NCBI GenBank assembly: GCA_964508495.1
Contig: CAZDUA010000031.1
Coordinates: 1-62,141 of the forward strand
Length of the DNA stretch: 62,141 nt
Direction: 5' to 3'
From: an uncultured Methanosarcinales archaeon
Lineage (GTDB): Archaea; Nanobdellota; Nanobdellia; Woesearchaeales; ARS49
Shown: positions 1-62,141 of the stretch, one piece after another
Layout of the letters: each line of letters begins with the position of its first letter
Numbering within the stretch: the stretch's first letter is position 1
Notes under the pieces: generated by a model
Told to the model about the DNA's origin: nothing
Seen by the model: the letters and a program-made list of their open reading frames with translations, nothing else
Databases searched by the model: none
Position numbers and translations under genes: made by a program

Positions 1-2
1 TA

Positions 3-284
3 TTCTATCAAGCGTAATACTTCTCTCCATTCTTGTTTGCTTATAGTGCCAAACTCGTGTTTTATGTCTCCGTTTAGAATTACGCGTTCTACTGCTACGT
101 GTTCTGTTATCCAGTCTAAGTGTTTGATTATTTTTTTGTACTGCATTCTTGGCACTAATACGCCTTGTTTGCCAAGCGATTCCTCATAACCCAAATGTAA
201 GTCTGAGATGATTATTGCTTTGATATCGGGCAGGTATGTACACAAATCAACTGCGTATACTCCTTCTGCTAGTTTTGTTGGCAT
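3..284 (-). CDS. Metallophosphoesterase (calcineurin-like, ICC/SbcD-related archaeal family), N-terminal part; runs off the window start
   Basis: Not in ORF track. Hand translation from ATG at 284: MPTKLAEGVYAVDLCTYLPDIKAIIISDLHLGYEESLGKQGVLVP...VILNGDIKHEFGTISKQEW, with SDLHLG and NGDxKH metal-binding motifs. Confidence 0.85.
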   Translation of the reverse strand, partial: MPTKLAEGVYAVDLCTYLPDIKAIIISDLHLGYEESLGKQGVLVPRMQYKKIIKHLDWITEHVAVERVILNGDIKHEFGTISKQEWREVLRLIE

Positions 285-320
285 TTAATAAAATAAAGAA
301 AAACAATATTTAATTGTTGC

Positions 321-1541
321 CTAAAAGTGGCTGAAACAGCGCTCTTCTGTGAACACCATTGCTATCTCGCTCTTATTGGCTAGCTCAATGATTGATTGGT
401 CTTCTTTTGAACCGCCTGGTTGGACGACTGCCGTGACGCCTTCTTTTGCAATTGTTTCAACATTGTCTGGCTTTGGCATGAATCCGTCGCTGGCAATGAC
501 TGCTCCTTCTAGGCCGCCTCTTGTTTGTTTGACGAATGCCACTGCTTTCTCCAAATCCCAGGATTGGGCTTGTACGAGCTTATCTGTTGCTTTTTGGTAT
601 GCTTTGTCGATGGCTTGTTCTATTGCGCCAACTCTTTCCTGCTGTCCTGTTCCTATTGCAATTGCTGCGCCGTCTTTTGCAAACACTATTCCGTTGCTTC
701 TTGTGTTCGCGCAGATGTACCATGCGAAGAGCATGTCTTCTGCTTCTTGTGGTGTTGGCATCCTGTAGCTTGTGGCTACAATTTTTTTGTCTTTGTCCAA
801 TGCTATTGCGGGCTTGAACTGGTTTGGTAATCTGAATTTTGTTGTATATGGCTCTGACATGACAAACGTACCGTCTGCAAGGACTCTTAGTTCTGGGTGT
901 GCTTTGTCTTTTTCATCTGAGAAAGCAGGCACTTGTGCTAATAATTCTTTGTCGTATGCTAGAACTCGTACGTCAACGTTTCTGCCATATTTCTTTCCGC
1001 TTTTTAGTATTTCTAATGCGTCTGGCTCTATTTTTGGTGCTAATATGACTTCGAAGAAATCTGTTGTCATTATTCTGTCAGCGAGTTCTTTGTCTACTGG
1101 ACCGTTAAATACCATTGTTCCGCCGAAGTTTGAGCGCGCATCGCACCAGTATGCTCTTTCAAATGCATCTGCGAGCGTTTTTCCTTTTGCTATTCCTGAT
1201 GGGTTTATGTGTTTGTGGAACGTGCAGACTGGCTGTGTGTCTCCTAGTAGTCTGATGATGCGGAGTGCTCTGTCCATGTCTTCAAGGTTTGTTTGTGACA
1301 GGCCTCCTTTGCCCGTTTTTAGTTCGACGAGCTTGCTCATTACTGTTGGAACGCCTTCTATCTCGTAGTGTGCTGCTGGTTGGTGTGGGTTTGTTCCGTA
1401 GCGCAAGTCCTCTCTTTTTTGATAGGTGACGGTTTCAAATCGTGATGTTTCGTTTGGAGTTTTTGGCTTGAATTCAAGCATCATTGTTATCCTGTCTGCG
1501 AATTCGCCGACATTTCTTGTCCTGTACATTTCTTTGCCCAT
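321..1541 (-). CDS. purH: AICAR transformylase (PurH family, AICARFT domain only; no N-terminal IMP cyclohydrolase domain)
   Basis: LRYGTNPHQPAA, KHINPSG, DARSNFGG, EVILAP, SNGIV, GTGQQERV, ASDGF, VVQPGGSKED, ERCFSH motifs. GAGGTGA RBS at 1548-1554. Confidence 0.85.
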   Translation of the reverse strand: MGKEMYRTRNVGEFADRITMMLEFKPKTPNETSRFETVTYQKREDLRYGTNPHQPAAHYEIEGVPTVMSKLVELKTGKGGLSQTNLEDMDRALRIIRLLGDTQPVCTFHKHINPSGIAKGKTLADAFERAYWCDARSNFGGTMVFNGPVDKELADRIMTTDFFEVILAPKIEPDALEILKSGKKYGRNVDVRVLAYDKELLAQVPAFSDEKDKAHPELRVLADGTFVMSEPYTTKFRLPNQFKPAIALDKDKKIVATSYRMPTPQEAEDMLFAWYICANTRSNGIVFAKDGAAIAIGTGQQERVGAIEQAIDKAYQKATDKLVQAQSWDLEKAVAFVKQTRGGLEGAVIASDGFMPKPDNVETIAKEGVTAVVQPGGSKEDQSIIELANKSEIAMVFTEERCFSHF

Positions 1542-1552
1542 AACTATTCACC

Positions 1553-1717
1553 TCACTCGAATTCTATTGTTCCTGGCGGTTTGCTGCTTATATCGTAAAC
1601 TACTCTGTTTATTCCTTTGACTTCGTTTGTTATTGTGCAGTCTCTTCTGGTGAGCCCTGGAAGTAGAGAGAATTCTTGGAATGTTCTTCCTGGCTTTGTT
1701 ATTATTCTGCTCGCCAT
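1553..1717 (-). pseudogene. 54-aa chimeric remnant: IMP dehydrogenase (GuaB) N-terminus fused in frame to GMP synthase (GuaA) C-terminus
   Basis: Hand translation [54 protein letters not shown]. The second half is the hallmark GuaA C-terminal motif (NRVVYDITSKPPxTIEWE). The first half resembles the RTFxEyLLLPGLT start of one IMPDH subfamily. Confidence 0.8.
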
Positions 1718-1782
1718 TTATTTGTAAAGTACCACCCGATTTTGTATTTTTAATCTCAGAAAAAGTACTTTTATATGTTTTT

Positions 1783-2274
1783 CTATTCTGGAGTAGTACT
1801 ACGTGTTATGTTTTTGTCTATTTCAAAGGCGTATGGGTATTCTATGCCAAATGGCAGGTGTAGCATGTACGTGCCTTTGACTTTTAGGTTGACTTGTCCT
1901 TCTTTGATTGCTTTTAGTATGCCCGCACCGAGCTCTATGTAGCCTGCTTGCACTGCGAAGTGTTCTTCTATGTGTTCGCCGGAAAACAGTTTTACTGGAG
2001 GCGTTAGGATTTCTCCTACTGGGATGTTGTTCAAGTATATCACGCCGTGGAATTCTCCAACGTTTACTGTTATTGTGTTTGGATTGTACACTATTATGAT
2101 CATTTCTACTGTTAGCCCTGTCCAACTGAAATGTGATACTCTTGCTTCTTCAAGTTCTATTTGGAGATTTCTGACTGCTGTTAGTTTTTGGTATTGGTAG
2201 ACTGCCAGTCCTAAGAGTATTATGATTAGAATCGATGCTAGTGCTGATAATTGTCCTTTCCTCTTTTTTTCCAC
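1783..2274 (-). CDS. LEA type 2 / WHy domain protein with N-terminal membrane anchor
   Basis: N-terminal TM helix; IIVYNPNTITV...VIYLNNIPVGE beta-rich LEA_2 pattern. Confidence 0.65.
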   Translation of the reverse strand: MEKKRKGQLSALASILIIILLGLAVYQYQKLTAVRNLQIELEEARVSHFSWTGLTVEMIIIVYNPNTITVNVGEFHGVIYLNNIPVGEILTPPVKLFSGEHIEEHFAVQAGYIELGAGILKAIKEGQVNLKVKGTYMLHLPFGIEYPYAFEIDKNITRSTTPE

Positions 2275-2279
2275 AATTG

Positions 2280-2801
2280 CTACTTATAATATTGTGGGTT
2301 TAAGAACTTTGCTAGTGCGTACGTGACTCCGCGCTCGAATGCTTCTGTTCTTTTTACCATGTTGCCTGTGAGCATTCCTACTGTTCCTTCTTTTTGTTTG
2401 ATGTTGTCGTGTCCGAATATCGCGTCTGTTGCTGGTCCGAGTTCTTTTCCTTGGCGTACTTCTTTTGCGAGTTTTTCTGGAAGCATTAAGCATCCGCAGC
2501 TCGCTATTCCTTTGTTTCCGTGCTTGTCAACGACTGCCGCCCAGCCATCAAGGAACATTCCGTGTTCTGAGTCGAATGTGCTGCCTTCAAGTCCGAAGCC
2601 AAAATCTGCGTTTGTTTGTTTTTGTGCTAGTATTGCCCTGTTTAACGCTCCTTCTATGGCGTCTTTTTGTGTGTTCGGCTGTATTGACGTGCCATGGCTG
2701 ACTTCTATTCCTACAACTTCAGCGTCAGGCCATACTTTTTTTACTACATTCTCTACTGCTGCTATTTTTACCGGGTTTTTGCTTCCTACTGCGATTTTCA
2801 T
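2280..2801 (-). CDS. yjjX: Inosine/xanthosine triphosphatase (non-canonical purine NTP phosphatase)
   Basis: MKIAVGSKNPVKIAAV, GALNRA, FGLEG, GKELG, KQKEGTVGMLT, RTEAF motifs. Confidence 0.9.
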   Translation of the reverse strand: MKIAVGSKNPVKIAAVENVVKKVWPDAEVVGIEVSHGTSIQPNTQKDAIEGALNRAILAQKQTNADFGFGLEGSTFDSEHGMFLDGWAAVVDKHGNKGIASCGCLMLPEKLAKEVRQGKELGPATDAIFGHDNIKQKEGTVGMLTGNMVKRTEAFERGVTYALAKFLNPQYYK

Positions 2802-2850
2802 GTATTGACGAAAACAGGCATTTTTATTTAATGTTTTGTGTCGTAAGCTT

Positions 2851-2857
2851 TTTATAA
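2851..2857 (+). promoter_or_regulatory. Archaeal TATA box (BRE-TATA) for a leaderless acyltransferase transcript
   Basis: aagcttTTTATAA ending about 25 nt upstream of ATG 2882. Confidence 0.5.
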
Positions 2858-2881
2858 CCCCTATTTTGAGGTTTTTCTAGT

Positions 2882-3994
2882 ATGTATTTGATTCGTGGGT
2901 TGGATGATGGGGAAGTGGCTGGTGTTATCCAGCAGTTGGGTTCCAGTGATGGGCTAGTCCATGCTTTGTGCAAGGTGCGTTTTCCTTGGATATCGCGTGT
3001 TATGCCTGAGAATTTAGTTAGGAGGATGTTGGAAAAGGATTTTAGGAATATTGGTTCTGTTAAGGAGTTTCAGGGAGTGCTTTGCAAGTATGTCAGGTAT
3101 TTGATGAAATCTACTTCAGATGGTCTTTCTTGTTCTGGCTTGGAGAATATAGCTAAGAATGGAGTTGGCAAGATTTTTGTTTCCAATCATCGTGATATTG
3201 TTTTGGATTCTGTTCTTGTCGGGTATGAGTTGTATACTTCTGGTCATGGCTTTACGCGTGCTGGTTTTGGCAGCAATTTGGCGAGTATTCCTGAGGTTTC
3301 CGCTATTTTGCGCTTGTCTGGCGGTTTTATTGTTCCGCGTGGCGTTAAGGGCCGTGCATTGTATAATGCAGTTCATGAAGTTTCTTCTTATATTGATGAT
3401 GTCGTTAAGCAGGGTGGATTGGTTTGGATTGCCCAGAGAGAAGGCCGCGCCAAGGATGGCATAGATGAAACCAATCCTGCTGTGCTTAAGACTTTGCACT
3501 TGTCTTCCAAGGATTCTTTGTCTTTAGGCGAATTTGTTGGTTCAAGGGAGATTATTCCTGTGGCTGTGTCTTACGAGTGGGATCCTTGTGATATGATGAA
3601 GTCCAAAGAAGTGCAGGTTACTAAACAGACTGGCAAGTATACTAAGGTGAAGGGCGAGGATGAGGCTGCCATGCTTGCTGGCGTGCTTGGCAGAAAAGGC
3701 AGGGTTCATGTTGCTTTTGGAAGTCCTTTAAGCGGTGATTTTGCTGGTTACGAAGCCGTTGCCGGCGCGATTGATAAGCAGATTCATGATTTGTATCACG
3801 TGTGGCCTTCAAACGTTGCCGCTGTTTTCATGCTTAGAGGTGAGAGAATTGATGGCTGTGAAGAGCTTGAAAAGCGCATACAGGGCATGCCTGCTGAGTC
3901 CAAGGAGTGTTTGCTGAGGCTTTATGCTAATCCTGTTCAGAGTAAGTTTACCCACCAACAAGAGAAAGTAGTTTCTCAACTTCCGTCCAGTTGA
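2882..3994 (+). CDS. Glycerol-3-phosphate/lysophospholipid acyltransferase (LPLAT superfamily, bacterial type)
   Basis: FVSNHRDIVLDS (catalytic HxxxxD), WIAQREGRAKDG, IIPVAVSYEWDPCD, GRKGRVHVAFG. Confidence 0.8.
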   Translation: MYLIRGLDDGEVAGVIQQLGSSDGLVHALCKVRFPWISRVMPENLVRRMLEKDFRNIGSVKEFQGVLCKYVRYLMKSTSDGLSCSGLENIAKNGVGKIFVSNHRDIVLDSVLVGYELYTSGHGFTRAGFGSNLASIPEVSAILRLSGGFIVPRGVKGRALYNAVHEVSSYIDDVVKQGGLVWIAQREGRAKDGIDETNPAVLKTLHLSSKDSLSLGEFVGSREIIPVAVSYEWDPCDMMKSKEVQVTKQTGKYTKVKGEDEAAMLAGVLGRKGRVHVAFGSPLSGDFAGYEAVAGAIDKQIHDLYHVWPSNVAAVFMLRGERIDGCEELEKRIQGMPAESKECLLRLYANPVQSKFTHQQEKVVSQLPSS

Positions 3995-4532
3995 TTGATT
4001 TCCAGATTGTTTCTACATAGTCTGCTCGTTTCAAGTTGTAATCAATCATGAACGCGTGTTCGAACACGTCTATTACTAGTATTGGCGCGCAGGTTGCTAA
4101 ATGGCCGACGTCGTGTTCGTTTATCCAGCAGTTGAATAGTCTGCCTGTTGATATGTCGTAGTATGTTACTGCCCAGCCTATTCCTCTCATCGTGCAGGTT
4201 GCCTTTAGGTCTTTTTCGTAGTTTTCCCAGCTTCCGAATTGTTCTGTTGCTTTTTTCTTGAATTTGTCGCTTGCTTTTGGGTCTTTTGAGAGTATTCTGA
4301 AGAATACTTCATGCAGTCTCATGCCGTTGAACTCCCATCCAAAGCGTCTTTTTAGTTCTGCAAATTCCGGGTTTGCTTGTTTTCCTTCTTTTAGCATTGC
4401 TGAAACAGTATCAACGAGCTTGTTTGTATTGTTAACATAGCCCTGATAGAGTGTGAAATGATTCTTCATTAACTGGTCTGATAGTCCTTTGATTCCTAGT
4501 AGATGGTCGAAGTTTTTTGGTTCGTATGGCAT
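3948..4532 (-). CDS. sod: Fe/Mn superoxide dismutase family protein
   Basis: Metal ligands in HFTLYQGY, FNGMRLHE and DVFEHAF; GIGWA motif. Confidence 0.85.
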   Translation of the reverse strand: MPYEPKNFDHLLGIKGLSDQLMKNHFTLYQGYVNNTNKLVDTVSAMLKEGKQANPEFAELKRRFGWEFNGMRLHEVFFRILSKDPKASDKFKKKATEQFGSWENYEKDLKATCTMRGIGWAVTYYDISTGRLFNCWINEHDVGHLATCAPILVIDVFEHAFMIDYNLKRADYVETIWKSINWTEVEKLLSLVGG

Positions 4533-4566
4533 TTTATCACCTTAGAATACGGGATTGTTTGTTCTT

Positions 4567-4899
4567 TTAATATATTTCTATTGCTACGGTCTTTCCTTTG
4601 GTTGAGCAGAGCATTACTGATTGTCCTTTTTCTAGGTTTCTTGCGGTGTGTGGTGTTTCTTTTTCCATGTCTATTCTGTCGCCGGGTTTTAGCACGAAGC
4701 TTCTTCCTTCTGCACAGAATTCAACTTTGCCGGTAACAAGTATTCTTGTTTCGTCATATTTGTGCTGGTGTACGTTCATGAACTCGTTTTTTTCCATGAC
4801 TTCCAGGTGCGGTTTCATCCCTTCTTTTACCATCAAAGCTCTAAGTTCATCTTCTGTTGGCACTCTTGGCTTGTTCCAGGGTAAGTAACGGACGTTCAT
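4567..4899 (-). CDS. Cupin domain protein
   Basis: HQHKYDE...GKVEF...LKPGDRIDMEKETPHTARN cupin motifs 1 and 2. Confidence 0.8.
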   Translation of the reverse strand: MNVRYLPWNKPRVPTEDELRALMVKEGMKPHLEVMEKNEFMNVHQHKYDETRILVTGKVEFCAEGRSFVLKPGDRIDMEKETPHTARNLEKGQSVMLCSTKGKTVAIEIY

Positions 4900-4937
4900 T
4901 AGCCATTGGCTATTTCACTAGCTTATTAAAATTTTTG

Positions 4938-5894
4938 TTAAAACAGCCGTTTCTTGGCAAAAGTGCCAGGTATTAATCTGTAAGCTAGTCTTCCATCTGC
5001 GTAAAGCATTGGAATTCCTATTAGCGCCGTACAAGAAAGACAGGCTAACTTTGGCACATCTTTTGTCGTTCTTAGTGAAACATCGTGCTGCAGTTTTTCA
5101 AACTCTGGAGGGTAGAATATTCGGTTCAGGTAGCATCTTATCAGATCTCCCTTCCCATCTTTTTGGTATTTTATGACACTGCTGTTGCACTTTGTGCAGG
5201 ATATATCTAGAAGGTGTGCTTCCCCTCCTCTTGCAGTTCTGTATTTATCGTTTTTTAGCTTAAATTCTTTTGGGTCCATTTTCTCATCTCCGTTTTTTGT
5301 TGAAACTGGTTCAACTTTTTCATCTATGCAGGTAGAAAGTAAGAAATGCAGTCTGTGTACATTTTTTCTTACCTCTCCTTCATTTTGAAAGAACAAATTA
5401 ATTGAAGGCTGATATTCGCCTTTCTGAACTTTGTTCAGCTCTTGAACTGCAGCCGCATACCTTTTGCCATCGCCGTCTCTATCGTCTGTGCTAAGTCTCG
5501 ATTTCAGTGTTTGCAAATCAGGTGGCAGGACATAAACAGAATACTTGCGTACCTCTGGAAGTGATTCATTTAAGCAATCAATCCTGTCTATTGGCCAGTC
5601 GAGCAGTGGCTTCCGGTAACTTGAAAGAATTCGGTGTATTTCCTCTCTGGTCGGTCCATAAAAATTACCGTGAACTTCATTTGGACACACGATGACGCCG
5701 CTATTTGCGAGTTCAGAGAAACATTCTCTATCAACGTGTATTTTATCAGTTTCATTTTCTCTTAATTCTCTGGTCGTATATGGTCGCGGGTAATCATAAC
5801 TTAACGGGAATAGAGTGCGCAGTTCTCTGATAAGGGTTGTTTTTCCTGTTCCAGATGGTCCCAGTAGCAGGACTAGTGTTTTGTGTGTTTTCAT
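4938..5894 (-). CDS. Guanylate kinase-like P-loop domain fused to a C-terminal 4-Cys (putative zinc-binding) domain
   Basis: GPSGTGKTT P-loop, YTTRELRENE, HGNFYG, PPDLQTLKSRL. C-terminal SCTKC...YQKDG...RCYLNRI...ACLSC. Confidence 0.7.
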   Translation of the reverse strand: MKTHKTLVLLLGPSGTGKTTLIRELRTLFPLSYDYPRPYTTRELRENETDKIHVDRECFSELANSGVIVCPNEVHGNFYGPTREEIHRILSSYRKPLLDWPIDRIDCLNESLPEVRKYSVYVLPPDLQTLKSRLSTDDRDGDGKRYAAAVQELNKVQKGEYQPSINLFFQNEGEVRKNVHRLHFLLSTCIDEKVEPVSTKNGDEKMDPKEFKLKNDKYRTARGGEAHLLDISCTKCNSSVIKYQKDGKGDLIRCYLNRIFYPPEFEKLQHDVSLRTTKDVPKLACLSCTALIGIPMLYADGRLAYRLIPGTFAKKRLF

Positions 5895-6724
5895 TTTCTT
5901 TTTACTTTTGAGATGGAATAATGCAATCCTCGAATTGATTGTTCAACTTTGTCTCTCCAGTCTTTGTCCGTCGAATTATATGGGTAAAGTATTGCTCTTG
6001 AAGAATTTACAATCACGCCGCTGTCTTTTTGGTTGAAAAGGCATCGTATTTTTGTCAAATCGCCTCCTTGTGCGCCAACACCCGCATACAATATGGGCAT
6101 ATCGCTAGGTATTCTTTCCCTTATCCTCTCGAGCGAGGCATGTTCGGATAGGACTGGAATCATGTTTCGATTTTTGTTCCAATCACTTACTACCCGGTCC
6201 AGAATGTATGACCAAAGTGGCTCTTCTCGTTTTTTTGTTTCAGATTTTACCGGAATATCTTGTATTATGTTTGCTCCGGGATTGCTGGTTCTTACTAGCA
6301 CGGCAATGCCTCTGTCAGAGTAATTTGAAAACGCGTGGAAGACTTCTTGGCCCATGTAAGGATTTATGACGATTCCATCAGCATTGCAATTTTGGAAAAT
6401 GTTGCGCAAATATGCATGCATGGTATTCTCAATGTCGCCAATCTTGCAGTCAACTATTGCTGGCGCATCAGGAGCTGACTTGTGAATTGTACTGATTGCA
6501 TCTTTTAGCAGTTTTGTTCCATCGTAAAGATCAAAAAAAGCTTTTTGCAGCTTATATGCGGATGCGTATTTTGATGTTATTTCAATTATTTCAGTTAAAA
6601 ACCTTGAAACCGCTTCGAATGGAGGGAGATTTTTGTATTCATTCGGAATTTTACTTAAATCCGGATCTAAACCTACGCAGATGCTGGAATTAGGCTCATT
6701 TAAGAGTTTTAAGCAGTCTCTCAT
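5891..6724 (-). CDS. pyrF: Orotidine-5'-phosphate decarboxylase (type 2 subfamily)
   Basis: ICVGLDPD, AYKLQKAFF, DCKIGDIENT (DxKxxD), RTSNPGA, GVGAQGG, VNSSRAILY. Confidence 0.85.
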   Translation of the reverse strand: MRDCLKLLNEPNSSICVGLDPDLSKIPNEYKNLPPFEAVSRFLTEIIEITSKYASAYKLQKAFFDLYDGTKLLKDAISTIHKSAPDAPAIVDCKIGDIENTMHAYLRNIFQNCNADGIVINPYMGQEVFHAFSNYSDRGIAVLVRTSNPGANIIQDIPVKSETKKREEPLWSYILDRVVSDWNKNRNMIPVLSEHASLERIRERIPSDMPILYAGVGAQGGDLTKIRCLFNQKDSGVIVNSSRAILYPYNSTDKDWRDKVEQSIRGLHYSISKVKRK

Positions 6725-7521
6725 TTCAAACCCTCATAATCGTGGCCTAAAACGAGCTTTTTAGCTTCAAGATGCCTGGCCGTCCGTTCGGTTGGCGGTA
6801 CTGCTATGGCTTCGTTTTTAACGTCAAAACCGTTTCTAGTTAATGCTTCCAACTTTTTCGGATTATTTGTGCCGAGTAGTAGCTTGCTCTTCACGTCTAA
6901 AAACTTCAGAATTGCAACAGCGCCATCATATGTTCTGCAATCAATGTCATTGGCAGTGTTGTTTTTTTCTAACAGAGTGAAAGCCTCAACAGTGTTTACA
7001 CCTATACGTTCCTGTAAATAGAGTGTGGCGAGTTTGAAGTCTGTGCCTTTTCCCCTTCCATCTTGGTTTGGAATGTATATTATCAGTCCTTGCTCTTTTT
7101 CAGCAAGTCTTTTCATGGCCAAGTCTAATTGTTCACGACATTCGCAGGTTTTATCATGAAACAATTGCCCCGTCGTACATCCAGAATCTATTCTAAGAAA
7201 GACGCTTTTTTCTTGTTTGAATGCGGGACGCATCAGTGTGCTGTCAAGGTCCGATTTTGCTATTGCGTAATACGTACCCCATTCATCGTTAACTTTGAAT
7301 ACCATCTGGTAGAATTTGCCGTATGGTGTGTCAAGAGGTCCACAGCCTTTTTTGGTTACATCATATGAATCGTTTCCAATAAGTATTGCTCTTGTACACT
7401 GTTTTTTAGAATTTTCAGCTTCTGATATTATGTCAAGTAGCTCGGTCTGATTTATTTTATACTTTTGAGAAAGTTCCTTAGTAAAATCAAAATAGTCGAA
7501 TTCTCCGTTTTGAGTTGCCAT
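6721..7521 (-). CDS. GTP cyclohydrolase II (RibA)-like protein, divergent subfamily
   Basis: LRIDSGCTTGQLFHDKTCEC (three Zn Cys), QDGRG, NTVEA, DCRTY, TNNPKKL, KKLVLGH. Confidence 0.8.
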   Translation of the reverse strand: MATQNGEFDYFDFTKELSQKYKINQTELLDIISEAENSKKQCTRAILIGNDSYDVTKKGCGPLDTPYGKFYQMVFKVNDEWGTYYAIAKSDLDSTLMRPAFKQEKSVFLRIDSGCTTGQLFHDKTCECREQLDLAMKRLAEKEQGLIIYIPNQDGRGKGTDFKLATLYLQERIGVNTVEAFTLLEKNNTANDIDCRTYDGAVAILKFLDVKSKLLLGTNNPKKLEALTRNGFDVKNEAIAVPPTERTARHLEAKKLVLGHDYEGLK

Positions 7522-7522
7522 T

Positions 7523-7954
7523 TTAAATGTTGAACGTTTCCCTCATCAAATCACCGATTATCGTGTACTTCTGTACCTGCAAAACGCCTGGCAATTGATG
7601 CATTTCTTCCGCAAAATCCTCTATTTCCTTGAGGTCTTTTCCTATAAATTCTGCCAGAAAGTCGTATCCTGAGTTGATTTTGTGCAGGTTGTTTATTGCC
7701 ATGTGCTGCTCCAAGTATTCTCGCACTCTGTCTCTTCCTGTTGGTGTTGTTTTGATTGCAAAGCATGCTCTTGTGTATCCGAGTTTTGCGAAATCAAGCA
7801 GTGCTGTGCTTTTGTGGATGATGTTGCCGTGATACCGTTTGACTTTGTCGTGTACTGTTGATGCTGGCATGTTGAGCTCTCTTGCGAGAGCAAGTAGTGA
7901 GGTTCTTGCGTTCTTTCTGAGCGCAGAGAGCAGTCGAAATTCGTTTTCATCCAC
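7523..7954 (-). CDS. Lrp/AsnC family transcriptional regulator (true start probably GTG at 7954, not 8023)
   Basis: LLSALRKNARTSLLALARELNMPASTVHDKV HTH; ALLDFAKLGY; SGYDFLAE. GGGGTGA RBS just upstream of GTG 7954. Confidence 0.8.
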   Translation of the reverse strand: MDENEFRLLSALRKNARTSLLALARELNMPASTVHDKVKRYHGNIIHKSTALLDFAKLGYTRACFAIKTTPTGRDRVREYLEQHMAINNLHKINSGYDFLAEFIGKDLKEIEDFAEEMHQLPGVLQVQKYTIIGDLMRETFNI

Positions 7955-7959
7955 ATGAT

Positions 7960-8196
7960 TCACCCCATCTGTTCGAGGGCTGCCTTTTTGGCTTCGCCTT
8001 CGATTTTTGTTTTGCTTCCGCACCGTCCGCAGAGTACGAACAGCTCATTTGTTAGTGGAATTATTGGTATGAAGTAGAGCGTGAACCACTCTGTTAGTTT
8101 GACGAGGCCGTGCATCGTTTTTCGCTTGCAGTTCTTGCACGGCTTGTTGGCTTCACCAAGCACTTTCGGTTTGCTCTTGTAGCCGAAGAGTATCAT
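7960..8196 (-). CDS. Zinc-ribbon domain protein
   Basis: CKNC...WFTLYFIPIIP...CGRC. Confidence 0.75.
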   Translation of the reverse strand: MILFGYKSKPKVLGEANKPCKNCKRKTMHGLVKLTEWFTLYFIPIIPLTNELFVLCGRCGSKTKIEGEAKKAALEQMG

Positions 8197-8378
8197 GACC
8201 TGCCTCCGAATATCATCACGAGAATTCCTACAATAGCAAGCGCTCCTGCCACGTATGACTGCGATTCTCCGAGTAGGTTTAGTAGTTTGAACTGGAGGCC
8301 GAAGAATGGAAGTACAAATCCTCCTGCTCCAAAGAAGAACATCATTGCGCCGAGTCCTCTTGCTGACATTTTACGCAC
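8193..8378 (-). CDS. Small membrane protein (2 TM)
   Basis: Two hydrophobic segments; overlaps both neighbours in operon fashion; GAGGTG RBS. Confidence 0.55.
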   Translation of the reverse strand: MRKMSARGLGAMMFFFGAGGFVLPFFGLQFKLLNLLGESQSYVAGALAIVGILVMIFGGRS

Positions 8379-8622
8379 CTCCTATGAATAAGTACATTAT
8401 CGAAATGTAGAGGAAGTACAATCCACCTGCAACGCATGCTGCTCCGATTAATCTTGCCATGGCCGGATGATGTTGTGTGCCGTCGTTTTTCTCCAGTTTG
8501 CCTCTCACTAATGCTATTATTCCGCCTATTGCGAATAGTAATCCGATTATTATTCCGCCAACAGCTACTACTCCTGGTGGCAGCGTTCTTAGCAACGCTT
8601 TGAGTCCCACATATTGTCCCAT
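8371..8622 (-). CDS. Small membrane protein (2 TM)
   Basis: Two hydrophobic segments; first gene of the minus-strand run. Confidence 0.5.
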   Translation of the reverse strand: MGQYVGLKALLRTLPPGVVAVGGIIIGLLFAIGGIIALVRGKLEKNDGTQHHPAMARLIGAACVAGGLYFLYISIMYLFIGGA

Positions 8623-8775
8623 TTTCTTTCCTCCAAAGCTTCGTAAAGCTTCCTTGACTATTGTAAGTTATACGAAGAAAGCGTAAGATATATACTTTGT
8701 TCAATTATAATTATTACTAATAACTATATAATTACAAAGGAAAGAATTATATACTTGGAAGGTTTCTACTATTGT

Positions 8776-9732
8776 ATGAAGCGTAAAATAAACAGGGTTG
8801 GAACGTCAACTTTGACTGTTTCACTGCCGAGCAAGTGGGCCCAGAAATATGCCTTGAAGCCGGGACAAGAAGTTGAAGTTTTTGAAGAGGGCAGAATTGT
8901 GCACATTTCCGCAGGCGCAAATGTCAGGAAGGGCAATAAGACGATCATCAATATTGATGAATTCAATGCTCTTATGGTTAACAGGCTTCTTAACGAACTT
9001 TACAATTCAGGTGTTGACGAGATCATTATTAACTTCTCAAAGCCCACGGTTCCTAATTACAAAACTGGAGAATCTGTTGAAGTAGAGAAGTACATTAATA
9101 GGCTTCTTCCCAGATTTATAGGTCTTGAAATAGTATCTCAAACGCCTGGCAAGATTATATTGCAAAACCTGCTTCCGGTAGAAAAAACAGAAAAGCTGGA
9201 TGTAATTCAAAAGCGTACTTATTTTCTTATCAAGGAATTCTTAAGCGAATTTATCAAGAACTTGAACAATTTCAGTAGTTTTTATCCAAAAGTCTATGAT
9301 TACCATGATGCCGTGGATAGGTTCATTAATTATTATCTGAGGTTAATCTCTGCATCAGATTTAGGCGAGCATCAAAAGGCAAGAGCGGCTACGTTTTATG
9401 AGAGAATAAAGACAGTATTGGATAAAGTTAGGCACACTAGCGAAAGGCTTTCAGAAATGAAGATGATTACTCCAAAGATAAAGTCTTATGTTGCTGAAAT
9501 CTTCAATTACTATATGTCCCAGTTTGACTTTATTTTCAAATCAGGCATAACTACAAAGGAAGTCGATGGTATCGTAAAAAAAAGATATGAACTCGTCAAT
9601 AAAATTAATCAAGAAAGGTTTAATGAGAGAGAAGCAAGAGTGATTTGGGAGTGCAGGAGCATGGTTGATACAATTGTTGAATTTCTTGATGAGTACATTC
9701 AATTGAATTCTGAGAGCTTTAGAGCTGCTTGA
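8776..9732 (+). CDS. AbrB/MazE-like DNA-binding domain + PhoU-like helical domain regulator (archaeal phosphate-uptake regulator family)
   Basis: MKRKINRVGTSTLTVSLPSKWAQKYALKPGQEV N-terminus; GLEIVSQT; helical C-terminus. ATG 8776 is a likelier start than 8755. Confidence 0.75.
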   Translation: MKRKINRVGTSTLTVSLPSKWAQKYALKPGQEVEVFEEGRIVHISAGANVRKGNKTIINIDEFNALMVNRLLNELYNSGVDEIIINFSKPTVPNYKTGESVEVEKYINRLLPRFIGLEIVSQTPGKIILQNLLPVEKTEKLDVIQKRTYFLIKEFLSEFIKNLNNFSSFYPKVYDYHDAVDRFINYYLRLISASDLGEHQKARAATFYERIKTVLDKVRHTSERLSEMKMITPKIKSYVAEIFNYYMSQFDFIFKSGITTKEVDGIVKKRYELVNKINQERFNEREARVIWECRSMVDTIVEFLDEYIQLNSESFRAA

Positions 9733-10873
9733 GTTTTTTTAAGGTTTCTTGCAGGACTTTTTTAGCGCTAATCTGACAAGGATATTCATCTCTCAAAGTA
9801 TGGCCATTTTTTAGAAAAGTTCTCAGGGAAGTAATATAGTTGATTCTTCGCGATTCATGGTCAAGAAGCCCAGTTGGCTGGCAAAGATAAGCTGCTGCTG
9901 CGAGTAATGCTTGGAACTCTCTGGCTGATTCTGGCTGGCTTCTTAAGTAATATCTTAATTTTCCTTTCTCACTTACGTACTCCTCTTTTTCCACCTGCAT
10001 GCATGCTTTTTCAAGTTCTGAAAACTTTTCAAGAAGTTCTTCTTGATATTCAATTGCTGGCTTTTTCTCATTCAGCGATTTCACTCTCTCACCGATTTTT
10101 TCTCGTCTAACTGCTTTATCTGGTGAGTTGTCAATCAGATGCTGACCCGTTAGTTGCTCATAGAGTACCAATCCAACTGACCATGCGTCATAATCATCCG
10201 CCCATTCCTTTGCTCCGAGATAGATTTCCGGAGGTCCATATGTTAGTGAGCCCCACATGCCGTCAAATTCTTGTGTTGCAAGACCAAAATCCACAAGGTA
10301 CGGTTTTGAATTTTCGCTTAAAACAATGTTCTCTGGGCGTATATCTCGGTGAAATATGGGGTTTGGAATTGTGATTCCAGAATACGCCCATTTCATCTGC
10401 AAAATTACTAAGGCGTCAAATAAGCCCTTTGCGATAGCTGGAAAATCTTTAATTTGGTGACTTAAACCCAATTTTCCATCAATTACAGTACGTAGCGATG
10501 GAACTCCAAAATGATGGCTTCTGGGGAGCAGATAAGACCATTTTGGAAGGCGCGTGAATAAAATTCCTGTATAATCTCCTTTAATTGGTACCACGTCTTC
10601 TATTTTCGCTATGTTATCATGGTCATCAAGCCAGGCGAGTATTTTTGCCTCATTTTTTGTACGCTCTACAGGGTCGAGTTTTGAATGTTCATACCCTGAA
10701 AGAGGTACATCCGGACCTAGTAAATCGTGAGGCAAGTTGACTTTCAAAAGATTTACAAGATTCACCCTTGCACGTTTTACTACGTACATCTCTGACAAGT
10801 TTCCAGAGGGAAGCTCACCTAAAACTTCCATCCCATCATGTATTACGTCCCCTGCTTGCAATATCTTACCCAT
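9719..10873 (-). CDS. Ser/Thr protein kinase (Hanks type)
   Basis: HRDIRPENIV catalytic loop, DFGL, YGPPE, DAWSVGLVLYE. Confidence 0.8.
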   Translation of the reverse strand: MGKILQAGDVIHDGMEVLGELPSGNLSEMYVVKRARVNLVNLLKVNLPHDLLGPDVPLSGYEHSKLDPVERTKNEAKILAWLDDHDNIAKIEDVVPIKGDYTGILFTRLPKWSYLLPRSHHFGVPSLRTVIDGKLGLSHQIKDFPAIAKGLFDALVILQMKWAYSGITIPNPIFHRDIRPENIVLSENSKPYLVDFGLATQEFDGMWGSLTYGPPEIYLGAKEWADDYDAWSVGLVLYEQLTGQHLIDNSPDKAVRREKIGERVKSLNEKKPAIEYQEELLEKFSELEKACMQVEKEEYVSEKGKLRYYLRSQPESAREFQALLAAAAYLCQPTGLLDHESRRINYITSLRTFLKNGHTLRDEYPCQISAKKVLQETLKKLKQL

Positions 10874-12614
10874 TTTTGCCTATATCGGTTTTTCTCAGTT
10901 CATAAGAATTTTGAAGCGTTTGAATCGTTTGTGCAACGCGATAATTGTACGGCGATTCAATATCTCGTGCATCCTTGCCGCCAAAGAATGAATTATCAAA
11001 AAAACAATTTGACATGATGAATTCGATAATCGATTGGGCGCCGTCGATAAGTGCGGCATCCTTCAAAGTGTTAAAAAAATTGTGCTGATAGAACAAATTG
11101 AGCTTATTTTTGGTTTCAGTATCGATCTTCAATTGTTCTTTCTCAAAATATTCCGCACATTCTTTTGGATTGAAATCAATTGCTTTTACAACGTTAGCAA
11201 GCGGATTTTTAATTACGCCCTCAATTCCTTCTCGTACATTGTTAAGAAGTTTTTGTTGCTGGTCAATCATGAATGTCATATACTGATCAGGTTCTTTCAC
11301 TTTATCAATCTCTTTTGATGAGAAGAATTTGTTACCAGTAAGCATTTCATAAAGTATGACTCCTAAAGACCATAAATTATCACGCGGCACAACGTCATAT
11401 GCTGTTTTGTTGCGCGATAGTTTGAGCATGCGAGGTGATGCATAATCGATAGGCCAGTGTTTCCAAATTTCTTTTGTGTCGTATATTGCATCGTTAAAAT
11501 CCGTTAGTTTTACACCGTCTTTGTCAATTCCAACATTGTGGGGTGCGAGATCGTAATGCATTATTCCACGCTCATGGCAAGCTGCCAGCGCAGTCAGCAT
11601 TTGTTCAAAGTAAAGCATTGCATCAGAAAATTTAATCCGTGATCCGCTATTCTCAAGTTTTTCTTTCAATGTTTGTTCGAAGGGTTCCATTGGCAATACG
11701 AATTTGCCTTCCATCTCAAATGGATCATAATAGGTAACTATGTTTGGGTGTCTAAGTTCTCGCAGTTTTTCGATATTTCTGACAACCGCGTCTATTGGAA
11801 CGTCCTGATTAACTATTTTAACTGCAACTTCTCCTGAATACTTGTTTTGCGCTAGATATACATCGCTGACGCGTCCACTGCCGAGCTTTCTAAGAGGATT
11901 GTAATTTGAGGGCAATTCTAATTTTGCAAGCTCGATTATTTCCTCAAGCGGCATTCTTTCTTCTTTTGCCTCCTCTTTTTTCATGTAGTTGATTATCTTT
12001 CTCAGTTTACTATTTGTTAGAATCAGATGCACCGCTTTTGCAAAGTTTGGATCAGTTTGGTATGCTGTTGTTCCGCAGAATATGGCTGTTTTCTTGATAA
12101 AGTCCAGTTTTTCAGGCAGTTTATCTTCTTGCTCGATGAATCTGGTGTAGGGCAGTTCTCTGCCTTCTGCGAAAATGAAGTCAATTGCGCTGAAAAACTC
12201 GCTTGAGACCGGTTCAGGTAATTTTTCCAAAGGTTCTTTTATTTCAGTTAATATTTCTACAAGGGTGTCAAGACAAGCATTCGATTTTTGTGCAATTTCT
12301 TCTTTTTCTTTGTCTACTTTTTCTCCATCATATTCCAGAAATTGAAGGGTATCGCTTACTGACACATATCTCGCAGCATGCATTGAAATTGTGTCCATGG
12401 CTTTTTGTTTCAGTGAAGAGCCTACATATGACTTGACAAATCTGAACGTTTTTCTATATGCCTGCTGCTCTTCTGATGGAAGGTCTGGCCTATCTTCATC
12501 TATCCACTCATGTTCTACATTACTGAAGAATTCATCCAGTCCTTTGCGGATGGCTTTCATTGCGCCTTCTATATTCTTCCTGCGTATGTCTTCCTCGCTG
12601 TCAAAGTCACCCAT
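10866..12614 (-). CDS. Ser/Thr protein kinase-like protein with N-terminal helical domain; degenerate motifs
   Basis: LGSGRVSDVY, VAVK, HPNIVTYYD, HYDLAPHNV, DFN, YASPR, LWSLGVILYE. Confidence 0.75.
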   Translation of the reverse strand: MGDFDSEEDIRRKNIEGAMKAIRKGLDEFFSNVEHEWIDEDRPDLPSEEQQAYRKTFRFVKSYVGSSLKQKAMDTISMHAARYVSVSDTLQFLEYDGEKVDKEKEEIAQKSNACLDTLVEILTEIKEPLEKLPEPVSSEFFSAIDFIFAEGRELPYTRFIEQEDKLPEKLDFIKKTAIFCGTTAYQTDPNFAKAVHLILTNSKLRKIINYMKKEEAKEERMPLEEIIELAKLELPSNYNPLRKLGSGRVSDVYLAQNKYSGEVAVKIVNQDVPIDAVVRNIEKLRELRHPNIVTYYDPFEMEGKFVLPMEPFEQTLKEKLENSGSRIKFSDAMLYFEQMLTALAACHERGIMHYDLAPHNVGIDKDGVKLTDFNDAIYDTKEIWKHWPIDYASPRMLKLSRNKTAYDVVPRDNLWSLGVILYEMLTGNKFFSSKEIDKVKEPDQYMTFMIDQQQKLLNNVREGIEGVIKNPLANVVKAIDFNPKECAEYFEKEQLKIDTETKNKLNLFYQHNFFNTLKDAALIDGAQSIIEFIMSNCFFDNSFFGGKDARDIESPYNYRVAQTIQTLQNSYELRKTDIGKNG

Positions 12615-12673
12615 ACTGCCTATTTATACTCGAGAATATATAAACTTTACTCACTATCCAGTTACAAAAACAC

Positions 12674-13834
12674 CTATAGATGCCTGTAAACGTTCAAAGA
12701 ATATGACAGTCCTGCTCCGAATTCTACGAACAAAACATAGTCTCCGCGTTGTATTCTGCCTGTTTTTAGTGCGACGTCAAACGCGTGTGCTGGGCTTGCT
12801 GTTGAGCTGTTGCCGAACGTGTCGCCTGTTATTATGAGGTCTTTTACGATTGGGAAGTCTTTTTGTGCCTTTATTGCTTTGAGCATGCTTGGGTTTGCTT
12901 GGTGTGGAACGATTATTGGCGGTTCTTTGCAGTGTTCTATTCCTTTTTTGATTAGTTCTACTGCTTTTTTGACCGCCCACGTGTATACTGTTCTTCCGTT
13001 TTGTTCGAAATATCCGTTATTCAGTTTTATTGCGTCGCGCATTGTGCTGTCTGTTTCAATTAAATTGTAGATAAATCCTGGTTGTTCGCTCGGCCCTAGC
13101 AATGCAGCGCCTGCTAGTTCTCCGAATAAGACGACTGATTTTCTGTCTTTTTGGTTTGTGACTTGGTGCATTTTGTCAACGCCGACAACTATAATGTATT
13201 GCGACTCTTTTTTTATTGCGGCATCTGCGAGCGCTAAACCATAACCGTGTGATGCGCATCCTGTTGTCAAATCGTATGAGCGTTCTGCGTTTAGTCTGAA
13301 TTCTATTGCTATTGCTTGTGAGAGTCCTGTTTGTTTATGCTGGTAGACTATTGCGCCTTTTTTTAATTCCCGCATTCGTGGGAAGTCATCTATTTTTATT
13401 GTTTTGTCTACGAGGACTGGGCTTCCTGTTAGTTGTGTTGCGGCTTCTATTGCAGAAGAAATGTCTGTTGTTATCACGTCAAATGCTGGCGCGTTTCCTG
13501 CATTGATGTGCTGGTGTATTTTTGATGCCTCGCATGGTATGAGCAATGGTAGTGGAGGATTAAGGAATGGCATGTGTGTGTTTCCTGCGAGTATGATGCT
13601 TATTTGCTCTCGTGGAATGTCTGGCCTTTTGTCTAATATTCGCTTGACTGTTTGCATTGCCATGTATTCTTGTGTTTCCCAGTCTTCTGCTATTCTTCTT
13701 TCTAGAATTCCAGTGCAGTTTTGTATCCATTCTTCTGATGTTCCTTCAGTGTCTTTCAGCATTTCGACTAGGTCTTTGTTTGTTCGTACTTTTGCTGGAA
13801 CATAACTTTCTGTTTCTAATATCGTGCTGTGCAT
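12674..13834 (-). CDS. fabH: 3-oxoacyl-[ACP/CoA] synthase III (FabH family) with a ~70-aa insertion
   Basis: TGILERR, YDLTTGC (Cys), LFGELAGAALL, PHQAN (His), GNSSTAS (Asn), FGAGLS. Confidence 0.8.
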   Translation of the reverse strand: MHSTILETESYVPAKVRTNKDLVEMLKDTEGTSEEWIQNCTGILERRIAEDWETQEYMAMQTVKRILDKRPDIPREQISIILAGNTHMPFLNPPLPLLIPCEASKIHQHINAGNAPAFDVITTDISSAIEAATQLTGSPVLVDKTIKIDDFPRMRELKKGAIVYQHKQTGLSQAIAIEFRLNAERSYDLTTGCASHGYGLALADAAIKKESQYIIVVGVDKMHQVTNQKDRKSVVLFGELAGAALLGPSEQPGFIYNLIETDSTMRDAIKLNNGYFEQNGRTVYTWAVKKAVELIKKGIEHCKEPPIIVPHQANPSMLKAIKAQKDFPIVKDLIITGDTFGNSSTASPAHAFDVALKTGRIQRGDYVLFVEFGAGLSYSLNVYRHL

Positions 13835-13892
13835 AATAAAATTTTCTCGTCTATTAAGACTATAAAAGCTTTATTGTGAAACTTAACGCGCG

Positions 13893-14765
13893 TTATTGCC
13901 ACGTTGCGATTATGTCTTCTACTTTGCCTTTCCTGAAGAATGCGTTGTATGTTGCTGTTATTGTTGGTATTCTTATGTTGTGTTGTTCTGCGTATTTTTG
14001 TATTATTTGGAGTGTTCTGTGGCCTTCTACTGTTTGTTCTGGTTTTGGTAATGGTTTGCCTTTCTTGATTGCGTCTCCGAATTGGTGGCCAAATTGGTGA
14101 TTGCGGGATGTTTCGCTCATGCATGTGGCGAACAAATCGCCGATAAAGCTTAATCGTGGTATTGACGCGCTTCCTTTGTGTTCGTAGATGTGGTCTATTT
14201 CTCTTAGTGCGAATGCGATATAGCTTCCCATGGAGTTGCACGCGTTGTCTGAGTAATAGCCGTCTAGTAGTCCTGATCCGAGTGCTGCGATATTTTTTAT
14301 CGCTCCGCCGAACTCTACGCCTACTGCGTCTGTTTCTGGGACTACTCTGAAGGATGGTGAGTTGAATAGTCTTGTCCATTCTTGCGCATGGTCGCCTGCT
14401 ATTACTGCCATTGCGGGCCTGCCCAGCATTATTTCCACGCTTAGGTTTGGCCCCATTAGTGCTGCTGTTGGGTTTTTGAGTTCTTGTTTGATTAGTTCTG
14501 TTGGCGTTTTGAGATCGTCATATAGTCCTTTTACACAACTGAGTATTTTTGCTTCTGGGTTTATTATTCCTGATATCATGTTTACGCAATCTGCTAATGC
14601 TGGGGAAGGGACGCAGATTACTATCATGTCTGCTTGTTTTATTTTGTCTACTGCTTCTCCGCTGTATGTTCCGTCTGGCTCTAATTCTACGAATTCGTTT
14701 TGGTTATTGCCTAATAGTTTAGAAATGGCATTTCCAAACTTGCCTGCGCCGATTATTGTTATCAT
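13893..14765 (-). CDS. gpsA: NAD(P)H-dependent glycerol-3-phosphate dehydrogenase
   Basis: IIGAGKFG, CVKG, MGPNLSVE, GVEFGGAIKNIAA, GDLFATC, SRNHQFG, VEG. Confidence 0.85.
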   Translation of the reverse strand: MITIIGAGKFGNAISKLLGNNQNEFVELEPDGTYSGEAVDKIKQADMIVICVPSPALADCVNMISGIINPEAKILSCVKGLYDDLKTPTELIKQELKNPTAALMGPNLSVEIMLGRPAMAVIAGDHAQEWTRLFNSPSFRVVPETDAVGVEFGGAIKNIAALGSGLLDGYYSDNACNSMGSYIAFALREIDHIYEHKGSASIPRLSFIGDLFATCMSETSRNHQFGHQFGDAIKKGKPLPKPEQTVEGHRTLQIIQKYAEQHNIRIPTITATYNAFFRKGKVEDIIATWQ

Positions 14766-14777
14766 TCTGTGAGACTA

Positions 14778-17700
14778 TTATGCCAGCTCTTTTAATCTTT
14801 TCTGTAAGAACTTGGCTATTTCATCATCCCACGAGCGGGGTACTGTTTTGCTGAAGAGTTCTTTCATCCATTTTAGTGTTTCTGGCCTGAATCCTTCTTT
14901 GTCTCCTGCTATCATTTTGTAGATGTCATAGCGTATTTGCGCGTCTAACTTGGCTCTTTTGGCTGCCTTGTTGAATTGTTCGAACAATTTTTGTTTTTCC
15001 TCTTCGACTTTTTCTTCTTCTTTTGCTGTTTCTTCGTTCCAGAAGTCTTGGTATGAGAAGTCTCCTGTTTTCAGGTCTTCTAAAACTGTAAATAGGAATT
15101 TTTTGAGTTCGTCCGGCCAGTTTGCTTCTATTTCTTTTTGGTATTTCTTGCATCCTTCGATGAACCGGGGGTCTATGTTGGTTCTTTCGCCGTCTATTAT
15201 TCTGACTAGTTCTGCTTTTGCGAATTTTGGCGTGTGTTTGACATTCCATGCTTCTCTTTTGAGTATTTCTTTGAAATCGTTGCGTTCTTCTTTTGCGCCT
15301 TCTATGTATTTTGTTGGGCTGATGTGTTTTGTTTCTTTTCCTGATATTTTTGCGAGTATTTGCTCATGCATTCTGCGCAGGAATTCGTATTTGTCTTCTA
15401 TTCTTAGCACGTCCATGTATCCTTGCAGTGCCAGGTTGAGTCCAAATGGTGTTGGTATTGTTGTTTCTATCTCTGTTATTTTTATTGTGCCATCTTCTAT
15501 GCCCTGTAGCACTTTTTTGGTGTTTTCAATGTCCATTAGGTCTTCTAGGCATTCTCTTTTTGCTTCGTTTAGTATTGCGAAGTTGGGGTCTAGTTGTTTT
15601 AACGCGGACATTAGTATCATTGAGCTGACTTGTTGTCTTCCGACTCGTTTCTGTCTGCCCATGTAGTTGCGTAGTATCATTAATGAGCGTGTTGCGCAAT
15701 GTCTGAATCTTCTTTTGAAAACTTCGCTTTTTTCGATTGCGTTGTTCATTATCATGTTTATTTTGTCTGCTTTGAGTAGTTTTATGGCTTTGACCGGGTT
15801 GAGTTTTTTGTTTCCGTTGATGTAGAATCCGTTGTCGCTTATTCCAAGCTCTACATCTTTATGTTCTGTGCGTGATAGTGCGAATGCTACTGCTCTGCTC
15901 AGGCAATCGTTTACGCGTCTGCCGAGAAGTGTGTGGAAGATTATTTTTTGGTCTCTTTCATCAGCATAGTACTCAACCAGTATTGTTTTGTCGTTTGGTA
16001 TTTTTTTGCAGTAGTCGTATTGTTCTTTGAAATATTCATAAATTGCGTTTGCTGCTTTATCGTCAACGTAGAGGTGTTCGTTGATGAATTTGAGTATGAT
16101 CGCCTTATTTTCTCCCGCGCTGAGTCTGTCCAGCATCAGTCTTCTGAATCTTCCTATCGTGTTTGCTAAGTCGAAGCTTAGTGGGAGCATTTCTGATGCC
16201 CATCTTGGCACTGTTGGGGGCCTGTTGACTGATGTTCCTACTTGTGCTACCATGCCTCTGGTAAACTTGAACATGTAAGTTTCTCCGCCAAGAACAAAGA
16301 CATCTCCTGGTTTTAGTCTTTCAACAAATCCTTCGTCAAGCATTCCTACTGTTTCTGTTCCTATTTTGACTGTGACGAATGATTCGTCTGGGATTGTTCC
16401 TATGTTTGTCATGTATATGACTCTTGTCATTTTGCCTCTTTTGCCTATTTTTCCGTCTGCTCTCCAGATTTTTGCGTAGATGTTTCTGTCTTCTAGATCA
16501 ACATATTCGCCTGCTAAGTAGCTCAATATCTGGTTGAAGTCATTCAGTTTCAAGTCTTTGTAACAGTAGCTTTTTTTGACTGTTTTGTAGAGTTCTTTTT
16601 CTTCCCAGACTTGTTGTAGTGCCATTCCGATTAGTTGTTGTGCTAGAACGTCGAGTGCGTTTGTTGGGATGTGTACTTTGTCTATTTTTTTTTCTACCGC
16701 GCTTTTTAGCAAGACTGAACATTCAACTAAGTCATCTCTGTCCATGACGATTATTCTTGCTTTTACTGTTTCGTGTAGTTTGTGCCCGCTTCTGCCTGCT
16801 CTTTGCAGGAATCTTGCGACTGATTTTGGCGAGCCAAGGCAGATTACAAGGTCTATGTAGCCGATATCAATTCCTAGTTCAAGTGATGTTGAACAAACGA
16901 CTGCTTTCAACTCGCCGTTTCGTAGTTTTTCTTCGATGTCTAGGCGCATTCTTTTGCTCATGCTGCCGTGGTGTGCGCCTATGTTTCCGATGTATTTCTT
17001 GGGAAATCTTGTTTTCAAATGGTCTACTACTCTTTCTGTTGCTGCTCGCGTGTTTGTGAAGACTAATGTTGTTTTGTGTGATTGTATTAATTCGTCAATG
17101 AGCTCGTACATCGCGTGGTGTGCTGTGCCGTGGGGAGTGTCAATCAGGTTTTCTACTGGCGACATAACTTGTAAGTCGAGGTTTTTCAAGAATTGAATGT
17201 CAATTACAGTGCAAGGTCTTCCTACTCCTACAAGGTATTTGCCGATTTCTTCTATTGGTGCGACTGTTGCGCTTAGTCCTACTCTGCACATGTGAGTGGA
17301 CAGGTGTTGTAAGCATTCAAGTGATAGTGAAAGATGTGTTCCTCGTTTGTTTTCAGCCAGTGCGTGAATCTCGTCTACTATGCACCAATCAACGTTTTTC
17401 AAATGTTCTCTGAACTTTACTGAAGCTAGCATTATTGCAAGACTTTCTGGTGTTGTTATCAGGATGTGTGGCGGTTTTTTGAGCATTTTGCTCTTTTCAT
17501 TTGCAGTTGTATCGCCTGTTCTTACTCCTACTCGTATGCCTAATGATTTTCCAGCTAGGTTTTCTATTTGTTCTAGTGGTTCTTTCAAGTTTTTAGAAAT
17601 GTCATTGGAAAGTGCTTTTAGTGGTGAAATGTATATCGCGTAGACTTTGTCTTGCAGTATTCCTTTTTCTGCGGAATCGACAAGCTCATTCAATATTGAT

Positions 17701-17909
17701 AGGAAGCCGGTTAGCGTTTTTGTTGCGCCGGTTGGTGCGGATACAAGGATGTTGTTTCTGGAGTGTATCTCAAGCACTCCGTAGAGCTGTGGTAAGGAGA
17801 AACTAGTAAATCTGGAGAAGAACCATTTCTTTATTGTTGAGTTTAGTATGCCTTCTACTTCTTCTTTGGTGTTGGGTTTCTCTTTCCGTTTTATTAGATT
17901 ATCTTCCAT
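14778..17909 (-). CDS. lhr: Lhr-like ATP-dependent SF2 helicase (Lhr-core plus C-terminal extension); probable start ATG 17909
   Basis: APTGATKT, YISPLKAL, TTPESL, DEIH, LSAT, FTNTR, HHGS, SLELGIDIG, QRAGRSGH, NIGTIPD. TATA at 17961-17968 argues against the 18086 start. Confidence 0.9.
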   Translation of the reverse strand: MEDNLIKRKEKPNTKEEVEGILNSTIKKWFFSRFTSFSLPQLYGVLEIHSRNNILVSAPTGATKTLTGFLSILNELVDSAEKGILQDKVYAIYISPLKALSNDISKNLKEPLEQIENLAGKSLGIRVGVRTGDTTANEKSKMLKKPPHILITTPESLAIMLASVKFREHLKNVDWCIVDEIHALAENKRGTHLSLSLECLQHLSTHMCRVGLSATVAPIEEIGKYLVGVGRPCTVIDIQFLKNLDLQVMSPVENLIDTPHGTAHHAMYELIDELIQSHKTTLVFTNTRAATERVVDHLKTRFPKKYIGNIGAHHGSMSKRMRLDIEEKLRNGELKAVVCSTSLELGIDIGYIDLVICLGSPKSVARFLQRAGRSGHKLHETVKARIIVMDRDDLVECSVLLKSAVEKKIDKVHIPTNALDVLAQQLIGMALQQVWEEKELYKTVKKSYCYKDLKLNDFNQILSYLAGEYVDLEDRNIYAKIWRADGKIGKRGKMTRVIYMTNIGTIPDESFVTVKIGTETVGMLDEGFVERLKPGDVFVLGGETYMFKFTRGMVAQVGTSVNRPPTVPRWASEMLPLSFDLANTIGRFRRLMLDRLSAGENKAIILKFINEHLYVDDKAANAIYEYFKEQYDYCKKIPNDKTILVEYYADERDQKIIFHTLLGRRVNDCLSRAVAFALSRTEHKDVELGISDNGFYINGNKKLNPVKAIKLLKADKINMIMNNAIEKSEVFKRRFRHCATRSLMILRNYMGRQKRVGRQQVSSMILMSALKQLDPNFAILNEAKRECLEDLMDIENTKKVLQGIEDGTIKITEIETTIPTPFGLNLALQGYMDVLRIEDKYEFLRRMHEQILAKISGKETKHISPTKYIEGAKEERNDFKEILKREAWNVKHTPKFAKAELVRIIDGERTNIDPRFIEGCKKYQKEIEANWPDELKKFLFTVLEDLKTGDFSYQDFWNEETAKEEEKVEEEKQKLFEQFNKAAKRAKLDAQIRYDIYKMIAGDKEGFRPETLKWMKELFSKTVPRSWDDEIAKFLQKRLKELA

Positions 17910-18030
17910 ATTGAAAATAATTAATAGTGCTTTATCCTGTCCATTAATGCTTATCGTCGATATAAAAAGGTTACGAATAGTTGTCCAGTGAGCCAAAAAG
18001 CTTTTAATTAACCGCTGTAAAGTCTCGAAA

Positions 18031-18849
18031 ATGAGTGAAGATTTACCAGAAAGAGCGCAGACTGCGCTAGAAGCTATTAGAGACATTAAGGGTCGTAGCC
18101 CTATTCATTCTTCTAGGGATTTAGGAGAGGTTTGCAATCAGCTGACAGACATGTTTCATGCTGCCGCTCAAGCCAGGGAATTGTATCCGTATAGGATGCA
18201 GGCGACTTGTGTTTTGAGAACTTTGGAAAGAATGAGGGAAACGCTGAAGCAGTGCTCTCCTGATTATTTGAAAGGTGAGCAGGAAGAAGTTATTCGTTCA
18301 GAGGGTCAGAATGGAAGGGTTATTTCTCAGGAGCATTTTGTTGGTTGCGGCTTGCAAACAAGGTTTTATGGGGTTGAGTTCAGCTTTGGATTGTTTGATG
18401 ACAGGGAGCGTGCTCTTAAGTTGCTGAATCGTCAGATTGTTTATGCTGAGCATAATGTTGCTTCATTGAATAAAGTGAAGAATCAAGCCGAGCAGAACAT
18501 TAAGGTTGATGCCCACAATGGCCCGACTGGCGGGAAATACTTCCTGTTTGATGGTGCAGTCATAGTTCCAATTAATTTGGTTAAGGGCGGTCATGTTCTT
18601 TATCGTGCTTCTTTGTACAAAGTAGATCAGTGTACGCATGTGAAATTACTTCCTGAGCCTTCCACAATTTTCGAGTCTTTCAAGGACGCGGCTGAAGAGA
18701 TTGACAGGAATGCAGGTGTTGTTGTAACTGTAAAAGGTTCTGAGAAATATCCGATTAGCGAAACTGCTTTGCATGTTGTTCTGGACAAGTATCAGAAGCT
18801 GGCAGCTAATTCAGGAATTCCTGTTTGCACTGAGTGTGTTGGGTTTTAA
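18031..18849 (+). CDS. Hypothetical protein
   Basis: 272-aa ORF with + strand codon pattern; AAGCTTTTAA promoter about 23 nt upstream; no recognised motif. Confidence 0.6.
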   Translation: MSEDLPERAQTALEAIRDIKGRSPIHSSRDLGEVCNQLTDMFHAAAQARELYPYRMQATCVLRTLERMRETLKQCSPDYLKGEQEEVIRSEGQNGRVISQEHFVGCGLQTRFYGVEFSFGLFDDRERALKLLNRQIVYAEHNVASLNKVKNQAEQNIKVDAHNGPTGGKYFLFDGAVIVPINLVKGGHVLYRASLYKVDQCTHVKLLPEPSTIFESFKDAAEEIDRNAGVVVTVKGSEKYPISETALHVVLDKYQKLAANSGIPVCTECVGF

Positions 18850-18908
18850 TTTATGTCAAAAGCTTTAAAAATACGCCCTTGTCCTCGAGTAAACGTGGGT
18901 GAATTGGG

Positions 18909-20201
18909 TTGAAAACTTTGAAATCTTTGGTTGCATTGGCGTGTTTGGCTTTTGCCGGATGCGAGTCTGTTCCTGTTGAAAAGCCAAAACCGGTTGTTGT
19001 ACAGAAGGCAGAGCCAAGAATCAATATTGAGGAAATAATTAATCCTTTGAAGGATTACATTTACGCGCAATACGATGTTTCTATTGGTGGACAGCGCGCT
19101 GATCTTGAGATTGCTGGACAAAGAATGGCCGATTCTTTGAGAAAAGCTAAATTCTCAGATGAAACAGTTCAGCAAATTAAGAATGGCAAGTCTGCACCTG
19201 ATCTTGAGAAATTATTCGAAAAAGAAGGTTTGGTTTTCAGGCGTGTGAATTTTCTTGGCAAGATTGGAAATCACAGTTATGAGTTATGGAAAGTCGGATC
19301 AAGGGCTTCTAAAGAGCGCACTGTTTTTGACATTACAAAAAAATATACTAAAGTCAGGATTCAGGAAGAGCTTATTACCAATTTGTTCACTTATGCTGCT
19401 CAGAAAATTCCTTCCCAAACGTCAGGTGTTATTGGTTCTCATATGGTTGGCACTGATGTTATCGAATATCGTCCGTGGCAGGATGCATCTCTTGCGAAGA
19501 ACTTTTACGAGGGCATTAAATCTTTGGAGAAAGAGCTTGAGGAGGAATTTAAGGATCCGGACGTTTTGGACAAGTATGTTGGCCGTACAAAAGCAATGAA
19601 TCCCATGTTTTGCGATCGTGTTTCTAAAGTTTTGAATTACGAGTCAGTCAGAGAGCAGTATAAGTCTTCAAAATCTGTTGATGAGTTTGTCTTGAAAGTC
19701 ATTCCTGGTTGGGAAGAAGTTAGCGACATTCAGCAATTTATGTACATGGTGGATGAGTTTAACTTTGATAAGGACGGCTTGGATAAGCTTACAGATACCA
19801 ATAGGCTTAGATTGACTGTCGACAAGGCAATGCATCAGGAATTGCGTTCTATGCTTGCGAGGATGGGATATGGCGATGCGTATAAGGGCTTGGCTGAGGT
19901 TTTCAAGTATATGAGTTTTGATAAGCCTAATATTGTTAATCCTTCTGTCAGCGCTGCAAAGGGCATAACTATTAATTTTATTGATCAGATTCAAAGCGAG
20001 CGTGATAAGTACCACAATATTTCTGTTGTTGGTTACGTTAAGGGCAGGGAGGCTTCTGTTTGCAAGCAGTTCGGCCTGTTTACAGAAGAGCAAATCAGGT
20101 CTTTGTCAAAGTCTGCTTTCGAGAATATTTACAAGGGCAGGTCTTTGAAGGATTACATGCAGATCCGTGTTAATCAGTTGTTGAAGGAACAGGAAAGGTA
20201 G
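18909..20201 (+). CDS. Hypothetical secreted/lipoprotein-like protein
   Basis: 430-aa ORF; N-terminal MKTLKSLVALACLAFAGC lipobox-like signal. Confidence 0.65.
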   Translation: MKTLKSLVALACLAFAGCESVPVEKPKPVVVQKAEPRINIEEIINPLKDYIYAQYDVSIGGQRADLEIAGQRMADSLRKAKFSDETVQQIKNGKSAPDLEKLFEKEGLVFRRVNFLGKIGNHSYELWKVGSRASKERTVFDITKKYTKVRIQEELITNLFTYAAQKIPSQTSGVIGSHMVGTDVIEYRPWQDASLAKNFYEGIKSLEKELEEEFKDPDVLDKYVGRTKAMNPMFCDRVSKVLNYESVREQYKSSKSVDEFVLKVIPGWEEVSDIQQFMYMVDEFNFDKDGLDKLTDTNRLRLTVDKAMHQELRSMLARMGYGDAYKGLAEVFKYMSFDKPNIVNPSVSAAKGITINFIDQIQSERDKYHNISVVGYVKGREASVCKQFGLFTEEQIRSLSKSAFENIYKGRSLKDYMQIRVNQLLKEQER

Positions 20202-20213
20202 AGGTGAGTGTAG

Positions 20214-20627
20214 ATGACAGGGATTATAAAAACAGTATTGGAAGAAATCGTTTCAGAATGTGTTCTTAATGGCGCTCAAGTGACTCTAGCGCCTGGTTAT
20301 GAGGTTCCTGAGGGCTGCCCTCATGTTGCTGTGCAGGCTTCTTATCCTAAGGCGCTTGAACTGTACGTGATTATGGATTTTGAGAATTCTGAAAGGCCTT
20401 ATCTTGCTATGATGAAAGGCATGGTTTCGTTACAGCATGTTAAACAGGACTTGGTTAAAGGCGGGGAAACGCGCAGGATTTTCACGCAGCTTGAGGGTTC
20501 TCATTCGCCTGTTGTTGACTGGGCTGAATTGTTGCAGGATGAAGAGTTTTTGGACTTGTACGATAGGTTTTTCCCTCAAACAGAAAATGCCATTAGAGAG
20601 CCTGCAATTATGGCGGTTACAAGATAA
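20214..20627 (+). CDS. Hypothetical protein
   Basis: 137-aa ORF with GAGGTGA RBS, directly after the previous gene. Confidence 0.6.
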   Translation: MTGIIKTVLEEIVSECVLNGAQVTLAPGYEVPEGCPHVAVQASYPKALELYVIMDFENSERPYLAMMKGMVSLQHVKQDLVKGGETRRIFTQLEGSHSPVVDWAELLQDEEFLDLYDRFFPQTENAIREPAIMAVTR

Positions 20628-21139
20628 GCAATTTTGTTCCACGTCCATACTGTGTATCCGTCGAATGGCGGGAATGGTATCATATTGAATATTCCTAATA
20701 GCGCGTTTATTCTGAAGCCGTAGTCAACAAGGGACGTTAATAATGCGTGAAGTGGCATAAAACTTAATCCTAAGAATATTCCTGCCAAAATAATGTTCAT
20801 TGCTGGTCCTGCGAGTGCTATCTTGCCGTGTTGTTGTCTTGTCGCGCCGTGGATGTAGACTCCTCCGGGCGCTAATAGTATTAATCCAGTAAAGCTCAGT
20901 AAAACTCCAATGACGAGTGCTTGGTTGTTTGCTCTGAATTCTGCCCAGCAATGATATTTTTGCGCTACGTACTTATGAGCCAGCTCGTGTAGCAGAAATC
21001 CTATTCCTGCTGTTACAAACATTAGCGGAAGTGCGGTCAACAATTTGTAATTCAATCCTACCGTAGCTATTCCGAAGACTAAAGATACTGCCAGCCATGC
21101 TTTTACTATTTCTTTTATTTCAAAGTTAGAGAATTTCAT
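20576..21139 (-). CDS. Peptidase M50 (site-2 protease family) membrane zinc metalloprotease; probable start ATG 21139
   Basis: HELAH (HExxH), ALAGPAMN, NMIPFPPFDG (NxxPxxxxDG). Confidence 0.9.
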   Translation of the reverse strand: MKFSNFEIKEIVKAWLAVSLVFGIATVGLNYKLLTALPLMFVTAGIGFLLHELAHKYVAQKYHCWAEFRANNQALVIGVLLSFTGLILLAPGGVYIHGATRQQHGKIALAGPAMNIILAGIFLGLSFMPLHALLTSLVDYGFRINALLGIFNMIPFPPFDGYTVWTWNKIAYLVTAIIAGSLMAFSV

Positions 21140-21783
21140 GCGCAGTTGGTTGCTTGGCTCCACGCGACGTATAAGTTTGTGAGAACTGCTTGTAAATTGC
21201 CATATTGTATGTTGTCTTGCGCTAATTGAAGTGAGTTCGTTGCTTTTTCTGGGCAATTGCTTGTTTCTACGGTTTTTGTGACCCACCATAGATCTATTTG
21301 TATTATTCTTGCGATGGAGTTTTCTGAGTGTTGTCTGATGTTTTCATCGCAGGGTATTACTCCTATGCTTTCAAAGCTTGCGTCAAAGAATTTGTTGTCC
21401 GGCATTACTATGTTCATTCCTCCTGGTGATACAAACCTGCCGTTTGGTATTCCTAGAGTATACGGCTTCAAGCATGCGCCTTGTAATAATTTTTCAAACA
21501 ACCATCTTTCGTTGTCGAAGAATTTTTCTCCGTAACTTAGCCTATCAATGTAATAGTATTCTTCATCTGAGCCAGCTCTAAGGTATTTTCTTATGTCTTC
21601 TGCCAACCTTTTATGTACTGGGCTGAATGGCACTGGAAACGCAAGATACAATTGCATTCTTTCCATTCTTGCCTGTGCGCCTTCGTTCGCAATTGCGCCA
21701 GTGGTGGTTTGTTCTCCGAGATTCATTATGAAGAACATTGGCAGTCCTATTGTGAGTACTATTATTGTCAGCTCTTTTAACAT
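21136..21783 (-). CDS. Hypothetical protein with N-terminal membrane anchor
   Basis: N-terminal hydrophobic helix followed by TTTGAI; ATGA-type overlap with the M50 gene. Confidence 0.6.
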   Translation of the reverse strand: MLKELTIIVLTIGLPMFFIMNLGEQTTTGAIANEGAQARMERMQLYLAFPVPFSPVHKRLAEDIRKYLRAGSDEEYYYIDRLSYGEKFFDNERWLFEKLLQGACLKPYTLGIPNGRFVSPGGMNIVMPDNKFFDASFESIGVIPCDENIRQHSENSIARIIQIDLWWVTKTVETSNCPEKATNSLQLAQDNIQYGNLQAVLTNLYVAWSQATNCA

Positions 21784-21857
21784 ATCATATGTTAATTATC
21801 AGTAGTATAAAAAGTATGTCGATACATTTAATAATAATCAGCGTTATTTATTGTTCT

Positions 21858-22091
21858 ATGGGATGGAAAACTTATTTGGTCATGTATTTTGGGACTAGGG
21901 GCGTGAATGCTTCTGAGATTGCTAAAAGAGTTGAGTCAGCAGGCTTTGAAACAAAGTTCGGCCCGTTTGATTTTGTTTTTGACTGGAAGGATAAATCTCC
22001 TTCTAAGCATGAAGTTCTTGCGTTAGGCGACAAGGTTTCAGAAATTCTTAAAGACTCTGGCGCTGTTTTTAATTTGGATACTCACGATTAA
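21858..22091 (+). CDS. Small hypothetical protein (probable start ATG 21858)
   Basis: MGWKTYLVMYFGTRG...ferredoxin-like alternating pattern; no family assigned. Confidence 0.55.
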   Translation: MGWKTYLVMYFGTRGVNASEIAKRVESAGFETKFGPFDFVFDWKDKSPSKHEVLALGDKVSEILKDSGAVFNLDTHD

Positions 22092-22354
22092 AGTCCAAAC
22101 GCTTCTGTGAACTGTTTCATCTGTTTGAAATTCTGTAAGAACTTTCTGCCGTCATCTGTTAGCTCGAAATAAGTTTTTTCTTTGTGGTGTGTTTCCATCA
22201 AGAGATTTCTTTGTTTTAGTTCTTCTAAGTACAATTTCATTCTTTGATGAGAAAGGTTTGACTTGTAGAGTAAGTGGGTTGGTATTATTTTGCCGCCTTT
22301 GTCTTCTATTGCGTGCAGCATGTCATACACTATGTCTAATTTCGTGCGTTTCAT
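22088..22354 (-). CDS. Winged helix-turn-helix DNA-binding protein (archaeal ArsR-like)
   Basis: MKRTKLDIVYDML...THLLYKSNLS...YLEEL...YFELTDDGRKFL. Confidence 0.8.
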   Translation of the reverse strand: MKRTKLDIVYDMLHAIEDKGGKIIPTHLLYKSNLSHQRMKLYLEELKQRNLLMETHHKEKTYFELTDDGRKFLQNFKQMKQFTEAFGL

Positions 22355-23001
22355 TTTAGCATTGCCTTGATTAGTGCGAATAATATTACGAGATAGCCTG
22401 CTGCTTGTGTTATGTGTGCTGCGACGAATAGGGAGTTGTAGATTGTTTCAAGCAGGAATAGGACTTGTGCTATTGCTAGCAAGGTGAATGATATTAATAC
22501 AAGGCAGGCTGTTGCTTTGCAGACTTTTTTGTAGTTTTGGTAGTAAGCGAATGATATGAATGCAAGGAATATCGTGCTTAGCCCGTAGAAGCTTAGGAAG
22601 TAGCTTCCGCTCAACAGTAAGCTTGGCACCATTATTAGGAATAATAGTGCGATTAGTCTTTTATCTGTTATTTTGTGGGTTACTATTAGCAGAAGTACGT
22701 ACGCTGTTAGTGCCAGCAATATATGTACCACGTATCCTGTGAAGAATACTTTTGCTGCAATTTCTGCCGGTAGTTTAAAAAAGACATCTTCTAATAGCGC
22801 GTCTGTTATCGCGCGTGATAGAAAGCTTAAAGTCAGTAGTCCGAAGCTTGATGTGAAATAACCGTATTTTTTCTCTCTCGTCATTAAGTATATCCTAAAT
22901 GATGCGAGTGTTACGCAGAGTGCGATTAGTGCCGCGCCTGCTTCTAGTATTGCGTCTACTCCGAAGAACCATGTTGGACCGTGTATGTATACGCTCACCA
23001 T
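22351..23001 (-). CDS. Polytopic membrane protein (about 6-7 TM), possible sensor
   Basis: Multiple hydrophobic helices; 4-nt overlap with the downstream wHTH gene. Confidence 0.7.
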   Translation of the reverse strand: MVSVYIHGPTWFFGVDAILEAGAALIALCVTLASFRIYLMTREKKYGYFTSSFGLLTLSFLSRAITDALLEDVFFKLPAEIAAKVFFTGYVVHILLALTAYVLLLIVTHKITDKRLIALLFLIMVPSLLLSGSYFLSFYGLSTIFLAFISFAYYQNYKKVCKATACLVLISFTLLAIAQVLFLLETIYNSLFVAAHITQAAGYLVILFALIKAMLK

Positions 23002-23064
23002 GTACTTTTGTCCTTTTCAACGCTTTTAAGCTTTATGGATTTGTGCTCTATGCTTAGAACGTGC

Positions 23065-23667
23065 TTATTTTGGCTCGCTTGCTTTATTTGGTTGCTTGAT
23101 TATTGCCATGGCGTAGGCCAGTGTGTGTGCTGCGCGCTTGAACTGTTCGCGCGTGTAAGGTATTCGCACCATGTGTACGTCATCCTTTTTTTTTGCAAGC
23201 GGCGAATCAAGTGGTACTGCGAGTACTCTGTCGTAATTTCCTTCTCCAAGAACGTCATCTAATGGCACTTTTCTTTCCCAGTGTGCAAGATTGCCAAAAT
23301 ATCTTTCTCTGAGGTTTGGCCAGTTTGCTATTCGAATGTCTACTATTACTGGTCTGCCGTTTATTGATATTGCGGCATCGTATGTTGTGATTATGTCTCT
23401 GCCTATTCCGCTTACTATTATTTGGCTTCCGTTGTCTTTGAATTTGTACCTGTCGTGTTCTAGTTTGTATGGTTCTGCCCAGCCCGTTGTGGTCTGTATA
23501 AAACCAAAAAGCGTTGCTCGAAGTGCTTGTTTTGCTACTTCGCCAGTCATTGTTTCAGCGTTTATTTCTCTTCCAACAAGTCTTTCTATTGTAAGTGCGT
23601 TGTCAATCTTTTTTTGTGATAGCATTGTCATTAACGCTATCAATCCGTCGTTCGTTTGTGTTTGCAT
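23065..23667 (-). CDS. Hypothetical protein
   Basis: 200-aa ORF; weak restriction-endonuclease-like YD...VIVDIR pattern. Confidence 0.55.
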   Translation of the reverse strand: MQTQTNDGLIALMTMLSQKKIDNALTIERLVGREINAETMTGEVAKQALRATLFGFIQTTTGWAEPYKLEHDRYKFKDNGSQIIVSGIGRDIITTYDAAISINGRPVIVDIRIANWPNLRERYFGNLAHWERKVPLDDVLGEGNYDRVLAVPLDSPLAKKKDDVHMVRIPYTREQFKRAAHTLAYAMAIIKQPNKASEPK

Positions 23668-23711
23668 CTCGCTTTCGCACGATGGGTGTTATTTAAAGCT
23701 TTTGACTCATC

Positions 23712-24779
23712 TTAGAAAAAGCCGAATTTCTTTTTGCCTTCTTTTTCGAACTCTTCCAAGAGTTCTTTTTGTTTTTTGTTGATTTTTTGGGGCACTTCTA
23801 CGCTAATTTTGATTACGAAATCCCCTTTTTGTCCGCTTCTTAATTCTGGGAGTCCTTCTTCTTCAAGTCTTATTTCTGAATTGTTTTGCGTTCCTTGTTC
23901 TACTTTGACTTTTTTCTTGCCGTGCAACGTTTCCACTGTTATTTCACCGCCTAAACAGGCCGTCGTAAAGCTTATTGGTTGTTCTATAACCAGGTCGTTG
24001 CCATCTCGTACGAATCTTTTGTCATCTGGAACGTGAACCAGCACGTATAAGTCTCCTGATGGCGCTCCTTGTTCTCCTGCTTCTCCTTCGCCTGTGACTC
24101 TTAATCGCATATCATCATGTATTCCCGCAGGAATTTTAACCTTGACTGGTTCTCTGCTGACTATTCTGCCTTCTCCATCGCATTCTTTGCATACTTCTTC
24201 AGGTGTTTCTCCGCTTCCCCTGCATTTGTTGCACGTGCTTGTTGTTGCGAATATGCCAAATGGTGTTCTTTTTGCAGTTCTTACTATTCCTTGTCCTTGA
24301 CAGGTGCTGCATTGTGAGAAGTTTTTGCCTCCTTTGCCATGGCATTCTTCGCATTGTATCATGCGTTGTGATTCTATTTCTTTTGTTGTGCCTTTTGCGA
24401 CTTCTTCCAGTGTTATGTCTGCTTCTGCTACTAAGTCTCTTCCTGGTCTTCCTCTTCTTGATGTTTTGAAGCCGAATCCTGACATCAAATCGCTGAATAT
24501 GTCGTCGAAGTTGAAGTTTCCTGAGAAGTCTCTAAAATCGAATCCTGAGAATTGTTGTCCATTAAAGCCTGTGCTTCCGAACTGGTCGTATTGTTGTCTT
24601 TTTTCAGCATCGCCTAGTACTGCTGCTGCTTCGTTTATTTCTTTGAATTTTTCTGTCGCGCTGGCTTCTTTGTTCAGGTCCGGATGATATTTTTTAGCTA
24701 GCTTCTTGTATGCCGACTTGATTTCTTCTTGTGTGGCGCTTTTTTCAACGCCGAGAAGTTTGTAGTAGTCTTTGGTCAT
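23712..24779 (-). CDS. dnaJ: Chaperone DnaJ
   Basis: J domain with HPD, G/F region, four CxxCxGxG repeats, GDLYV. Confidence 0.97.
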
Positions 24780-24808
24780 CCAAACCTCTGAGTTACCGGC
24801 GAGGAGGG

Positions 24809-24830
24809 TTCAATGACGTGAGTCATTGAA
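24809..24830. repeat. Perfect 9-bp inverted repeat TTCAATGAC-gtga-GTCATTGAA
   Basis: Read directly; overlaps the stop codon of the small gene upstream of dnaJ. Confidence 0.8.
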
Positions 24831-24981
24831 ATCGTCCTTTGACTTTATGCTCTTCATTGTTTAGAACGTGTTCGAATTCTGCTTGGACTACTTTGTTTAT
24901 CGCCCATTGGCCTGCGAGTTTTATGGCTACGTATATTGCGACCAGTGCGATTGCGGCGTATGCGATTATTTTGTATTCCAT
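24823..24981 (-). CDS. 52-aa single-TM protein inside the dnaK-dnaJ operon
   Basis: Not in ORF track. [52 protein letters not shown]; its ATG overlaps the dnaK TAA (TAATG). Confidence 0.7.
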   Translation of the reverse strand: MEYKIIAYAAIALVAIYVAIKLAGQWAINKVVQAEFEHVLNNEEHKVKGRFQ

Positions 24982-26798
24982 TAGACTTTCTCAGTGTCTA
25001 CTACGTTTTCTTCCTCTTTTGGCGCTCCTTTTGCCTTGCCTGCTTTTTGGTATAAAGCAGTTGCGGCTGTGTGGAGTGCGTGGTTGCACTCGTCAAGCTT
25101 TTTCTTTATGCTGGCAGGGTCGCGTGTTGTTTCTCCGAGTAGCTGTTTGAGTTCTGCGATTTTGTCCTTTACATCTTTTACTTCTTTTTCGCTTACTTTT
25201 CCTTCGAACTCTTTCAATTGTTTCTCAGCCGTGTAGACCATTGTGTCTGCTTGGTTGATTGTCTCTATTTCTTCTTTCTTTTTCGTGTCTGCTTCTGCGA
25301 ATTCTTCTGCTTGTTTTCGCATTCTTTCTACTTCTGCAGGCTCAAGCTTGTTTGGCGCGGTTATTCTCATTGATTGTTCTTTGCCCGTGCCTAGGTCTTT
25401 TGCTGAGACGTTCAGTATACCGTTCGCGTCGATGTCGAATGCGACCTCAATCTGCGGTATTCCTCTTGGCGCTAGCGGTATTCCTACAAGATCGAATTGT
25501 CCAAGCATCTTATTGTCTGCGAACATTGGTCTTTCTCCTTGTGAGACTCTTATTGTGACTGCTTCTTGGTCGTCTGCTGCTGTGCTGAATGTCTGGCTTT
25601 TCTTTACTGGGATTGTCGTGTTTCTTTCGATTAATTTAGTAAAGACTCCGCCAAGTGTTTCTATGCCAAGGCTCAATGGTGTTACGTCTAACAATAGTAT
25701 GTCTTTTACTTCTCCTGCTAGTACTCCTGCTTGGATTGCCGCTCCCATTGCGACGCATTCCATTGGGTCTATTGACCTTTCTACTTTGTTTCCAAACCAT
25801 TGTTCTAGATATTTCTGAACTATTGGCATTCTGGTTGGTCCTCCTACGAGGATGACTTTGTCTAGGTCTTTTACTGCCATTTTTGAGTCTGATAGTGCTT
25901 GGTCGACTGATTTTTTGCATTTTTTGACTAGTGGGTCTACCATCTCTTCTAGTTTGGCCCTTGTCAGTTTCATTTGCAAGTGTTTTGGTCCTGCTTGTGT
26001 TGCTGTTATGAATGGCAGGTTTATGTCAGTCTCAAGTGTTGTGCTTAGCTCGATTTTTGCTTTTTCAGATGCTTCTCTGATACGTTGCATTGCGACTGCG
26101 TCTTGGGCCAGGTCTATTCCTGATTCTTTTTGGAAGTCTTTGACTACGAAGCTGATCAGGGCGTTGTCCATGTCTGTTCCGCCTAGTTGTGTGTCTCCTG
26201 ACGTGCTTGCTACTTCGAATACTCCTTCTGAGAAGTCCATTATTGTGACATCTAAAGTGCCTCCGCCAAGGTCAAAAACGAGTATTTTCTGTTGTTGGTT
26301 TGCTTTGTCCAGTCCATACGCGAGTGCGGCTGCTGTTGGCTCATTAACTATTCTTACTACTTCAAGTCCTGCTATTTGTCCTGCGTCTTTTGTTGCTTGT
26401 CTTTGGTTGTCGTCAAAGTATGCTGGTACTGTGATGACTGCTTTTTTGATTGGCTCGCCAAGGAATGATTCTGCGTCTTTCTTTATCTTCTGCAGAATAA
26501 ATGCAGATATCTGTTGTGGCGTGTATTCTTTGCCGTAGATGCTATATTTGAAGTTTGTTCCCATCTTTCTTTTTGCCGCATAGACTGTTCCGTGCGGGTT
26601 TGAGACTGCTTGTCTTCGTGCTGGTTCTCCGACGAGTAATTGTCCGTCTTTTGTGAAGGCTACGAATGACGGGAATGCTTTTCCGTACATTGATACTCCT
26701 TCCGCTGATGGTATTATCTTTGGTCTGCCTGCTTCTAGTGCTGATGCCGCAGAGTTTGATGTTCCTAGGTCGATTCCAATTATTTTTTCTTTGCTCAT
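24981..26798 (-). CDS. dnaK: Chaperone DnaK (Hsp70)
   Basis: [69 protein letters not shown]. Confidence 0.98.
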
Positions 26799-27289
26799 TT
26801 TGTTTTACCTCGTGGTTTGCTGATTTTTACTTTTGCGTACCTGATGACTTTTCCGTTCATCGTGTACCCTTTTTGTAGTTCTTCTATGATCGTGTCTTCT
26901 GGCTGGTCGCTTTCTGTTTGCATTAGGACTTCGTGTTTGTACGGGTCAAGTTTTTGCCCTATTGATTTTATCTGCTCGACTCGTTCTTCGTCCAATATTT
27001 TGTGCAAATTCTTGAATATCATTTCTATGCCCTTTTTTGTTTCTTGTGAAACATCTTTTAGTTGGTGTAGCGCTCTTTCGAAGTCATCTACTACCAGCAA
27101 TAATTTTACAACAAGTTTTTCTGATGCTATTCCTGCAAGGTCTTTGCGTTCTTTTTCTACTCTTTTGCAGTAGTTTTCAAATTCTGCTTGCAGTCTTTTC
27201 AGATGGTCTGTGTAGTCTGCAAGCTGTGCTTCTTTTTTTGCGAGTTCTTGTTTGAACGGCTCAATTTCCACTGTTTCCTTTTTGTCCAT
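26795..27289 (-). CDS. grpE: Nucleotide exchange factor GrpE; probable start ATG 27289
   Basis: [34 protein letters not shown]. The TATA box at 27350-27357 is too close to the 27343 ATG for that to be the start. Confidence 0.95.
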
Positions 27290-27349
27290 AATATCCCCAC
27301 CCACATTGGTTGACTTTACGTCAACTGAGTAGATTGTAACCATAACTTC

Positions 27350-27387
27350 TATATAAACCTTTCGTTAAAAACAGCAAAATTTAAATA
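27350..27387. promoter_or_regulatory. Divergent archaeal promoters (TTTATATA on minus for grpE-dnaK; TTTAAATA on plus for the DUF3467 gene)
   Basis: TATA consensus at 27350-27357 (minus) and 27380-27387 (plus); GAGGTGA RBS before ATG 27421. Confidence 0.55.
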
Positions 27388-27420
27388 CTTTACATTCTTA
27401 CCAAAGCGCGAGGTGAAGTT

Positions 27421-27774
27421 ATGGCACAAGAACAAATCAATGTAAACATTGTTGATGGTGAGCCTTTTTTTGCGCACGAGGTAACAGTTAATTTTACTCC
27501 TACGCAGCTTACTATGGACTTCAAGTGTATTACTCCAAGGAGTGATCCTAGGAGCAAAAAGCCGAGTTTCTTGCTTAAACACAATGTAATAATGCTTGAC
27601 CCTTGGCATGCCAAGAGCATGTTAAGCGTTCTTTCCAGCGTTGTTCAAAAGTACGAGCAGGAGTTTGGCAAGATTCAGAAGCCTAAGGCTTTGGAAAAGG
27701 CTGAGAAGAAGCAGAAAGAGCTTGTGAAAAAGGCTGGCGAACAGCATCCGGATATTCCAACTTACATGGGTTGA
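27421..27774 (+). CDS. DUF3467-like protein
   Basis: FFAHEVTVNFTPTQLTMDFKCITPR...VIMLDPWHAK pattern. Confidence 0.6.
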   Translation: MAQEQINVNIVDGEPFFAHEVTVNFTPTQLTMDFKCITPRSDPRSKKPSFLLKHNVIMLDPWHAKSMLSVLSSVVQKYEQEFGKIQKPKALEKAEKKQKELVKKAGEQHPDIPTYMG

Positions 27775-28178
27775 ACATGTTTGTCCGCCGTATTACTATT
27801 GTTAACATCAGGAGGCCTCCGAAGAGTTCTGTGAATGATGAATTGCAATGGTTTGGCTCTGCTTTAGGTCTTTTTGGAGAGCGTGACAGGGATAAGTCTT
27901 GTTTTCGTATTTTTATTGAGCTGATCAAGGCTATTAAGGCTACTGGCGGGCTTTCCAGCGACGAACTGGGAGAAAGATTAGGCCTTACACGAGCTACTGT
28001 CATCCACCATCTTAACACGTTAATGGAGCGCGGCATTGTTCGCCATGAAGGAAACAAATATGTTATGCGTGGAGATAGACTCTCTCTTCTTGTTGACGAT
28101 TTACAGCGTGACATGCAGCATTCTATGGAAGAAATGAAGCGTGCGGCTGAAGAATTGGATAGACTGTTGCAGCTATAG
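27771..28178 (+). CDS. HTH transcriptional regulator (ArsR/TrmB-like winged helix)
   Basis: GLSSDELGERLGLTRATVIHHLNTLMERGIV. Confidence 0.8.
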   Translation: MNMFVRRITIVNIRRPPKSSVNDELQWFGSALGLFGERDRDKSCFRIFIELIKAIKATGGLSSDELGERLGLTRATVIHHLNTLMERGIVRHEGNKYVMRGDRLSLLVDDLQRDMQHSMEEMKRAAEELDRLLQL

Positions 28179-28214
28179 GAAAAGCTTTTATCCTAGGAAA
28201 ACAAGTTACTTATC

Positions 28215-28415
28215 ATGGCAAAAAAAAGTAATCACACGGCAGTTCATATCGTCGCAGCCGCCATTTTTGCGCTTGTTGCAATTGGTCACATTATCCGCAT
28301 AGCAAGCAATACGCAAGTGGTTCTTGGAAACTGGTCTATTGCGATGTGGCCGAGTTGGATAGCAGTTGCAATAGCAATAAGTATGGCAATTTGGTTGCGA
28401 GCAACAGCCGAGTAA
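28215..28415 (+). CDS. Small 2-TM membrane protein
   Basis: Two hydrophobic helices; HIIRI motif. Confidence 0.6.
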   Translation: MAKKSNHTAVHIVAAAIFALVAIGHIIRIASNTQVVLGNWSIAMWPSWIAVAIAISMAIWLRATAE

Positions 28416-28468
28416 CTCTGCGAAGAGATGAAAAGGACTGCTGAAGAGTTAGATAAGATGTTGAGGTT

Positions 28469-29029
28469 GTGATGGACAAGAAGATTCACCCTAAATCTCC
28501 TGCTGAATGGCGCAAGTGGCTGGAAAAGAATCACGATAAAGAAACCAAAGTCTATTTAGTCAAGTACAAGCGTCATACTAACAAGCCAACTATTAGCCAT
28601 CAGGAGTCTATGGACGAGGCTATTTGTTTTGGCTGGATTGATACGACGATTAAAAGTTTGAGCGTTGACAAATATATGCGTTGTTTTGTCAGGCGCAACA
28701 AGAACAGCAGGTGGAGCAATGCGACGTTGAGTTATGCAAAGCGCCTTATCAAAGAGGGTAAGATGGCTCCTGCAGGGCTTAAAATGTACAAAGAAGGGCT
28801 GCTGAAGCCTGTTATTGACCATGGATTGCCTAAGAATCCCAATACGCCTGCTGATTTGAAGAAAGCATTGGAGAAGAGTGGTTCATTAGCATTTTTCAAC
28901 AGTCTTGCTCCGTCATACAAGAGAATCTATATTTATTCTGTTGAGAGAGTTAAGCGTGCTGAAACAAGAACGCGTCGTATTAAGCAGGTTGTTGAACGTT
29001 GTAAGAGAGGTTTGAAGCCTGGATTATAA
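28469..29029 (+). CDS. YdeI/OmpD-associated family protein
   Basis: EWRKWLEKNH, EAICFGWID, WSNAT, GKMAPAG, FFNSLAPSY, AKR-like ETRTRRI. Confidence 0.85.
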   Translation: MMDKKIHPKSPAEWRKWLEKNHDKETKVYLVKYKRHTNKPTISHQESMDEAICFGWIDTTIKSLSVDKYMRCFVRRNKNSRWSNATLSYAKRLIKEGKMAPAGLKMYKEGLLKPVIDHGLPKNPNTPADLKKALEKSGSLAFFNSLAPSYKRIYIYSVERVKRAETRTRRIKQVVERCKRGLKPGL

Positions 29030-29075
29030 AGAATAAAATATTATAGAAAAATTAAAGAAAATATTTAAAAAAATA

Positions 29076-29267
29076 TTATGCTTTTGCGACTTTGACTGCT
29101 TTCGGACCTTTGTCTCCTTGCTCTATTTCAAAGTTAACTTCGTCGTTTTCTTTCAACTCAGTACCTGGCGCAAGCCCGGTTGTGTGGACGAAATATTCTT
29201 TTCCGTCTTCACCTGCGATGAATCCGAATCCCTTTGCTATGTTAAAAAATTTTACTTTGCCTTTCAT
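29076..29267 (-). CDS. cspA: Cold-shock domain protein
   Basis: GKVKFFNIAKGFGFI (RNP1), YFVH (RNP2), GDKGPKA. Confidence 0.95.
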   Translation of the reverse strand: MKGKVKFFNIAKGFGFIAGEDGKEYFVHTTGLAPGTELKENDEVNFEIEQGDKGPKAVKVAKA

Positions 29268-29406
29268 TTTCTACTCCCCCATAAATACTGTTTATACTCA
29301 TAAAACAAGTACAGGGGTTTTTAAGCGTTTGCTTTTTTACAGCCTTAATTGGACAGATTGACAGGTTATTGCAGCTTTAAATAGTTAAGAATTAATTAAA
29401 AAAAGA

Positions 29407-32400
29407 TTAAAATGATTCCCATCTTACAAAGATGGCGTATGCAAGCAGTCCAATTATTACAACTGCAATGACTATTCCTGCTTTGACTGCTCCTGATTTT
29501 GGATCTAGTGAGACAGTGAACAGGTCTTTTAGCTTCTGGCTGAATTGTGACCATTTGCTTTCTTTGACTTCTGCTTCTACCGGAACAGTTGTTTCAGTTT
29601 GTTCTGGTTGTGGTTCTTCTACAACTGGAACTTCTGGTTGTACTTCTAGTTCTGGTACTGGTGTGAAGTTGAACATTGGCAATGGTGGTGCAACTATTGG
29701 TTGTCCGCCTGCTAGTTTTGCTTTGATTATTACTGTGCTTCTTGTAACGTCTACTATTTCCAAGTCTAGGTCTGGTATGTTATCTCTGCTCAAGTCGAAC
29801 GTTTTGTGTTCTCCTTTGTTGATTGTGTGGAATATTCCGTTTAATACCCATTCTGTTGAGCTGTTTGCGAAGTTGATTCTGCGTATTAGCATGCTTAATG
29901 GGTACAGTTTTCCGTCTCTTGTGAACTGTATTGCTTGTGCTTGGAAGACTGTTCTTTGTATTGGAACTTCTGTTAGTGCGATTCTGATTTGTCCGCTGCT
30001 TCCGCCGCCTCCGCCGCCGCCTCCACCGCCTCCGCCGCCACCTGTTGATGGGGTTGAGATTGTGAATGGTGTTGTTTTCGAGCTTGTAAAGCCGAATGAG
30101 TCTGTTACTGTTAGTGTTGCTGAGTAGCTTCCTGCTGCGAACGTTTTTACTACTGATGTGTTCGTGCTGTTTGTTGAGTCGCTGAACGTCCAGAAGAACG
30201 TCAATGAATCATTCAATGGTCCTGGGATGTTCGCGTCTGTTGATGTGCTTGTGAATGTTATGCTGAATCCTGGTACTAGGCTTCCTGTTATTGAGAAACT
30301 TGCTATTGGTGGCACTGGGACTACAGCGCTTATGTTTGCTGCTCCGCTTGCTGATGCGTTGTATGTGAATGTTCCGTTTGGTGTTGGTACGCTTATCGTG
30401 CCTGCTGATATTACCATGTTTGCTATGATGCAGTCTGATACTGTTGCGCTTCCGAACGTGCTGTTGGTTACTGAACAGTTTGACATTGTTACGTTGTTCA
30501 GGTTGCTATTTGTTATGTTTGAGCTTGTTATCGTGCTGTATGTTACATTGCTTGCAATTATGCTGCTTCCGCCTGTTACTGTGCTTCCGGTTAGGTTGCT
30601 TGGGTCTACAAAGCTATCTGTGAACGTGCAGTTTGTTGCTGTTATGTTCTTGACTGTGCTGTTTGTGATTACACAGTTGGTCAATATTGAGTTTGTTATG
30701 TTTGAGATTGTTGCTGTTACGTTTTTCAGCGTGTTGTTGTTTCCAATGTTGCTTAATAGCGTGCTTGCGTTAATCGTGCTTGATGTCATTATTGTGTTGT
30801 TGATTGTGCTTGTTCCTATGAGTGTGCTTCCGTTCAATATGTTTTGTACGAAGTAGCTCAAGTCTGAGTTTGCAGCCGCGCTTTGGTTGTTGCATGCTAC
30901 GAATACGCTGTTGCTTCCTAGTACTAATCCGCTAATCACTGCGCTGTGCGCTATTCCGCCTGTAGTGCTGAAGCTGTTGTTCATGCTTCCTTGTGCTACG
31001 TCTGTGAATGCCCACTTGCAGGTTGTTACTCCTGTTGTGTTCAGCGCCATTGTGAAGAAGCTGAAGTTCAAGGCTGTTCCGTTTGGCGGGGTTATGTTTA
31101 CTTGTGTTACTATTGGCGTGATTGTGATGAATCTTGTCAAGTTTCCTGCTGATACGTTTGCGTTTCCTGGGAATGATGCAATTATTGGGAATACTCCTGT
31201 GCTTGCAAAGCTTGTTACGTGTGTCAATGGTGAGCTTGTGCTTGTGTTGACAAGTGTTCCGTTGACGTACAAGTCTACTGCTCCGCCTGCTGGGTTTGTG
31301 ACGTTTGCAATTATTGTTACTGTGTCATTTACTTGTGCTGAGGTGTTGCCTGATGCACCGTTTAATGTCAAAGTCAGGGCTGCAATTCCTGGTGTTACTG
31401 TGTAATTGCTTGATATTGTGCTGTTCAAGTTTCCTGATGTGTCATTTGCGTACCATTTGTATGTGTGGTTGCCTACGGTCAATGATGTAAGGTTGACTTG
31501 GTACGTGCTTGTGTTGCCTAGCTGTGATGCTGTGCTGTTTGTCGCGTTGTCGAGTTCAAGTGTTACAGTTCCTACTGCAACGTTGTCTGTTACGCTGACG
31601 TTGAATGTGTATAATGATGTGAACATTGCTGGCGATACTGGGCTTACAGATTGTGCGCCAAAGGTTGGTGCTACTGTGTCAAGTACGTTGACAAAATTTG
31701 TTACATTGATTCCTGTGTAGTTTGTGTTGCCTGCAAAGCTTGCTGTTATGTTGAATGGTCCTGATGCCGGGAATGTTTGGTTGATTGTGAATGGTGATGC
31801 TCCGCTTCCTACTGAAACGCCATTTCTAAGTATTGAAATTGTTCCTGTGGTGTTTGTCAGGTTTGCTGATATTGGCACAGTGCTTCCTTGTGCTACTGTT
31901 ACGTTTCCTGCTGTTCCGTTTAGCAACAAGTCCATTGAGCTATTTGCTTTTAGTATTGTGAATACTGAAGCGTTGCTCATGTTTGTGTTGTTTGCGCCGT
32001 CTTTTGCAAACCATTTGAATGTGTAGTTTCCTGCTGCTTTGTCTGAAACAGTTGTTGTGTACAAAGTTCCTGCTTGTGAAACGTTTGTGTAGTTGATTGC
32101 GCCGAACTCAAAGGTTACGTTTGTTATGTTTCCGTTGTCTGTCCAGTTGATGCTGAATGTGTAGTTTGCTCCTGGGAAGTACACGCTTGGGTTTGTTGGT
32201 ATGATTTGGCCGTCTGGTGTTGGGGCTGTGCTGTCGCTTATTGTTAGCTTGAATGTGCCGTTTGTACATGCGCTGAAATTGTCGCATGCTTGTAATGTTA
32301 TGTTGAATGCGCCGTTTGTCATTGGCGTGAAGCTTATTAGGCCTGTTGAGTTGTCTATTCCGAATCCTGAAAGTCCTGATGCGTTGATTACGCTGAAGTT

Positions 32401-35130
32401 TATTGTGTCGTTTGTTGGGTCGCTGTCAAATGCTAGTACCGTGTAGTTGAATAGGATTCCTGCTTCTGCTGTTTTGTCTGTCAAATTGATAAATCCTGGT
32501 GCGTCGTTGATGTTTGTCACGTTTATCATTATGTCTTGTGACACGTTCTTTCCTGTGCTGTCGTACAAGAATAGTGTTATGTTCATTATTCCTGTCTGAT
32601 TTGCTTTTGGAACTACTAATAGGAAGTCTGTGCTCGTGGTTATTGTTGCTGTGAACAATGATGTGTTCAGGCTTGTTCCTGGTGTTGCGTTTGTGTCGTT
32701 TGCTAGGCGCATTTTCCAGATTAGCGTGTTTCCATCTGCGTCTGGTCCTTCTTCTGGGTCGTTTTCAAATGGTGTTAAGTCTATGCTGTTGTTCCATTCT
32801 TCAAAGGTCAATATGTTTGGTATTACCATGTTGAAGAATGGCGCGTCATCTACAAAGTTGAGTTTGACTGTTATTGTTGATGTTGCGTTCAATCCGCTTG
32901 GGTCTACTGCTGTTACGTTGAATTTTTTTGTGCCGTTTAGGTTGAATGCTGGTTGTATTAGTATGATGTTTGTGCCGTTTGGCGTGATGTTTAGTCCTGC
33001 TTCTGCGAAGACTAAGTAAGTCAATGGGTCTCCGTCTACGTCTTGGAATAAGAGTGATAGGTTTACTGTGAAGCTTGTGCTTTCGTTTGTTACAACTAGA
33101 ATTGGCGAGCTTATTACGACTGGCGCGTCATTTACTGGTGTTACCGCAAGTAATATGCTTGTTGTTGCCGTGTTTACTCCGTCTGCTACTGTTACGTTTA
33201 TTGTTCCGTTTCCGTTTGCATTTGGTATTGGATGCACAGTCAGGAATTGTCCTGCGTCTATTTGTGCTGTTGCTAGTGTGCTTGGTGATACTGATACTAT
33301 GCTGAATACTAAGTTTGCTAATGGCGTGTCAGCGTCTGTTACGTAGTCTCTTAAGTTCAACGCGTTTACTGCTGATGTGTCTTCTGGCGTTGTTATTGTT
33401 GGTATTGGGCTTGCTGGGAATATTGGTCCTGCTGAGCTTGATGCAACTACAACGTCAACATCATCTGTTGCTGTTGCGTTTTGCGTGTCGTTTAATCTGA
33501 ATGAGATTGTTTCTGTTCCTGTAAAGTTTGCTGGTGCTGAAAATATTACGTTTCCTGATATTTGGTTTATGCTGACTGTTACGCTTGAGTTTCCGCCTGT
33601 TACTGTTAATAGCAATGAGCTGTCTGCGTCTTGGTCGTCTTGTACATGATCGTGGTAGTTGAATCCGCCTGTGCTTCCTGCTTGTATTTGCAGTGTGCTT
33701 GGCAAATTCATGAATGGTGCCGTGTTTGCTGATGCTTCATCTTCTCCTGGGTGGAGTACAACTGAGATTACTTTGTCGTTTTTTATGTCTACTTTTGCGC
33801 TCTTTGAGCTGTAGTTTGTTGCGGTTACTGTGTAAGTGTAAGTTCCTTCTGGTACTGATGGGAAGTTTGCTGTTCCGTTTGCGTCTGTTGTGTTGCTTCC
33901 TACGCTTGGGAGTGAAACTGTTGCGCCCGGTATTCCTGAGCCATTGTTTGAGTCTCTTACGTTGAATACAACATTATAGGACATGCTTCCGAGAACTGTT
34001 ATTTGCATGCTTTCTTCGTCTGTTATTTCTGGGTTTGTTGTTGGAAGTGCTGAGTTTGCTTTTCCTTTTACTGTTATTGTGTGCACTCCTGTTGTGCTTG
34101 GTGTGAATGTGAATGAGTATGTTACTGGTGTTACTGCGTCTGTGTTTGCGAATAGTGTTTTGTTTTGTGAGAATACTGTGCTTGCGCCGTTCTTTACTAT
34201 ATATTGTACGTCAGTTTGTACTGGTGTTAGTGGGCCAATTACTCCGTCTGCGTGGTTTGTTATTTTGTTGTATGTTACTAGTATTGTTTCGCCTGTGTGC
34301 GGGTATGTGTTGTTGACTGTCAATTGATTCAATATTGTGTAAAATTGGCTTGATGGTGTGCTGTTTAGTACTGAGAATGCGCCTTGTGCGTTTTGGTCTT
34401 CGTTTGATGCACATTGGTCGTCTATGACTTGTGCTGTGACTTTTACTAGGAAGCTTCCTGCTTCATTTGGAAGGTATGTGAATTGTATTGGTACGTTGCT
34501 GCTTGCAATTAGTGAGTTTCCTTTGATTGCGCTGTATTCTTTCTGTTGTGTGTGTACAACTGATGTTCCTTTGAATATTTCCATCTTTACTATGGTGTCT
34601 GCGCCGTAGTGTTCTTGCATGAATTCTTGTGGCAAGTATCCTACTTCGTTGTCTGCTAGCTGGAACGCGCTTGCTGTGTTTGCGTCTAGTTTTGCTGTCG
34701 TGTTAACAACCAATGGTATGTTTGGCTGTAGTTCGTTTACAAAGTTTAATTGTGAGATTACTGCACGGCAGGTGATTGGGTATTTGGTGAATTGGTAGTT
34801 GACTGATTGTGGCGCGCCTGCAGCGTTTACTCCGCCTGTGTGCCAGGTTGCCTTAATTTCTAATGGTCTGTATCCTTTGCTTACAAAGAATACTCCGTAT
34901 CCGTGTGTGCTAAGCGTGTCTGGATATCTGATTGTGATTTTTCCGTCTGTTACATTTGGTCCTTTGATTATTGCTCCTGTGAACGCTCCTACTTGTGAAC
35001 AGCTTGAGTCTAGGCAGTTGTATGCTGACATGTTGACTGAGTTTACGTTGAAATTGTAAGTAACGTCTACCCAGGCATGGACTACTGGAATCATTAATAC
35101 TGCTAGTAACAATATGAGTATCTTTTTCAT
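29407..35130 (-). CDS. 1907-aa secreted, C-terminally anchored surface protein (Ig/cadherin-like repeats, beta-solenoid segment, PKD domain, poly-Gly linker)
   Basis: Signal peptide; NTAPF/NDAPV/DDAPF/NDAPG cadherin-like starts; DSTAPT/DTVAPT Ig-like starts; PKD-like PIASF...FTSTS...WTF...LTVTDS; G13 run; C-terminal TM; very many N-x-S/T sequons. Confidence 0.85.
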   Translation of the reverse strand: MKKILILLLAVLMIPVVHAWVDVTYNFNVNSVNMSAYNCLDSSCSQVGAFTGAIIKGPNVTDGKITIRYPDTLSTHGYGVFFVSKGYRPLEIKATWHTGGVNAAGAPQSVNYQFTKYPITCRAVISQLNFVNELQPNIPLVVNTTAKLDANTASAFQLADNEVGYLPQEFMQEHYGADTIVKMEIFKGTSVVHTQQKEYSAIKGNSLIASSNVPIQFTYLPNEAGSFLVKVTAQVIDDQCASNEDQNAQGAFSVLNSTPSSQFYTILNQLTVNNTYPHTGETILVTYNKITNHADGVIGPLTPVQTDVQYIVKNGASTVFSQNKTLFANTDAVTPVTYSFTFTPSTTGVHTITVKGKANSALPTTNPEITDEESMQITVLGSMSYNVVFNVRDSNNGSGIPGATVSLPSVGSNTTDANGTANFPSVPEGTYTYTVTATNYSSKSAKVDIKNDKVISVVLHPGEDEASANTAPFMNLPSTLQIQAGSTGGFNYHDHVQDDQDADSSLLLTVTGGNSSVTVSINQISGNVIFSAPANFTGTETISFRLNDTQNATATDDVDVVVASSSAGPIFPASPIPTITTPEDTSAVNALNLRDYVTDADTPLANLVFSIVSVSPSTLATAQIDAGQFLTVHPIPNANGNGTINVTVADGVNTATTSILLAVTPVNDAPVVISSPILVVTNESTSFTVNLSLLFQDVDGDPLTYLVFAEAGLNITPNGTNIILIQPAFNLNGTKKFNVTAVDPSGLNATSTITVKLNFVDDAPFFNMVIPNILTFEEWNNSIDLTPFENDPEEGPDADGNTLIWKMRLANDTNATPGTSLNTSLFTATITTSTDFLLVVPKANQTGIMNITLFLYDSTGKNVSQDIMINVTNINDAPGFINLTDKTAEAGILFNYTVLAFDSDPTNDTINFSVINASGLSGFGIDNSTGLISFTPMTNGAFNITLQACDNFSACTNGTFKLTISDSTAPTPDGQIIPTNPSVYFPGANYTFSINWTDNGNITNVTFEFGAINYTNVSQAGTLYTTTVSDKAAGNYTFKWFAKDGANNTNMSNASVFTILKANSSMDLLLNGTAGNVTVAQGSTVPISANLTNTTGTISILRNGVSVGSGASPFTINQTFPASGPFNITASFAGNTNYTGINVTNFVNVLDTVAPTFGAQSVSPVSPAMFTSLYTFNVSVTDNVAVGTVTLELDNATNSTASQLGNTSTYQVNLTSLTVGNHTYKWYANDTSGNLNSTISSNYTVTPGIAALTLTLNGASGNTSAQVNDTVTIIANVTNPAGGAVDLYVNGTLVNTSTSSPLTHVTSFASTGVFPIIASFPGNANVSAGNLTRFITITPIVTQVNITPPNGTALNFSFFTMALNTTGVTTCKWAFTDVAQGSMNNSFSTTGGIAHSAVISGLVLGSNSVFVACNNQSAAANSDLSYFVQNILNGSTLIGTSTINNTIMTSSTINASTLLSNIGNNNTLKNVTATISNITNSILTNCVITNSTVKNITATNCTFTDSFVDPSNLTGSTVTGGSSIIASNVTYSTITSSNITNSNLNNVTMSNCSVTNSTFGSATVSDCIIANMVISAGTISVPTPNGTFTYNASASGAANISAVVPVPPIASFSITGSLVPGFSITFTSTSTDANIPGPLNDSLTFFWTFSDSTNSTNTSVVKTFAAGSYSATLTVTDSFGFTSSKTTPFTISTPSTGGGGGGGGGGGGGGSSGQIRIALTEVPIQRTVFQAQAIQFTRDGKLYPLSMLIRRINFANSSTEWVLNGIFHTINKGEHKTFDLSRDNIPDLDLEIVDVTRSTVIIKAKLAGGQPIVAPPLPMFNFTPVPELEVQPEVPVVEEPQPEQTETTVPVEAEVKESKWSQFSQKLKDLFTVSLDPKSGAVKAGIVIAVVIIGLLAYAIFVRWESF

Positions 35131-35132
35131 TT

Positions 35133-36605
35133 TTATGGTCCGGTTCCTGGGCCGCCTATTTCTCCGCCCTGTGTGATTGCTGTTGCTGTTGAGCCTGAGC
35201 TGCTTCCGCCGCCGTTTCCTCCTGCGGATATTCCGAAATACAATCCTGCTCCTATTTGTACTAGGTCAGATGCGATTGCGCTGTAGAATCTTACTCTTGA
35301 GTTCGTGTTGTCTCCTCTGAAGTTCCAGCTTGTTGATTGTCCGTTTTTGATTTGGTTTCCGTACGTCAAGGTTTCAGCCAATGCTGATGTAATGTCTGCT
35401 TTTGGAGCGTCTGCTGAGTAGTGGTTGTGGCTTAGTGCTGTTCTTCCTACTATGAATGGCACTATGAAGCTCCATCCTGGTATGATTGATTCTAATATTT
35501 TCCAAGCGCTGATGCCTTGTTGTGGTCTTGGCGCGCCCATTTTGTCTAGGGCGTCTTTTGTCATGACTCTGATTACTGCTTGGTATTGTGAGTCGTCAAT
35601 GTATTTGCGTTTGTGAGCTTCGCTTGCGATGTTTAGTGCGCTTGCTAGGTGCTCGTTTGTAATTGTGTGTATTGTTTTTTCGCCCCAGTCTTGGGCTTCG
35701 TCATAAATTTTGACCATTATGTCATCGTATGCTTCTTTTAATGTTAATTGTGAAAGTTTTTTGTCTGAATGCCTGTATGTTTGTGCAAATATGCTGTCTG
35801 CTGGCATTACGTTTATGACTTTTTGTTCGAGTAATTTTTCAAGAACTTGTCTTCCTTCTCCTTCCATCTTTCCATACTGGTCTACTCCAGTCAAGGATTT
35901 CTGAATGTTTGCGCACATTTGGTTTGCATCGTATACTGCGTCAATGTGTCCTTCGATTGTTTCTGAGTCTGCTATTGCGACGTAGAATTGGTTTAGTCTG
36001 TTCAATGAGCCTTCGTTGTAGGCTAGCATTTCTGAGAATTCTTTGTTGTCTTTGAATGCTTCTTTCAATTTCTGGCGTTTTGCGAATGTTAGCTCTCTTA
36101 ATGATGTGTCAAGCGCGCTCAAGTCGTTTTTGACTTTCCTGACGTCGTCGTCTGAAAGAGGAGCGTATTGTTCGAATGCTACATGGTCTGTGTTTCTTTT
36201 GACGCTGTGTATCAATAGCTGGTTAATTTTTGCGTCTGAGAATAGTGTTGCAATGTACTTGTTTTGTTTTTCCAGTTCTATGAATGCTGTTGCTTCGTCG
36301 CTTCTTGGCTTGTAATTTTCATCAACTATTTTACCAAGTGATTCTGATACTTTGTAAGCATCTATTTTGCCTTTGACTTTCATTTCTTCAATGAAGGCTT
36401 TTGAGACTTCTTTGGTGTCTTTGCCGTTGTATTCGAATTTTGTGAAGTTTGAACTTCTGTCAGCGTCATCTGCGCGTGGAGGTATGTAGTTTACAGCATT
36501 GCATGCTGCTAGAATTGTGGTTAGTGCTGCGCCAAGAACTGTGTTTCTTGCACGTCTAAAAAGTGAAGGTGATTCCGTAATTTGTTCTAGTGTTTGAGTT
36601 GTCAT
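35133..36605 (-). CDS. Hypothetical lipoprotein-like protein with Gly-rich tail; probable start ATG 36605
   Basis: RRARNTVLGAALTTILAAC signal/lipobox-like segment; helical body; C-terminal GGNGGGSSSGS. Confidence 0.6.
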   Translation of the reverse strand: MTTQTLEQITESPSLFRRARNTVLGAALTTILAACNAVNYIPPRADDADRSSNFTKFEYNGKDTKEVSKAFIEEMKVKGKIDAYKVSESLGKIVDENYKPRSDEATAFIELEKQNKYIATLFSDAKINQLLIHSVKRNTDHVAFEQYAPLSDDDVRKVKNDLSALDTSLRELTFAKRQKLKEAFKDNKEFSEMLAYNEGSLNRLNQFYVAIADSETIEGHIDAVYDANQMCANIQKSLTGVDQYGKMEGEGRQVLEKLLEQKVINVMPADSIFAQTYRHSDKKLSQLTLKEAYDDIMVKIYDEAQDWGEKTIHTITNEHLASALNIASEAHKRKYIDDSQYQAVIRVMTKDALDKMGAPRPQQGISAWKILESIIPGWSFIVPFIVGRTALSHNHYSADAPKADITSALAETLTYGNQIKNGQSTSWNFRGDNTNSRVRFYSAIASDLVQIGAGLYFGISAGGNGGGSSSGSTATAITQGGEIGGPGTGP

Positions 36606-36747
36606 TTTTTTCGAGCTTGGTGTTTTGATACCCCCGCAAAGGAGTAAATACAAAGCCCATATATAAAGCTTTCTATTTATTAGCACTGAACAGTGACAAC
36701 TTATAAAGCCTGTCCAGACTATATATTAAGGGCTATAGGAGGGATGT

Positions 36748-38442
36748 TTAGAAGAAGGTATTGTACAATTCTTTGACCTTATTGCCTACATTTATCCAGA
36801 ATTCCTGGCCTGGCTTGGTTAGAACGCTTCCGGCAGCTATACCGCTTGCTGCTACAGCAGCTGCTCCCCATGCCATTAATTTTTGTTTGCTGACTCCCAT
36901 AAATGGTGCGTGCCTGAATGACTCTTCAATGTAGCTTTCAGCTGTAAATGTTGGCTCATCTTTTACTTTGCGTATGTCATTTGATGCTTTAATTTGAGCG
37001 TATACGCGTTTTGGCTTTTTGCCCTGTTGTATAAGTTTAAGGTCTTCTACTGCGTCTTCTGGCTTCTGGTATCTATAATTAGGGTCTTTTTGCATTAGTG
37101 CTGCTGTGACTAGCACAAGGTATTTGTTTACTTCTGGAGCTTCTGGTTTGTGTTCTCTGTGTTTTGAGTTGTACATTCTGTCTGATGGGTCGTTTCTTCT
37201 GTCATCCGGCATGTTGTGGTTTGGGCTTCTTCCTGTTAGATAGAAGTATAATGTAAGTCCCAGTGAGCACAAGTCGCTTCTCGTGTCGGATTCTGTTAAT
37301 GAGTGTGCCTGTTCAGGTGCTATGTAATCTGGTGTTCCCATGACTGTTTGTTCGGTTGTTGCAAAGCTTTTGTCAAGGTATACTGTGTCCGCTTTTGCTT
37401 GGCCGTTTTTCTTGTTGTATTTCATCAATCCCCAGTCTATGAAGTTTGCTTCTGTGGCTGGTATTGTTTTGTCCCAAGTCCAGAATAGGAATCTTTGGTG
37501 GACTGTTCTTCGTGATCTTTGAAGCATGATGTTTTGTGGCTTGATGTCTCTGTGCACTACGCCTATTTCTGAAAAGTCAGCAATTTCTTCTGCAAGTGCA
37601 GTTACCACTCTTACTTTATCGTCGAGGGACATTTCCCGGGGGGCATCGTACCAATTCAACGGATCTTTTATCATCTTGGCCACAGTGTAGAGTTTGTTGC
37701 CTTGTGTTTTTCCGTGCATGAGCATCGTAACGGAGTTCTCAGTATCTCTGCCCGCCATATTGAGCTCTCTTTTTGCTCTTGCTTCCAATTGTTTTCTTGC
37801 TGCCGCGTCTCCGTTTGGGCTGACTATTTTTACTGCAACTCTGGCCTTCTCTCCATCTTTGTCTTTTCTGACTAGTCCTTTGATTTTGCGGAGTTCTGCT
37901 CTTCCGGTTTCACTTAGTTGTTTGAGTGTTTGATCTTGCAATACTTCCATTGCATCTTTTATGAATGTGCGCGGGATTCGTCTGACTGTTTTGTATGCTT
38001 CTTCTGGTATTTCATCGTTTGAAAATTCTGCCAGTCCCCATGCTGCGCGTGGCGCGAGTAGTCTTAGCCATCCTTCTTTGTCCAGTTTTTCGAAATCTAT
38101 TGTTCCTTCTGATACGAGTGCTTGGCCTCCTGCTCCCAGAAGCCTATATGATAAGGTGAGCCAGGGTAGGTGGCCGCCAAATTCAGCGTCATACATTCTG
38201 CCAGTCTGGTTGGTTATTGCATCAATTGTTTCATATGCTGTTAGAACTGTGTGTTTTGCTGATACTATTAGCCTGTCTTCTGGTGGCGGAAGTGAGAGTG
38301 ATGTGAAAGATGCCTGTCTTTCTTTGTACAGTCTGTCTATCGCTTCATCGACAAACTTCTCGCCCTGTTGTTCTTTATAGCCAGCTAGAAGTTCATCTAG
38401 CTGCTTGTTCATTTCATCTGTAGAGCGCTGTTTCTGTATCAT
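36748..38442 (-). CDS. Ser/Thr protein kinase (PknB-like) with C-terminal hydrophobic anchor
   Basis: LGAGGQA, VAVK, HRDIKPQNI, DWG, GTPDYIAPEQ, DLCSLG, RYQ; terminal WGAAAVAASGIAAGSV. Confidence 0.9.
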   Translation of the reverse strand: MIQKQRSTDEMNKQLDELLAGYKEQQGEKFVDEAIDRLYKERQASFTSLSLPPPEDRLIVSAKHTVLTAYETIDAITNQTGRMYDAEFGGHLPWLTLSYRLLGAGGQALVSEGTIDFEKLDKEGWLRLLAPRAAWGLAEFSNDEIPEEAYKTVRRIPRTFIKDAMEVLQDQTLKQLSETGRAELRKIKGLVRKDKDGEKARVAVKIVSPNGDAAARKQLEARAKRELNMAGRDTENSVTMLMHGKTQGNKLYTVAKMIKDPLNWYDAPREMSLDDKVRVVTALAEEIADFSEIGVVHRDIKPQNIMLQRSRRTVHQRFLFWTWDKTIPATEANFIDWGLMKYNKKNGQAKADTVYLDKSFATTEQTVMGTPDYIAPEQAHSLTESDTRSDLCSLGLTLYFYLTGRSPNHNMPDDRRNDPSDRMYNSKHREHKPEAPEVNKYLVLVTAALMQKDPNYRYQKPEDAVEDLKLIQQGKKPKRVYAQIKASNDIRKVKDEPTFTAESYIEESFRHAPFMGVSKQKLMAWGAAAVAASGIAAGSVLTKPGQEFWINVGNKVKELYNTFF

Positions 38443-38511
38443 CCCGATAGGGAGAAGTAGTAATTGAATATAAAAATCTATGCTTTTTAACCACTGATAA
38501 GTAGTATCAAA

Positions 38512-38697
38512 TTACTCGTCTACCCAGGCTTCTGCCGAGTTTTCTTCTTCTGGCGCGTCTTCTGTTTTTTCCAGGTCTTCCTCATATTCTGCTTCTTCGT
38601 CTGATGGAAGTTCTGGCTCGAATACTTCTTCTTTATCTTTTTCTTCTTCTTTTTCGTATTCTTCCTGCTGTTCCTTTTCCTTCTTTTTAGGCATCAA
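38512..38697 (-). CDS. Small highly acidic protein
   Basis: 61 aa, Glu-rich; GAGGTG RBS upstream. Confidence 0.55.
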   Translation of the reverse strand: MMPKKKEKEQQEEYEKEEEKDKEEVFEPELPSDEEAEYEEDLEKTEDAPEEENSAEAWVDE

Positions 38698-38717
38698 AAC
38701 CCACCTCTATGCGCGCT

Positions 38718-39263
38718 TTACTGAGAGTTTGCTCTTCTGCTTGGCCTGACTTTTTCTGCGCCTTTTCCTTTTCTGTGCAGTCCACGCGTGCGTCTGCCTG
38801 CGCTTGTCAGTCCCCTGTTTGCCCTGCCTCTTTGTCTTGTCAGCCATGATGGCGTGTTCGGGCTTGTCCTGTCCGCCATTATTACTTCATACCAGTAGTG
38901 TTTTCCGTCTTGTAAGACGTAGTATGAGTTTAGAACTTCACAGTTTGAATATACTTTGCTTGCTCTTTCTTCTGCTATGAATTGGTAGTTTTTTCTGAGA
39001 ATTAATCTTGCGCCCATGTTGTGGGAGTGTCTTCCTCCGCTCCAGTCTGGTCTTTTGTGTGTTCCTCTGCTGACTCTTTGTCTGACCATGAATGTTCCTG
39101 ATTTTGGCTTGAATCCTAACGCGCGTGCCCTGTCCAGTCTTGTTGGGTGCTCAATTCGTGTAGTGGAATTTTCGCGTCTCCAGGCAATCAGTCTTTCACG
39201 CTTCAATTCTGCCGGCATTCCTTCTTCACGCCATTGCTGGACTAGGTATTTGTATAGTGCCAT
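38718..39263 (-). CDS. rpl15e: 50S ribosomal protein L15e
   Basis: PTRLDRARALGFK, FIAEERA, NCEVLNSY, DGKHYWYEVIM, RGLTSAG. Confidence 0.95.
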   Translation of the reverse strand: MALYKYLVQQWREEGMPAELKRERLIAWRRENSTTRIEHPTRLDRARALGFKPKSGTFMVRQRVSRGTHKRPDWSGGRHSHNMGARLILRKNYQFIAEERASKVYSNCEVLNSYYVLQDGKHYWYEVIMADRTSPNTPSWLTRQRGRANRGLTSAGRRTRGLHRKGKGAEKVRPSRRANSQ

Positions 39264-39299
39264 ACGTGTGCGGTTATAGTGGACTGTTTAAAAAGGTTT

Positions 39300-39446
39300 C
39301 TATAGAGCGCTTCCGCAAAAACTGCAGGTTAAAACCTGTTTTTTGGAGTCAAATGTTGTGTCGCGGTCGTAATGTATGATGTGCTTGCATCCTGTGCAGT
39401 GTGGTTCTATTAGTTCCACATCATCAAAGTATCTTATTGGTTCCAT
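39300..39446 (-). CDS. 48-aa CxxC...CxxC zinc-finger micro-protein
   Basis: Not in ORF track. MEPIRYFDDVELIEPHCTGCKHIIHYDRDTTFDSKKQVLTCSFCGSAL*; GGAGGGAG RBS upstream. Confidence 0.7.
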   Translation of the reverse strand: MEPIRYFDDVELIEPHCTGCKHIIHYDRDTTFDSKKQVLTCSFCGSAL

Positions 39447-39546
39447 GTCTGCTCCCTCCAGTAATCTATCCGCCTCTTTTATTAGAATTAGAAGTTATAC
39501 AGTTGCTGCTTGTTTTATATTTAGTCCTTGAGTTTTATATATATTA

Positions 39547-41952
39547 TTAAAATCCTGCCAGTGAGCTTTGTTTTGTCTCGCTTACTAAATCGTCCACTTT
39601 GATGTCAAGCACTGCGAATATTCTTTCTACTCCCGGTATTATCTGGTTCTGTATATAGTACTCTCCATCGTATTCTTCTTGTGTTGTTTCTTCTGGCAGT
39701 CTGACTTTGTCTCGTATTACTTTTCCTTTGCCTTTTACTACGACATATTTGACAATTGTTCCCGCTCCTGCTGTTTGTCCTTTTGCTTGCATTCTTTGCG
39801 CTGCTGCCACGTGCGGTCCTATTGACGTGTATGCTTCTATTTCTTTTGATAGCGCTGTATGAATAACGACTTTTGCCAGCGGTATCTTGTTTTTTCTCAT
39901 TTGTTCAACAATGTCCCTGACGTATGCTTTTGCTTTTTTGGGATCATGTTCTTTGAGTATGATTTCTAGAACTGTTCTTTGTACGTCTTTTGCGATGAAG
40001 CTCCAGTTTCTTCTTACTGATTCAAATCCTTTGATTTTCATCGTGCCTTTTTCGTCTAGCAGGGCGTATTTCTTTTTGGCTCCTGAGTCTCCTGCTTTTA
40101 TTGAGACAAATATTCCTGCTGGGTAGAATCCTTCGTAGTCTAGTTCCATTAGTCCTGGCAGGTCTTTGTTGATTTTTTCCATTAGTGCTAGCGCGTCTTC
40201 TTTGGTTTTCTTTTCTAATAGCAGGAATACGCTGTCTGTGTCAGAATATAGTACTGTAAATCCTGATTGTTGTGCGGTTTCTATTGCTTTATGTATATAG
40301 TGTCTTGCCCAGGCGGTTGTGCTTTCTGCGCATTCTATGCAGTAGTATCTTGCTGGCGCAAAGCCCATGTAGCCGTAGAAACTGTTGGCGAGCACTTTTA
40401 GTGCTTCTGAGCGTGCTGCTAGTAATGGGTCTTTGCTCGTCTTCAATTGTTTCTTCAGCTCCGCTCTTCTTAAGATTAATTCAGAGATGACCGTGCTAAA
40501 CAATCCTTTTCTTTTTGCGCAGTACCAGAATGTTCCTCTGTCTGTTTGCATTTTTGGGGTGTCTTTGCAGCATTTGCAGTTTAGTGTTCCTCTGCTGATG
40601 TTGTGTGATGCGATTATGCTTGGATATAGGCTTCTGTAGTCGAAGACTGTTATATTTTGGTAGAATCCTGGTTTTGGCTCGTATACGAATGCTCCTTTGA
40701 TTCTGTCTGACATTCTTTGCATTTCTTCTGATTTTCTTGGCCGGTTGAGTAATATTTCATTTTTCGCGCTTGCTTGGTTCATTAAATACCATTCTACGAA
40801 TGTTGAGAATGTCATTCTGTTGATGTCGTATGGTGGTAGTTTGATTATTCTGACGAACTCTATCAGGTTTGGCAGTACTTTTTCTGTTAATTTGTATGTT
40901 AGAACGCAGTCTTGCAAATTATATTTGCAGTATTCTTCTAGTTCTTCTCCTCCTTTGTCCCATACTTTAAAGAATTTTTCTATGTCGACTTTGTGTTTTG
41001 TTTCGCCGACGAGCTCTTTTCCTACTGCGTCCAGTGTGTAAGTGTCTGTTTTTAGAGAGCGCGCGATTACTTTTCTTATGAACTTGAATATGTCTATGTG
41101 TGCTATGCCCGTAATTTTTGCTTCTTTTTGTGTTTTGCCTAGAATTTCCAGGTCGCTGTAGTCCAGTCCGATGTCTAGTTTGACTTTGTTGATTTTTGCT
41201 CTGTCTACTATGTATGGCAGGTCAAATCCGTCTGAGAAATATCCTACTAGCATGTCTGGTCCGTAATCATTTACTAGTTCTACGAATCTTTGCAGGCAGT
41301 CTGCTTCTGATGCTACAAATTCTATGTATTTTTCTTTTGTGGCAAACTTTTTCCACGTGATCACTCTTGAGAAGTCTTTGCCGTGCAGTCCTATCATCAG
41401 TATCGGGTTTTTTCTTGTGTCTATTCTATTTTCTGGATTGTAAGTCTCAATGTCGACCGCCAGTATTTTTGGCTGGAGTGTTTCTTCTCCTGCTGGCTTG
41501 ATGTTTTTTGCTTTGATGCACGTTACTCTTGATTGTGCTGATACTTCCTCTCCTTCAACTTCTGTCAAAGTTAGAGGAATTATTCCTTTGTCTATCAAAT
41601 ATCTGCGCGTGTAGAATATGTCGTATTCGTAGACGTCAACTCCGAGTTGTTTTGCTAAGTCTTTTAGCACTGGCATTCCTTTTGGCAGGTTTACGAAGAC
41701 TTTGAGTGCTTCTGTTTCGTATTCGTTGAGGTTTTTTTTGACTTTCTCAACTCTGATTACTTTGTAATCTTCTTGTTGTAGTGCTTCTAGAACTTTAACG
41801 TCAATGTCGCCTACAACGTAAAAGTATGGTTCAAAATCTTCGTCCAAAACGCAGATTCTTTTGTCTTTTGTTGTTCGGCCGTATAACTGTATTATTGGCT
41901 TGCCGTTCTTTACAGTGTAGTTGATGTCTGTTGGATAAAATTGTGTTTTCAC
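39547..41952 (-). CDS. polB: Family B DNA polymerase (archaeal PolB), no intein
   Basis: Exo DIET, FDLPY, YNLQD; Pol DYRSLYPSII, KVLANSFYGY, YSDTDS, KKKY, GFESVRRNW. Confidence 0.97.
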   Translation of the reverse strand: MKTQFYPTDINYTVKNGKPIIQLYGRTTKDKRICVLDEDFEPYFYVVGDIDVKVLEALQQEDYKVIRVEKVKKNLNEYETEALKVFVNLPKGMPVLKDLAKQLGVDVYEYDIFYTRRYLIDKGIIPLTLTEVEGEEVSAQSRVTCIKAKNIKPAGEETLQPKILAVDIETYNPENRIDTRKNPILMIGLHGKDFSRVITWKKFATKEKYIEFVASEADCLQRFVELVNDYGPDMLVGYFSDGFDLPYIVDRAKINKVKLDIGLDYSDLEILGKTQKEAKITGIAHIDIFKFIRKVIARSLKTDTYTLDAVGKELVGETKHKVDIEKFFKVWDKGGEELEEYCKYNLQDCVLTYKLTEKVLPNLIEFVRIIKLPPYDINRMTFSTFVEWYLMNQASAKNEILLNRPRKSEEMQRMSDRIKGAFVYEPKPGFYQNITVFDYRSLYPSIIASHNISRGTLNCKCCKDTPKMQTDRGTFWYCAKRKGLFSTVISELILRRAELKKQLKTSKDPLLAARSEALKVLANSFYGYMGFAPARYYCIECAESTTAWARHYIHKAIETAQQSGFTVLYSDTDSVFLLLEKKTKEDALALMEKINKDLPGLMELDYEGFYPAGIFVSIKAGDSGAKKKYALLDEKGTMKIKGFESVRRNWSFIAKDVQRTVLEIILKEHDPKKAKAYVRDIVEQMRKNKIPLAKVVIHTALSKEIEAYTSIGPHVAAAQRMQAKGQTAGAGTIVKYVVVKGKGKVIRDKVRLPEETTQEEYDGEYYIQNQIIPGVERIFAVLDIKVDDLVSETKQSSLAGF

Positions 41953-41957
41953 GAGAA

Positions 41958-42707
41958 TTATTGCTGCCTTTTGGGTTTTAAATGTTCCGGAAGCGCGTTT
42001 CTTAAAAGAGTTTCAAGTATACTAAATTCGAAGGGTTTTTTCATTGGAAATGCGGCGAATTGAATGCACTTTTCAATGTCTGTTTCGTTTCCGCTCATTA
42101 GGAAAAAGGGTAGTTGTTCTGGAGAATACCTTGCTCGCGCATTTCCTAAAAGGCCGTATCCTCCGATGCTGTCTGGCTGGTTGACGTCGCTGACAACAGC
42201 GTGTACTGTGTGAAGTTCTTGCAATGCGTCTTCTGCGTTCGCTGCAAGCACGGGCATATAACCTTTTTCAGCAAAGTCTTCTGCTAGGCAGTCGCGTATG
42301 TCCTGCTCATCATCAACGACTAATACGCGTGGTTTTGGAGAAGCATATTTCAACAACAGTCCGCGCAAGTCCCCCATTCCTTTTTCTGCGTATTCTGTGT
42401 TAAAGTCTCTTGCATGTATTTGTGCTTCTGAGCATTGAAAGATTATGGGTACTCTAGGATCACGGGTTCTTATTTCCATTACAACGTTTGCTCCGTTTGC
42501 GCGTGGCATATTGTAATCAGTAACAACCAGTTCTATGTTTCTGCCTTGCCGGCGTGCAGCATCATAAAGTGATATTGCTTCAATTCCGTCTGGTGCGCTT
42601 ATGACTTCTATTGGCGTGTCAATTTCTTTTTGGACTATTGCCGCCCAGCGTTTAAAAACGTCACGAACAGTTGGATCGTCTTCAGCGTGTAATATTATAT
42701 AGGTCAT
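41958..42707 (-). CDS. Tandem response-regulator receiver protein (two REC domains, no output domain)
   Basis: LHAEDD...VVTDYNMP and VLVVDDE...VVSDVNQP...LMSG...KPF. Confidence 0.8.
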   Translation of the reverse strand: MTYIILHAEDDPTVRDVFKRWAAIVQKEIDTPIEVISAPDGIEAISLYDAARRQGRNIELVVTDYNMPRANGANVVMEIRTRDPRVPIIFQCSEAQIHARDFNTEYAEKGMGDLRGLLLKYASPKPRVLVVDDEQDIRDCLAEDFAEKGYMPVLAANAEDALQELHTVHAVVSDVNQPDSIGGYGLLGNARARYSPEQLPFFLMSGNETDIEKCIQFAAFPMKKPFEFSILETLLRNALPEHLKPKRQQ

Positions 42708-42816
42708 AAGAGTCGAAGTTTAGCCAAACTTTATAAAACCATAGTCTATAATCTCCACTATATGTCAACATTTTCATTCGATAAGTATTTAAACGAACAT
42801 TGTTAAAAGTATTGTT

Positions 42817-42957
42817 ATGGCATTGCCTAAAGAGGTTATTCCGCCTAGTGCAAGTCAGCGTTGTCCTAAGTGTCATAAGCTGACGTGCACGTTTGATGTT
42901 GAGAATAACCGCGTCGTTTGCAGTGCTTGTGGTTTTGAGGAGAGGTTGAGAATATGA
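42817..42957 (+). CDS. 46-aa zinc-ribbon micro-protein
   Basis: Not in ORF track. [46 protein letters not shown]; ATGA overlap with the NYN gene. Confidence 0.75.
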   Translation: MALPKEVIPPSASQRCPKCHKLTCTFDVENNRVVCSACGFEERLRI

Positions 42958-43535
42958 GTGAAATTCATAAAGCGCAAAGAGTTGGTGTTTTTGTTGACGT
43001 TCAGAACTTGTATTATTCTGCTCGTTTTGTTTACAACGCGCACGTTAATTTCAAGACGATTTTGCAGGATGCGGTGAACGACCGGGTTCTTGTTAGAGCG
43101 CTTGCTTACGTGATTAAAACTGAGGATATCAGCAAGGAAAAATTCTTTGACGCTCTTGGCCATATTGGTTTTGAAATCAGGGCAAAAGATTTGCAAATTT
43201 TTTATGGTGGTGCTAAGAAGGGCGATTGGGACATCGGCATTGCGATGGACTGTATTGAGCTTGCCCCAAGACTTGACACTATTGTCATTGTCAGCGGCGA
43301 CGGTGATTTTGTTCCTTTAATAGAGCACTTAAAACGCGCTCTTGGCTGTCGTGTTGAGGTTGTTGCTTTTGGAAAGAGTGCCAGCGCAAAATCCATAGAA
43401 GTGGCAGACCACTTCCTTGATTTGGATAAGGATACCAAGCGTTATTTGATTAAGCCTTTGAAAAAGGCAGCGTCTGTCAATAAAGAGGTTGACACGCATA
43501 CTATGGGGGAGAAGAATGGAAGTAAACGAAGCTGA
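42954..43535 (+). CDS. NYN (LabA/DUF88) domain PIN-like nuclease
   Basis: [38 protein letters not shown]. Confidence 0.9.
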
Positions 43536-43827
43536 TTTTGACAAGGAAGTTTTGAAGAGCGATAAGCCTGTCGTGGTTGATTTTTGGGCGCCTTGGTGTG
43601 GTCCTTGTAAGATGATTGCTCCTGTTTTTGAGAAGTTGTCGCACGAGTTGAAGAATGTTAAGTTTGTCAAAGTCGACGTTGATGACAATACCAATCTTGC
43701 TCAACAGCAGGGCGTCATGGGTATTCCTTGTATTATTATTTACAAAAAAGGCGAAGAGGTTGAACGCGTTGTTGGTTTTCAGACTGAACAGCAGTTGAAG
43801 GCCAAGCTTATGAGCGCGCTTTCCTGA
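43516..43827 (+). CDS. trxA: Thioredoxin (probable start ATG 43516)
   Basis: [19 protein letters not shown]. Confidence 0.95.
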
Positions 43828-44483
43828 TGCTTGCAATTATTAATTTTAAGGCTTACAAGACTTCTGTTGGATTAAATGCTCTAAAGTTAGCAAAAATTTG
43901 TGAGAGAGTGGCCAAGAAACAGCGTGCTAATATTGCTGTTGCCGTCCAGCCTTCTGATATTTTGGCTGTTGCTGCTTCTGTTAACATTCCTGTTCTTGCC
44001 CAGCATGTTGACGCGGTTGATTTTGGCGCTAAGACTGGCTGGATTCTGCCTGAAAGTGTTCAACAAGCAGGCGCTGTTGGCAGTTTGGTTAATCATTCTG
44101 AGCATAGATTGCCTTTGTCTGTTATCAAGCAGACAGTTGAACGTTTGCGAAAGCTCGGCATGCTCTCAGTGGTGTGCGCAAATACTCCTGCGATGGCTGT
44201 TAAGGTTGCAAAGTTCAAGCCTGACATTATTGCTATTGAGCCTCCTGAGTTGATTGGTGGTAATGTTGCTGTTTCTCAGGCAAAGCCTCAGGTTATTACG
44301 CAAACTACGCATAGAATAAAGTCCATTCCAATTTTGTGCGGTGCTGGTGTTAAAACTAAAGATGATGTTTCTAAGGCAGTTCAGCTTGGCGCTAAGGGCA
44401 TTCTTGTTGCTTCTGGTGTTACGAACGCCCCTAATCCTGAGAAGGCTCTCACCCAGCTAGTGAAAGGTTTCCACTCAAAGTAA
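43827..44483 (+). CDS. tpiA: Triosephosphate isomerase (short archaeal type)
   Basis: INFKAY, AQHVD, NHSE, AIEPPELIG, CGAGV, LVASGV. Confidence 0.95.
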   Translation: MLAIINFKAYKTSVGLNALKLAKICERVAKKQRANIAVAVQPSDILAVAASVNIPVLAQHVDAVDFGAKTGWILPESVQQAGAVGSLVNHSEHRLPLSVIKQTVERLRKLGMLSVVCANTPAMAVKVAKFKPDIIAIEPPELIGGNVAVSQAKPQVITQTTHRIKSIPILCGAGVKTKDDVSKAVQLGAKGILVASGVTNAPNPEKALTQLVKGFHSK

Positions 44484-44567
44484 CAACCTTCCAGTAGTAA
44501 ATGTCAAAAGATTTATATACGAACAAGCCAAAAGCTATATATAGAACGCTGCCATTACGATTTTCAG

Positions 44568-47015
44568 TTGAAAAAAGGGGAATTCTTAGTAATAGGCGGT
44601 GAAGACAACAGTATGACGAATGATTTAGAAGGCAGAATGGATGAAAATAAAGGTCCGCCTACTGGTAAGCCTCCAGTTATTTCTCATGAGAAAACAGAAT
44701 TTTCTCCTCAAATTACCACTCCCAAGCCTCCAGATACTACAAAGCACGCGTTTCCGCTTCTTGGTTCAAATTTTGGTGGCGTGCAGGTTATTGAGAACCT
44801 GAAAAAGGGCGGAATGGCGGATGTCTACAAAGGAATTGACACTAAAACCGGAATGCCTGTAATCTTCAAGGCATTAAAGCCTGAATTTTATGATCAAGCA
44901 GAGGCAAAAAAGCGTTTCCTGCAGGATGCTGAATCAACTTCCAGGTTAAAGCATTCTCATATTGTTGAAACGCTTCGTCATGGAGAGCACAACGGCATTC
45001 CTTTTATAGTTTACAAGGAAATTCCTGGCGTTAAGGATTTGAGCGAATTTTTGAAGCCTGGAAGCGACATCATAATTGGACTTGAAGATTCTGTGAACAT
45101 AGCGATTCAAACATCTGAAGCCTTAATGTACTCGCACAGTGAGGGAATTGTTCATCGTGATTTCAAGCCAGGCAACGTCTTATACAATCCAATTACGCGG
45201 ATTGCAATTTTGATTGATTATGGAATTGCAAAGAGCCAGGATGAGGCTATGACGCAGGCAAGGCAGCCAATGGGTACTTTGTCGTACATGGCTCCTGAGC
45301 AGGCGCAGGATTCTTCAACAGTTACCGGCGCAGCTGACTTATACTCTTGGGGTTGCGTGTTGTATGAACTGCTCTCACGTACAACTCCTAACGAAAAAAA
45401 GACAAACGATCCTAATCATCTTTTCACTAACAGAAAGCTCACAGAGGTGCCTTTTGAGCACTGGTTGAATGATGCCATAGATATTAGAAGAAATGAATTG
45501 TCTGAACAGCTTAAAGATGAGAAAGATCCGTTTAACAAGCAGAAAATCCAGTCTTTGCTGGACGTCTTAGTGCCTGTTAGCGATGACCTTGAAGATCTTG
45601 TTATGATGGTTATGAATGCCAAGAATCCCAAGGACAGGCCTCCTTTCTACATTATGGCGCAAAGACTGCATGATCTAACTTCAAGTAATGGCCTGCTTCG
45701 CTCAATGAATACTGATGAGGACAAACGAATTAATGCAGAGAAGCAGAAAAAGTTCGAGGAAGTGGTTAAGAAAAACAAGGAGGATTTGGCGAAGATTTCA
45801 GATAAAGAGACAGAGAAAAAGAATGTCGCGACTTTATTCCTTGCGCGTTCTTTGGAAGCTCTTGCTGAAGCCACTCCGCGGTCTGATGATGCGCGTGCTG
45901 CTCATGCTCATGAAGCATTTGAATGTTATTCTAAAGTTCAAAGTGCATTGCAGTTGCACAAACGTGCAGGTGATGCCACGCTTGATGAGGTTGATGATTC
46001 TGCTGGTTGGATGAGCGCGTTTAATAATAATGAGCAGACAAGAAAACACCATCGTGAGACGAAAGTTCTTGAGAGAGAGCTTGTTGGCGTTGTTAAGGAT
46101 GCCGAAGAGGCTTTCAAGAAGAATGATATTGCTGGATTGAGCAAAACATATGGAGTTATTCCTCATAGCAGAGTGCCATTGGCTCTGAAACATCGTATTG
46201 ATGCTTTGACTCTCAGTATTGAGCAGGCTGTTCTTTCCGCATTAACTTCTGGTTTGACCGCTAGTGCTGAGGGCAATTTGAGTGTTGCCAAGGATAATTA
46301 TCGTGTTGCTTCTGTTTTCAGCGAGATGCTTCCTGAGGCTTCAAAGGATACTAAGGACAAGGTTGGAAAATTCCATCAGACTCTTCAGACTGGCGAGATT
46401 AGGCGTTTAATGAAGGATTATGAGGGTGCAAGGGGCAATGTCGATTATTTTGCGATGTATGTTTGTGCTGAAAGGATTGGCGAGTGCGCCAGGGATTTGC
46501 CTTTGGAAATATCTGGAACTTTCAAGAAGACTGCTGATGATTATATGAAAAAGCTTGAAGGCCACGATGATGACATTAGAATTTTGATAGGTTTGAAGAA
46601 GAGCGCTAAGGAGCTTCGTGAGAAGTATGATGCAGAGCTTGCCAGCTCAGAGAGGGACATTTCGTTGAATGGCCAGAGTCAAACAGGCCTTGCTCTTTTG
46701 ACAGAGGAAAGAGTTAATGATTATTTCACTAAAGTTAATGATAAAATTCAAAAGTTTGACAGTTCTGTTAAAAAGGAAAAGATTGGTCCTGAGTATGACA
46801 AGTTTAAGCAGACGCTGGCAGATTTTGTCGAGGACGTTAAGGCGGAACAGTATGCTTTGAAGCTTGGCACTGGTGATTTTGCTGCTCGTGCTGAAACTTT
46901 CTTCAATTTGATTTTGCATCACAACAGGCGCGAAAATGGTCCTAAGGAAAGGATGTATATTACTGGCTACAAGGCTTTGTTGACTGAGCGCGAGAAACAG
47001 ATTCCGTCTCAATAA
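44568..47015 (+). CDS. Ser/Thr protein kinase with long C-terminal helical (coiled-coil/TPR-like) region; start may be ATG 44613
   Basis: GGMADVY, HSHIV, HRDFKPGNV, DYGIAK, GTLSYMAPEQ, DLYSWGCVLYE, DRP. Confidence 0.9.
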   Translation: MKKGEFLVIGGEDNSMTNDLEGRMDENKGPPTGKPPVISHEKTEFSPQITTPKPPDTTKHAFPLLGSNFGGVQVIENLKKGGMADVYKGIDTKTGMPVIFKALKPEFYDQAEAKKRFLQDAESTSRLKHSHIVETLRHGEHNGIPFIVYKEIPGVKDLSEFLKPGSDIIIGLEDSVNIAIQTSEALMYSHSEGIVHRDFKPGNVLYNPITRIAILIDYGIAKSQDEAMTQARQPMGTLSYMAPEQAQDSSTVTGAADLYSWGCVLYELLSRTTPNEKKTNDPNHLFTNRKLTEVPFEHWLNDAIDIRRNELSEQLKDEKDPFNKQKIQSLLDVLVPVSDDLEDLVMMVMNAKNPKDRPPFYIMAQRLHDLTSSNGLLRSMNTDEDKRINAEKQKKFEEVVKKNKEDLAKISDKETEKKNVATLFLARSLEALAEATPRSDDARAAHAHEAFECYSKVQSALQLHKRAGDATLDEVDDSAGWMSAFNNNEQTRKHHRETKVLERELVGVVKDAEEAFKKNDIAGLSKTYGVIPHSRVPLALKHRIDALTLSIEQAVLSALTSGLTASAEGNLSVAKDNYRVASVFSEMLPEASKDTKDKVGKFHQTLQTGEIRRLMKDYEGARGNVDYFAMYVCAERIGECARDLPLEISGTFKKTADDYMKKLEGHDDDIRILIGLKKSAKELREKYDAELASSERDISLNGQSQTGLALLTEERVNDYFTKVNDKIQKFDSSVKKEKIGPEYDKFKQTLADFVEDVKAEQYALKLGTGDFAARAETFFNLILHHNRRENGPKERMYITGYKALLTEREKQIPSQ

Positions 47016-47821
47016 ACTAATCTGTGGAACGCTGTTGCTGTTACGTATGTTTCTATGAATGCTGCGATTAATACTAGCAATAATCCAAGCAGAAGCAGTT
47101 TGATGTCGTTCTTTAGAACGTTCTTGAACGCGTTTCCTGTTAGTTTTTCGTGAATTATTGCTCTTGATAGTGATGCTCCTGCCATTGCTGTTAGGATGTA
47201 GCCTGTGCTTTCTGGTATCATGTGTAATAATGCAATCAATGTCAGTTGTATTGCGCCCGCCCATCTATTGAAGAGTTCTATTATGAATGCTGCGAAGAAT
47301 GATGCGTTGTAAGTCAATAAGAATACTGCTCCTGCGCCGTAGAATACTGATAATACAAAGCCGATTAGCAAGTACCAGACGTTGTGCGAGAACACTGCCA
47401 TTACTGTCGTAATATCTGGCGTGTAAACTGTTGTTGTGAATTTGCTTATTATTTCCGGCTTTAGGTGTTCGTGTTCGAGCTGTGCCAGTTGATATCCTAA
47501 CGAATCAGGGTTTACTGCTCCTAATACTAGAAATCCTGCTAACACTCCTAGGAATGCGCCTATGAAGCACCTTATCGTTATTCTATGCCGTTTCCAGAAG
47601 TGTGAGACTCCTTTGCTTTCCATTTTTTCTTCGACTATGATTAAATGGTGTAGGCTTGGCACGAGTAATATTGTTAAAAGTAAAACCGTGGCTAAGCTTT
47701 GGTCTGGGAAGTATAGTTGTTGTACTGCGTATGCTACGAAGACGTAAATTGCGCTTAGTACGAATACGAATGGTACGTGTCGTACGACTATTTTTCTGTC
47801 GAGAAATTGTTCAAGCACCAT
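47009..47821 (-). CDS. Stage II sporulation protein M (SpoIIM/DUF95)-like membrane protein
   Basis: Multiple TMs; VFSHN, NASF, HMIPE, AAFIETYV motifs. Confidence 0.75.
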   Translation of the reverse strand: MVLEQFLDRKIVVRHVPFVFVLSAIYVFVAYAVQQLYFPDQSLATVLLLTILLVPSLHHLIIVEEKMESKGVSHFWKRHRITIRCFIGAFLGVLAGFLVLGAVNPDSLGYQLAQLEHEHLKPEIISKFTTTVYTPDITTVMAVFSHNVWYLLIGFVLSVFYGAGAVFLLTYNASFFAAFIIELFNRWAGAIQLTLIALLHMIPESTGYILTAMAGASLSRAIIHEKLTGNAFKNVLKNDIKLLLLGLLLVLIAAFIETYVTATAFHRLVY

Positions 47822-49699
47822 TTATGGGTTCTTGAAATAACCGTTCCAGTCTATTCCGGAACCGTCTTTTGGCGTTCTTTTGCTGTAAGCGTAAGCTCCT
47901 AGTGCTCCTAGTAATCCTAGTGCGAGTAGTAATGCTATCCATTTGATCGTGCTGCCTAAGTCGAAGATTCCTGTTGCTTTTGGCGTTAGTGCTGATCTTG
48001 GTTCTTCTGCGGGGAGTGGTTCGTATGGTGCAGGTGTTGGGGATGTTTGTTCTGACGAGCTTGGTTCTGTTTGTTGGTTGCTATTGCTCGTGTCTGTTTG
48101 TGGTGGCTCGTCTGGTTTTACGTATCCTGATTGTCCGTTCCAGTCTGAATCCCATCCGTTGCTGCTGGAACTGCTAGTGTCGTATGTTGAGCCTAAGCTT
48201 GTTACTGTTAGTGTTTTTGTTGCTGTGTAAACGTGTCCTGCTTCTAAGTATTCTACTGTGATTAGGTATGTTCCTGCGCTTGGTGCTGTGAATGTTGTGC
48301 TGTAATCATTGCCTGCTAGGCTTTCTGTGAAGTCTCCGCTTGGCGTCTTGACTTCTACTGTTGTTGATGTGACGTTTCCTTCTGGTGTTAGTGTTCCAGA
48401 TGCTGTTACACTGGCTCCAGGGTTTACTGAGCTTGATGATAGGTCTAGTGTTATTTGGTGGTTTGGTACTATTGTGATGGTTTGTGTCTTTATTGTTTCG
48501 TGTCCTGCTGCGTCTTTTGCTTTGATTTCTAGTGTCTTGCTTCCTAGTGTTGTTGAGCTGAGTGTTCCTTTGTAATCATCTCCTGTTTGTGTCAGCGTTA
48601 CTGTGCTTCCGTCGTATGTTGCTTCTACTGTTCCTACTGCTATCGTGTCTACTACTTTTGCTGTTATTTCTACTGATTGTGTTCTTGGTAGTGTTGTTGG
48701 TGCTGTTAGTGTGACTATTGGTGGTGCAGTGTCGAGTTGTATTGCTTGTGCGTGTGTCGCGCTTAGTCCTACTCCGTCTTGGCAGGTGACGCTCCACGTG
48801 TAGCTTCCTTCTGTGAAGTTGCTTAGGTCTTTTGTGATTGTTGTTTCTGTTGCGTTTGGCGCGCTTACGGTTGCTAATACTGTGCTGTCTAGTGCCACGT
48901 CACATGATAATGTTGTTGCTATGTTGTCTGATGCTGTGAACTTGAATGTGGTTGTTTCTGTTGCGTATGTTGTTGGCGAGATTATGCTTGCTGTTGGCGC
49001 TGTGCCGTCGAATAGCAGTTCTCCTGATGTGTTTGATGTTTCTCCCGGCGTATTTGTTGCTTTTACCGTGTAGCATGCTTTTTCTCCTTCGTCAAATCCT
49101 GTGAAATTTGCTACTCCGTTGTACGTGTCTCCGCTTTTGACTAGTATTGTTGTTATGTCTGGTCCGCCGGCGCAGTCGTTCCACGTGTACGTTACGCTTT
49201 CTACTGCTGTTTGTGCGTCTGTTGCGTTTACGCTTATTGCTTGCATTGGGTTGTTTGCTTTTGCGTAGGCTGATGGTTTTACGTTTGTTATTGTTGGAGG
49301 TGTTGCGTCATTTAGTATTGTAAGTGTGACTGTGCTTGATGTTCCGTCTAGTTTTATTGTTAGCGTGTGTGCTGTGTCGTTTGTTACTGTTGGAGCTTCT
49401 ACTTCGAACTCAAATACTGCGCTTTTGACGTTTGTTTCTATGCTTCCATCTTTCCATTCTGCTGAGTCTGCATCTTGTGTTTTTGTCCAGCCAGAATATA
49501 TTTTTGCATCTGTTATTGTTATTGTTGGAGAATTGACTGTTACTTCTTCTATCACTGAGCTTCCTTGGTAGTTGTTTACGTTGAGTTCTTCCCAGACTGT
49601 TGTTGTTTCGTAGATAGAATTCGGTGTTAGTGTTATGCTTGCTGCCTGTACTATAGTGGCAACCATTATGACTGCAAATAGTAATGCTGGCGTTCTCAC
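47822..49699 (-). CDS. Secreted Ig-like multi-domain surface protein with C-terminal TM anchor
   Basis: Signal peptide; DATPP/DGTAP/DTAPP Ig-domain starts; S/T/P-rich linker; C-terminal TM plus basic tail. Confidence 0.75.
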   Translation of the reverse strand: MRTPALLFAVIMVATIVQAASITLTPNSIYETTTVWEELNVNNYQGSSVIEEVTVNSPTITITDAKIYSGWTKTQDADSAEWKDGSIETNVKSAVFEFEVEAPTVTNDTAHTLTIKLDGTSSTVTLTILNDATPPTITNVKPSAYAKANNPMQAISVNATDAQTAVESVTYTWNDCAGGPDITTILVKSGDTYNGVANFTGFDEGEKACYTVKATNTPGETSNTSGELLFDGTAPTASIISPTTYATETTTFKFTASDNIATTLSCDVALDSTVLATVSAPNATETTITKDLSNFTEGSYTWSVTCQDGVGLSATHAQAIQLDTAPPIVTLTAPTTLPRTQSVEITAKVVDTIAVGTVEATYDGSTVTLTQTGDDYKGTLSSTTLGSKTLEIKAKDAAGHETIKTQTITIVPNHQITLDLSSSSVNPGASVTASGTLTPEGNVTSTTVEVKTPSGDFTESLAGNDYSTTFTAPSAGTYLITVEYLEAGHVYTATKTLTVTSLGSTYDTSSSSSNGWDSDWNGQSGYVKPDEPPQTDTSNSNQQTEPSSSEQTSPTPAPYEPLPAEEPRSALTPKATGIFDLGSTIKWIALLLALGLLGALGAYAYSKRTPKDGSGIDWNGYFKNP

Positions 49700-49847
49700 T
49701 CTTTTTCCCTCGATGCATGTTTATGAAAAGGAAGTATATAAAAGTTACTCTTTTGTATACTGGAATACTCTTTATCGGCTGTTTCACTCTGTTGTGACAA
49801 TGAATGTTTTTAATCCATTAAAGCATTGACTACACGGGGGTAATTAT

Positions 49848-50288
49848 ATGATTAAAGGGGGGATTATAGCCATTGTTTTCTTCTTATTAGGTTTCTCGCT
49901 GAACGTGCCTCTCCCTGTCGAGCAGCGTTCTGCCACGAGCGATGTTATCGTGGAGAGCACGCAGCGGATTCCATTTGACGCTTTCAAGGTTTATCCTGAT
50001 GAGGTTAAGATCGAGTATGCTGGCTTGAGTTATGCCAAGGTTACTTCTGATTCAATGGCTCCATTGCTCACTCATGATAGTGTTGTGTTTGAGAAAGCTC
50101 CTGATGAAATTCATGTTGGCGACATTATTTCTTTTTACGAGCCTTCTGTCGATACTATCGTCTTGCATTCTGTTATTGGTATTGTTGACGGCAAGTATCA
50201 GACTAAGGGTTATGCCAATCCTGAAGTTGACCCGTGGCTTGTCAGTCCTGAGAATGTTAAAGGAGTAATGGTTGGGACGTTTAGGTGA
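49848..50288 (+). CDS. Signal peptidase I-like (S26/Sec11-type) protein
   Basis: SDSMAP (Ser), VGDIISF, VLHSV (His), TKGxAN...DP. Confidence 0.7.
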   Translation: MIKGGIIAIVFFLLGFSLNVPLPVEQRSATSDVIVESTQRIPFDAFKVYPDEVKIEYAGLSYAKVTSDSMAPLLTHDSVVFEKAPDEIHVGDIISFYEPSVDTIVLHSVIGIVDGKYQTKGYANPEVDPWLVSPENVKGVMVGTFR

Positions 50289-50548
50289 AAAAGTACGTTC
50301 GCAAGTGGGCTAAGTTTGAGAGTGGGAAGCTTGGCGGTTGGCATAAGACGCTTTCTCAGTCTAATCGTCGCAATATTCTTGAAAAGCTTGTGAAGCGCGA
50401 TGGTTATGCTACTGTTATCAGGCGTCTTCTTCAGTTAAGAAACGTTACTAAAGACCAGGAGACTGTTCTGAAAGCTTCTGCTGACATGTTATACTTGCGC
50501 AAGAAGTTCAAGGTCAGGCCTGTTTCTCATAAGGGCAGGATGTGTTAG
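50285..50548 (+). CDS. Small basic hypothetical protein
   Basis: 87 aa, K/R-rich; GTGA overlap with the previous gene. Confidence 0.6.
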   Translation: MKKYVRKWAKFESGKLGGWHKTLSQSNRRNILEKLVKRDGYATVIRRLLQLRNVTKDQETVLKASADMLYLRKKFKVRPVSHKGRMC

Positions 50549-51180
50549 ACTATTTTTACCGTTACTTGATAGATTTTTCCTGTGTAGAATGCTTGTGAGT
50601 TTGTTTGGTATTGTCCTATGTCGCATGGTGATGGTGGTTGTCCGTTGACGTCTAGCATTGTGTCATAAACGCATACGTTGAATATGTAGTCTCCTACTGT
50701 TGCTGGCCTGTTTGGCGCCACGTTCAGGTCTGCTTTTATCAGGAATGGTATTACTTTTTGTTCATTTTTCTTAACATTGCCGATGTTTGTTGTTGCGAAT
50801 GCTCCGAGCCAGTGATCATTCATGTATTGTCTTTCATATTCTATCTGCGTGCCGTCTGGTTTGTAAGCGTCTGAGAAGCTTATTGCTATGCTGAATGGTT
50901 TTTCTTGCGCGATGTTTCTAACGCCTATTCCGAAGTTTGTTATTGTTCCTCTTTTTGCTTGCTGTACTGCGATTGGTATTGCGACTAGTTGGTTTCCTGT
51001 TTTTAGTGCGCCGATTATTTGTTCTTGTGTTTGCCTGTCTATTTCTGCTTTGAGTTGTTCTGCTGAAGCGAACCATTTGAAGACAAAGTATAATGACATT
51101 GAGAAGATAAGGACTGATATTATTATGATCACTATCATTCCTACACTCATTTCGAATGCGCGCTTGTTTGAGAACATCAT
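50545..51180 (-). CDS. Class III signal peptide (pilin-like) protein
   Basis: NKRA/FEMSVGMIVIIIISVLIFSM: basic leader, small residue, then hydrophobic helix. Confidence 0.7.
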   Translation of the reverse strand: MMFSNKRAFEMSVGMIVIIIISVLIFSMSLYFVFKWFASAEQLKAEIDRQTQEQIIGALKTGNQLVAIPIAVQQAKRGTITNFGIGVRNIAQEKPFSIAISFSDAYKPDGTQIEYERQYMNDHWLGAFATTNIGNVKKNEQKVIPFLIKADLNVAPNRPATVGDYIFNVCVYDTMLDVNGQPPSPCDIGQYQTNSQAFYTGKIYQVTVKIV

Positions 51181-52559
51181 CCTGGTTTTATTAGTGTGAC
51201 TTTTCCTAGTGATTTTTCGAACTTGCCTGTTTTGTCTTTGCCGTCTTGTACGTATTTGTACCAGACTGCCAGTGTTAAGGTGTGGTCTTCTTCTGGCTCG
51301 CTGATGCTTGGGAGTGTTATCGTTACTGCTGTCGGCTCTTCTTTTATTTCTTGGTTGACTTCTTGTTCTGCTATTTGTTGTCCTGATTCTAGCAATCGTA
51401 TTGTTTCTATTGTGACTGTTGTTACTGTTGGGTCTTTTTTGTAGACTTTGAAGTCTAGTTCAAATTTGTCTTTGCTGACGTCTAATGGGTTGTTGTACTT
51501 GTAGTTGTTGTGTAATTGCACTGGCCCCAGGCTTCTATCATCGAATAGCGCGTTTGGCTGTATGTTTGCTCCTGCTTTTAGTTGTGTTGAGCATTGGTTC
51601 ATCTTGCAGGTGTAGTCTAGGAAGTTTCCTGCGCTTCCTGAGCATATTCCGCAGTCTTGCGCGCATGTGCATTTGTTTTCCGCTCCATCGCACTTGTAGT
51701 TTCCGCAGGTTCCGGGTATTGATTCGTGTTTGCAGAAGAATCTTGTTTGTGGCCCGCAAGTGTCTCGTGTTCCTGCGTTTTTGTCATCACAGCTTGCAGG
51801 GCAGGGTTGTTCTGCGCTTGGTTTTACAAAAATGAATTTTTCTTTGTATCTGTTTTGCAGTGTTCCTTGTCTTACTGTTTTCTTTCCTGCCTGCACTACT
51901 GCGTATTCGTAGTTTATCTTTAGTGCTAGATTGCTAAGTTCGCCTTCAAGGTCGGTTGTTATGAAATCTAAGATTAGTTCTTCTGATACTGTGCTTCCCA
52001 CCGTCCACACATATTTGTCGGTGTCTTGTCTTGTGAGCGTGATTGTTCTTCCGTCTTTTGTTGTTCCAGTAATTTCAGCATTCAAAATATGGTGGTCTCT
52101 GTTTAGTGGTCCTTGTTGTGATAGTGTTAGTATTACGTTGAACGTGTCTTTTTTCAGATTGAATGGCTGGCTGTATAGTGTGTCAAACTTGAACTTGTCG
52201 CCTGATTGGCTTTGTTCTGCTGAGCTTGCTATTGGTTTTGCTTTTCCGCCTTCTATGTCTTCTATGCACGTGTTCTGTATGCATTGTTGCACTAAGTATT
52301 GGCTGTTTACGACTTTTCCAACACATGGCGGCTTGCAGTCCAATGGGCACGTGCACCTGTTTTCTCCTTGTTCGCATTGTTCATTTCCGCACTGGTCTGG
52401 TACTGGGGCGTATGAGCATTTTTTGTCTGTGCACGTTGGCGTGAACGCGTTTGCGGGTTTGCCTTTGCAGTCTTCTGCTTTTTTGCATTCTCCGCCGCAT
52501 GATGCTAGAAGTAACAGTAATGATATACAAACTATCAGTACTAATCTATGACACCTCAT
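51177..52559 (-). CDS. Secreted Cys-rich protein with an internal two-fold duplication
   Basis: LLLASC; CGNEQCEQGENRCTCPLDC vs CGNYKCDGAENKCTCAQDC; YSQPFNLKKDTF vs YNNPLDVSKDKF. Confidence 0.75.
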   Translation of the reverse strand: MRCHRLVLIVCISLLLLLASCGGECKKAEDCKGKPANAFTPTCTDKKCSYAPVPDQCGNEQCEQGENRCTCPLDCKPPCVGKVVNSQYLVQQCIQNTCIEDIEGGKAKPIASSAEQSQSGDKFKFDTLYSQPFNLKKDTFNVILTLSQQGPLNRDHHILNAEITGTTKDGRTITLTRQDTDKYVWTVGSTVSEELILDFITTDLEGELSNLALKINYEYAVVQAGKKTVRQGTLQNRYKEKFIFVKPSAEQPCPASCDDKNAGTRDTCGPQTRFFCKHESIPGTCGNYKCDGAENKCTCAQDCGICSGSAGNFLDYTCKMNQCSTQLKAGANIQPNALFDDRSLGPVQLHNNYKYNNPLDVSKDKFELDFKVYKKDPTVTTVTIETIRLLESGQQIAEQEVNQEIKEEPTAVTITLPSISEPEEDHTLTLAVWYKYVQDGKDKTGKFEKSLGKVTLIKPG

Positions 52560-52599
52560 TTTTAGAAGTATTCTGGTTGTTGGCTTTATAAATATTTTC

Positions 52600-52815
52600 T
52601 TATCTGATTTGTTCGAATTCTCTTACTATTATCCAGCCGAATGCTAGCATGATTAGTGCTCCTGCTAGGATGTACCAGAATCCGTCAGTATAATCTACTG
52701 CTATGCTTCTGTACAGTCCCCAGCCCATTAGAGCCGTGCCTACCCATAGGAATTTGTCGAGTACTAGCCTCATTATTTCGAATTCTTCGTGTCCTGCTAA
52801 GCGTCGTTTTGCCAT
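52600..52815 (-). CDS. Small 2-TM membrane protein
   Basis: 71 aa; DKFLWVG...; two hydrophobic helices. Confidence 0.65.
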   Translation of the reverse strand: MAKRRLAGHEEFEIMRLVLDKFLWVGTALMGWGLYRSIAVDYTDGFWYILAGALIMLAFGWIIVREFEQIR

Positions 52816-52820
52816 TTTTT

Positions 52821-53474
52821 TTACACCACGTTCAAAATGAATGTTTTGCTCGCGTAGATTGCGTTCTTTGCTTCGCCGAAGTCTGTTCCTGCGTCTGCGC
52901 AGGCTTTGTCTTCTGGGTGCTTGTATACGTTGATTTCCATTTGGTATGAGTCTGGTGCTATTCCTCTGACGAGCATTGCCGCATCATAGACGTCTCCTTG
53001 GTAGTCTTGCAAGTCAAACTGTCCGAGTATGCTTTTGAACCAATTTCTATTGCCTATTACTGGCTGCCAGCTGTTTTCAGAATCGTATCCGCCTATTGCT
53101 ATTGGTCCTGCTATATCTTTTGAGCATTGTGCTTCTGGCGTGAATGGCTTTATGCATTTGACTTCCACTAAGAAGCAAACCCTTCCTTTTCCTTCTTGGT
53201 TGGCTCCGGTATTTCTTACTCCTATCACTACTCCTTGTGGTTTTCCTACTGATACTTGTTCTGGTACTGTGAAGACTAGTAATTCTCCGCCTGTTCTTAC
53301 TTGTTCTTTTAGTTGTTCTTTGATGTTGGAGAGTTCTTTTTCGACTAATTGTGTGCCGGCTCCAAATTGTTTTTTGATGAATCCTATTCCAAGGCCGAGA
53401 ACTGTTATTGCGATGATGAGAACGACGATTGCCGTAATTGATAGCTCTAGAGCTGCCTTTTTGTTAAATCTCAT
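52821..53474 (-). CDS. Class III signal peptide (pilin-like) protein
   Basis: NKKA/ALELSITAIVVLIIAITVLGLGIGFI; GAGGTG RBS. Confidence 0.75.
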   Translation of the reverse strand: MRFNKKAALELSITAIVVLIIAITVLGLGIGFIKKQFGAGTQLVEKELSNIKEQLKEQVRTGGELLVFTVPEQVSVGKPQGVVIGVRNTGANQEGKGRVCFLVEVKCIKPFTPEAQCSKDIAGPIAIGGYDSENSWQPVIGNRNWFKSILGQFDLQDYQGDVYDAAMLVRGIAPDSYQMEINVYKHPEDKACADAGTDFGEAKNAIYASKTFILNVV

Positions 53475-53481
53475 TACTACG

Positions 53482-53545
53482 CACCTCTTTTTTGACTAGG
53501 GAAAAAAAGAGACCCGACGAACGTGTTCGGCGATGCCTCTTTTTT
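53482..53545 (-). promoter_or_regulatory. Structured 5' leader with alternative pairings, one of which overlaps the RBS of the pilin-like gene
   Basis: mRNA sense: AAAAAAGAGG (53545-53536) ... CUCUUUUUUU (53511-53502) ... AAAAAAGAGGUG (53493-53482, contains the SD). TATA-like TTTATAAA at 53572-53579. Confidence 0.5.
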
Positions 53546-53595
53546 ACTAAGAAGGTGATAACGATTATTTGTTTATAAAGGTTACTATTGGAGAA

Positions 53596-53934
53596 TTATC
53601 TAGCTTCTTCTAGCACTGGCGTGCTTTCGGAAGCTTTAACGTATTTTGTTTGTTTTTCATAGACTGCGATTCTGTGTGTGCCGTTGTCTCCTGTGCTGTC
53701 GTAGATTGCAACGAATTTTTCTGGGATTATGTATTTTTGTACATCTGCTGGTTTTGCGTCTATGAGTCCTGTTTCATAGTCTGACGAGTCAACGCACATC
53801 GAGCCGTCTGGTGTTAAGTAGAAGTGTGCTACTGCGATTTGATCAAGTAGTCTCGGCGATATATCTTTAGAAAATATTTTGGCTAGTTCGCCCAAATCCT
53901 CTTTTTTTAATTCTGGTCTGTCTAAAACTGGCAT
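53596..53934 (-). CDS. Hypothetical protein
   Basis: 112-aa ORF with TATA (TTTAAATA) upstream. Confidence 0.55.
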   Translation of the reverse strand: MPVLDRPELKKEDLGELAKIFSKDISPRLLDQIAVAHFYLTPDGSMCVDSSDYETGLIDAKPADVQKYIIPEKFVAIYDSTGDNGTHRIAVYEKQTKYVKASESTPVLEEAR

Positions 53935-53988
53935 ATTTCACTCACTTGTTCGTTATTGTTGTAATCTTATATTTAAATGTTTTCCCTT

Positions 53989-54080
53989 ATTAGCAAAAGA
54001 CACAAATTCTAGGACAAGGTGTAATGTCTTTTGCTAATCAGAAAACGACAACTACTGTCCATGTATTTTTGTCGTTTTCT
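53989..54080. repeat. Twin perfect inverted repeats (14 bp and 12 bp)
   Basis: ATTAGCAAAAGACA (53989-54002)/TGTCTTTTGCTAAT (54025-54038) and AGAAAACGACAA (54040-54051)/TTGTCGTTTTCT (54069-54080). Confidence 0.9.
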
Positions 54081-54707
54081 TTATACTGGCCGGAATCCTG
54101 TGATTCCCGCAATTCTTATTCCGGTGATTGGGTGTGATCTGCATTCGCAGATTGCTTCTCTGTTTCTTGTGATGAACGTGCAGTCTACTGATGGTGTTGA
54201 GAATGAGCCATGGTTGACTATGAAGTTTCCTTGCGATGTTCCGTACAAGTTCATTGAGAAATACGTTGTTCTTCCTTCCTTGGGAACTCGAACGATCGCT
54301 TCAGAATTTATGCTGATGAAGCTGTCTGTTGGTCCGTCTCCTATTATTTCGCTTCCTTTCGCCATGTCTACTGTTCCGTATTTTTCTGTTCTGTCCACTA
54401 CAAAGTTCAAAGTTGCAATTCTGTCATCTCCTGTCGTGCCATAGCCTGCAGTGGTATCAAGCGAGGTAAAAGCGATGTTGGCGTATAGTTCTTGTGCGAC
54501 GTCTCCGCATTTTCCGTCTGGAAAATCAATGCCGTTTATGCCAAAGAAGCTTATTATTATGTTGTGGAGTTCTACGGCGTAAGCGTTGTCTGTTTCTTCT
54601 GTTATTGCCGCTCCTGTTGGCGTGCTGTTTTCAGGCATTTCTATTTGTAATAGTGTAAAGAATGCTACTAATCCTGCTGCCACATAGATTATCCAGTGAA
54701 ATTTCAT
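54081..54707 (-). CDS. Membrane-anchored secreted hypothetical protein
   Basis: N-terminal TM then TPTGAAI; beta-rich body with Cys pairs. Confidence 0.65.
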   Translation of the reverse strand: MKFHWIIYVAAGLVAFFTLLQIEMPENSTPTGAAITEETDNAYAVELHNIIISFFGINGIDFPDGKCGDVAQELYANIAFTSLDTTAGYGTTGDDRIATLNFVVDRTEKYGTVDMAKGSEIIGDGPTDSFISINSEAIVRVPKEGRTTYFSMNLYGTSQGNFIVNHGSFSTPSVDCTFITRNREAICECRSHPITGIRIAGITGFRPV

Positions 54708-54790
54708 TTCATCTCTTTTTGATTAAATCTATTTGTATTGTATATAAAAGTAGCGAATAGCTATTATATAATGGAAGTTCTTGTAATTGT

Positions 54791-56218
54791 ATGGACCTTT
54801 TTGAGAAGTGTTTGGCCGGAGGCCATCGTTCTAAGTTTACGATTACTGGCCAGACTGTTTTGAAATATAATATTAGTCCTTTTCTTGTTTGGTGTAATGC
54901 TTTTGCTCCTCCAGAGGAGAGGGAGCCTGAAAGCAAGTACATGCATTTGTTGTTCGAGCGTGGTATTGATCATGAGAAAGCCGTGCGCGCTTCTCTCTAC
55001 AAGGATGCTGTTCAAATTCCCATCGTTTCGTTTGAGACTGGTTTCCAGCAGGTCTTGGAGGAGTGCAAGAAAGGCGTTCGTGTTTTGACTAGCGCTCCAA
55101 TTTTTTATTTGCAGGAAGATGTATATGGTATTACTGATGTTTTGGAGAAAAGTAATTCTCATGCAAGTGTTTTTGGAAGTCATCATTATGTTGTGAAGGA
55201 GATTAAGAGTGCGAAGCACATTAAGCACGAGTACATTATGCAGACTGCTTTCTATAATTATGTTCTTGGCAAGATTCAGGGTTTTACTCCGCCCAAATTC
55301 TATTTGATAAATAGAGAGCAGAAGGAGTTTGAGTATTCTTTTGAGAATTATGAGGAGGAATTGAAATTAACTTTGGCTGACATTAAGGAAATTTTTAATG
55401 GCAAGAAGGTTTCTCCTACCGCTAAGTCTTGTAAGTGGCCTTGGGGGGCGTATTGCAACAGGCAGGCGATTGAGGCTAACGATGTTTCTATTATTCCTAG
55501 TGTTGGTCCTGCTTTGAAGAGCCAGTTGAATTCTGTTGGCATTATGACTATTCAACAGCTTGCTTCCCAGCCTGTTAATCTTGATATTACTGAGAATACT
55601 TTGAAGAAAATAAAATTGTACGCGCAGGCGTGGGTTGATAAAAAGCCGATTGTTTTGTCAAAACCGAAGTTGCTTAAATCTGAAGTCGAACTTTTCTTGG
55701 ATTTTGAGGGCACTGATGAGTTGCAAACTGAGGAAGGCTTGGTTAAGGTTGATTATTTGATTGGCTTGTTGATTAAGGACGATTCCGGCGCTCATTTCAG
55801 GCCTTTTGTTGCTGAGAATTTGGCTGATGAGGGCAGGATGTTGCACGAATTCTTGGCTTATATGAAAAAATTTCCTGACGCGCCTATTTATCATTATGGT
55901 CCTTATGAGAAAACGCATTTTCGTGCTTTGAGTGAGAAGTACAAGGTTGACTTGTCGGATATTTTGAAGAGAATGGTTGATGTTTTATCATTGGTTAAGA
56001 AGAATGTTATTTTTCCTACTTTGACGATGTCTTTGAAGGAGATTTCTAAGTTTTTGGGCTTCAGGTACAGGGGTATGGCTGACGCGCAGGAAAGTATTGT
56101 TTTGTACTTGCAGTTTTTGGAAACTAAAGAAAGGGAGTTGTTGCAGCGTATTCTTGATTATAATGAGGACGACGTAAGGGCGACAATGATAATCAAGGAT
56201 TATATTTCTAATCTTTGA
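54791..56218 (+). CDS. TM0106-family RecB-like nuclease with HhH and C-terminal RNase H-like domain
   Basis: RGIDHE, GITDVLEK...EIKSAK...QTAFY (PD-(D/E)xK), IPSVG HhH, FLDFEGT, YHYGPYE, YNEDDV. Confidence 0.85.
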   Translation: MDLFEKCLAGGHRSKFTITGQTVLKYNISPFLVWCNAFAPPEEREPESKYMHLLFERGIDHEKAVRASLYKDAVQIPIVSFETGFQQVLEECKKGVRVLTSAPIFYLQEDVYGITDVLEKSNSHASVFGSHHYVVKEIKSAKHIKHEYIMQTAFYNYVLGKIQGFTPPKFYLINREQKEFEYSFENYEEELKLTLADIKEIFNGKKVSPTAKSCKWPWGAYCNRQAIEANDVSIIPSVGPALKSQLNSVGIMTIQQLASQPVNLDITENTLKKIKLYAQAWVDKKPIVLSKPKLLKSEVELFLDFEGTDELQTEEGLVKVDYLIGLLIKDDSGAHFRPFVAENLADEGRMLHEFLAYMKKFPDAPIYHYGPYEKTHFRALSEKYKVDLSDILKRMVDVLSLVKKNVIFPTLTMSLKEISKFLGFRYRGMADAQESIVLYLQFLETKERELLQRILDYNEDDVRATMIIKDYISNL

Positions 56219-57863
56219 GTGAGAGAACTTCGTATACGATTAGTTCTTTTTCTTTGCCTTTAACTTTTAACGGCTCTAATTTCTTGACTTCAACTTTGTC
56301 TTTTATGAGTTTGTATGTTGACTCTGTGATCATTATTTGTCCGCCTGATGCTGTTCCGCTTAGTCGTGATGATGTGTTTACTGTGTCGCCTATTGCTGTG
56401 AATTCTTGTCTTTGTTTGCTTCCCATGTTTCCTACGACTGCTGGTCCTGAGCAGATTCCTATTCCTAAGTTAATCTTTGGCATGTCTTTTCTGTGTTGTG
56501 TTTTTAGTCCTTCTTGGATTTCCAGCGCGCATTTTACTGCTTTGTAAGCGTGGTCTTTGTCTGGCAGAGGCGATCCCCATACTGCGAATAGTGCATCGCC
56601 AACATATTTGTCAAGCGTGCCTTCATGCTTGAAAATCAAGTCCGTCATGTCTCCGAAATAGTGGTTGAGGAATGAGATGACTTGGTGCGGAGTCATTTTT
56701 TCTGATAGAGATGTAAATCCTCTTATGTCTGCGAACATTGCTGTGATTTCTCTTTCTACTCCTCCTAGTTCTATTGATTTTTCGCTTTTTAGGAGGTGTG
56801 TTACTACGTCTTTTGAGACGTATCTGCCGAATAGTCCGAGTATGTGTTTTTTGTGTTTTGCTTCGCTTGCTGCAACGTATGCTGTTGTTGTAAGCGATGT
56901 TATGCCTAGTGTTAATATTGGGTAAACTAGGTTGAGGATGATGCCTTTGTCGAAATAATAGATTGCTATTCCAATGTAAATTATTGTTACTGCAAAGAGT
57001 ATTGCTGCGCTTTTCCAGACGTTTAGTATTGTTAAAAGAATTCCTGTGATTATTGAGAGAACCAGTATTACTATTATTAGTGATGTTAGTTTTTGGTGCG
57101 TGAGATATTGTTTTGTGAGTATTGTTTGTACCGCGCTCGCGTGGATTTCTACTCCCGGCATTCTCTGCCCTTGTGATGTCGGGACTAAATAGTCATCGTG
57201 CAGGTCTGGTGCTGTTGCGCCGATGAAGATTATTGCGTTTTCGAATTCGCTTTCAGGTATTTTTCCGTTTATGACGTCTGATGCCGAGTATCTTTTGTAT
57301 ACTCCTGGTTTTGAGGCAAAGTTTACTAATAGTTTTTGTTGTGGTATTGTTAGCTCTCGTCCAACGTATTCTTGTGCTGCCTGCAAGGCCAGTGATGGCT
57401 GTTCGTTTAGTTTGACTGGTATGTTTCTGCCTATTCCGTCTTGGTCTGTGTAAACGTTTACCATTCCTGTTGGTATGTTCTCAAATCCCGACGTTGGAAT
57501 AAGCTCTGTTTTTCTCGTGAAGTCGTACTCTCTTGCAATTATCACGTTGCCCGCTTGTCTCATTGATTCGCCCAATGCTTTGTCGTCTTCTGTTGGTTCA
57601 AAGAAGGCGATATCAAAAGCAACAACTTTCGCTTGCCCAGTATGGTTTAGAAGTTTGATGAATTCTGCTCTTGGCCATGGCCATCTTCCGATTTCTTGTA
57701 GGCTTTTGTCATCGATTGTTATTATTTTAATATTTTCTAGTGCTTTGTTTCCTCCGTATAACGTGTCTGTTACTCGTAAGTTCCACGTGTAGAAGAAGCC
57801 TGCTTTTGCAAGAATTATCAGGAGTATTCCTGTCAGCAGTGCCACTATTATGGCGCGTTTCAT
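56208..57863 (-). CDS. CHASE2-domain membrane class III adenylate cyclase
   Basis: IDDKSL...GRWPWPR, FDIAF, GATA..LHD, PGVEIHA (CHASE2); 3 TM; FADIRGFT, DKYVGD, TAIGDTVNTSSRL, KGK. Confidence 0.92.
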   Translation of the reverse strand: MKRAIIVALLTGILLIILAKAGFFYTWNLRVTDTLYGGNKALENIKIITIDDKSLQEIGRWPWPRAEFIKLLNHTGQAKVVAFDIAFFEPTEDDKALGESMRQAGNVIIAREYDFTRKTELIPTSGFENIPTGMVNVYTDQDGIGRNIPVKLNEQPSLALQAAQEYVGRELTIPQQKLLVNFASKPGVYKRYSASDVINGKIPESEFENAIIFIGATAPDLHDDYLVPTSQGQRMPGVEIHASAVQTILTKQYLTHQKLTSLIIVILVLSIITGILLTILNVWKSAAILFAVTIIYIGIAIYYFDKGIILNLVYPILTLGITSLTTTAYVAASEAKHKKHILGLFGRYVSKDVVTHLLKSEKSIELGGVEREITAMFADIRGFTSLSEKMTPHQVISFLNHYFGDMTDLIFKHEGTLDKYVGDALFAVWGSPLPDKDHAYKAVKCALEIQEGLKTQHRKDMPKINLGIGICSGPAVVGNMGSKQRQEFTAIGDTVNTSSRLSGTASGGQIMITESTYKLIKDKVEVKKLEPLKVKGKEKELIVYEVLSLKD

Positions 57864-58678
57864 TTAAGTTTTGCTTTTATGCGTTTTATTTCTTTAGTCA
57901 GCATGTATGCGCGTTTTGCTTTTGGCTTCATCATGCTTGGCACTTCTTGGTAGAGTTTGTCTTCGTCTTGCCTGCCTTCATCTATTTCGTTGAGGTCGTG
58001 CTGTATTCTTTCTTGGTTATAGCCTTTGCCTTCTGCTGCTTTCATCAACATTTTGTTCTTCTTGATTTCTCGTGCTCTGAGCTTTTGCAGAATTTTGACG
58101 TACTTGCCACCAAATTCTTGGAACTTTTGCATTTGCGCTTCCGTCATGTCTTGTTCTTCCATTGTTTTCAGCATGCGTTTCATCTTTTGGACTTTGTGCC
58201 TTTCAGCTTTGTCTCGTTGTCCGTAATCGACTTCTCCGTCTGCAACTTCCAGTTCTTCGTCGTTAATCATGAATTCTGTTCCTCGCACTGTTGCTACTGT
58301 GCTTGGAGTTTCTATTGTGTATTCTGATATTCCTGATAATTTTGTAACTTTGTTCCAAGTCTCTCCTGCGAGTTGTGTGACTTTGACTTTGTCTTTGCTT
58401 ACAATGTCTAGTTGCACTTGGCTGTTCGGCTGCAAGTGCATTATTTCTCCTTCGTAGAATACTACTGTTGCTTCTCCACTTGTTGTTTTGACTTGTGTTC
58501 CTTGTGATAGTTCCATTTCATCTGCGCCTGGCTCCCAGCCTGCTCCTGTGTTGACTTCCACATTTCCGCTTTCAACGTATAATATTGCGGCTGTTGCTGG
58601 TTTTGGTGCGACTACAAAAAAGTAGAATCCGCCTGTAATTAGCAGGATTATCAGTGCTGCGCTGATGAGCTTCTTCAT
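57860..58678 (-). CDS. FecR-domain protein with N-terminal membrane anchor
   Basis: GNVEV, TIETPSTVATVRGTEF, VADGEV; ATGA overlap with the cyclase gene. Confidence 0.8.
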   Translation of the reverse strand: MKKLISAALIILLITGGFYFFVVAPKPATAAILYVESGNVEVNTGAGWEPGADEMELSQGTQVKTTSGEATVVFYEGEIMHLQPNSQVQLDIVSKDKVKVTQLAGETWNKVTKLSGISEYTIETPSTVATVRGTEFMINDEELEVADGEVDYGQRDKAERHKVQKMKRMLKTMEEQDMTEAQMQKFQEFGGKYVKILQKLRAREIKKNKMLMKAAEGKGYNQERIQHDLNEIDEGRQDEDKLYQEVPSMMKPKAKRAYMLTKEIKRIKAKLK

Positions 58679-58751
58679 ATGCCCTGGTTAAGACGGGAGG
58701 TTTAAAAAGCTTTGCAGAAATAATATATAGTTAGGTGCATTATGTCTTCTG

Positions 58752-59858
58752 ATGCGAACTTACGTATTGCTGCTATTATTTTTGCTGGCTTGTGCTCCTG
58801 CGCACCAGCCTGTTGTTAATGAGACTTCTGAGAAGAAGATGGAGTCTCTTGCAACTCTTGCCGTTCATAGCGGTGAGGTTTTTGTTAATGATGGTTCTGC
58901 TTCTGCGGGCATGGATTTGCACGCTGGTGATATTATTAAGACCATGGCTAAGTCAAAGGCCTCTGTTGTGTTTTTTGACAGTTCTGTTTTGAGGTTGGAC
59001 GAGAATACTGAGATTGTTGTAAAGAAGCTTGCTAAGGGCAGTGTTGATTTGAAGCAGAGTGCTGGCCAGACTTGGTCTCGTGTTTTGAAGCTTAGCGGCA
59101 TTCAGGAATATACGATTGAGACTCCTAATACTGTTGCTACTGTTCGCGGCACTGGTTTTGCAGTCAAGGTTTCCGACGGTGATACTAAGGTCATGGTTAA
59201 AGAGGGTAAAGTCCGTGTCGTTTCTTTTGAAGAGAATGTCATGGTTGCTGAAGCTATGGTTACTGAGAATATGGGGATGATTGTGACTGATGAAGCTCCT
59301 TCTGAAATGGAAATGGAGTTCATGGGAGCTGAATCTTGGGTTGATGAGAATTTTGCTGCTGATGACGAGTTCATTGATGAAGTCGTGCATGATTATATGG
59401 AAGAAAATTCTGAATTGTTCGCTAAGATGAATTTGACTGCTGAGGAGATGGAAGCGAGTGTTGAGGATTTTGCTACCGGCCAAGTTGATGAGATTGGAGA
59501 AATTGCTGAAGAACCTGTTGAGGAAGTTATTGAGCAACCAGAAGAGGTTGTTGAAGAGCCAATTGCTGACGTTCCAGCCGAGGATTTGCCTGAAGAGCCT
59601 CTCTGCAAGGATTTATGTGGAGATGGGGTCTGTGCAGAGATAGTCTGTTTGGCAATTGGTTGTCCGTGCGCTGAAACTCCGGATTCATGTCCGCAGGACT
59701 GTAAGCAGATAAGTTTTGACATAACCAATTTCGACGAGTGCGCCAGGGCAGGGTTTCCGATAATGGAATCCTACCCGCGCCAGTGCAGGAGTTCTGATGG
59801 AAGGACTTTTGTTGAAGAGCCGGTTCATAACGAGCCTCCAGCCAATTCAGTGGTCTAA
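58752..59858 (+). CDS. FecR-domain lipoprotein-like protein with acidic linker and Cys-rich C-terminal modules
   Basis: LLLFLLAC; GDIIKT, SVLRLDENT, IETPNTVATVRGTGF, VKEGKV; CGDGVC...CPQDC; ITNFDECARAGFPIMESYPRQC. Confidence 0.8.
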   Translation: MRTYVLLLLFLLACAPAHQPVVNETSEKKMESLATLAVHSGEVFVNDGSASAGMDLHAGDIIKTMAKSKASVVFFDSSVLRLDENTEIVVKKLAKGSVDLKQSAGQTWSRVLKLSGIQEYTIETPNTVATVRGTGFAVKVSDGDTKVMVKEGKVRVVSFEENVMVAEAMVTENMGMIVTDEAPSEMEMEFMGAESWVDENFAADDEFIDEVVHDYMEENSELFAKMNLTAEEMEASVEDFATGQVDEIGEIAEEPVEEVIEQPEEVVEEPIADVPAEDLPEEPLCKDLCGDGVCAEIVCLAIGCPCAETPDSCPQDCKQISFDITNFDECARAGFPIMESYPRQCRSSDGRTFVEEPVHNEPPANSVV

Positions 59859-59922
59859 TTTTCCTCACTTTGTAGTAGTTACTTCAGTAAGCTTTATAAA
59901 GCGTAAATGATAATCTGGTCTT

Positions 59923-61152
59923 ATGGGGAACGGGAAAAAGGACGATAAAGTAAAGGTTAAGCCTGACTGGGAAATCAGGCTTACGCAAGCTCTTCAGCAG
60001 GTTGACGAACTTCCGGAAGATGCTTGCAGGATGCTTCTTAAACAATACTTTAGTTTGATGCATGAAGGAATGGCTGCTGATGAGTTCCAACAGCTCAGTT
60101 TTGACCAGGCGTTTAAGCAGTACAATGGAGTCACAATTGATGATTTCATAAATAACAACCAGGGGAAGTCCGCTGGAGAAATTGTTAAGGGAATGGTTCA
60201 GCACGTCAGAGAGATTACCAGAAGGTATATGGCGCCTTGGTGGCCTTTGAGCATCTACACGGAGAATGGTAATTTGGGAACTCCTCCTACTGACGCGCCT
60301 CCGATTGTTCAGAAAGTCTGGAGTAATCTAGGTGGTCTTTTGCTGCAGATAGCACAGCATGGCGGAATTAGCAACGAGGTGCGTATTGCTTCTGAGGTTG
60401 GTAAACGAACTGGGGCGTTTGAGAAAAGAATCAGAGAGCAGGACGTACAAATTGCACAATTAGGAGACGAAAAAGTAACTGCCTTGGAAGCTGCTGATGC
60501 TGCAAAATTACTGGCAGACATTAAAGAGGCTCAAATTGTAGCACAATCAAAGGTGTACAATAGTACTAGGACAGAATTGGACGCTGCCGGAATAGAACTT
60601 TCAAAGAAGGCCACGAGGATTCAGAATTTGGAGGATCAAGTTGGAAAATTGCAAGGTGAAACTGGCCGTCTTGGAACTGAATTGACTGGCGCTCAAACTT
60701 TGGCTGGAACTCAGCAGGCGCGTGCCGATAATGCTGAAACTCTTGCTGGAACTCAGCAGGCGCGTGCTGATACTGCGGAAAGGCATGCTCTTGCTAATTA
60801 CAAGCGTTCTGTAAAGGCTGAGAAAAATTACAAGTCTGAGAATAGGAAGAAGAGAGCCGGAGTGCTTGGTTTTGTTGCTGCTTCATTGTTGTGTGTTTAC
60901 TTGATTCAAAATCCTATTAAATCACAGGCCCCGCCAATAAAAGAAAAGCCTGCAGTTGTTATTCAACAGTCTGTTGATGAAAAGCACGAGTATGTTGGCA
61001 ACATTTTTATTGCGAGGTATGGAAGCGAAGTTTACAGGATGTCTTTGAAGAAGGCTGATGAAATTTTTGCTCAGATGGAGAAGGACGGCAAAGGTTCTAC
61101 TCCGGACGAGCGCAGGGATTATTTCAGGAAACAGGAGAAACATATTAAATGA
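59923..61152 (+). CDS. Hypothetical coiled-coil protein with a late TM segment
   Basis: Heptad-rich aa ~165-305; TM AGVLGFVAASLLCVYLI. Confidence 0.7.
   Translation: MGNGKKDDKVKVKPDWEIRLTQALQQVDELPEDACRMLLKQYFSLMHEGMAADEFQQLSFDQAFKQYNGVTIDDFINNNQGKSAGEIVKGMVQHVREITRRYMAPWWPLSIYTENGNLGTPPTDAPPIVQKVWSNLGGLLLQIAQHGGISNEVRIASEVGKRTGAFEKRIREQDVQIAQLGDEKVTALEAADAAKLLADIKEAQIVAQSKVYNSTRTELDAAGIELSKKATRIQNLEDQVGKLQGETGRLGTELTGAQTLAGTQQARADNAETLAGTQQARADTAERHALANYKRSVKAEKNYKSENRKKRAGVLGFVAASLLCVYLIQNPIKSQAPPIKEKPAVVIQQSVDEKHEYVGNIFIARYGSEVYRMSLKKADEIFAQMEKDGKGSTPDERRDYFRKQEKHIK
60691..60774 (+). repeat. In-frame 42-bp tandem duplication (14 aa: AQTLAGTQQARADN / AETLAGTQQARADT)
   Basis: gctcaaactttggctggaactcagcaggcgcgtgccgataat followed by gctgaaactcttgctggaactcagcaggcgcgtgctgatact. 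Confidence 0.9.
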
Positions 61153-62141
61153 GTGAACCGAACAAGTATGATGGGGATTCCACTGAAAGGCCAGGTCAGA
61201 GAGATACTGAGAAGGTTTGGGCGGAGTTGGAGCCTGAAGGTCTTGAAGAGGACGTTTCAGACCTTATGCCTACAAGCACAGAGCGTGAATTGCAGCAAGC
61301 GCATGCGGATTTGACTGTTTTAAAGAAACTCAACGAGGGTTTGGAAGGAAGGGTGAACTCTTTGGACGCGGATAATTTGCAGTTAAGTGCGGGAAATGAG
61401 TGGATGTATGATGCCGCTAAGGCGTTGTGTGATTCGATAGTTGTTCATTATGAAAGTTTGAGGGCTTCAGGAGTTTCTCATAATGCATTGGAGCAAATTA
61501 ATCTTGAAGTATCTAGAACTTCAAAACTACTTTCAAAGCTAATCGAAGACAGCAATAACAAGGAATGGCTGCAAAGGCGCGATGACTTGATTAAGACTGC
61601 TGAAGATGCTAGAAAAAAGGTTGAAGATTACCAGAAGCAAATTTCTGTTTTGCAGGATGAGCTTGAAGCTTCTCATGAGCGCACTAAGACTGTTGACGTA
61701 ATTGCTACCGAGCGTGATCAATTGCAGGCGCGCATCAATGAATTGGAAGCTGCAGTAAAAAAACCTTCAGGTGTTGATGCAGACGAGTATGACAGTATTT
61801 CTGCTGACCGCGCAATTTTGCAGTTGCAGGTTTCTGAGCTTGAGCAGAATCTTGCTTTGAAGTCTGATATTTTTAACAAGAATGCCAAATCAATGGCAAA
61901 TAAGTATACCGAGAGTCTTGCTGATAATGCTGCTTTGAAGGAAGTGAATGAAAAGCTTGCAAAAGAAAATAGTTATTTGGACCACCAGAATGTCACACAA
62001 CAGCAGATTGTTTCCGATAATGATAAAAGATGGAGTGCTAAATTTGAAAGGTCAAGAACTGTTGGGCAAAGGAAAGGCATTGCAGGAATTGTCGGCACTC
62101 TTGCCGCTTCTTTAGTTGCGGGTTTTGTTTATTTTAATGGT
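61149..62141 (+). CDS. Hypothetical coiled-coil protein with TM segment; runs off the window end
   Basis: Not in ORF track. Open from ATG 61149 (ATGA overlap) to the end: MSEPNKYDGDSTE...LQARINELEAA...GIAGIVGTLAASLVAGFVYF. Confidence 0.75.
   Translation, partial: MSEPNKYDGDSTERPGQRDTEKVWAELEPEGLEEDVSDLMPTSTERELQQAHADLTVLKKLNEGLEGRVNSLDADNLQLSAGNEWMYDAAKALCDSIVVHYESLRASGVSHNALEQINLEVSRTSKLLSKLIEDSNNKEWLQRRDDLIKTAEDARKKVEDYQKQISVLQDELEASHERTKTVDVIATERDQLQARINELEAAVKKPSGVDADEYDSISADRAILQLQVSELEQNLALKSDIFNKNAKSMANKYTESLADNAALKEVNEKLAKENSYLDHQNVTQQQIVSDNDKRWSAKFERSRTVGQRKGIAGIVGTLAASLVAGFVYFNG

Follow-up and report, generated by a model that had tools for sequence, protein, structure and literature searches.

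Reductive genome evolution in Rickettsia, Buchnera and Mycobacterium leprae is characterized by a deletional bias, by pseudogene remnants and by fused leftover ORFs. Among the DPANN archaea, whose genomes are small, the capacity for purine synthesis is patchy and mostly missing; whether the group is still losing it or has long been in this state is a matter of debate. For example, DPANN lineages without the purine pathway have been described and inferred to depend on external IMP (PMC7414124). In archaeal nomenclature, a purH that comprises the AICAR formyltransferase only is termed 'PurH1'; histidine synthesis likewise yields AICAR as a by-product, and wherever it operates the final steps of purine synthesis are to be expected (PMC3261824). 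In the Keio scar, the start codon, the last codons and the RBS of the following gene are preserved, giving an in-frame peptide of 34 aa; scar peptides of 41-60 residues relieved polar effects better than this (PMC8547470). In Haloferax and E. coli, coupling between neighboring genes is nearly lost once the distance from the stop codon to the following start reaches about 20 nt (PMC10666635).

The DNA analyzed in this work is a single stretch of 62,141 nucleotides, hereafter the window, with a G+C content of 41.8% and genes for ribosomal protein L15e and a family-B DNA polymerase. Among the L15e homologues, all those bearing a name at phylum level are labeled Candidatus Woesearchaeota or Nanoarchaeia, which makes the organism a DPANN archaeon. 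It contains a short ORF in front of purH that we regard, with a probability of about 85%, as a genuine deletion scar that would be recent on the evolutionary scale.

A fused ORF in front of purH

The ORF comprises 54 codons and resides on the minus strand at 1553..1717 (ATG 1717-1715, TGA 1555-1553), exactly as claimed in the earlier note on this DNA. Judged from its matches in Pfam, NCBIfam and PDB and from the comparison with a related contig, it is an in-frame join of the start of guaB to the end of guaA (guaB'::'guaA). Its start codon directly abuts an upstream stop codon (TAA ATG). At its other end the TGA overlaps GAGGTGA (1548..1554, minus strand), a Shine-Dalgarno-like site of purH that was read from the sequence and recurs as an identical string in the relative; the described overlap of stop codon and RBS (TGA 1555-1553, GAGGTGA 1554-1548) is therefore present as stated. 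A 6-nt spacer separates GAGGTGA from the purH ATG (1541), and the gap between the stop codon of the fusion ORF and this start codon amounts to 11 nt. On the upstream side, 65 nt lie between the fusion ORF and the stop codon of a gene for a LEA_2-like membrane protein (1783..2274, minus strand; weak Pfam match to LEA_2). These 65 nt contain the TATA-like box CATATAAAAG (1768..1777, minus strand), which is situated in a 47-nt spacer following the LEA_2-like gene. Archaeal promoter and start-site assignments were made here by eye.

The relative referred to throughout is L003 (Ga0247727_10000031), a 290-kb metagenome contig found in a PurH scan of metagenome contigs; its PurH is 88% identical to that of the window, and the string ACATATAAAAG at the TATA-like box is unchanged in it (363-373). 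With its help both halves of the ORF can be assigned. The C-terminal half is the C-terminus of GMP synthase, as the earlier note had proposed: residues 28-53 correspond to profile positions 67-92 of 92 in Pfam GMP_synt_C (E 1.2e-11, 44.9 bits at a cut-off of 27 bits), that is, the product carries a fragment of this domain consisting of these positions only. NCBIfam guaA models (E 4e-11) and solved GMP synthases, for example 5tw7 (E 4e-8), match the same half. The underlying DNA, the last 26 guaA codons and the stop (1553..1633, minus strand), is 91% identical to L003 9910-9990, and codons 29-54 agree with the last 26 residues of L003 GuaA at 25 of 26 positions.

For the N-terminal half, profile and structure matches are marginal, although all of those in NCBIfam and PDB are locked in position to the very start of IMPDH proteins. 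The NCBIfam IMP dehydrogenase model PRK07107 matches ORF residues 5-31 with its positions 4-30 (E 0.02), and ORF residues 7-31 align with residues 7-31 or 5-30 of the IMPDH-family structures 8ebc and 1ak5 (E 0.035-0.15). Pfam IMPDH did not match the 54-aa product even at E 10. Decisive is the comparison with the intact GuaB of L003 (489 aa). Its residues 1-29 are identical to ORF codons 1-29 at 24 of 29 positions, the ungapped BLOSUM62 score being 126 as compared with a maximum of 40 in 100,000 shuffles, and tblastn with GuaB residues 1-31 as the query retrieves the guaB remnant with an E value of 5.7e-11. At the DNA level, this remnant (codons 1-29; 1631..1717, minus strand) is 83% identical to L003 guaB 2920-3006. 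The proposed identity of the N-terminal half as an IMP dehydrogenase start is thus corroborated.

It might be argued that there is no fusion at all and that the entire ORF is a 5'-truncated guaA remnant with a diverged first half, given that BLASTP and MAFFT alignments to GMP synthase C-termini extend over all 54 residues, with a gap of two residues and an overall identity of 50-59%. In local Smith-Waterman alignments (BLOSUM62), however, residues 1-28 reach a score of 25-27 with the matching GuaA segments of L003 and of a more distant contig, L011, as opposed to 122 with the L003 GuaB start. In addition, DNA homology to L003 guaA ends at the ATA codon, and guaB homology spans 1721..1621. These scores together with the extents of the BLASTN matches refute the diverged-tail reading, and we assign it a negligible probability.

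With only 29 guaB codons left, the catalytic barrel of IMPDH (~330 residues, including the active-site loop) and the CBS pair are absent. Likewise, Pfam and NCBIfam detected neither a glutamine amidotransferase nor an ATP pyrophosphatase domain in the 54-aa product, whereas the GuaA proteins of L003 and L011 have both. Lacking any catalytic domain of either enzyme, the ORF is a functional member of neither the GuaB (Pfam PF00478, NCBIfam PRK07107) nor the GuaA family (Pfam PF00117 and PF00958, NCBIfam TIGR00884), and since every catalytic part of both is missing the peptide most probably has no activity of its own.

Operon structure in relatives and anatomy of the loss

In L003, Pfam searches identify a purine operon composed of purM (407-1510), a purC-purE fusion (1516-2919), guaB (2920-4389; IMPDH E 5.7e-81 plus CBS), purA (4394-5806), purB (5811-7253), a gene for an AIRC-like protein of 390 aa (7250-8422), guaA (8419-9990) and purH (10001-11221). 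The genes are tightly packed, with overlaps of 4 nt or gaps of 0-10 nt. The operon is flanked by the same LEA_2-like and metallophosphoesterase genes as the window locus, where the former serves as the upstream synteny anchor and the latter, of which the start is present (1..284, minus strand, cut by the window end) within a BLASTN block to L003, as the downstream one. Metallophos family matches also occur in the contigs L006, L008, L010 and L011. Three BLASTN blocks connect the two loci: window 2141..1748 with L003 1..394 (91%), window 1721..1621 with L003 2916..3016 (82%) and, as one continuous stretch, window 1634..1 with L003 9909..11541 (87%). The blocks are collinear; flanking synteny is kept on both sides and the intervening genes are missing from the window. 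The halves of the fusion ORF are accordingly orthologous to the 5' and 3' ends of two separate L003 genes in the same order and orientation. The guaB-guaA-purH operon that the earlier note had proposed to look for in close relatives is recovered here insofar as L003 holds all three genes, but guaB and guaA are not neighbors in it.

More distant contigs bear on the direction of change. L011, which stems from the same metagenome as L003 and has a PurH of 51-53% identity, contains guaB-purA-purB-AIRC-like-guaA-MGS-purH with an intact guaA. As it also exhibits the guaB...guaA...purH order, the long operon is ancestral and the short state of the window derived. L008 and L009 (82%) have purE, purC, guaB, purA, a pyrB-pyrI fusion and purH, and L010 (59%) has purB and purH only; the operon in front of purH is plastic among these relatives. 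The scanned GTDB species genomes provided PurH relatives at only ~40% identity. Several features of these operons are worth recording in their own right. In L008 a fused pyrB-pyrI gene for aspartate carbamoyltransferase (8480-9988) takes the place of the purB, AIRC-like and guaA genes of L003. A separate MGS gene (7286-8038; IMP cyclohydrolase, PurH2) occurs in L011 but in neither L003 nor the window. The ~390-aa protein encoded between purB and guaA is conserved (L003 7250-8422; L011 4537-5697), and its match to AIRC is partial only (E 1e-11, profile positions 76-138).

The variable operon content, with pyrB-pyrI replacing three genes in L008 and only purB-purH in L010, could be taken to mean that the short state is ancestral and that L003 gained its genes by insertion. 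On the other hand, the ORF consists of two ends of conserved enzymes that are present at full length in L003, L008 and L011, and no insertion into an already existing 54-codon ORF could give rise to full-length guaB and guaA genes that are orthologous to those of the relatives. We consider this reversed polarity as good as impossible.

Taking the deletion in the window lineage as the preferred reading, the junction can be placed almost to the base. L003 guaB reads GAC TGC ACC ATA GCA GAC GTA and L003 guaA reads GCA ACA TGA ATA ACA AAC GAA at the corresponding positions, and the window has GAC TGC ACA ATA ACA AAC GAA, in agreement with the junction quoted earlier (TGC ACA ATA ACA AAC GAA). The crossover lies in ATA, or in AATA if ancestral guaB had ACA (1631..1634, minus strand), and the sequence common to both sides thus amounts to 3-4 nt in the three-way DNA comparison, which bears out the short microhomology suggested before. 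It sits in a 14-nt patch in which the guaB and guaA sides are alike at 10 of 14 positions. In L003 the two ATA codons (3004-3006 and 9910-9912) are 6906 nt apart, corresponding to exactly 2302 codons.

Because purA, purB and the AIRC-like gene lie between guaB and guaA in L003, the main gap comprises ~6.9 kb and five genes. A second gap adjoins it on the upstream side. The string GTG GTA CTT TAC AAA TAA (1718..1735, minus strand), which aligns to L003 405-418 and 2908-2922, consists of the remains of the purM start and of the purC-E stop and abuts the ATG of the fusion ORF; the purM start remnant, GTG GTA CTT TAC, differs from GTG TTA TTT AC in L003 by a 1-nt indel, among other changes. Here ~2.5 kb with purM and purC-E (L003 407-2919) are absent from the window, the breakpoints being placed only to within a few bases. 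That the small GTG...TAA frame (1735-1718) might be translated is speculation. Within the 62-kb window no other guaB, guaA, purM, purC, purE, purA or purB was found, so that the search for further guaA or guaB copies turned up none on this stretch.

These findings modify the earlier account of the loss. A guaB start is indeed fused to a guaA end, but more than the guaB-guaA pair was removed, namely ~6.9 kb with five genes plus ~2.5 kb in the second gap. The IMP-to-GMP branch has gone at this locus as proposed and, with purA and purB in the gap, the IMP-to-AMP branch as well. A TATA-like box is present at 1777-1768, close to the 1769-1776 originally given, and both a promoter-like element and the reading frame are retained. 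Since the second gap removed purM and purC-E, however, the box would be that of the operon, upstream of purM, and not guaB's own. The claim of one deletion goes beyond the data: only the end state is visible, from which one step and several steps for the 6.9 kb cannot be told apart.

The most likely course of events can nevertheless be outlined. The ancestor would have possessed a tight operon like that of L003, in the order TATA box-purM-purC-E-guaB-purA-purB-AIRC-like-guaA-purH. As the comparison shows, ~6.9 kb were lost in the window lineage between an ATA near the guaB start and an ATA 26 codons before the guaA end, most likely through illegitimate recombination or replication slippage at the 3-4 nt of microhomology, and the second gap took purM and purC-E. 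Left over are the promoter of the operon, short traces of purM and purC-E, 29 guaB codons joined in frame to 26 guaA codons, and an intact purH. As presumably the last gene of a single transcription unit, purH would depend on the promoter upstream of purM, and the surviving pieces would be just those that its expression needs: the sole visible promoter, the TAA ATG start and the guaA tail with the RBS. Deletions that removed the promoter or the guaA tail would silence purH and hence be lost, and those sparing them could persist.

The guaA gene of L003 deserves a comment of its own. It contains a single in-frame TGA (9907-9909, just 5' of the equivalent of window position 1633) that results from a CGA-to-TGA change at the conserved Arg of RI(I/T)NEV, where L011 has CGA, and that cuts off the last 26 GuaA residues. 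This nonsense codon directly adjoins the ATA at which the deletion junction of the window lies. TGA is a normal stop in L003, where it ends five of the eight operon genes. By these codon comparisons guaA seems to be decaying independently in the window and L003 lineages.

Further nucleotide-related genes adjoin the scar, all on the minus strand (2280-2801, 4938-5894, 5891-6724 and 6721-7521). The cluster includes an inosine/xanthosine triphosphatase-type NTPase, OMP decarboxylase, GTP cyclohydrolase II and a 318-aa protein with a guanylate kinase domain as its N-terminal half and an unassigned C-terminal half. Keeping a guanylate kinase would be consistent with the import of GMP or guanosine once guaA and guaB had been lost. 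The remainder of the window encodes three proteins with eukaryote-type Ser/Thr kinase domains (10866-12614, minus; 36748-38442, minus; 44568-47015, plus; Pfam Pkinase E 1e-17 to 1e-35), and L008 too has such a protein near its operon. Two large ORFs on the minus strand (29407-35130 and 14778-18086) encode 1907 aa, beginning with a signal-peptide-like sequence, and 1102 aa, respectively.

Authenticity and age of the junction and the possible role of the scar

An incorrect join of the guaB start to the guaA end during assembly or amplification, with the full operon really present, has to be weighed because the junction is seen on one contig and related lineages seem to co-occur. Searched against 5.8 billion proteins, the scar ORF matched only itself and C-terminal fragments of GMP synthases, without a second copy, and looking for exact copies of the proteins encoded by the mini-ORF, the LEA_2-like gene and the NTPase gene led to no other contigs. 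Two Logan assemblies, L006 (SRR9952630) and L007 (SRR9952632), have a purH identical to that of the window, and positions 1-34 of each correspond to window ~1575-1542. Both begin at the same base 34 nt upstream of purH, short of the junction, within 32 nt over which the window and L003 do not differ. The shared start most likely goes back to a branch that co-occurring relatives produced in the assembly graph, and it is uninformative on the junction itself; it hints that both lineages are present together in those samples.

An assembler can bridge two sites only if they have a k-mer in common. The longest exact match between the breakpoint regions is 10-11 bases, with 3-4 at the junction itself, which is much shorter than the word size of any assembler; with no common exact repeat longer than 11 nt a collapse is very unlikely. 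Moreover, two separate gaps lie side by side, each keeping gene ends, and the window flanks are collinear with L003 on both sides. The remnants also show the window lineage's own divergence from L003: nucleotide identity is 83-91% for the remnants and 86-91% for neighboring genes, with 17% of bases differing in the guaB remnant, 9% in the guaA remnant and 9-14% in the flanking genes. Having diverged to a similar degree as their flanks, the remnants belong to the window genome and are not stray L003 reads. Assembly collapse, which the earlier note had named as the alternative, consequently retains only a few chances in a hundred.

With the junction accepted as a genuine deletion scar, its age can be approached through the substitutions in its vicinity. 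The purH gene (321..1541, minus strand) is intact and encodes a PurH1 of 406 aa with the AICAR formyltransferase domain only (Pfam AICARFT_IMPCHas, E 2.4e-57). Between window and L003 its dS is 0.63 and its dN/dS 0.105; dS of the LEA_2-like gene is 0.40. Using L008 as the outgroup, 13 lineage-specific purH changes fall to the window and 17 to L003, which indicates no rate acceleration and no relaxed constraint on the window purH. The 55 remnant codons differ from L003 by 14 synonymous and 8 non-synonymous changes, where neutrality predicts 78% non-synonymous ones (P = 3.3e-5). Under the simplest reading of these counts the remnant codons would have belonged to functional genes during most of the period after the lineages split. 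As the differences are mostly synonymous, the deletion is probably recent. It is a possibility that purH has been kept alone to handle AICAR from histidine synthesis.

The same bias could be read differently, namely as a sign that the scar is now a working part, either a selected leader or coupling ORF for purH or a functional peptide. The ORF is intact, starts right after a stop codon and ends on the purH RBS. Its stop codon, 11 nt before the purH start, falls within the coupling distance of a few to ~20 nt, and its 54 codons lie within the range of 41-60 residues reported to relieve polar effects of E. coli scars (PMC8547470). Ribosomes on the mini-ORF would finish 11 nt before the purH ATG, where the guaA tail ends, and so would arrive at the purH start, which may promote initiation; that the ORF carries ribosomes to purH is plausible from this arrangement. 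Nevertheless, a recent deletion explains the synonymous bias equally well, and the same bias is seen in the guaA tail, which lies behind a premature stop in L003. The frame argues little, too. A ribosome entering the guaA tail in frame 0 stops 11 nt, in frame 2 6 nt and in frame 1 88 nt before the purH ATG; with two of three frames ending within 11 nt of the purH start and thus serving equally, the in-frame state is weak evidence for selection. Furthermore, the strong GAGGTGA of purH might allow independent initiation without any coupling. The ORF is carried by one contig only and is not conserved as such: the only 54-aa match is the window's own, and L003, L008, L010 and L011 have full genes before purH. 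Folding of the leader RNA revealed no significant or sequestering structure (z = -0.85), and scans of the window detected no Rfam family, hence no ZTP or purine riboswitch, and no tRNA. On balance, we consider it rather unlikely that the scar has become a working part kept by selection, as opposed to a neutral leftover that is intact because of its youth.

A wider reading joins three elements: selection that filters which losses a compact archaeal operon can sustain, with the two adjacent scars as its visible outcome instead of passive debris; the ORF as a required leader of purH; and a PurH1 that alone reclaims AICAR. Taken together these are doubtful, at a level similar to that of the selected leader itself. 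Under such a filter the survivors would be those that keep the promoter, a start set against the upstream stop, and the last codons with the RBS of the next gene. If this held, nature would repeatedly make 'non-polar' scars like those designed by geneticists, and PurH1 would reclaim AICAR, for example from histidine synthesis.

Comparison with known systems

What the locus offers is two related Woesearchaeota-like lineages, one with the eight-gene purine operon and the other with purH alone behind a fused remnant. They provide a dated and mechanistically readable example of gene loss in a DPANN group, with a short microhomology at the junction and with expression signals kept, and a genome pair suited to comparing how far each depends on purines from outside. 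From the nonsense codon in L003 guaA it would seem that decay of the GMP branch is not confined to a single lineage.

Both halves of the ORF are orthologous to established enzymes, to the first 29 residues of GuaB and the last 26 of GuaA, from which it differs in that the catalytic domains of both are missing. The resemblance to termination-reinitiation coupling (PMC6728339, PMC10666635) consists in the tight junctions of the L003 operon and, in the window, in TAA ATG and a stop 11 nt before purH. Classical coupling involves overlaps of 4 or 1 nt, however, and the 11-nt gap in the window with its strong RBS may act by fresh initiation. As in the Keio scar (PMC8547470), the 5' gene contributes its start codon and the 3' gene its last codons and stop to one continuous frame, so that ribosomes would still terminate beside the downstream RBS. 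In contrast to it, the scar in the window is natural, affects five genes instead of one and comprises 54 residues, and any dependence of purH on it would be an analogy.

The locus resembles reductive evolution in that biosynthetic genes were deleted between very short matches, with small remnants of the genes at either end left behind in a genome that is otherwise collinear with a less reduced relative. Unlike in the bacterial cases, the host is a DPANN (Woesearchaeota-like) archaeon and the remnant is still an intact in-frame ORF. A further difference is that the presumed ancestral operon survives in L003 at a synonymous divergence of ~0.4-0.6, which allows the event to be mapped to the base. 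The scar is thus a well-resolved instance of a known process rather than a new kind of element or mechanism.

Follow-up and report, generated by a model that had tools for sequence, protein, structure and literature searches.

Three bacterial-type lipid genes, encoding a sn-glycerol-3-phosphate (G3P) dehydrogenase (GpsA), a FabH-like condensing enzyme and an acyltransferase, are carried by a small Woesearchaeota-type (DPANN) archaeon, and they provide hints, not proof, of ester-lipid synthesis in an archaeon. All three are intact, ameliorated and under purifying selection in the window (the whole 62,141-nucleotide stretch of DNA analysed), and their histories are separate. gpsA is an old resident gene of the lineage and the FabH-like gene that follows it forms with it a conserved, often closely spaced pair, while the acyltransferase gene is a separate acquisition, which is now under purifying selection and has a predicted archaeal promoter motif. 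The three ORFs are exactly where the initial annotation placed them (Table 1). NCBIfam scores of all three proteins are below the curated cutoffs.

Table 1. Positions of the lipid genes, promoter motifs and archaeal marker genes in the window
Feature	Position	Strand	Match or motif
BRE/TATA-like motif AAGCTTTTTAT, 37 nt upstream of acyltransferase ATG	2845..2855	+	A[AG]GCT[TA]W5
370-aa LPLAT-superfamily acyltransferase, PlsB/GPAT1-like 'mini-GPAT' family	2882..3994	+	PF01553 25.3 bits (cutoff 23)
386-aa KAS III (FabH)-like enzyme	12674..13834	-	PF08541 and PF08545, E ~1e-15
BRE/TATA-like motif AAGCTTTTATA, 37 nt upstream of FabH-like ATG	13861..13871	-	same motif type
GpsA, 290-aa NAD(P)H-dependent sn-glycerol-3-phosphate dehydrogenase, short DPANN form	13893..14765	-	PF07479, PF01210, PF20618
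Lhr-type helicase, conserved neighbour upstream of gpsA	14778..18086	-	NF010338 1154 bits
Ribosomal protein L15e	38718-39263
Family-B DNA polymerase (PolB)	39547-41952

Genomic setting

The contig is archaeal and non-chimeric: it encodes L15e, PolB and a short TIM, its syntenic relatives are titled Woesearchaeota or Nanoarchaeota, and the Lhr-gpsA synteny recurs across ~10 MAGs or contigs that are independent of one another. Positions 3893-15129 are matched at 100% identity by a Logan contig, and for all three lipid genes GC and GC3 deviate from the mean of the window by no more than ~1.2 SD. On the minus strand gpsA and the FabH-like gene do adjoin, 58 nt apart. The acyltransferase gene is on the opposite strand, with 8.7 kb between it and the FabH-like gene and 9.9 kb between it and gpsA, and the 8.7 kb of unrelated genes rules out 2882-14765 being one gene cluster; also within it are SOD, cupin, guanylate-kinase-like, pyrF, GTP cyclohydrolase II, AsnC regulator and MazE-like genes and two Ser/Thr kinase genes. 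The check proposed initially for egsA, GGGPS, acp, fab and cdsA was run on the 62-kb window, and neither egsA or GGGPS, nor ACP, fabD/F/G/Z/I, acc, plsX/Y/C or cdsA was found there.

The window has 13 copies of the motif A[AG]GCT[TA]W5, and nine lie 25-49 nt upstream of a same-strand called start; the acyltransferase and FabH-like genes each carry this predicted archaeal promoter motif, which is the window's own. There is no TATA-like hexamer upstream of gpsA, and because the gene lacks its own promoter motif and its start is 12 nt past the Lhr stop, co-transcription with Lhr is likely. Lhr lies ahead of gpsA, both being on one strand, in L004-L010, L012, L085, L089 and L097, as direct neighbours in most of these loci and with one to four genes between them in some.

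GpsA and the FabH-like enzyme

GpsA matches PF07479 (E 1.8e-27) and PF01210 (E 4e-19), with T. maritima, Coxiella and Leishmania G3PDHs as its best PDB matches, and K78, K156, N157, D209, T213, R220 and N221, which we assign to catalysis or substrate binding, are invariant. It is 98% identical to its counterpart in the closest relative, L002 (dN/dS = 0.036), ~48 clusters at 50-97% identity bear Woesearchaeota names, and the next-nearest relatives are longer Woesearchaeota or Nanoarchaeota GpsAs. With bacterial GpsA (EC 1.1.1.94; T. maritima 1Z82) it shares both Pfam domains, the GxGxxG, KG, GPN, GGAxKN, GDLxxT and SRN motifs and the predicted conversion of DHAP to G3P, but identity to the bacterial enzymes is ~30%, they are ~335 aa long, and a Rossmann-domain segment of ~25-35 residues, absent also from the other aligned DPANN GpsAs, is deleted. 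The genomic partner also differs, being Lhr helicase and not plsY or der.

Pfam and NCBIfam FabH matches to the FabH-like protein are split into two stretches, and an insertion of ~75 residues (about residues 87-183) is present ahead of the catalytic Cys192. A structured insertion of ~75-100 residues directly before the nucleophile elbow is shared by 17 of the 17 aligned archaeal homologues, and the Cys-His-Asn triad (Cys192, His310, Asn341) is invariant across 22 sequences. The top Foldseek matches of its AF2 model (pLDDT 95) are FabH structures, with target-normalised TM-scores of up to 0.89 (0.84-0.89 over the thiolase-fold core of E. coli 1HN9 and Y. pestis 4YLT), and in addition to the triad the protein retains HQAN and GNxS motifs as well as W32, R151 and N247, which contact CoA. 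In contrast, six of the six ACP-docking basic residues are replaced in the window's sub-lineage (E. coli R36/R40/K214/R249/K256/K257 are C/L/T/S/A/Q in the window protein), no ACP or other fab gene is nearby, and with a score of 193 the protein falls short of the NCBIfam subfamily cutoff of 249. The gene is downstream of gpsA in about half of the related lineages; the pair is tight in L006, L007 and L085, and spacing is 2-6 nt in several lineages. It is absent from the gpsA locus in L002, L008, L010 and L012, and so is either dispensable or elsewhere in those genomes.

The acyltransferase

The acyltransferase was initially described as an HxxxxD enzyme, but its motif I is N-H103-R-D-I-V-L-D109, an H-x5-D (NHRDIVLD) that is invariant among 50 homologues; HMMER and HHalign both place a one-residue insertion there relative to the HRSHxD of PlsB. 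Its best matches are in the PlsB/GPAT1 branch of LPLAT (PF01553), in sequence with the PlsB core, matched locally (28.6 bits against the PlsB cutoff of 618), and among PDB entries with 9vuq, a 901-aa G3P acyltransferase. In structure (AF2 model, pLDDT 88) human GPAT1, 8e4y, is first in Foldseek (E 5e-11), followed by PlsC 5kym and plastid GPATs. The protein has a motif-III-like EGR and a motif-IV-like IPVAVSYE, lacks predicted transmembrane segments and is expected to be soluble or peripheral. It differs in length and motif I from PlsB and GPAT1, which have ~800 aa and H-x4-D.

The family (7613 matches) is uncharacterised, its named members are gammaproteobacterial, and it is otherwise seen mainly in marine Gammaproteobacteria, from which the nearest homologues, at ~40% identity, come. 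These are stand-alone genes in neighbourhoods without informative lipid context, and their hosts presumably already own PlsB and PlsC. Among the archaeal relatives the gene is found only in the window and L002/L003, and this confinement to the window and its closest relative marks it as a separate acquisition. Its dN/dS is 0.22, its dS is the same as in the archaeal genes beside it, and a second genome has the gene next to the same SOD and DUF84 neighbours; in L002 it is just 0.9 kb from gpsA.

A PlsB-like acyltransferase gene overlaps gpsA in two distant Woesearchaeota, L091 (GCA_016203225.1) and L093 (GCA_964362535.1), and in L091 carS and a CDP-alcohol phosphatidyltransferase gene are near the pair. 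These arrangements tie G3P synthesis to glycerolipid assembly in the phylum, and we consider them the strongest support for a probable lipid role. HHalign relates the window acyltransferase to these PlsB-like proteins with 97.8% probability, and these proteins, with 374-383 aa, are of its length class and share with it the GDNL, ISYE and C-terminal YAN motifs and an association with gpsA. Their motif I is, however, a canonical HRSHLDY or HRSEVDY (H-x4-D), identity to the window protein is ~25%, and their genes overlap gpsA directly, unlike the window gene. The window acyltransferase, much closer (40%) to bacterial sequences, is a xenologue.

Alternative explanations

It is possible, though on the unlikely side, that no common function links the three genes: GpsA would then serve central metabolism, its G3P going into polar head groups or its reaction giving a fermenter a DHAP-to-G3P(-to-glycerol) redox sink, the FabH-like enzyme would carry out CoA-dependent condensing to a non-membrane product, for instance a small polyketide or what an NphT7-like acetoacetyl-CoA synthase makes, and the acyltransferase would re-acylate scavenged lipids. 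Their dispersal and separate histories fit this, as do the lost ACP-docking residues and the lack of a FabH-like gene at the locus in the nearest relative despite its near-identical GpsA. In the deeper relatives L095-L097 gpsA overlaps a metallophosphoesterase gene and not a lipid gene, and Coleman et al. argue that archaeal G3PDH is not necessarily lipid-related, G3P in archaea serving head groups and glycerol metabolism too (PMC6431249). Functional independence is harder to reconcile with the 2-6 nt between gpsA and the FabH-like gene in several lineages, the PlsB-like overlap near carS in L091, and the proximity of the LPLAT gene to gpsA in L002.

Rather improbable is that the acyltransferase acts on a phosphorus-free lyso-lipid or other hydroxyl acceptor and not on G3P/LPA. 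The characterised bacterial H-x5-D enzymes SqdA, SalA and OlsF-N acylate phosphorus-free lyso-lipids (bioRxiv 10.1101/2022.08.18.504050; PMC8319176), the invariant H-x5-D and the uninformative gammaproteobacterial neighbourhoods would suit such an acceptor, and no curated GPAT/LPAAT model is reached; yet fungal GPATs with H-x5-D are genuine G3P acyltransferases (PMC4207751), sequence and fold are nearest PlsB/GPAT1, homologues overlap gpsA in other Woesearchaeota, and the single OlsA model that surfaced in the NCBIfam scans is not matched. Fusion of bacterial DNA to an archaeal contig in assembly or binning might be suspected from the wholly metagenomic data and the gammaproteobacterial affinity of the acyltransferase, but the same junctions in independent assemblies and samples, typical base composition, archaeal promoter motifs at correct spacing, dS matching that of flanking archaeal genes and identity of only ~40% to any bacterium leave it a negligible chance.

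Relation to known systems and proposed role

GpsA in Woesearchaeota has been reported (PMC5059525, PMC6431249, PMC8204110), and the reports also cover FabG/I/Z, ACP genes and CFA synthase (these and PMC10936187), so that GpsA and fatty-acid genes in the group are not new, while some of the present details are. The bacterial-type lipid genes of MG-II/III and Lokiarchaeota are likewise patchy, HGT-derived and all from metagenomic bins (PMC6431249). The window differs from these cases in having a KAS III gene linked to gpsA, and its acyltransferase is related to PlsB, of which the 2019 survey (GpsA/PlsC/PlsY) found no homologue in archaea (PMC6431249).

The initial proposal of ester or hybrid lipids keeps the support of intact, selected genes and the gpsA/FabH-like pair; separate histories and lost ACP docking tell against it. 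We give about an even chance to the most likely reading, that the products feed G3P-based acyl-glycerolipid synthesis or re-acylation, through two gene layers whose substrates, coupling and any membrane product we infer as follows. In the old resident layer GpsA would reduce DHAP to G3P, and the FabH-like enzyme, with its own promoter after gpsA, would prime acyl chains from acyl-CoA; since its ACP-docking patch is gone, the extender in the sub-lineage would probably be malonyl-CoA and not malonyl-ACP. The later layer, an acquisition seen only in a narrow lineage, would be the soluble or peripheral PlsB/GPAT1-like acyltransferase under an archaeal promoter. The LPLAT would then form esters between GpsA-derived G3P and acyl groups from thioesters, which the KAS III enzyme would help to make or elongate or which would be scavenged, with a host as a purely conjectural source.

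Origin and integrity of the contig

The genes for the acyltransferase (LPLAT), the FabH-like condensing enzyme (KAS III) and GpsA lie exactly where the initial annotation had placed them, and their coordinates are tabulated with those of the other features discussed. The interval 2882-14765 is not one cluster; the acyltransferase and FabH-like genes are separated by unrelated genes for SOD, a cupin, a guanylate-kinase-like protein, PyrF, GTP cyclohydrolase II and an AsnC regulator, together with small ORFs, a MazE-like gene and two Ser/Thr kinases. That the contig is archaeal (DPANN/Woesearchaeota) is borne out by L15e, PolB, an Lhr helicase of PRK13767 type and synteny with named archaeal MAGs; a short TIM is also encoded. 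GC content is even along the window (0.39-0.45), and in GC and GC3 the three genes deviate from the window mean by no more than about 1.2 SD. A Logan contig (SRR9952630) is 100% identical to part of the window that includes both gpsA and the FabH-like gene, and in both GCA_975752655.1 and a contig of another run the acyltransferase gene is flanked by SOD and NTPase genes just as it is in the window. A chimeric contig is very unlikely. Neither tRNA genes nor Rfam families at gathering score were detected in the 62-kb window.

Scanning GTDB species genomes with the GpsA alignment yielded nine close relatives with titles of Woesearchaeota, Nanoarchaeota or 'uncultured Methanosarcinales', and a backbone of cupin, SOD, DUF84 NTPase, LEA2 and purine genes, further along from Lhr-gpsA, is common to several of them. 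Five GTDB representative MAGs (L004, L005, L006, L008 and L010) are titled 'uncultured Methanosarcinales archaeon' despite clear Woesearchaeal synteny and are probably mislabelled TPA assemblies.

In the window there are 13 occurrences of the motif A[AG]GCT[TA]W5, nine of them 25-49 nt (mostly 33-37) upstream of a same-strand start. It looks like a BRE/TATA consensus and would imply leaderless or very short-leader mRNAs. The acyltransferase and FabH-like genes have one such motif each, in either case exactly 37 nt ahead of the ATG, and thus carry a promoter of the host's type.

For a small archaeon, the window is unusually rich in signalling genes: four encode eukaryotic-type Ser/Thr kinases, two of these immediately 3' of the FabH-like gene, and another encodes a CHASE2-adenylate/guanylate cyclase and lies between genes for two FecR-domain proteins; the FecR-CHASE2 cyclase pair is present again in L093, a more distant genome (GCA_964362535.1). 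A protein of about 320 aa with an N-terminal MazE/AbrB domain is encoded beside large Ser/Thr kinases in two lineages. Elsewhere in the window are a complete bacterial-type DnaJ-DnaK-GrpE operon, of a kind reported for many DPANN (PMC8204110), and the gene for a 1907-aa protein with Big_9, cadherin-like, PKD and CarboxypepD_reg domains that is probably a very large surface protein or adhesin.

Coordinates of the genes, motifs and loci discussed (L-numbers are loci from related genomes or contigs)
Feature	Sequence	Position	Strand
Acyltransferase gene	window	2882-3994	+
FabH-like (KAS III) gene	window	12674-13834	-
gpsA	window	13893-14765	-
Region identical to Logan contig	window	3893-15129	
A[AG]GCT[TA]W5 sites upstream of start codons (examples)	window	2845, 13871, 17998, 18860, 23701, 36711, 44532, 58712, 59889	
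Signalling genes	window	9719-12614, 36748-38442, 44568-47015, 56208-59858	
MazE/AbrB-domain protein	window	8755-9732	
MazE/AbrB-domain protein	L087	11241-12197	
DnaJ-DnaK-GrpE operon	window	23712-27343	
1907-aa protein	window	29407-35130	
Acyltransferase homologue	L002	10001-11113	
PlsB-like acyltransferase and gpsA	L091	8904-13386	
PlsB-like acyltransferase and gpsA	L093	8880-14429	
gpsA and metallophosphoesterase	L095	3072-4645	
gpsA and metallophosphoesterase	L096	1173-2746	
gpsA and metallophosphoesterase	L097	10001-11586	

A short and strongly constrained GpsA

GpsA (290 aa) matches PF01210 with 69.5 bits (cutoff 23.1, E 4e-19), PF07479 with 96.7 bits (cutoff 25, E 1.8e-27) and PF20618 with 49.2 bits (cutoff 27.6), and misses the curated NCBIfam level, its best score there being 170 bits to NF000942 against a cutoff of 257. 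K78, K156, N157, D209, T213, R220 and N221 are invariant in alignments of 25 and of 11 sequences that include bacterial GpsA, and we take them to have the catalytic or substrate-binding roles assigned from the GPD1 and LmGPDH structures; the motifs KG, GPN, GGAxKN, GDLxxT and SRN are invariant too. A segment of some 25-35 residues of the Rossmann domain is missing from the aligned DPANN GpsAs. Judged by its sequence, the window GpsA is a divergent, shortened form. It belongs to a tight clade of GpsAs of 286-300 aa (about 48 clusters, 50-97% identity), the named members of which are all Woesearchaeota. The next relatives in an exhaustive HMMER search are GpsAs of 343-350 aa with 36-41% identity, those named being Woesearchaeota or Nanoarchaeota, and the bacterial bulk is more distant at about 30-35%.

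Against L002, the closest relative of the window, dN/dS for gpsA is 0.036. The helicase gene Lhr precedes gpsA in most of the nine GTDB relatives, and because the window gpsA begins only 12 nt beyond the Lhr stop codon and lacks a TATA-like element, it is probably co-transcribed with Lhr. GpsA is resident and constrained, and its predicted activity, very probably retained, is that of a DHAP reductase giving sn-G3P.

The partners of gpsA are not the same everywhere. In two deeper short-GpsA lineages the gene overlaps one for a 235-aa metallophosphoesterase, with a radical-SAM gene upstream of the pair, directly so in L097 and with a NUDIX gene between in L095; this partner suggests that GpsA there serves conversion of G3P to glycerol, redox balancing or another use outside lipid synthesis. 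A candidate G1P dehydrogenase beside the locus in L089, picked up by an Fe-ADH_2 match, is instead AroB, 3-dehydroquinate synthase (NCBIfam 340 bits, cutoff 305).

A condensing enzyme with an insertion and an altered ACP-docking patch

The FabH-like gene starts 58 nt downstream of gpsA, and its 386-aa product has both KAS III domains (PF08545, 54.5 bits; PF08541, 55.5 bits). The core resembles FabH crystal structures in Foldseek comparison (E 1e-31, target-normalised TM-score up to 0.89), and the curated FabH level is missed, with the match to NF006829 (193 bits, cutoff 249) split in two stretches. Canonical FabH has about 320 aa, whereas in the window protein residues 2-86 and 184-378, which align to FabH 6-85 and 107-313, are parted by an insertion of about 75 residues that AlphaFold models confidently (pLDDT 95) as extra beta-alpha units. 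An origin of the insertion by internal duplication, suggested by a strand motif that appears twice (PAFDV ... SYDL), is not supported: across 17 homologues the self-alignment scores were reached by 9 to 279 of 300 shuffles, and in the case of the window protein by 45.

The Cys-His-Asn triad (C192, H310, N341) is invariant in 22 sequences, and so are the positions of the CoA contacts W32, R151 and N247 of the E. coli enzyme. The E. coli ACP-docking residues R36, R40, K214, R249, K256 and K257 are replaced by C, L, T, S, A and Q in the window protein, and by these or close variants in its two nearest relatives; other archaeal homologues mostly keep R or K there, P0190 for one retaining R36 and R249. 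From these replacements we infer that the condensing enzyme of the window sub-lineage may no longer use ACP.

The alignment comprised 17 archaeal FabH-like homologues of 370-420 aa, several from contigs that also have the short GpsA. The FabH-like gene follows gpsA in the window and in L004, L006, L007, L085 and L089, with a spacing of just 2-6 nt in L006, L007 and L085. It is absent from the gpsA locus in L002, the nearest relative, and in L008, L010 and L012. No further lipid genes were found 3' of gpsA or the FabH-like gene in L006, L007, L085, L087 and L089, where MFS, TPM, LemA, kinase and other genes are present.

An acquired acyltransferase

The 370-aa acyltransferase barely passes PF01553 (25.3 bits, cutoff 23). 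Its match to PlsB is local and confined to the catalytic core: it scores 28.6 bits to TIGR03703 (cutoff 618.5) over just positions 284-375 of the 799-position profile, unlike PlsB, with its full-length architecture of about 800 aa at curated score. Motif I had been described as HxxxxD; it reads instead N-H103-R-D-I-V-L-D109, an H-x5-D that is invariant in 50 homologues, and HMMER and HHalign agree that it has a one-residue insertion with respect to HRSHxD of PlsB. Motifs III (EG-R/T; AQREGRAKDG) and IV (IIPVAVSYE) are present and invariant or nearly so. The first Foldseek match of the AF2 model (pLDDT 88) is human GPAT1 (8e4y, E 5e-11), followed by PlsC and plastid GPATs, which lends weight to the marginal PF01553 match; no transmembrane helix is predicted. 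Assignment as an LPAAT of PlsC4, PlsC5 or YihG type was discarded because those have H-x4-D and form a different clade (PMC9541089). In one homologue, P0008 (499 aa, ENA), the motif I-II region is duplicated internally.

Two archaeal homologues are about 85% identical to the window protein. The remainder of the best 117 of 7613 significant matches have about 35-43% identity, and the named ones are gammaproteobacterial '1-acyl-sn-glycerol-3-phosphate acyltransferases', with Motiliproteus, Marinobacterium, Shewanella, Halomonas, Psychromonas and Vibrio among the genera of the matches listed. No characterised member of the family was found, and the gammaproteobacterial genes stand alone with uninformative neighbours. 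In an NJ tree the archaeal trio has a long branch and lies close to three sequences, of which one is titled Pseudomonadales. No gene is present between SOD and NTPase in L007, L010, L085 and L089, which places the entry of the acyltransferase gene in an ancestor shared by the window organism and L002.

Between these two the acyltransferase is 85% identical, most flanking genes being 93-98.5%. With a dS (0.40) equal to the values of the neighbouring genes (0.27-0.48), it has a dN some 2-12 times higher than theirs, and its dN/dS of 0.22 is about 2-11 times the values of conserved neighbours and well under 1. Higher dN at equal dS means that the acyltransferase is under relaxed constraint or is still adapting after transfer.

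PlsB-like acyltransferases overlapping gpsA in distant genomes

In two more distant genomes, L091 (GCA_016203225.1, Woesearchaeota) and L093 (Nanoarchaeota), a gene for a PlsB-like acyltransferase of 374-383 aa overlaps the 5' end of a gpsA encoding 343-350 aa. The acyltransferase has the canonical motif HRSHLDY/HRSEVDY and matches the PlsB core with E 4e-21. In L091 carS and a CDP-alcohol phosphatidyltransferase gene are 1.3-2.3 kb downstream, and L093 has an additional PlsC-like gene (207 aa), so that the neighbourhood is one of mixed archaeal and bacterial lipid genes. The same arrangement is present in L092, L094, L098 and L099, and a metagenome scan for such operons returned at least two loci. 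The L091 and L093 acyltransferases are homologous to the window family (HHalign 97.8%) yet share only about 25% identity with the window protein. Partnership of gpsA with PlsB-related 'mini-GPATs' thus recurs in the phylum.

Possible joint functions

That GpsA, KAS III and the acquired acyltransferase take part in the synthesis or re-acylation of acyl glycerolipids built on G3P, in a form that in this lineage does without ACP, has in our judgement an even chance of being right. The main alternative, that the three genes are functionally unrelated, is somewhat unlikely. Genes for ACP, other fab, pls or cds products and archaeal lipid enzymes were sought within the 62-kb window and none was found, nor were any ACP-like ORFs with a DSL motif. 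For the acyltransferase on its own, the H-x5-D motif has precedents of two kinds. Characterised bacterial enzymes that have it, SqdA, SalA and the N-domain of OlsF, acylate phosphorus-free lyso-lipids (10.1101/2022.08.18.504050; PMC8319176), but those of fungi are true GPATs (PMC4207751), and a phosphorus-free acceptor for the window enzyme is unlikely. PlsY and PlsC accept both glycerol-phosphate stereoisomers and PlsB is strict for G3P (PMC13400652), so stereochemistry cannot be read from gene content.

The bolder proposal, that the Woesearchaeal clade makes G3P-based acyl-ester or mixed ether/ester membrane lipids by an ACP-independent route, is unlikely on present evidence. In such a route sn-G3P would be supplied by GpsA, acyl-CoAs would be built by the insertion-bearing KAS III without ACP docking, and esterification would be by PlsB-related mini-GPATs, which would be native in some lineages (overlapping gpsA beside carS) and a xenologous H-x5-D enzyme in the window.

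Significance

Models of early cell evolution and eukaryogenesis give a central place to the lipid divide between archaeal G1P-ether and bacterial G3P-ester lipids, and the bacterial-type lipid genes of DPANN, present in surveys, are usually dismissed as patchy. GpsA in Woesearchaeota has been published (PMC5059525, PMC6431249), as have bacterial fatty-acid genes and a G3PDH near MEP genes in a Woesearchaeal clade (PMC8204110) and FabG/I/Z, ACP and CFA synthase genes in DPANN MAGs (PMC10936187); a 2019 survey had no archaeal PlsB homologue (PMC6431249). The literature yielded no description of the KAS III family with the insertion or of the loss of its ACP patch, of PlsB-related acyltransferases in archaea, or of the PlsB-like-gpsA arrangement, in one genome beside carS.

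For at least one clade of Woesearchaeota the locus shows an old, strongly constrained gpsA that is repeatedly linked to acyl-lipid enzymes. The short GpsA and the KAS III without an ACP patch are clonable candidates for a possible archaeal synthesis of ester lipids that might do without ACP, and the two kinds of PlsB-like mini-acyltransferase are further ones. If no ester lipids are made, the locus would be an ordinary case of DPANN metabolism shaped by HGT; if the bolder proposal holds, an archaeon would truly have crossed the lipid divide, using enzyme variants of its own.

Follow-up and report, generated by a model that had tools for sequence, protein, structure and literature searches.

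A self-contained four-domain nucleotide-processing module with a GTP-cyclohydrolase-II-like core, found in an uncultured archaeon and in other genomes

Genes and domains at the locus

The window, the whole stretch of 62,141 nucleotides analysed here from an uncultured archaeon that is catalogued under Methanosarcinales and was taken in the analysis for a probable DPANN member, carries on its minus strand four closely packed genes: an AsnC/Lrp-family transcription regulator (7523-7954, 143 aa), a GTP-cyclohydrolase-II-like (GCH-II-like) zinc hydrolase (6721-7521, 266 aa), a type-2 OMP decarboxylase (OMPdc; 5891-6724, 277 aa) and a fusion gene encoding 318 aa (4938-5894), in which a guanylate-kinase-fold NMP kinase domain (Gmk-like; aa 1-202, 5289-5894) precedes a C-terminal zinc domain (aa 203-318 plus the stop codon, 4938-5288). 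The tight packing described in an earlier, sequence-only reading of this DNA was reproduced to the nucleotide: at the GCH/OMPdc and OMPdc/Gmk junctions alike, stop and start codons overlap by 4 nt as ATGA, and a single base lies between the TAA of the regulator and the ATG of the GCH-II-like gene. That reading had also reported an absence of riboflavin (rib) and other pyrimidine (pyr) genes, and none was found among the approximately 25 window ORFs scanned with Pfam. Both in the window and in its closest relative (locus L001), these genes are followed by genes for a cupin, an Fe/Mn superoxide dismutase and an NTPase_I-T protein of the ITP/XTPase family.

The start of the regulator was placed at the GTG at 7954, which gives 143 aa, agrees with the gene call in L001 and keeps the gene clear of its upstream neighbour, which ends at 7960; a longer ORF extends to 8023. 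Its AsnC/Lrp architecture, an N-terminal winged HTH and a C-terminal AsnC-type ligand-binding domain, was recognized by the Pfam models HTH_24 (PF13412, 34 bits), HTH_AsnC-type (PF13404, 31 bits) and AsnC_trans_reg (PF01037, 27.9 bits), all above their cut-offs. Among the loci compared, the window and L001 alone have an AsnC regulator beside the enzyme genes. The proposal that it is a component of the system is thus not sustained; the AsnC/Lrp protein is a local regulator of the operon and lies outside the conserved module described below.

The GCH-II-like protein matches PF00925 (E 4.9e-30) but falls well below the models for RibA, with 104.4 bits for the TIGR00505 equivalog (cut-off 205.85) and 102 for NF001591 (cut-off 148). 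The zinc motif CX2GX7CXC is retained (C115, C126 and C128, corresponding to C54, C65 and C67 of the Escherichia coli enzyme), as are R110 and R196 (E. coli R49 and R128), whereas E. coli Y105, E53, D58 and H51 are replaced by L, G, Q and D. The position of Tyr105 is occupied by Leu167 in a gap-free alignment, within the family motif FKLATLYLQ, the adjacent Tyr of which is not conserved. In RibA, Tyr105 is a catalytic residue that is hydrogen-bonded to the zinc-bound water. The protein also has a helical N-terminal extension of around 60 aa and an insert before the DxR motif. Its AlphaFold2 (AF2) model (pLDDT 94) was matched by Foldseek to RibA (2bz0; E 1e-14, TMt 0.86, 28% identity) and to UTP cyclohydrolase (7eev; E 5e-7, TMq 0.54); in sequence, the family scores 93-100 bits against RibA but 15 bits (E 0.12, profile against 7eev/7ej3) against UTP cyclohydrolase, which places it much nearer to RibA. 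Since UTP cyclohydrolase keeps Tyr105, Glu53 and Asp58 and the present family lacks them, its chemistry may differ from that of both known enzymes. The GCH-II-like enzyme is the invariant core of the module and represents a clade that is new to the GCH II superfamily.

The OMPdc (PF00215) scores 158 bits against TIGR02127 (pyrF_sub2), above the cut-off of 110.6, and its top PDB match is the OMPDC domain of Leishmania UMPS (E 1.8e-28). The catalytic residues and the Gln/Arg contacts to phosphate and base (D20, K58, D92, K94, D97, Q219 and R243) are kept in 32-34 of the 34 module copies, and all three relatives sampled (44-48% identity) sit in a GCH-OMPdc-Gmk context. The enzyme is intact in its catalytic residues and forms a module-specific clade.

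The kinase domain (PF00625, E 3.5e-14) contains the P-loop GPSGTGKT, but reaches only 73 bits against TIGR03263 (cut-off 160). Of the Arg/Tyr residues of yeast Guk1 that bind the NMP phosphate and the arginines of its lid, R38, R41, Y78 and R146 persist in every one of the 35 module copies, and R131 is kept in 32. The guanine-specific contacts of Guk1 are S34, E69, S80 and D100. S34 has become P and Y50 has become K in 33 of the 35 copies, and D100 has become P in every one; E69 is V, T, L, A or I in 30 of 35, Glu not being among the five commonest residues, and S80 is replaced by T, P or L. The Gmk-like kinase thus retains its phosphate-binding residues but none of its guanine contacts, and it looks catalytically competent.

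The zinc domain is homologous to stand-alone ORFs of 100-130 aa that adjoin the module elsewhere. Members of the family (around 110 aa) are usually free-standing within the module, as opposed to the fusion found here, and fall at 90% identity into 148 clusters, none of which has a name or a Pfam domain; at 50% identity, 643 clusters were counted. No NCBIfam model covers the family, and its Pfam matches, to beta-tent proteins, are below the cut-offs. Two CxxC pairs (domain residues 31-34 and 83-86), YQKDG, RGG and several Arg are invariant. The AF2 model of the domain is all-beta (pLDDT 93), and its Foldseek matches to beta-tent proteins are weak (E 0.07-1, TM 0.35-0.5), those to cereblon isoform 4, the DRH-3 CTD, Mis18 and MsrB2 having E 0.07-0.7. 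The domain belongs to a new protein family, and its predicted structure looks weakly beta-tent-like. It is rich in Arg and Lys, and fusions join it to the cyclohydrolase and to two different P-loop enzymes. Its most likely role is that of a partner which binds nucleotide or phosphate and so contributes to recognition of the substrate.

Recurrence of the module across genomes

The comparison took in 56 non-redundant loci, drawn from CPR bacteria and DPANN archaea and, in a few cases, from other bacteria; many of the microbes that carry the module have very small genomes. GCH, OMPdc, Gmk and zinc domains are all present in 34 of the 56, and in each of these 34 the order is the same: GCH-OMPdc-kinase, with the zinc protein at either end. 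Four pairings occur as fusions, namely OMPdc::Gmk (nine cases), GCH::OMPdc (seven), Gmk::Zn (six) and Zn::GCH (one); an NTPase_1::Zn fusion was also found. The sequence-only reading had raised the clustering of the trio across DPANN and CPR genomes as a question, and the genes prove to be linked there and beyond, and fused in several combinations. The arrangement goes well beyond chance: the same domains occur in the same order, with fusions, in dozens of unrelated genomes, and a fortuitous neighbourhood of ribA, pyrF and gmk is not the explanation of the locus. Among the flanking ORFs compared, none is conserved outside the closest relative, which marks the module as a self-contained unit. 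The locus, with its three enzyme genes and fused zinc domain, represents a single copy of this four-domain unit for nucleotide processing, which has apparently spread by horizontal transfer.

The composition originally proposed needs qualification. The trio is recurrent, but OMPdc, although frequent, is not obligatory (around three quarters of the loci), and the kinase slot may be filled by a Cmk-like or, in variants with a long GCH, an Adk-like enzyme. In modules in which a Cmk-like kinase stands in place of OMPdc and Gmk, the cytosine contacts S36, R110 and D132 are altered too, D132 being Asn in five of seven copies. As to the zinc part, it is present and fused to the kinase as had been read from the window; however, it is an independent, conserved fourth component, mostly free-standing and often in two copies, and it strictly co-occurs with the module.

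No rib or pyr gene family recurs beside the module in the flanking ORFs of the loci analysed, and no pyrE adjoins it in the 56 loci, which gave a single weak PRTase match. No earlier description of this gene module was found in the literature, and no known pathway accounts for the combination of GCH-like enzyme, OMPdc, kinase and zinc protein. The suggestion that the three enzymes fall outside any one known pathway is thus supported by their linkage in other genomes, and the GCH-like and Gmk-like proteins lie below the curated equivalog cut-offs and are without residues by which the canonical enzymes are defined. The three functions offered in the sequence-only reading (a route for a modified nucleotide, salvage of a damaged purine, defence) all stay candidates, none of them specifically favoured by the comparison.

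Candidate reaction sequences

Our preferred model, which we put forward tentatively and with somewhat less than even confidence, is an URC-like ring-opening route with its own feeder enzymes, acting on what we infer to be uridine nucleotides. UMP would be supplied by OMPdc, raised to the diphosphate by the re-specialized Gmk-like kinase (or its Cmk-like counterpart in variants) and to the triphosphate by a housekeeping NDP kinase. The GCH-II-like enzyme would then act on the triphosphate, expelling pyrophosphate by way of the conserved Arg196 while water bound to the Cys3-coordinated zinc opens the base ring. It would probably halt after this first hydrolysis, because the Tyr of RibA and UTP cyclohydrolase is missing, and would release a nucleoside monophosphate in which the base ring is open.

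Uracil is degraded via nucleotides by URC1 and URC6 (PMC7530994), and the structure of UTP cyclohydrolase has been solved (Zhang et al. 2021, as referred to in PMC12507026). The module enzyme has the RibA fold and also matches that structure, which shows that pyrimidine NTPs are within the reach of the superfamily. A pyrimidine theme is further suggested by the intact OMPdc, by the loss of guanine contacts in the Gmk-like kinase and by the altered cytosine contacts of the Cmk-like one. A role for the zinc domain would be consistent with its best weak fold matches, which include the uridine/imide-binding cereblon isoform 4 and the 5'-triphosphate-binding RIG-I/DRH-3 CTD. The active-site columns of the cyclohydrolase are identical in OMPdc-type and Cmk-type modules, which indicates that OMPdc behaves as a feeder and is not required to take over what the cyclohydrolase makes. 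However, around 93% of Patescibacteriota are without de novo nucleotide synthesis (bioRxiv 10.64898/2026.06.21.733656) and, with no linked pyrE, this weakens the feeder reading of OMPdc. Also against the uridine model, uridine is not what the Adk-like kinases of the long-GCH variants would suggest, the cyclohydrolase is far closer in sequence to RibA than to UTP cyclohydrolase, and a reverse order of reactions agrees at least as well with the colinear genes and the GCH::OMPdc fusions.

In that reverse order, which we regard as rather unlikely though the strongest of the alternatives, the GCH-II-like enzyme would act first on GTP or another NTP, giving a ring-opened or rearranged NMP that would pass to the OMPdc-like enzyme and then to the kinase, to yield a non-canonical NDP or NTP, which would be used for signalling, act as an antiviral or toxic analogue, or be converted into a cofactor. 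The invariant GCH-OMPdc-kinase order favours this sequence, in which the GCH::OMPdc, OMPdc::Gmk and Gmk::Zn fusions would each join consecutive steps, and GCH II chemistry finishes at the monophosphate, the level accepted by OMPdc and NMP kinases (PMC10366380). Kinases of three families, all without canonical base contacts, are what would be expected for a non-canonical NMP, and house-cleaning NTPases are found nearby (NTPase_1 in eight loci, NUDIX in five, and Maf, MazG or NTPase_I-T in others). A lone OMPdc in organisms without de novo pyrimidine synthesis would also be more easily explained if its substrate were made within the module. Nevertheless, we found no hydrolytic ring opening of a common NTP that would give a 6-carboxy-pyrimidine-type substrate for an OMPdc with fully canonical catalytic and base-binding residues, and the modules that are free of OMPdc have the same cyclohydrolase active-site columns.

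A third reading, to which we give still less weight and which we consider distinctly unlikely, is an anti-phage or conflict system that would be induced by infection, either to drain a nucleotide pool or to produce a poisonous nucleotide, with the kinase and OMPdc as supply enzymes. The patchy distribution across domains suggests horizontal transfer, and some copies stand in a mobile or defence-like setting: TrwB, a relaxase, Peptidase_M78 and Nmad2 in L009, Bro-N in L004, PIN, NTP_transf_2 and an Apyc1-like lactamase in L002, and ParE in L006. NMP kinases are the typical partners of defence enzymes that modify nucleotides, as CMPK2 or other kinases are of viperins, and kinases adjoining viperins have been discussed (bioRxiv 10.1101/2023.09.13.557418). 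However, the four proteins gave no specific match in PADLOC-DB 2.0, only generic P-loop and HTH matches (E > 1e-3), PHROGs matched the kinase alone and to generic families, and the zinc domain was unmatched in 50,697 phage records. The module occurs in just two to three of 2.9 million viral contigs, no defence gene recurs among its flanking genes, and the copy in the window stands under a metabolic-type AsnC regulator amid housekeeping genes.

It is very improbable that the locus merely brings together a riboflavin RibA, PyrF, Gmk and an unrelated zinc-ribbon protein, and the comparative data largely refute this. In its favour, all three enzymes match standard Pfam families, OMPdc exceeds the pyrF_sub2 equivalog cut-off, and the organism of the window has a purine biosynthesis gene (PurH), so it may make pyrimidines too. 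Yet the scores against the RibA and Gmk equivalog models fall far short of the cut-offs, Tyr105 and the contacts to guanine are missing family-wide, all neighbouring pairs are fused in many lineages with an interchangeable kinase family, and the zinc protein strictly accompanies the module and is fused to it. No ribD, ribH or ribE occurs among the window ORFs scanned, rib and pyr families do not recur beside the module, and two loci (L014 and L029) carry next to it a separate, more RibA-like paralogue that bears the Tyr. Equally hard to credit is a role in the sanitation of oxidized or deaminated purine nucleotides (8-oxo-GTP, XTP or ITP), which would suit the downstream cupin, superoxide dismutase and NTPase_I-T genes and the hydrolysis of 8-oxo-GTP to the monophosphate reported for E. 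coli RibA, but these neighbours are not kept beyond the closest relative, a kinase that re-phosphorylates the monophosphate does the opposite of what is needed, and OMPdc would have no role.

Comparison with known systems

The cyclohydrolase of the module resembles RibA (2BZ0, 4RL4) in its fold, the CX2GX7CXC zinc site, the Arg nucleophile for pyrophosphate release and the QxGRxxG and TNNPxK loops. It differs in lacking Tyr105, Glu53, Asp58 and His51, in its extra N-terminal extension of around 60 aa and in reaching half of the TIGR00505 cut-off; in the loci analysed, moreover, it never adjoins ribD, ribH or ribE but always an NMP kinase and a zinc protein. A stop after ring opening, with the formyl group retained, is associated with the absence of a Tyr105 equivalent, as in the Streptomyces coelicolor GCH II paralogue with Met for Tyr and in the archaeal GTP cyclohydrolase III. 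These formyl-retaining enzymes serve the synthesis of riboflavin or F420 and are not known to be linked to OMPdc, a kinase or a zinc protein, whereas the module enzyme is also altered at Glu53 and Asp58.

UTP cyclohydrolase (URC1/UrcA; 7EEV, 7EJ3) likewise belongs to the GCH-II superfamily and opens a pyrimidine ring at the NTP level, and the URC pathway as a whole makes UMP, phosphorylates it and opens the ring. However, UrcA is a protein of around 420-425 aa with a large N-terminal domain, the motifs RVHDEC...CTCR...KEGR and a retained Tyr105, Glu53 and Asp58, against 266 aa for the module protein, and the sequence similarity is marginal (profile E 0.12, 15 bits). The pathway uses UPRT (URC6) and URC4, and is without OMPdc, a dedicated Gmk/Cmk-like kinase or a zinc protein. 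Bifunctional UMP synthase (OPRT::OMPdc) is similar in that its type-2 OMPdc domain is joined to an enzyme acting at an adjacent step, but the partners of the module OMPdc are the GCH-II-like hydrolase or the Gmk-like kinase, never OPRT, and pyrE is unlinked.

Viperin with CMPK2, and the prokaryotic viperin-kinase pairs, also couple an NTP-transforming enzyme to an NMP kinase of varying family. Their effector is a radical-SAM enzyme in contrast to the zinc hydrolase of the module, whose kinases lack canonical base contacts and which adds OMPdc and a zinc protein and is without a defence-island context. Finally, the zinc family weakly matches beta-tent proteins (cereblon isoform 4/CULT, the RIG-I/DRH-3 CTD, Yippee/Mis18 and MsrB), and its two CxxC pairs around 50 residues apart may, as in those proteins, bind one zinc and pin two beta-sheets. 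Known beta-tent members bind uridine or cyclic imides, or RNA 5'-triphosphates. The module family has neither the Trp cage of CULT nor the catalytic Cys of MsrB, and is distinguished by its own YQKDG, RGG and Arg-rich signature.

Organization and conservation of the operon

The ORF listing, Pfam, NCBIfam and the junction sequences agree with the sequence-only reading, which had described four tightly packed genes on the minus strand. An AsnC/Lrp regulator gene (7523–7954, minus strand, GTG start) is followed by three genes recognized by Pfam and NCBIfam: a GTP-cyclohydrolase-II-like gene (GCH; 6721–7521, minus, 266 aa), an OMP decarboxylase gene (OMPdc; 5891–6724, minus, 277 aa) and a guanylate-kinase-like gene (Gmk-like; 4938–5894, minus, 318 aa) with two CxxC pairs in its last ~115 residues. 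One base separates the TAA of the regulator from the next ATG, and the GCH/OMPdc and OMPdc/kinase junctions are both ATGA overlaps. The ORF listing allows a longer regulator extending to 8023; because that form would overlap the upstream gene ending at 7960, and because the orthologue in the closest related locus (L001) begins at the equivalent GTG, the start is placed at 7954. The gene content of the window looks archaeal (family-B DNA polymerase, Lhr, PurH, DnaK and several Ser/Thr kinases), and neither Rfam nor a tRNA scan gave a match in it.

A cupin_2 gene (4567–4899, minus) begins 38 nt past the stop of the kinase::Zn gene, and an Fe/Mn superoxide dismutase (SOD) gene (3948–4532, minus) comes next. 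Both may be co-transcribed with the module; they also follow it in L001, and in no other locus. The nucleotide-metabolism gene PurH (AICARFT/IMPCHase; 321–1541, minus) and an NTPase_I-T gene (ITP/XTP pyrophosphatase family; 2280–2801, minus) lie near the module, and in L001 NTPase_I-T stands directly after SOD, with PurE-like and PurC genes further on. Directly upstream of the regulator are a gene for a 78-aa Zn_ribbon_15 protein (7960–8196, minus) and, beyond it, two small hydrophobic ORFs (8193–8378 and 8371–8622, minus); their overlapping stops and starts suggest that the three may form a small membrane-protein operon. Eukaryotic-type Ser/Thr protein kinases are encoded by at least four genes of the window (9719–12614, 36748–38442 and 44568–47015), an unusually high density for 62 kb of a small archaeal genome. 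A 1907-aa ORF at 29407–35130 (minus) is very large, and ORFs of 517 and 564 aa come after it. On the plus strand, AT skew runs at about −0.3 to −0.45 along most of the window, a strongly negative level that fits genes sitting mostly on the minus strand and having purine-rich coding strands.

The homologues of the cyclohydrolase group into a family of their own, ~260 aa long. An NMP kinase adjoins the cyclohydrolase in all seven of the first neighbourhoods; in most of these OMPdc lies between the two, and most also contain an unannotated ~110-aa ORF homologous to the C-terminal zinc domain (Zn) of the window kinase. A scan of one genome per species gave 46 loci. ORFs were called in all loci and searched with HMMs derived from the initial examples, and the counts cover 56 non-redundant loci. 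GCH, OMPdc, Gmk-like kinase and Zn occur together in 34 of the 56; seven have Zn, GCH and a Cmk-like kinase, two have GCH, Gmk-like kinase and Zn, and the other 13 are mostly cut by contig ends or belong to a divergent subgroup with long GCH. Across these loci the gene order is constant, (Zn) GCH OMPdc kinase (Zn), and every neighbouring pair is fused in some locus: OMPdc::Gmk in nine, GCH::OMPdc in seven, Gmk::Zn, the form in the window, in six and Zn::GCH in one. Thus the trio is conserved as a cluster in CPR and DPANN genomes, and it constitutes a dedicated module rather than co-located housekeeping genes. The operon membership proposed from the sequence alone holds for GCH, OMPdc and kinase/Zn, which recur, but not for the AsnC regulator, which is common only to the window and L001. 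All-against-all clustering of the flanking ORFs revealed no conserved fifth gene; NTPase_1 alone recurs, in some of the loci.

Relatives of the module proteins occur in Nanobdellota, Woesearchaeota, Micrarchaeota and Patescibacteria. The hosts are mainly CPR and DPANN, with a minority in Gammaproteobacteria, Gemmatimonadetes, Mucilaginibacter, Zixibacteria, Babeliales and Holosporales, and this scattered pattern suggests that the module has spread horizontally. At its invariant core are a predicted NTP-dependent zinc hydrolase of the ring-opening type, an NMP kinase whose specificity has changed, and the zinc protein. The earlier proposal of an undescribed nucleotide-transforming operon is therefore backed, and widened to a conserved four-part module whose chemistry is predicted; no published description of the combination was found in the searched literature on the domain combination, URC1, anti-phage systems or CPR/DPANN.

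The only clear virus-classified copy, L056 (IMGVR_UViG_3300033143_004977, 4201–6506), has the order GCH-Zn-Cmk followed by an RlaP (RNA-repair pathway Pol-beta family) nucleotidyltransferase. A Zn-GCH-Cmk copy, L009 (GCA_037975565.1 contig, 1189–11532), lies within an apparent conjugative or mobile element that encodes a TrwB-like coupling protein, a Replic_Relax relaxase, Peptidase_M78 and an Nmad2 'nucleotide modification associated' domain protein.

The four protein components

The cyclohydrolase model (AF2, pLDDT 94) has the fold of RibA, the GTP cyclohydrolase II (Foldseek to 2bz0, E 1e-14, TMt 0.86), with an N-terminal helical extension. Alignment to RibA indicates that it retains both the CX2GX7CXC zinc site and the arginine that acts as nucleophile towards the alpha-phosphate (mechanism in PMC10366380). 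However, at the positions of Tyr105, Glu53, Asp58 and His51 in E. coli RibA the whole family has Leu, Gly, Gln and Asp instead, and the score reaches only half of the RibA equivalog cut-off. Foldseek also matches the solved UTP cyclohydrolase 7eev and 7ej3 (E 5e-7), which, as cited in PMC12507026, are URC1/UrcA of uracil catabolism (Zhang et al., ACS Catal 2021). The family profile barely detects the UrcA sequence (E 0.12), and UrcA retains the Tyr, Glu and Asp, whereas all three are replaced in the module family. On these replacements and scores, the family forms a putative third functional class of the GTP cyclohydrolase II superfamily, beside RibA and the UTP cyclohydrolase.

A second, more RibA-like GCH II paralogue stands beside the module in a Nanoarchaeota MAG (L014, 13557–14159, minus) and an Acidiferrales MAG (L029, 4662–5417, minus); it has an RVHSxC motif, the Tyr105 equivalent and a ~15-aa insert. 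Since the two types occur side by side in these loci, they are not redundant. The divergent long cyclohydrolases (~410–435 aa; loci L050, L051, L054 and L061, and also L052 and L053) have an unannotated N-terminal domain of ~200 aa and an insert after the GRG loop. Their partners are NTPase_1 (THEP1-family) proteins, ROK::NTPase_1 fusions and Adk-like kinases, or else OMPdc, Gmk and Zn, and their hosts are Holosporales, Verrucomicrobiales and other Gram-negative bacteria.

The OMPdc scores above the pyrF_sub2 cut-off, and its catalytic and base/phosphate contacts are all kept in 32–34 of the 34 module copies; it is a bona fide PyrF-type enzyme, here in an unprecedented genetic and physical association. 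Three relatives chosen solely for lying on long contigs (44–48% identity) all proved to be in a GCH-OMPdc-Gmk context, so the OMPdc belongs to a module-specific clade. The Gmk-like kinase retains the P-loop, R38, R41, Y78 and the lid arginines (numbering of Guk1, the yeast guanylate kinase), and in an alignment of 35 module copies to Guk1 it retains none of the guanine contacts: S34 is replaced by Pro and Y50 by Lys (33 copies each), E69 by an aliphatic residue or Thr (30 copies, Glu not being among the five commonest residues) and D100 by Pro (all 35). Cmk-like kinases, which stand in for OMPdc and Gmk in one variant, differ from E. coli Cmk at its residues S36, R110 and D132 and score under the cmk cut-off, and the long-GCH subgroup has Adk-like kinases together with NTPase_1 proteins. 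Kinases of Gmk, Cmk and Adk fold thus appear to have been convergently re-specialized for one common substrate.

The zinc domain has neither a Pfam nor an NCBIfam model, and its family comprises 148 unnamed clusters at 90% identity and 643 at 50%. Two CxxC pairs, YQKDG and several arginines are invariant. The confident, all-beta model (pLDDT 93) has its nearest structures among beta-tent folds (cereblon isoform 4, DRH-3/RIG-I CTD, Mis18 Yippee and MsrB2), all weak matches (E 0.07–0.7); a BFVD fold search gave no meaningful match. The domain is fused variously to Gmk-like, NTPase_1 and GCH proteins and falls into two paralogous clades, one for the primary copy, to which the window domain belongs, and one for a second copy that is optional. 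The ~110-aa protein is a genuinely new family.

A candidate uridine-nucleotide route and its rivals

We tentatively favour a route, quite possible if short of probable, in which OMP would be converted to UMP, UDP and UTP, whose ring would then be opened with release of PPi. Ring opening would probably stop after one hydrolysis, because the Tyr105 equivalent is absent. This route is favoured because OMPdc alone has an unambiguous substrate, its product being UMP; because the Gmk-like and Cmk-like families lack G- or C-specific contacts; because the superfamily already includes a UTP-specific ring opener; and because the cyclohydrolase active site is unchanged where OMPdc is absent. We looked for cyclohydrolase residues that change according to whether OMPdc is present, which would hint at a carboxylated substrate, and found none.

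The main rival, which we consider rather unlikely, reverses the order: GCH would act first, followed by OMPdc and the kinase, to yield a non-canonical NDP or NTP. A more novel reading, equally unlikely, is that of an undescribed nucleotide pathway in which a GCH II enzyme of a new clade would open or rearrange the base of an NTP, a dedicated OMPdc and a re-specialized kinase would convert the product to a non-canonical nucleoside di- or triphosphate, and the zinc protein would be the specificity or carrier subunit; alternatively, such a pathway would supply uridine nucleotides independently of PyrE. The reversed order matches the colinear arrangement of the genes as well as three of the four kinds of fusion, and house-cleaning NTPases (NTPase_1, NUDIX, Maf, MazG and NTPase_I-T) recur nearby. 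It also speaks to a puzzle: ~93% of Patescibacteriota lack de novo nucleotide synthesis (bioRxiv 10.64898/2026.06.21.733656), yet pyrE is not linked to the module, apart from one weak match in the 56 loci (flanks up to 10 kb). However, we found no plausible hydrolytic chemistry that would supply a canonical OMPdc with substrate. Of the hydrolytic routes considered from GTP, XTP or 8-oxo-GTP, among them CAIR-like and carbamate intermediates and imidazole-to-pyrimidine ring expansion, none leads to a 6-carboxy-pyrimidine by simple hydrolysis. Modification of RNA 5' ends, by analogy with the RIG-I CTD, was dropped, as OMPdc does not fit.

That the module is a defence system is improbable: the PADLOC matches were all weak and generic (P-loop and HTH), and in PHROGs the kinase alone matched, to generic kinase/ATPase families. 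A phage association was rejected, the module being present in two or three of 2.9 million IMG/VR contigs; INPHARED phages have only canonical ribA and nothing resembling the zinc domain. Sanitation of damaged purines and plain housekeeping genes are both very improbable readings.

Significance and comparison with known systems

A large part of microbial diversity belongs to CPR bacteria and DPANN archaea, which are mostly unable to synthesize nucleotides and appear to live on host nucleic acids. That a fused nucleotide module of four components is conserved in them implies chemistry absent from current metabolic reconstructions, and there is a modest but real chance that the chemistry itself is new. 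Under the more novel reading, a non-canonical nucleotide could serve as a signal, cofactor precursor or weapon of these episymbiotic cells, or, in the alternative form, PyrE-independent uridine nucleotides could serve organisms without de novo pyrimidine synthesis. Annotation pipelines mislabel the module genes ribA, pyrF and gmk, which can falsely suggest riboflavin, pyrimidine or GMP capacity and matters for CPR/DPANN reconstructions, and >600 sequence clusters of the zinc protein stand without a database model. The four proteins are all small and look soluble, which opens the module to direct testing in vitro.

Among known systems, the cyclohydrolase departs from RibA at Tyr105, in falling under the curated cut-off and in its lack of rib gene context, and from UrcA in sequence membership; the kinase departs from Gmk in its guanine contacts and in its score relative to the cut-off. 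The URC pathway is the nearest known system in logic, and viperin plus kinase the nearest in gene-pairing logic. We rate the module as a predicted GCH II superfamily pathway for ring opening at the nucleotide level, one that carries a new protein family.

Follow-up and report, generated by a model that had tools for sequence, protein, structure and literature searches.

A conserved gene pair for a FecR-like protein and a predicted CHASE2 adenylate cyclase in DPANN archaea

The only CHASE2 cyclases with experimental data are CyaD1, CyaD2 and CyaK of Sinorhizobium meliloti (PMC5498481, PMC13001267). It was shown that CyaD1 lacking CHASE2 synthesizes cAMP constitutively (PMC5498481), and that a protein signal from the host elicits a response of the Sinorhizobium CHASE2 cyclases (PMC13001267). 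In 2022, Mo and colleagues described in Campylobacterota a gene cluster coding for a CHASE2 cyclase, a phosphodiesterase (PDE), a FecR protein and a TPR protein, which was inferred to form one pathway and to have spread by horizontal transfer (PMC9239204). In another study the Burkholderia BiofilmReg operon was found to encode a response regulator, a LysM-FecR protein and a CHASE2 histidine kinase (PMC5192318). Such class III cyclases are reportedly uncommon among archaea (PMC8646023).

The window analysed here, a contig of 62,141 nucleotides, belongs to an archaeal metagenome-assembled genome (MAG) of 880 kb from freshwater sediment, whose relatives carry the names Woesearchaeota or Nanoarchaeia. 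It contains a CHASE2 cyclase gene, a FecR-domain gene (FecR-A) and a divergent FecR paralogue (FecR-B), and the three reading frames, their coordinates and the divergent gap were all as given in an initial annotation of the sequence (Table 1). The domain calls made there were likewise upheld, with Pfam scores above cut-off for the FecR domains of FecR-A (40.7 bits against 24) and FecR-B (aa 61-155, 56.4 against 24), for CHASE2 (PF05226, 166.2 against 26.3, covering profile positions 3-255 of 257) and for the catalytic domain (PF00211, Guanylate_cyc, 114.9 against 21.9). The stop codon of FecR-A and the start codon of the cyclase overlap in ATGA (AAATGAAAC, minus strand), in agreement with the translational coupling that had been proposed. 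Reading of the divergent intergenic region revealed TATA-like A/T-rich boxes about 20-35 nt 5' of the starts of FecR-A (TTTTTAAA) and FecR-B (ATAATATATA), which we infer to be putative promoters of the two genes. The flanking genes code for a TM0106-type nuclease and for coiled-coil proteins without a Pfam match, and neither a phosphodiesterase nor a TPR gene was found among the neighbours of the FecR and cyclase genes. Two freshwater-sediment DNA runs span the whole stretch on single contigs, which argues against a chimeric assembly; in one RNA-labelled run a contig lay inside FecR-B only, with none on FecR-A or the cyclase. Taken with the evidence below, the two genes probably form an operon for a membrane-spanning receptor adenylate cyclase and a FecR protein that serves it as a dedicated partner outside the cell, with a FecR paralogue next door in this lineage.

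Table 1. Features of the FecR-CHASE2 cyclase locus (positions in the window)
Feature	Position	Strand	Details
CHASE2 + class III cyclase gene	56208..57863	-	551 aa, intact ORF
Class III cyclase catalytic domain	56244..56750	-	aa 372-540; PF00211 E 4e-33
Three TM helices, CHASE2 to cytoplasmic part	56883..57089	-	aa ~259-327; hydropathy and model
CHASE2 ectodomain	57045..57830	-	aa 12-273; PF05226 E 1.4e-48
FecR-A gene	57860..58678	-	272 aa, intact ORF, upstream of cyclase, PF04773
Divergent intergenic region FecR-A/FecR-B	58679..58751		73 nt, read from sequence
FecR-B gene	58752..59858	+	368 aa, intact ORF, FecR-A paralogue, PF04773 E 4e-15
Cys-rich C-terminal part of FecR-B	59595..59855	+	aa 282-368

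FecR-A, which had 73 homologues, consists of an N-terminal transmembrane (TM) anchor, a FecR beta domain (aa ~30-178) and a conserved basic helical tail (aa 180-271), its C-terminus being a helical bundle in the model (pLDDT 87.8, pTM 0.84). Since the TM helix begins at residue 3-4 by both model and hydropathy, the protein is left without a cytoplasmic domain. The top Foldseek matches were the periplasmic domains of the FecR-type anti-sigma proteins 4M0N and PupR 6OVK (prob 1.0), aligned over about 130 residues of the beta domain at an rmsd of about 3 A. A role as a FecR-type anti-sigma factor (FecIRA) was rejected because the N-terminal cytoplasmic anti-sigma domain is missing; the FecR equivalog model (NCBIfam PRK09774) gave no match to FecR-A and scored 16.9 bits against a cut-off of 385 on FecR-B. 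Neither ECF sigma factors nor TonB-dependent transducers are known from archaea, which also lack an outer membrane.

The paralogy of the two FecR proteins and their shared motifs, both noted initially, were borne out by an identity of 43% over 120 aa (E 1e-25) and by the stretch KLSGIxEYTIETPxTVATVRGT common to both. The description of FecR-B as a lipoprotein with a Cys-rich C-terminus also agreed with the sequence, in which a signal peptide with a lipobox-like FLLAC is followed by the FecR domain, a strongly acidic linker (42 D+E against 2 K+R in 125 aa) and a C-terminal part with 8 Cys among the final 78 residues (10 among the final 87). No Pfam match was obtained in the Cys-rich part. The final ~35 aa (FDECARAGFPIMESYPRQC...DGRTF) make up a small module that is also present in secreted proteins of CPR bacteria and Nanoarchaeota; the matches, named Patescibacteria, Parcubacteria or Nanoarchaeota, show 70-90% identity over about 10% of the query, and the partner proteins carry Gmad2 (PF10648), DUF333 (PF03891) or Kazal domains. 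About 15 orthologues bearing the FecR domain were found, at 39-62% identity. FecR-B is adjacent and divergent in three further loci (L007, L132 and L133), is missing beside the cyclase pair in two relatives of the same genus, and lies ~55 kb from the pair in another lineage. The divergent FecR is thus a neighbour in one subclade (the window and these three loci) and not the constant part of the module that it had been taken for.

The pairing of FecR-A with the cyclase was far more stable. In all 33 archaeal loci examined, whose cyclases are 38-100% identical to that of the window, the CHASE2 cyclase gene has a FecR gene upstream on the same strand, usually overlapping it (a 4-nt overlap in 12 loci, a gap of at most 40 nt in 30), and the neighbourhoods otherwise differ. 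CHASE2 was found in 38 of 401 genomes belonging to the phylum, in one copy each and always on the cyclase, and FecR is present in 35 of the 37 carriers of a full-length CHASE2 cyclase (odds ratio 437, without phylogenetic correction). Conservation of the linkage in DPANN, on which the original proposal had been staked, was therefore found. Pairwise distances among the FecR-A proteins are correlated with those among the cyclases (Mantel r 0.76, a value reached in none of 2000 permutations). Across a whole order the locus occurs in one copy and keeps a stable arrangement. More than 120 full-length cyclase homologues were recovered at 40-93% identity, all those with an organism name being archaeal, and the archaeal proteins have already been annotated automatically by NCBI. 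FastTree united the archaeal cyclases in one clade (support 100); the free IQ-TREE search split them into two groups, so that the deep relationships are weakly resolved, and the tree constrained to monophyly was 24.8 lnL better than that search (AU p 0.72). The clustering of the archaeal copies fits a single ancient acquisition with later inheritance of the two genes as one unit.

Bacterial homologues, 28-40% identical, come from many phyla, and the expected linkage in bacteria was seen in 33 of 71 CHASE2 cyclase loci with FecR within 3 kb (directly upstream in 19), as well as in the published clusters (PMC9239204, PMC5192318). The FecR/CHASE2-cyclase pair is thus the archaeal counterpart of a module known from numerous bacteria; the system proposed as uncharacterized and archaeal is real, conserved and uncharacterized, and the same pairing in many bacterial phyla shows that it is no archaeal invention.

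It could be argued that FecR-A is merely expressed together with the cyclase as a surface or adhesin-like protein and has no part in its regulation, that CHASE2 senses alone, and that the pairing reflects shared expression or localization only. The best NCBIfam matches of FecR-A and FecR-B are indeed Leptospira adhesins and lipoproteins (Lsa33, LipL45, Lsa19), although every score is far under the cut-off; among the bacterial CHASE2 cyclases sampled, over half lack a FecR within 3 kb, and 14 genomes have FecR without CHASE2, so that FecR proteins also work outside this pairing. We nevertheless regard this explanation as unlikely, given the invariant archaeal arrangement amid differing neighbourhoods, the correlated distances, and the recurrence of the pairing with a histidine-kinase output in Burkholderia (PMC5192318), where the different output domain points to CHASE2 as the partner of FecR.

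By hydropathy and the AlphaFold model (mean pLDDT 89.6), the cyclase has one TM helix, an extracellular CHASE2 domain, three further TM helices, a linker helix and a cytoplasmic cyclase domain (model helices H259-279, H282-305 and H314-346), which is the architecture of CHASE2 sensor proteins, in which a cytoplasmic output domain follows one N-terminal and three C-terminal TM helices. No PDB relative of the ectodomain was found by sequence at E <= 1e-5. Its motifs DDxS..GxWPWxR, D84..F87.E89, D220-L-H-D223, P228 and M235.G237.E239 do not vary among 61 homologues, and some 20 polar residues of the domain are invariant. The catalytic residues reported as intact were all six found, namely the metal-binding D379 and D423, the substrate residues K419 and T489, and the transition-state residues N496 and R500, and all are invariant across the 61 homologues. 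Both metal Asp, the Asn and the Arg lie in one chain, as in the homodimeric type, K419 is the Lys that specifies adenine, and the Thr, seven residues before N496, stands at the class IIIa Asp position; this residue pattern assigns the enzyme to the class IIIb adenylate cyclases, with cAMP as its predicted product. The catalytic domain was aligned with Cya2, 6FHT and CyaB, and the model superposes on 2W01, 5OYH, 3R5G and 1WC1 at TM 0.8-0.94. The closest solved catalytic domain is that of Synechocystis Cya2 (PDB 2W01; 35% identity, TM 0.89-0.90, rmsd 1.4-1.5 in superposition with the model), which in its native form is presumably also CHASE2-linked and which shares the linker motif FGRY..VV.

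Cya2 is a guanylyl cyclase, and the Lys/Thr pair is the mark of class IIIb, to which CyaC and soluble adenylyl cyclase belong among solved relatives. Hence the enzyme might chiefly respond to bicarbonate or pH, or release a product other than cAMP, the extracellular parts being a scaffold or localization device. This seems more improbable still, as the ATP-type Lys419 and Thr489 never vary among the homologues, whereas Cya2 has Glu/Gly at these specificity positions, and as conservation of CHASE2 equals or exceeds that of the catalytic domain, which is unexpected for a passive scaffold.

The search for cNMP effectors and phosphodiesterases suggested at the outset was answered in part: the genome has a single cNMP-binding (PF00027) ORF, with an intact FGELAL...RTA cassette, and no recognized phosphodiesterase, CYTH cyclase or GAF_2 domain. 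The ORF sits beside an AI-2E permease gene on another contig than the cyclase, and this pair is conserved in 9 of 12 loci. PF00027 is absent from 31 of the 37 cyclase-carrier genomes and the cNMP-binding/AI-2E pair also occurs in genomes without a cyclase match, so that such an output route is not general. A Pycsar-like anti-virus cyclase system, suggested by matches of the catalytic domain to PADLOC PycC models (best E 3e-28), is very improbable, as the match is limited to the common cyclase fold, the specificity residues are of the purine (ATP) type, PADLOC gave no match to the FecR proteins, a single copy in a stable arrangement is found across an order, and the cNMP-activated effector gene that should adjoin a Pycsar cyclase is missing. 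Equally hard to credit is a bacterial contig mis-binned into an archaeal MAG, in spite of the bacterial type of the module, the reported rarity of archaeal class III cyclases (PMC8646023) and one homologous contig labelled Methanosarcinales, probably by a binning error. This explanation is contradicted by the gene neighbourhoods: the window has in common with relatives a family B DNA polymerase gene and further genes, the neighbours of orthologous pairs include archaeal-type ribosomal L35Ae, L16/L10e, ATP-dependent DNA ligase and archease/RtcB on contigs of up to 875 kb, the named close homologues are all Woesearchaeota, Nanoarchaeia or Aenigmarchaeota, and the bin contains ribosomal protein S4e, which among the control genomes was detected only in the four archaeal ones. 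The archaeal (DPANN) setting first assigned to the locus therefore holds.

If the pair is a receptor cyclase with its FecR partner, FecR-A would cross the membrane once and be synthesized in step with the cyclase, with its FecR domain and basic helical tail outside the cell, where it may bind the CHASE2 ectodomain or present a ligand to it. By analogy with the constitutive activity of Sinorhizobium CyaD1 upon CHASE2 deletion, CHASE2 would keep the cyclase off until the signal arrives. The signal would then travel to the catalytic dimer by way of the three TM helices and the linker helix, whose conserved sequence FGRYVSKDVV recurs in Cya2. The product would be cAMP, and in this genome its sole recognizable reader would be the stand-alone cNMP-binding protein coupled to the AI-2E-family permease. 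A broader reading, possible though doubtful, is that the FecR-like/CHASE2/class IIIb pair serves as the main receptor-type cAMP generator of Woesearchaeota-like DPANN, sensing a proteinaceous or surface cue from host or environment, and that FecR-A with its basic tail and FecR-B with its acidic and Cys-rich parts together switch CHASE2 from outside the cell in this lineage. Host contact, suggested initially as the stimulus, is a speculative candidate for such a cue. Because most carriers have no canonical cNMP-binding domain, the cAMP might then be read by an unrecognized receptor or act outside the cell; if true, this would be a genuinely new branch of archaeal cyclic-nucleotide signalling.

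Compared with known systems, FecR-A has the beta-domain fold of the FecR/PupR anti-sigma regulators (6OVK, 4M0N) but no STN subdomain, the helical tail standing in its place. Like the archaeal enzyme, Sinorhizobium CyaD1, CyaD2 and CyaK are receptor adenylate cyclases with a CHASE2 ectodomain; their signal, however, arrives via the outer-membrane barrel NsrA (PMC5498481, PMC13001267), the FecR-domain protein SMc02177 is a downstream target gene whereas FecR-A is an operon partner, and cAMP is read by the CRP-type cNMP-binding transcription factor Clr, in place of which the archaeal genome has a stand-alone cNMP-binding domain beside a permease. Burkholderia BiofilmReg also encodes an extracytoplasmic FecR-domain protein directly upstream of a CHASE2 sensor, but this protein bears LysM and the output is a histidine kinase with a response regulator. 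The Campylobacterota cluster, known like the archaeal pair from sequence, likewise places a CHASE2 class III adenylate cyclase beside a FecR-domain gene; the archaeal pair differs in its host, in having no phosphodiesterase or TPR gene, and in a FecR-A that is anchored by an N-terminal TM helix and whose gene overlaps that of the cyclase.

The FecR and CHASE2-cyclase genes proposed in the initial annotation are borne out as three intact ORFs with Pfam domains above cut-off. Bit scores in the cyclase ORF were 166 for CHASE2 (cut-off 26.3) and 115 for the class III cyclase domain (cut-off 21.9), and those of the FecR domain were 40.7 in FecR-A and 56.4 in FecR-B (cut-off 24). Translational coupling of FecR-A to the cyclase, which had been proposed, is seen as an ATGA common to the stop codon of the former and the start codon of the latter, and the 73-nt gap from which the two FecR genes were said to diverge is likewise present. 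Within this gap an A/T-rich TATA-like box lies about 20-35 nt before each start codon; judged from the sequence, these putative boxes would suit short-leader or leaderless archaeal transcripts. The presumed paralogy of the two FecR proteins is reflected in a 43% identity over 120 residues (E 1e-25). Two freshwater-sediment DNA runs each recovered the whole stretch on one contig, which makes an assembly artefact unlikely.

Protein-coding features of the FecR-CHASE2 cyclase locus
Feature	Coordinates	Strand	Basis
CHASE2 + class III cyclase ORF, 551 aa, intact	56208-57863	-	Pfam
FecR-A ORF, 272 aa, intact	57860-58678	-	Pfam FecR
FecR-B ORF, 368 aa, intact	58752-59858	+	Pfam FecR

No tRNAs or Rfam families were found in the window. 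A gene for a TM0106-family RecB-like nuclease (54791-56218, forward strand; TIGR03491, 253 bits) converges on the cyclase gene, their 3' ends overlapping by 11 nt, and a TM0106-type nuclease was also found downstream of the pair in the homologous loci L007 and L133. Four Ser/Thr protein kinase genes are present in the window (9719-10873, 10866-12614, 36748-38442 and 44568-47015), which in 62 kb is unusually signalling-rich for an 880-kb genome. One RNA-labelled run from freshwater sediment (X7) gave a contig of 358 nt that matches the inside of FecR-B at 100% identity (59238-59595) and another within the nuclease gene (55800-56070), but no contig covered FecR-A or the cyclase. DNA carry-over may account for these contigs, and the run was judged too weak to serve as evidence of transcription.

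By hydropathy and an AlphaFold model (mean pLDDT 89.6), the cyclase is predicted to begin with one N-terminal transmembrane helix and an alpha/beta ectodomain (CHASE2); three further transmembrane helices and a long linker helix then lead to the catalytic domain. When superposed, the modelled catalytic domain matched that of Cya2 (2W01), a CHASE2-linked cyclase, with a TM-score of 0.89-0.90 and an rmsd of 1.4-1.5 A. The catalytic residues had been described as intact, and indeed the set is complete for a homodimeric class III enzyme, with D379 and D423 for the metals, K419 and T489 for the substrate, and N496 and R500 for the transition state, all six being invariant in 61 homologues. The Lys/Thr pair is the class IIIb adenylate signature, whereas Cya2, a guanylyl cyclase, has a Glu at the specificity position occupied by Lys in the window's enzyme. 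The CHASE2 part holds about 20 residues invariant in the 61 homologues, mostly polar and with D, H and E among them, and a search of the PDB by sequence found no relative of it at E <= 1e-5; a fold search with the full cyclase model returned cyclase-domain matches only, among the matches listed. About half of the archaeal orthologues (L017-L030, P0109, P0117) make up a "long" subfamily; these proteins measure 620-680 aa and continue at the C-terminus for about 80 aa beyond the cyclase domain. The window's own family has members in both the short and the long subfamilies, which points to paralogy or transfer within the phylum.

FecR-A was modelled (pLDDT 87.8, pTM 0.84) with a transmembrane helix from residue 3-4 onwards, followed by a beta domain, which includes an invariant ATVRGT strand, and a C-terminal helical bundle. 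Compared by sequence with the PDB it gave only a chance match (E 0.8), and the structures that best matched its beta domain were 4M0N and PupR 6OVK (probability 1.0), both periplasmic domains from anti-sigma factors of the FecR type. Despite this shared fold, FecR-A has neither a cytoplasmic anti-sigma domain nor an STN part, and its reading as an anti-sigma factor of this type was rejected. Its C-terminal tail is basic (32 K+R against 20 D+E), and homologues conserve this tail. FecR-B starts with a lipobox-like signal (FLLAC), which is followed by a FecR domain, then a very acidic linker (42 D+E against 2 K+R) and a Cys-rich end. The C-terminal part had no Pfam match even at E 0.1; its last 35 or so residues (FDECARAGFPIMESYPRQC..DGRTF; 59760-59855) are 70-90% identical to parts of secreted proteins with Gmad2, DUF333 or Kazal domains, which come from CPR bacteria (Parcubacteria, Buchananbacteria) and Nanoarchaeota. 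Lipobox-like signals (FLLAC, FLVAC, LLLAC) start several predicted secreted proteins in the window (58752-58810) and on another contig of the bin (C27:2038-2430, C27:7672-8235), which suggests lipobox-type processing in a DPANN archaeon.

The linkage proved to be conserved in a survey of 33 loci from archaea, with cyclase identities from 100% down to 38%; 30 of the loci were taken from 401 evenly sampled genomes of the phylum and three from public assemblies. A FecR ORF lies upstream on the same strand in all 33, overlapping the cyclase by 4 nt in 12, with a gap of at most 40 nt in 30 and a single gap of 742 nt, and the genes around the pair vary between lineages. Pairwise distances of the two proteins are correlated (Mantel r 0.76; none of 2000 permutations reached this value). 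Of the 401 genomes, 38 encode CHASE2, in each case as a single copy and on a cyclase, and 35 of 37 carriers of a full-length CHASE2-cyclase have a Pfam FecR match, with FecR but no CHASE2 in 14 genomes of the sample; the resulting co-occurrence (odds ratio 437, Fisher p 1.5e-36) comes from statistics that ignore phylogeny. The pair is found in 37 of the 401 genomes (about 9%) and in about two-thirds (19/28) of those sampled from the window's own family.

The second FecR was also claimed as part of the module, and this held for some loci only. FecR-B lies next to the pair in divergent orientation in the window and in loci L007, L132 (with one ORF between) and L133, but it is missing beside the pair in two genomes of the same genus (L009 and L010), and in a lineage of 52% identity the orthologous gene is on the pair's contig but some 55 kb distant. 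This variable neighbourhood indicates a recurrent paralogue and not a fixed part of the module.

The genome bin comprises 880 kb in 37 contigs and contains no archaeal SSU rRNA, so that the domain assignment rests on ribosomal protein S4e and neighbourhood genes. A mis-binned bacterial contig was rejected, as S4e is in the bin and among controls was found only in archaeal genomes (n=4), the named homologues of FecR-A and the cyclase come from Woesearchaeota, Nanoarchaeia or Aenigmarchaeota, and orthologous pairs, on contigs of up to 875 kb, adjoin archaeal-type genes (L35Ae, L16/L10e, ATP-dependent ligase, archease/RtcB). The cyclase of a same-order relative is identical to a Candidatus Woesearchaeota protein. 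A DPANN-type pair was also seen in locus L100 (CAZNVD010000017.1, "uncultured Methanosarcinales archaeon"; FecR E 3e-66 against the archaeal HMM); it nests within the Woesearchaeota clade, and the contig is probably mis-binned rather than derived from a methanogen.

It was proposed that the genome be searched for cNMP-binding effectors and phosphodiesterases; the former search gave one ORF, and no phosphodiesterase was recognised. Two cyclase-domain genes are present, that of the window and one on contig C1 (C1:45314-45961, reverse strand; L002), whose 215-aa class III product has Lys/Asp specificity and a C-terminal transmembrane anchor, with no sensor domain. A metallophosphoesterase gene (C1:42211-43386) lies two genes away from the latter, and was not adopted as a phosphodiesterase for want of a specific NCBIfam match. 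No CYTH cyclase or GAF_2 domain was found in the genome. The single cNMP-binding protein (C27:3708-4181), a stand-alone domain of 157 aa with an intact FGELAL...RTA cassette, is the only recognisable cAMP reader in the genome; among the 37 carrier genomes, 31 had no PF00027 domain. Its gene precedes that of an AI-2E-family permease by 4 nt (C27:3708-5274, L118). Of 12 loci examined, nine, belonging to at least five families of the order, keep this gene pair, usually with the stop codon of the first gene overlapping the start codon of the second; the two are a candidate cyclic-nucleotide-regulated transporter. Several genomes have this gene pair without any cyclase match. A Pycsar reading of the FecR-cyclase pair was tested and rejected.

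As a working model, FecR-A and the cyclase would be made together, and the extracellular domain of FecR-A may bind CHASE2 or present a ligand to it. The change would be relayed through the transmembrane helices and conserved linker to the catalytic dimer, raising cAMP, and by analogy with CyaD1, CHASE2 may be inhibitory until signalled. More speculatively, FecR-B, which is opposite in charge to FecR-A and carries a Cys-rich module, might modulate it or compete with it.

Few archaeal cyclases belong to class III (PMC8646023), and one archaeal candidate for class IV, Saci_0718, turned out not to function as a cyclase, in accord with the earlier view that cAMP signalling is poorly described in archaea. 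The pair is of moderate interest because regulated archaeal cAMP synthesis is poorly documented: an intact receptor-type cyclase in about 9% of the phylum's sampled genomes is a concrete candidate for such regulation in small-genome (DPANN-type) archaea, and two genes in about 2.5 kb offer a compact place to study FecR-domain proteins with CHASE2.

Full-length cyclase homologues of 28-40% identity were found in many bacterial phyla in a scan of one genome per species. The FecR-CHASE2 linkage attributed to bacteria was confirmed, with a FecR gene directly upstream in 19 and within 3 kb in 33 of 71 evaluable loci, counts that are probably underestimates since FecR was sought with an HMM of the archaeal proteins. 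In a FastTree phylogeny of 111 cyclases the 35 archaeal sequences formed one clade (support 100) inside bacterial diversity. A short free IQ-TREE search divided them into two groups; this split was not retained, since constraining the archaea to monophyly gave a log-likelihood 24.8 higher, and the AU test did not reject the constrained tree (p 0.72). A single ancient acquisition would explain the tree most simply. CPR bacteria as nearest neighbours (FastTree support 91) were not reproduced and are not claimed.

The initial annotation's uncharacterised archaeal system stands in part: the module is real, conserved and uncharacterised, but its architecture is not new. The pair belongs to the CHASE2-sensor class IIIb cyclases, and bacterial genomics has already shown members of this family combined with a FecR-domain partner. 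In Burkholderia a LysM-FecR gene lies upstream of a CHASE2 histidine kinase (PMC5192318). In Campylobacterota a CHASE2 cyclase and a FecR protein are clustered with a phosphodiesterase and a TPR protein (PMC9239204), whereas the window's pair lacks the latter two. For bacterial CHASE2 the signal is known in only one case; the Sinorhizobium CHASE2 cyclases, the only ones tested, answer to a protein signal from the plant, and loss of CHASE2 makes them constitutive (PMC5498481, PMC13001267).
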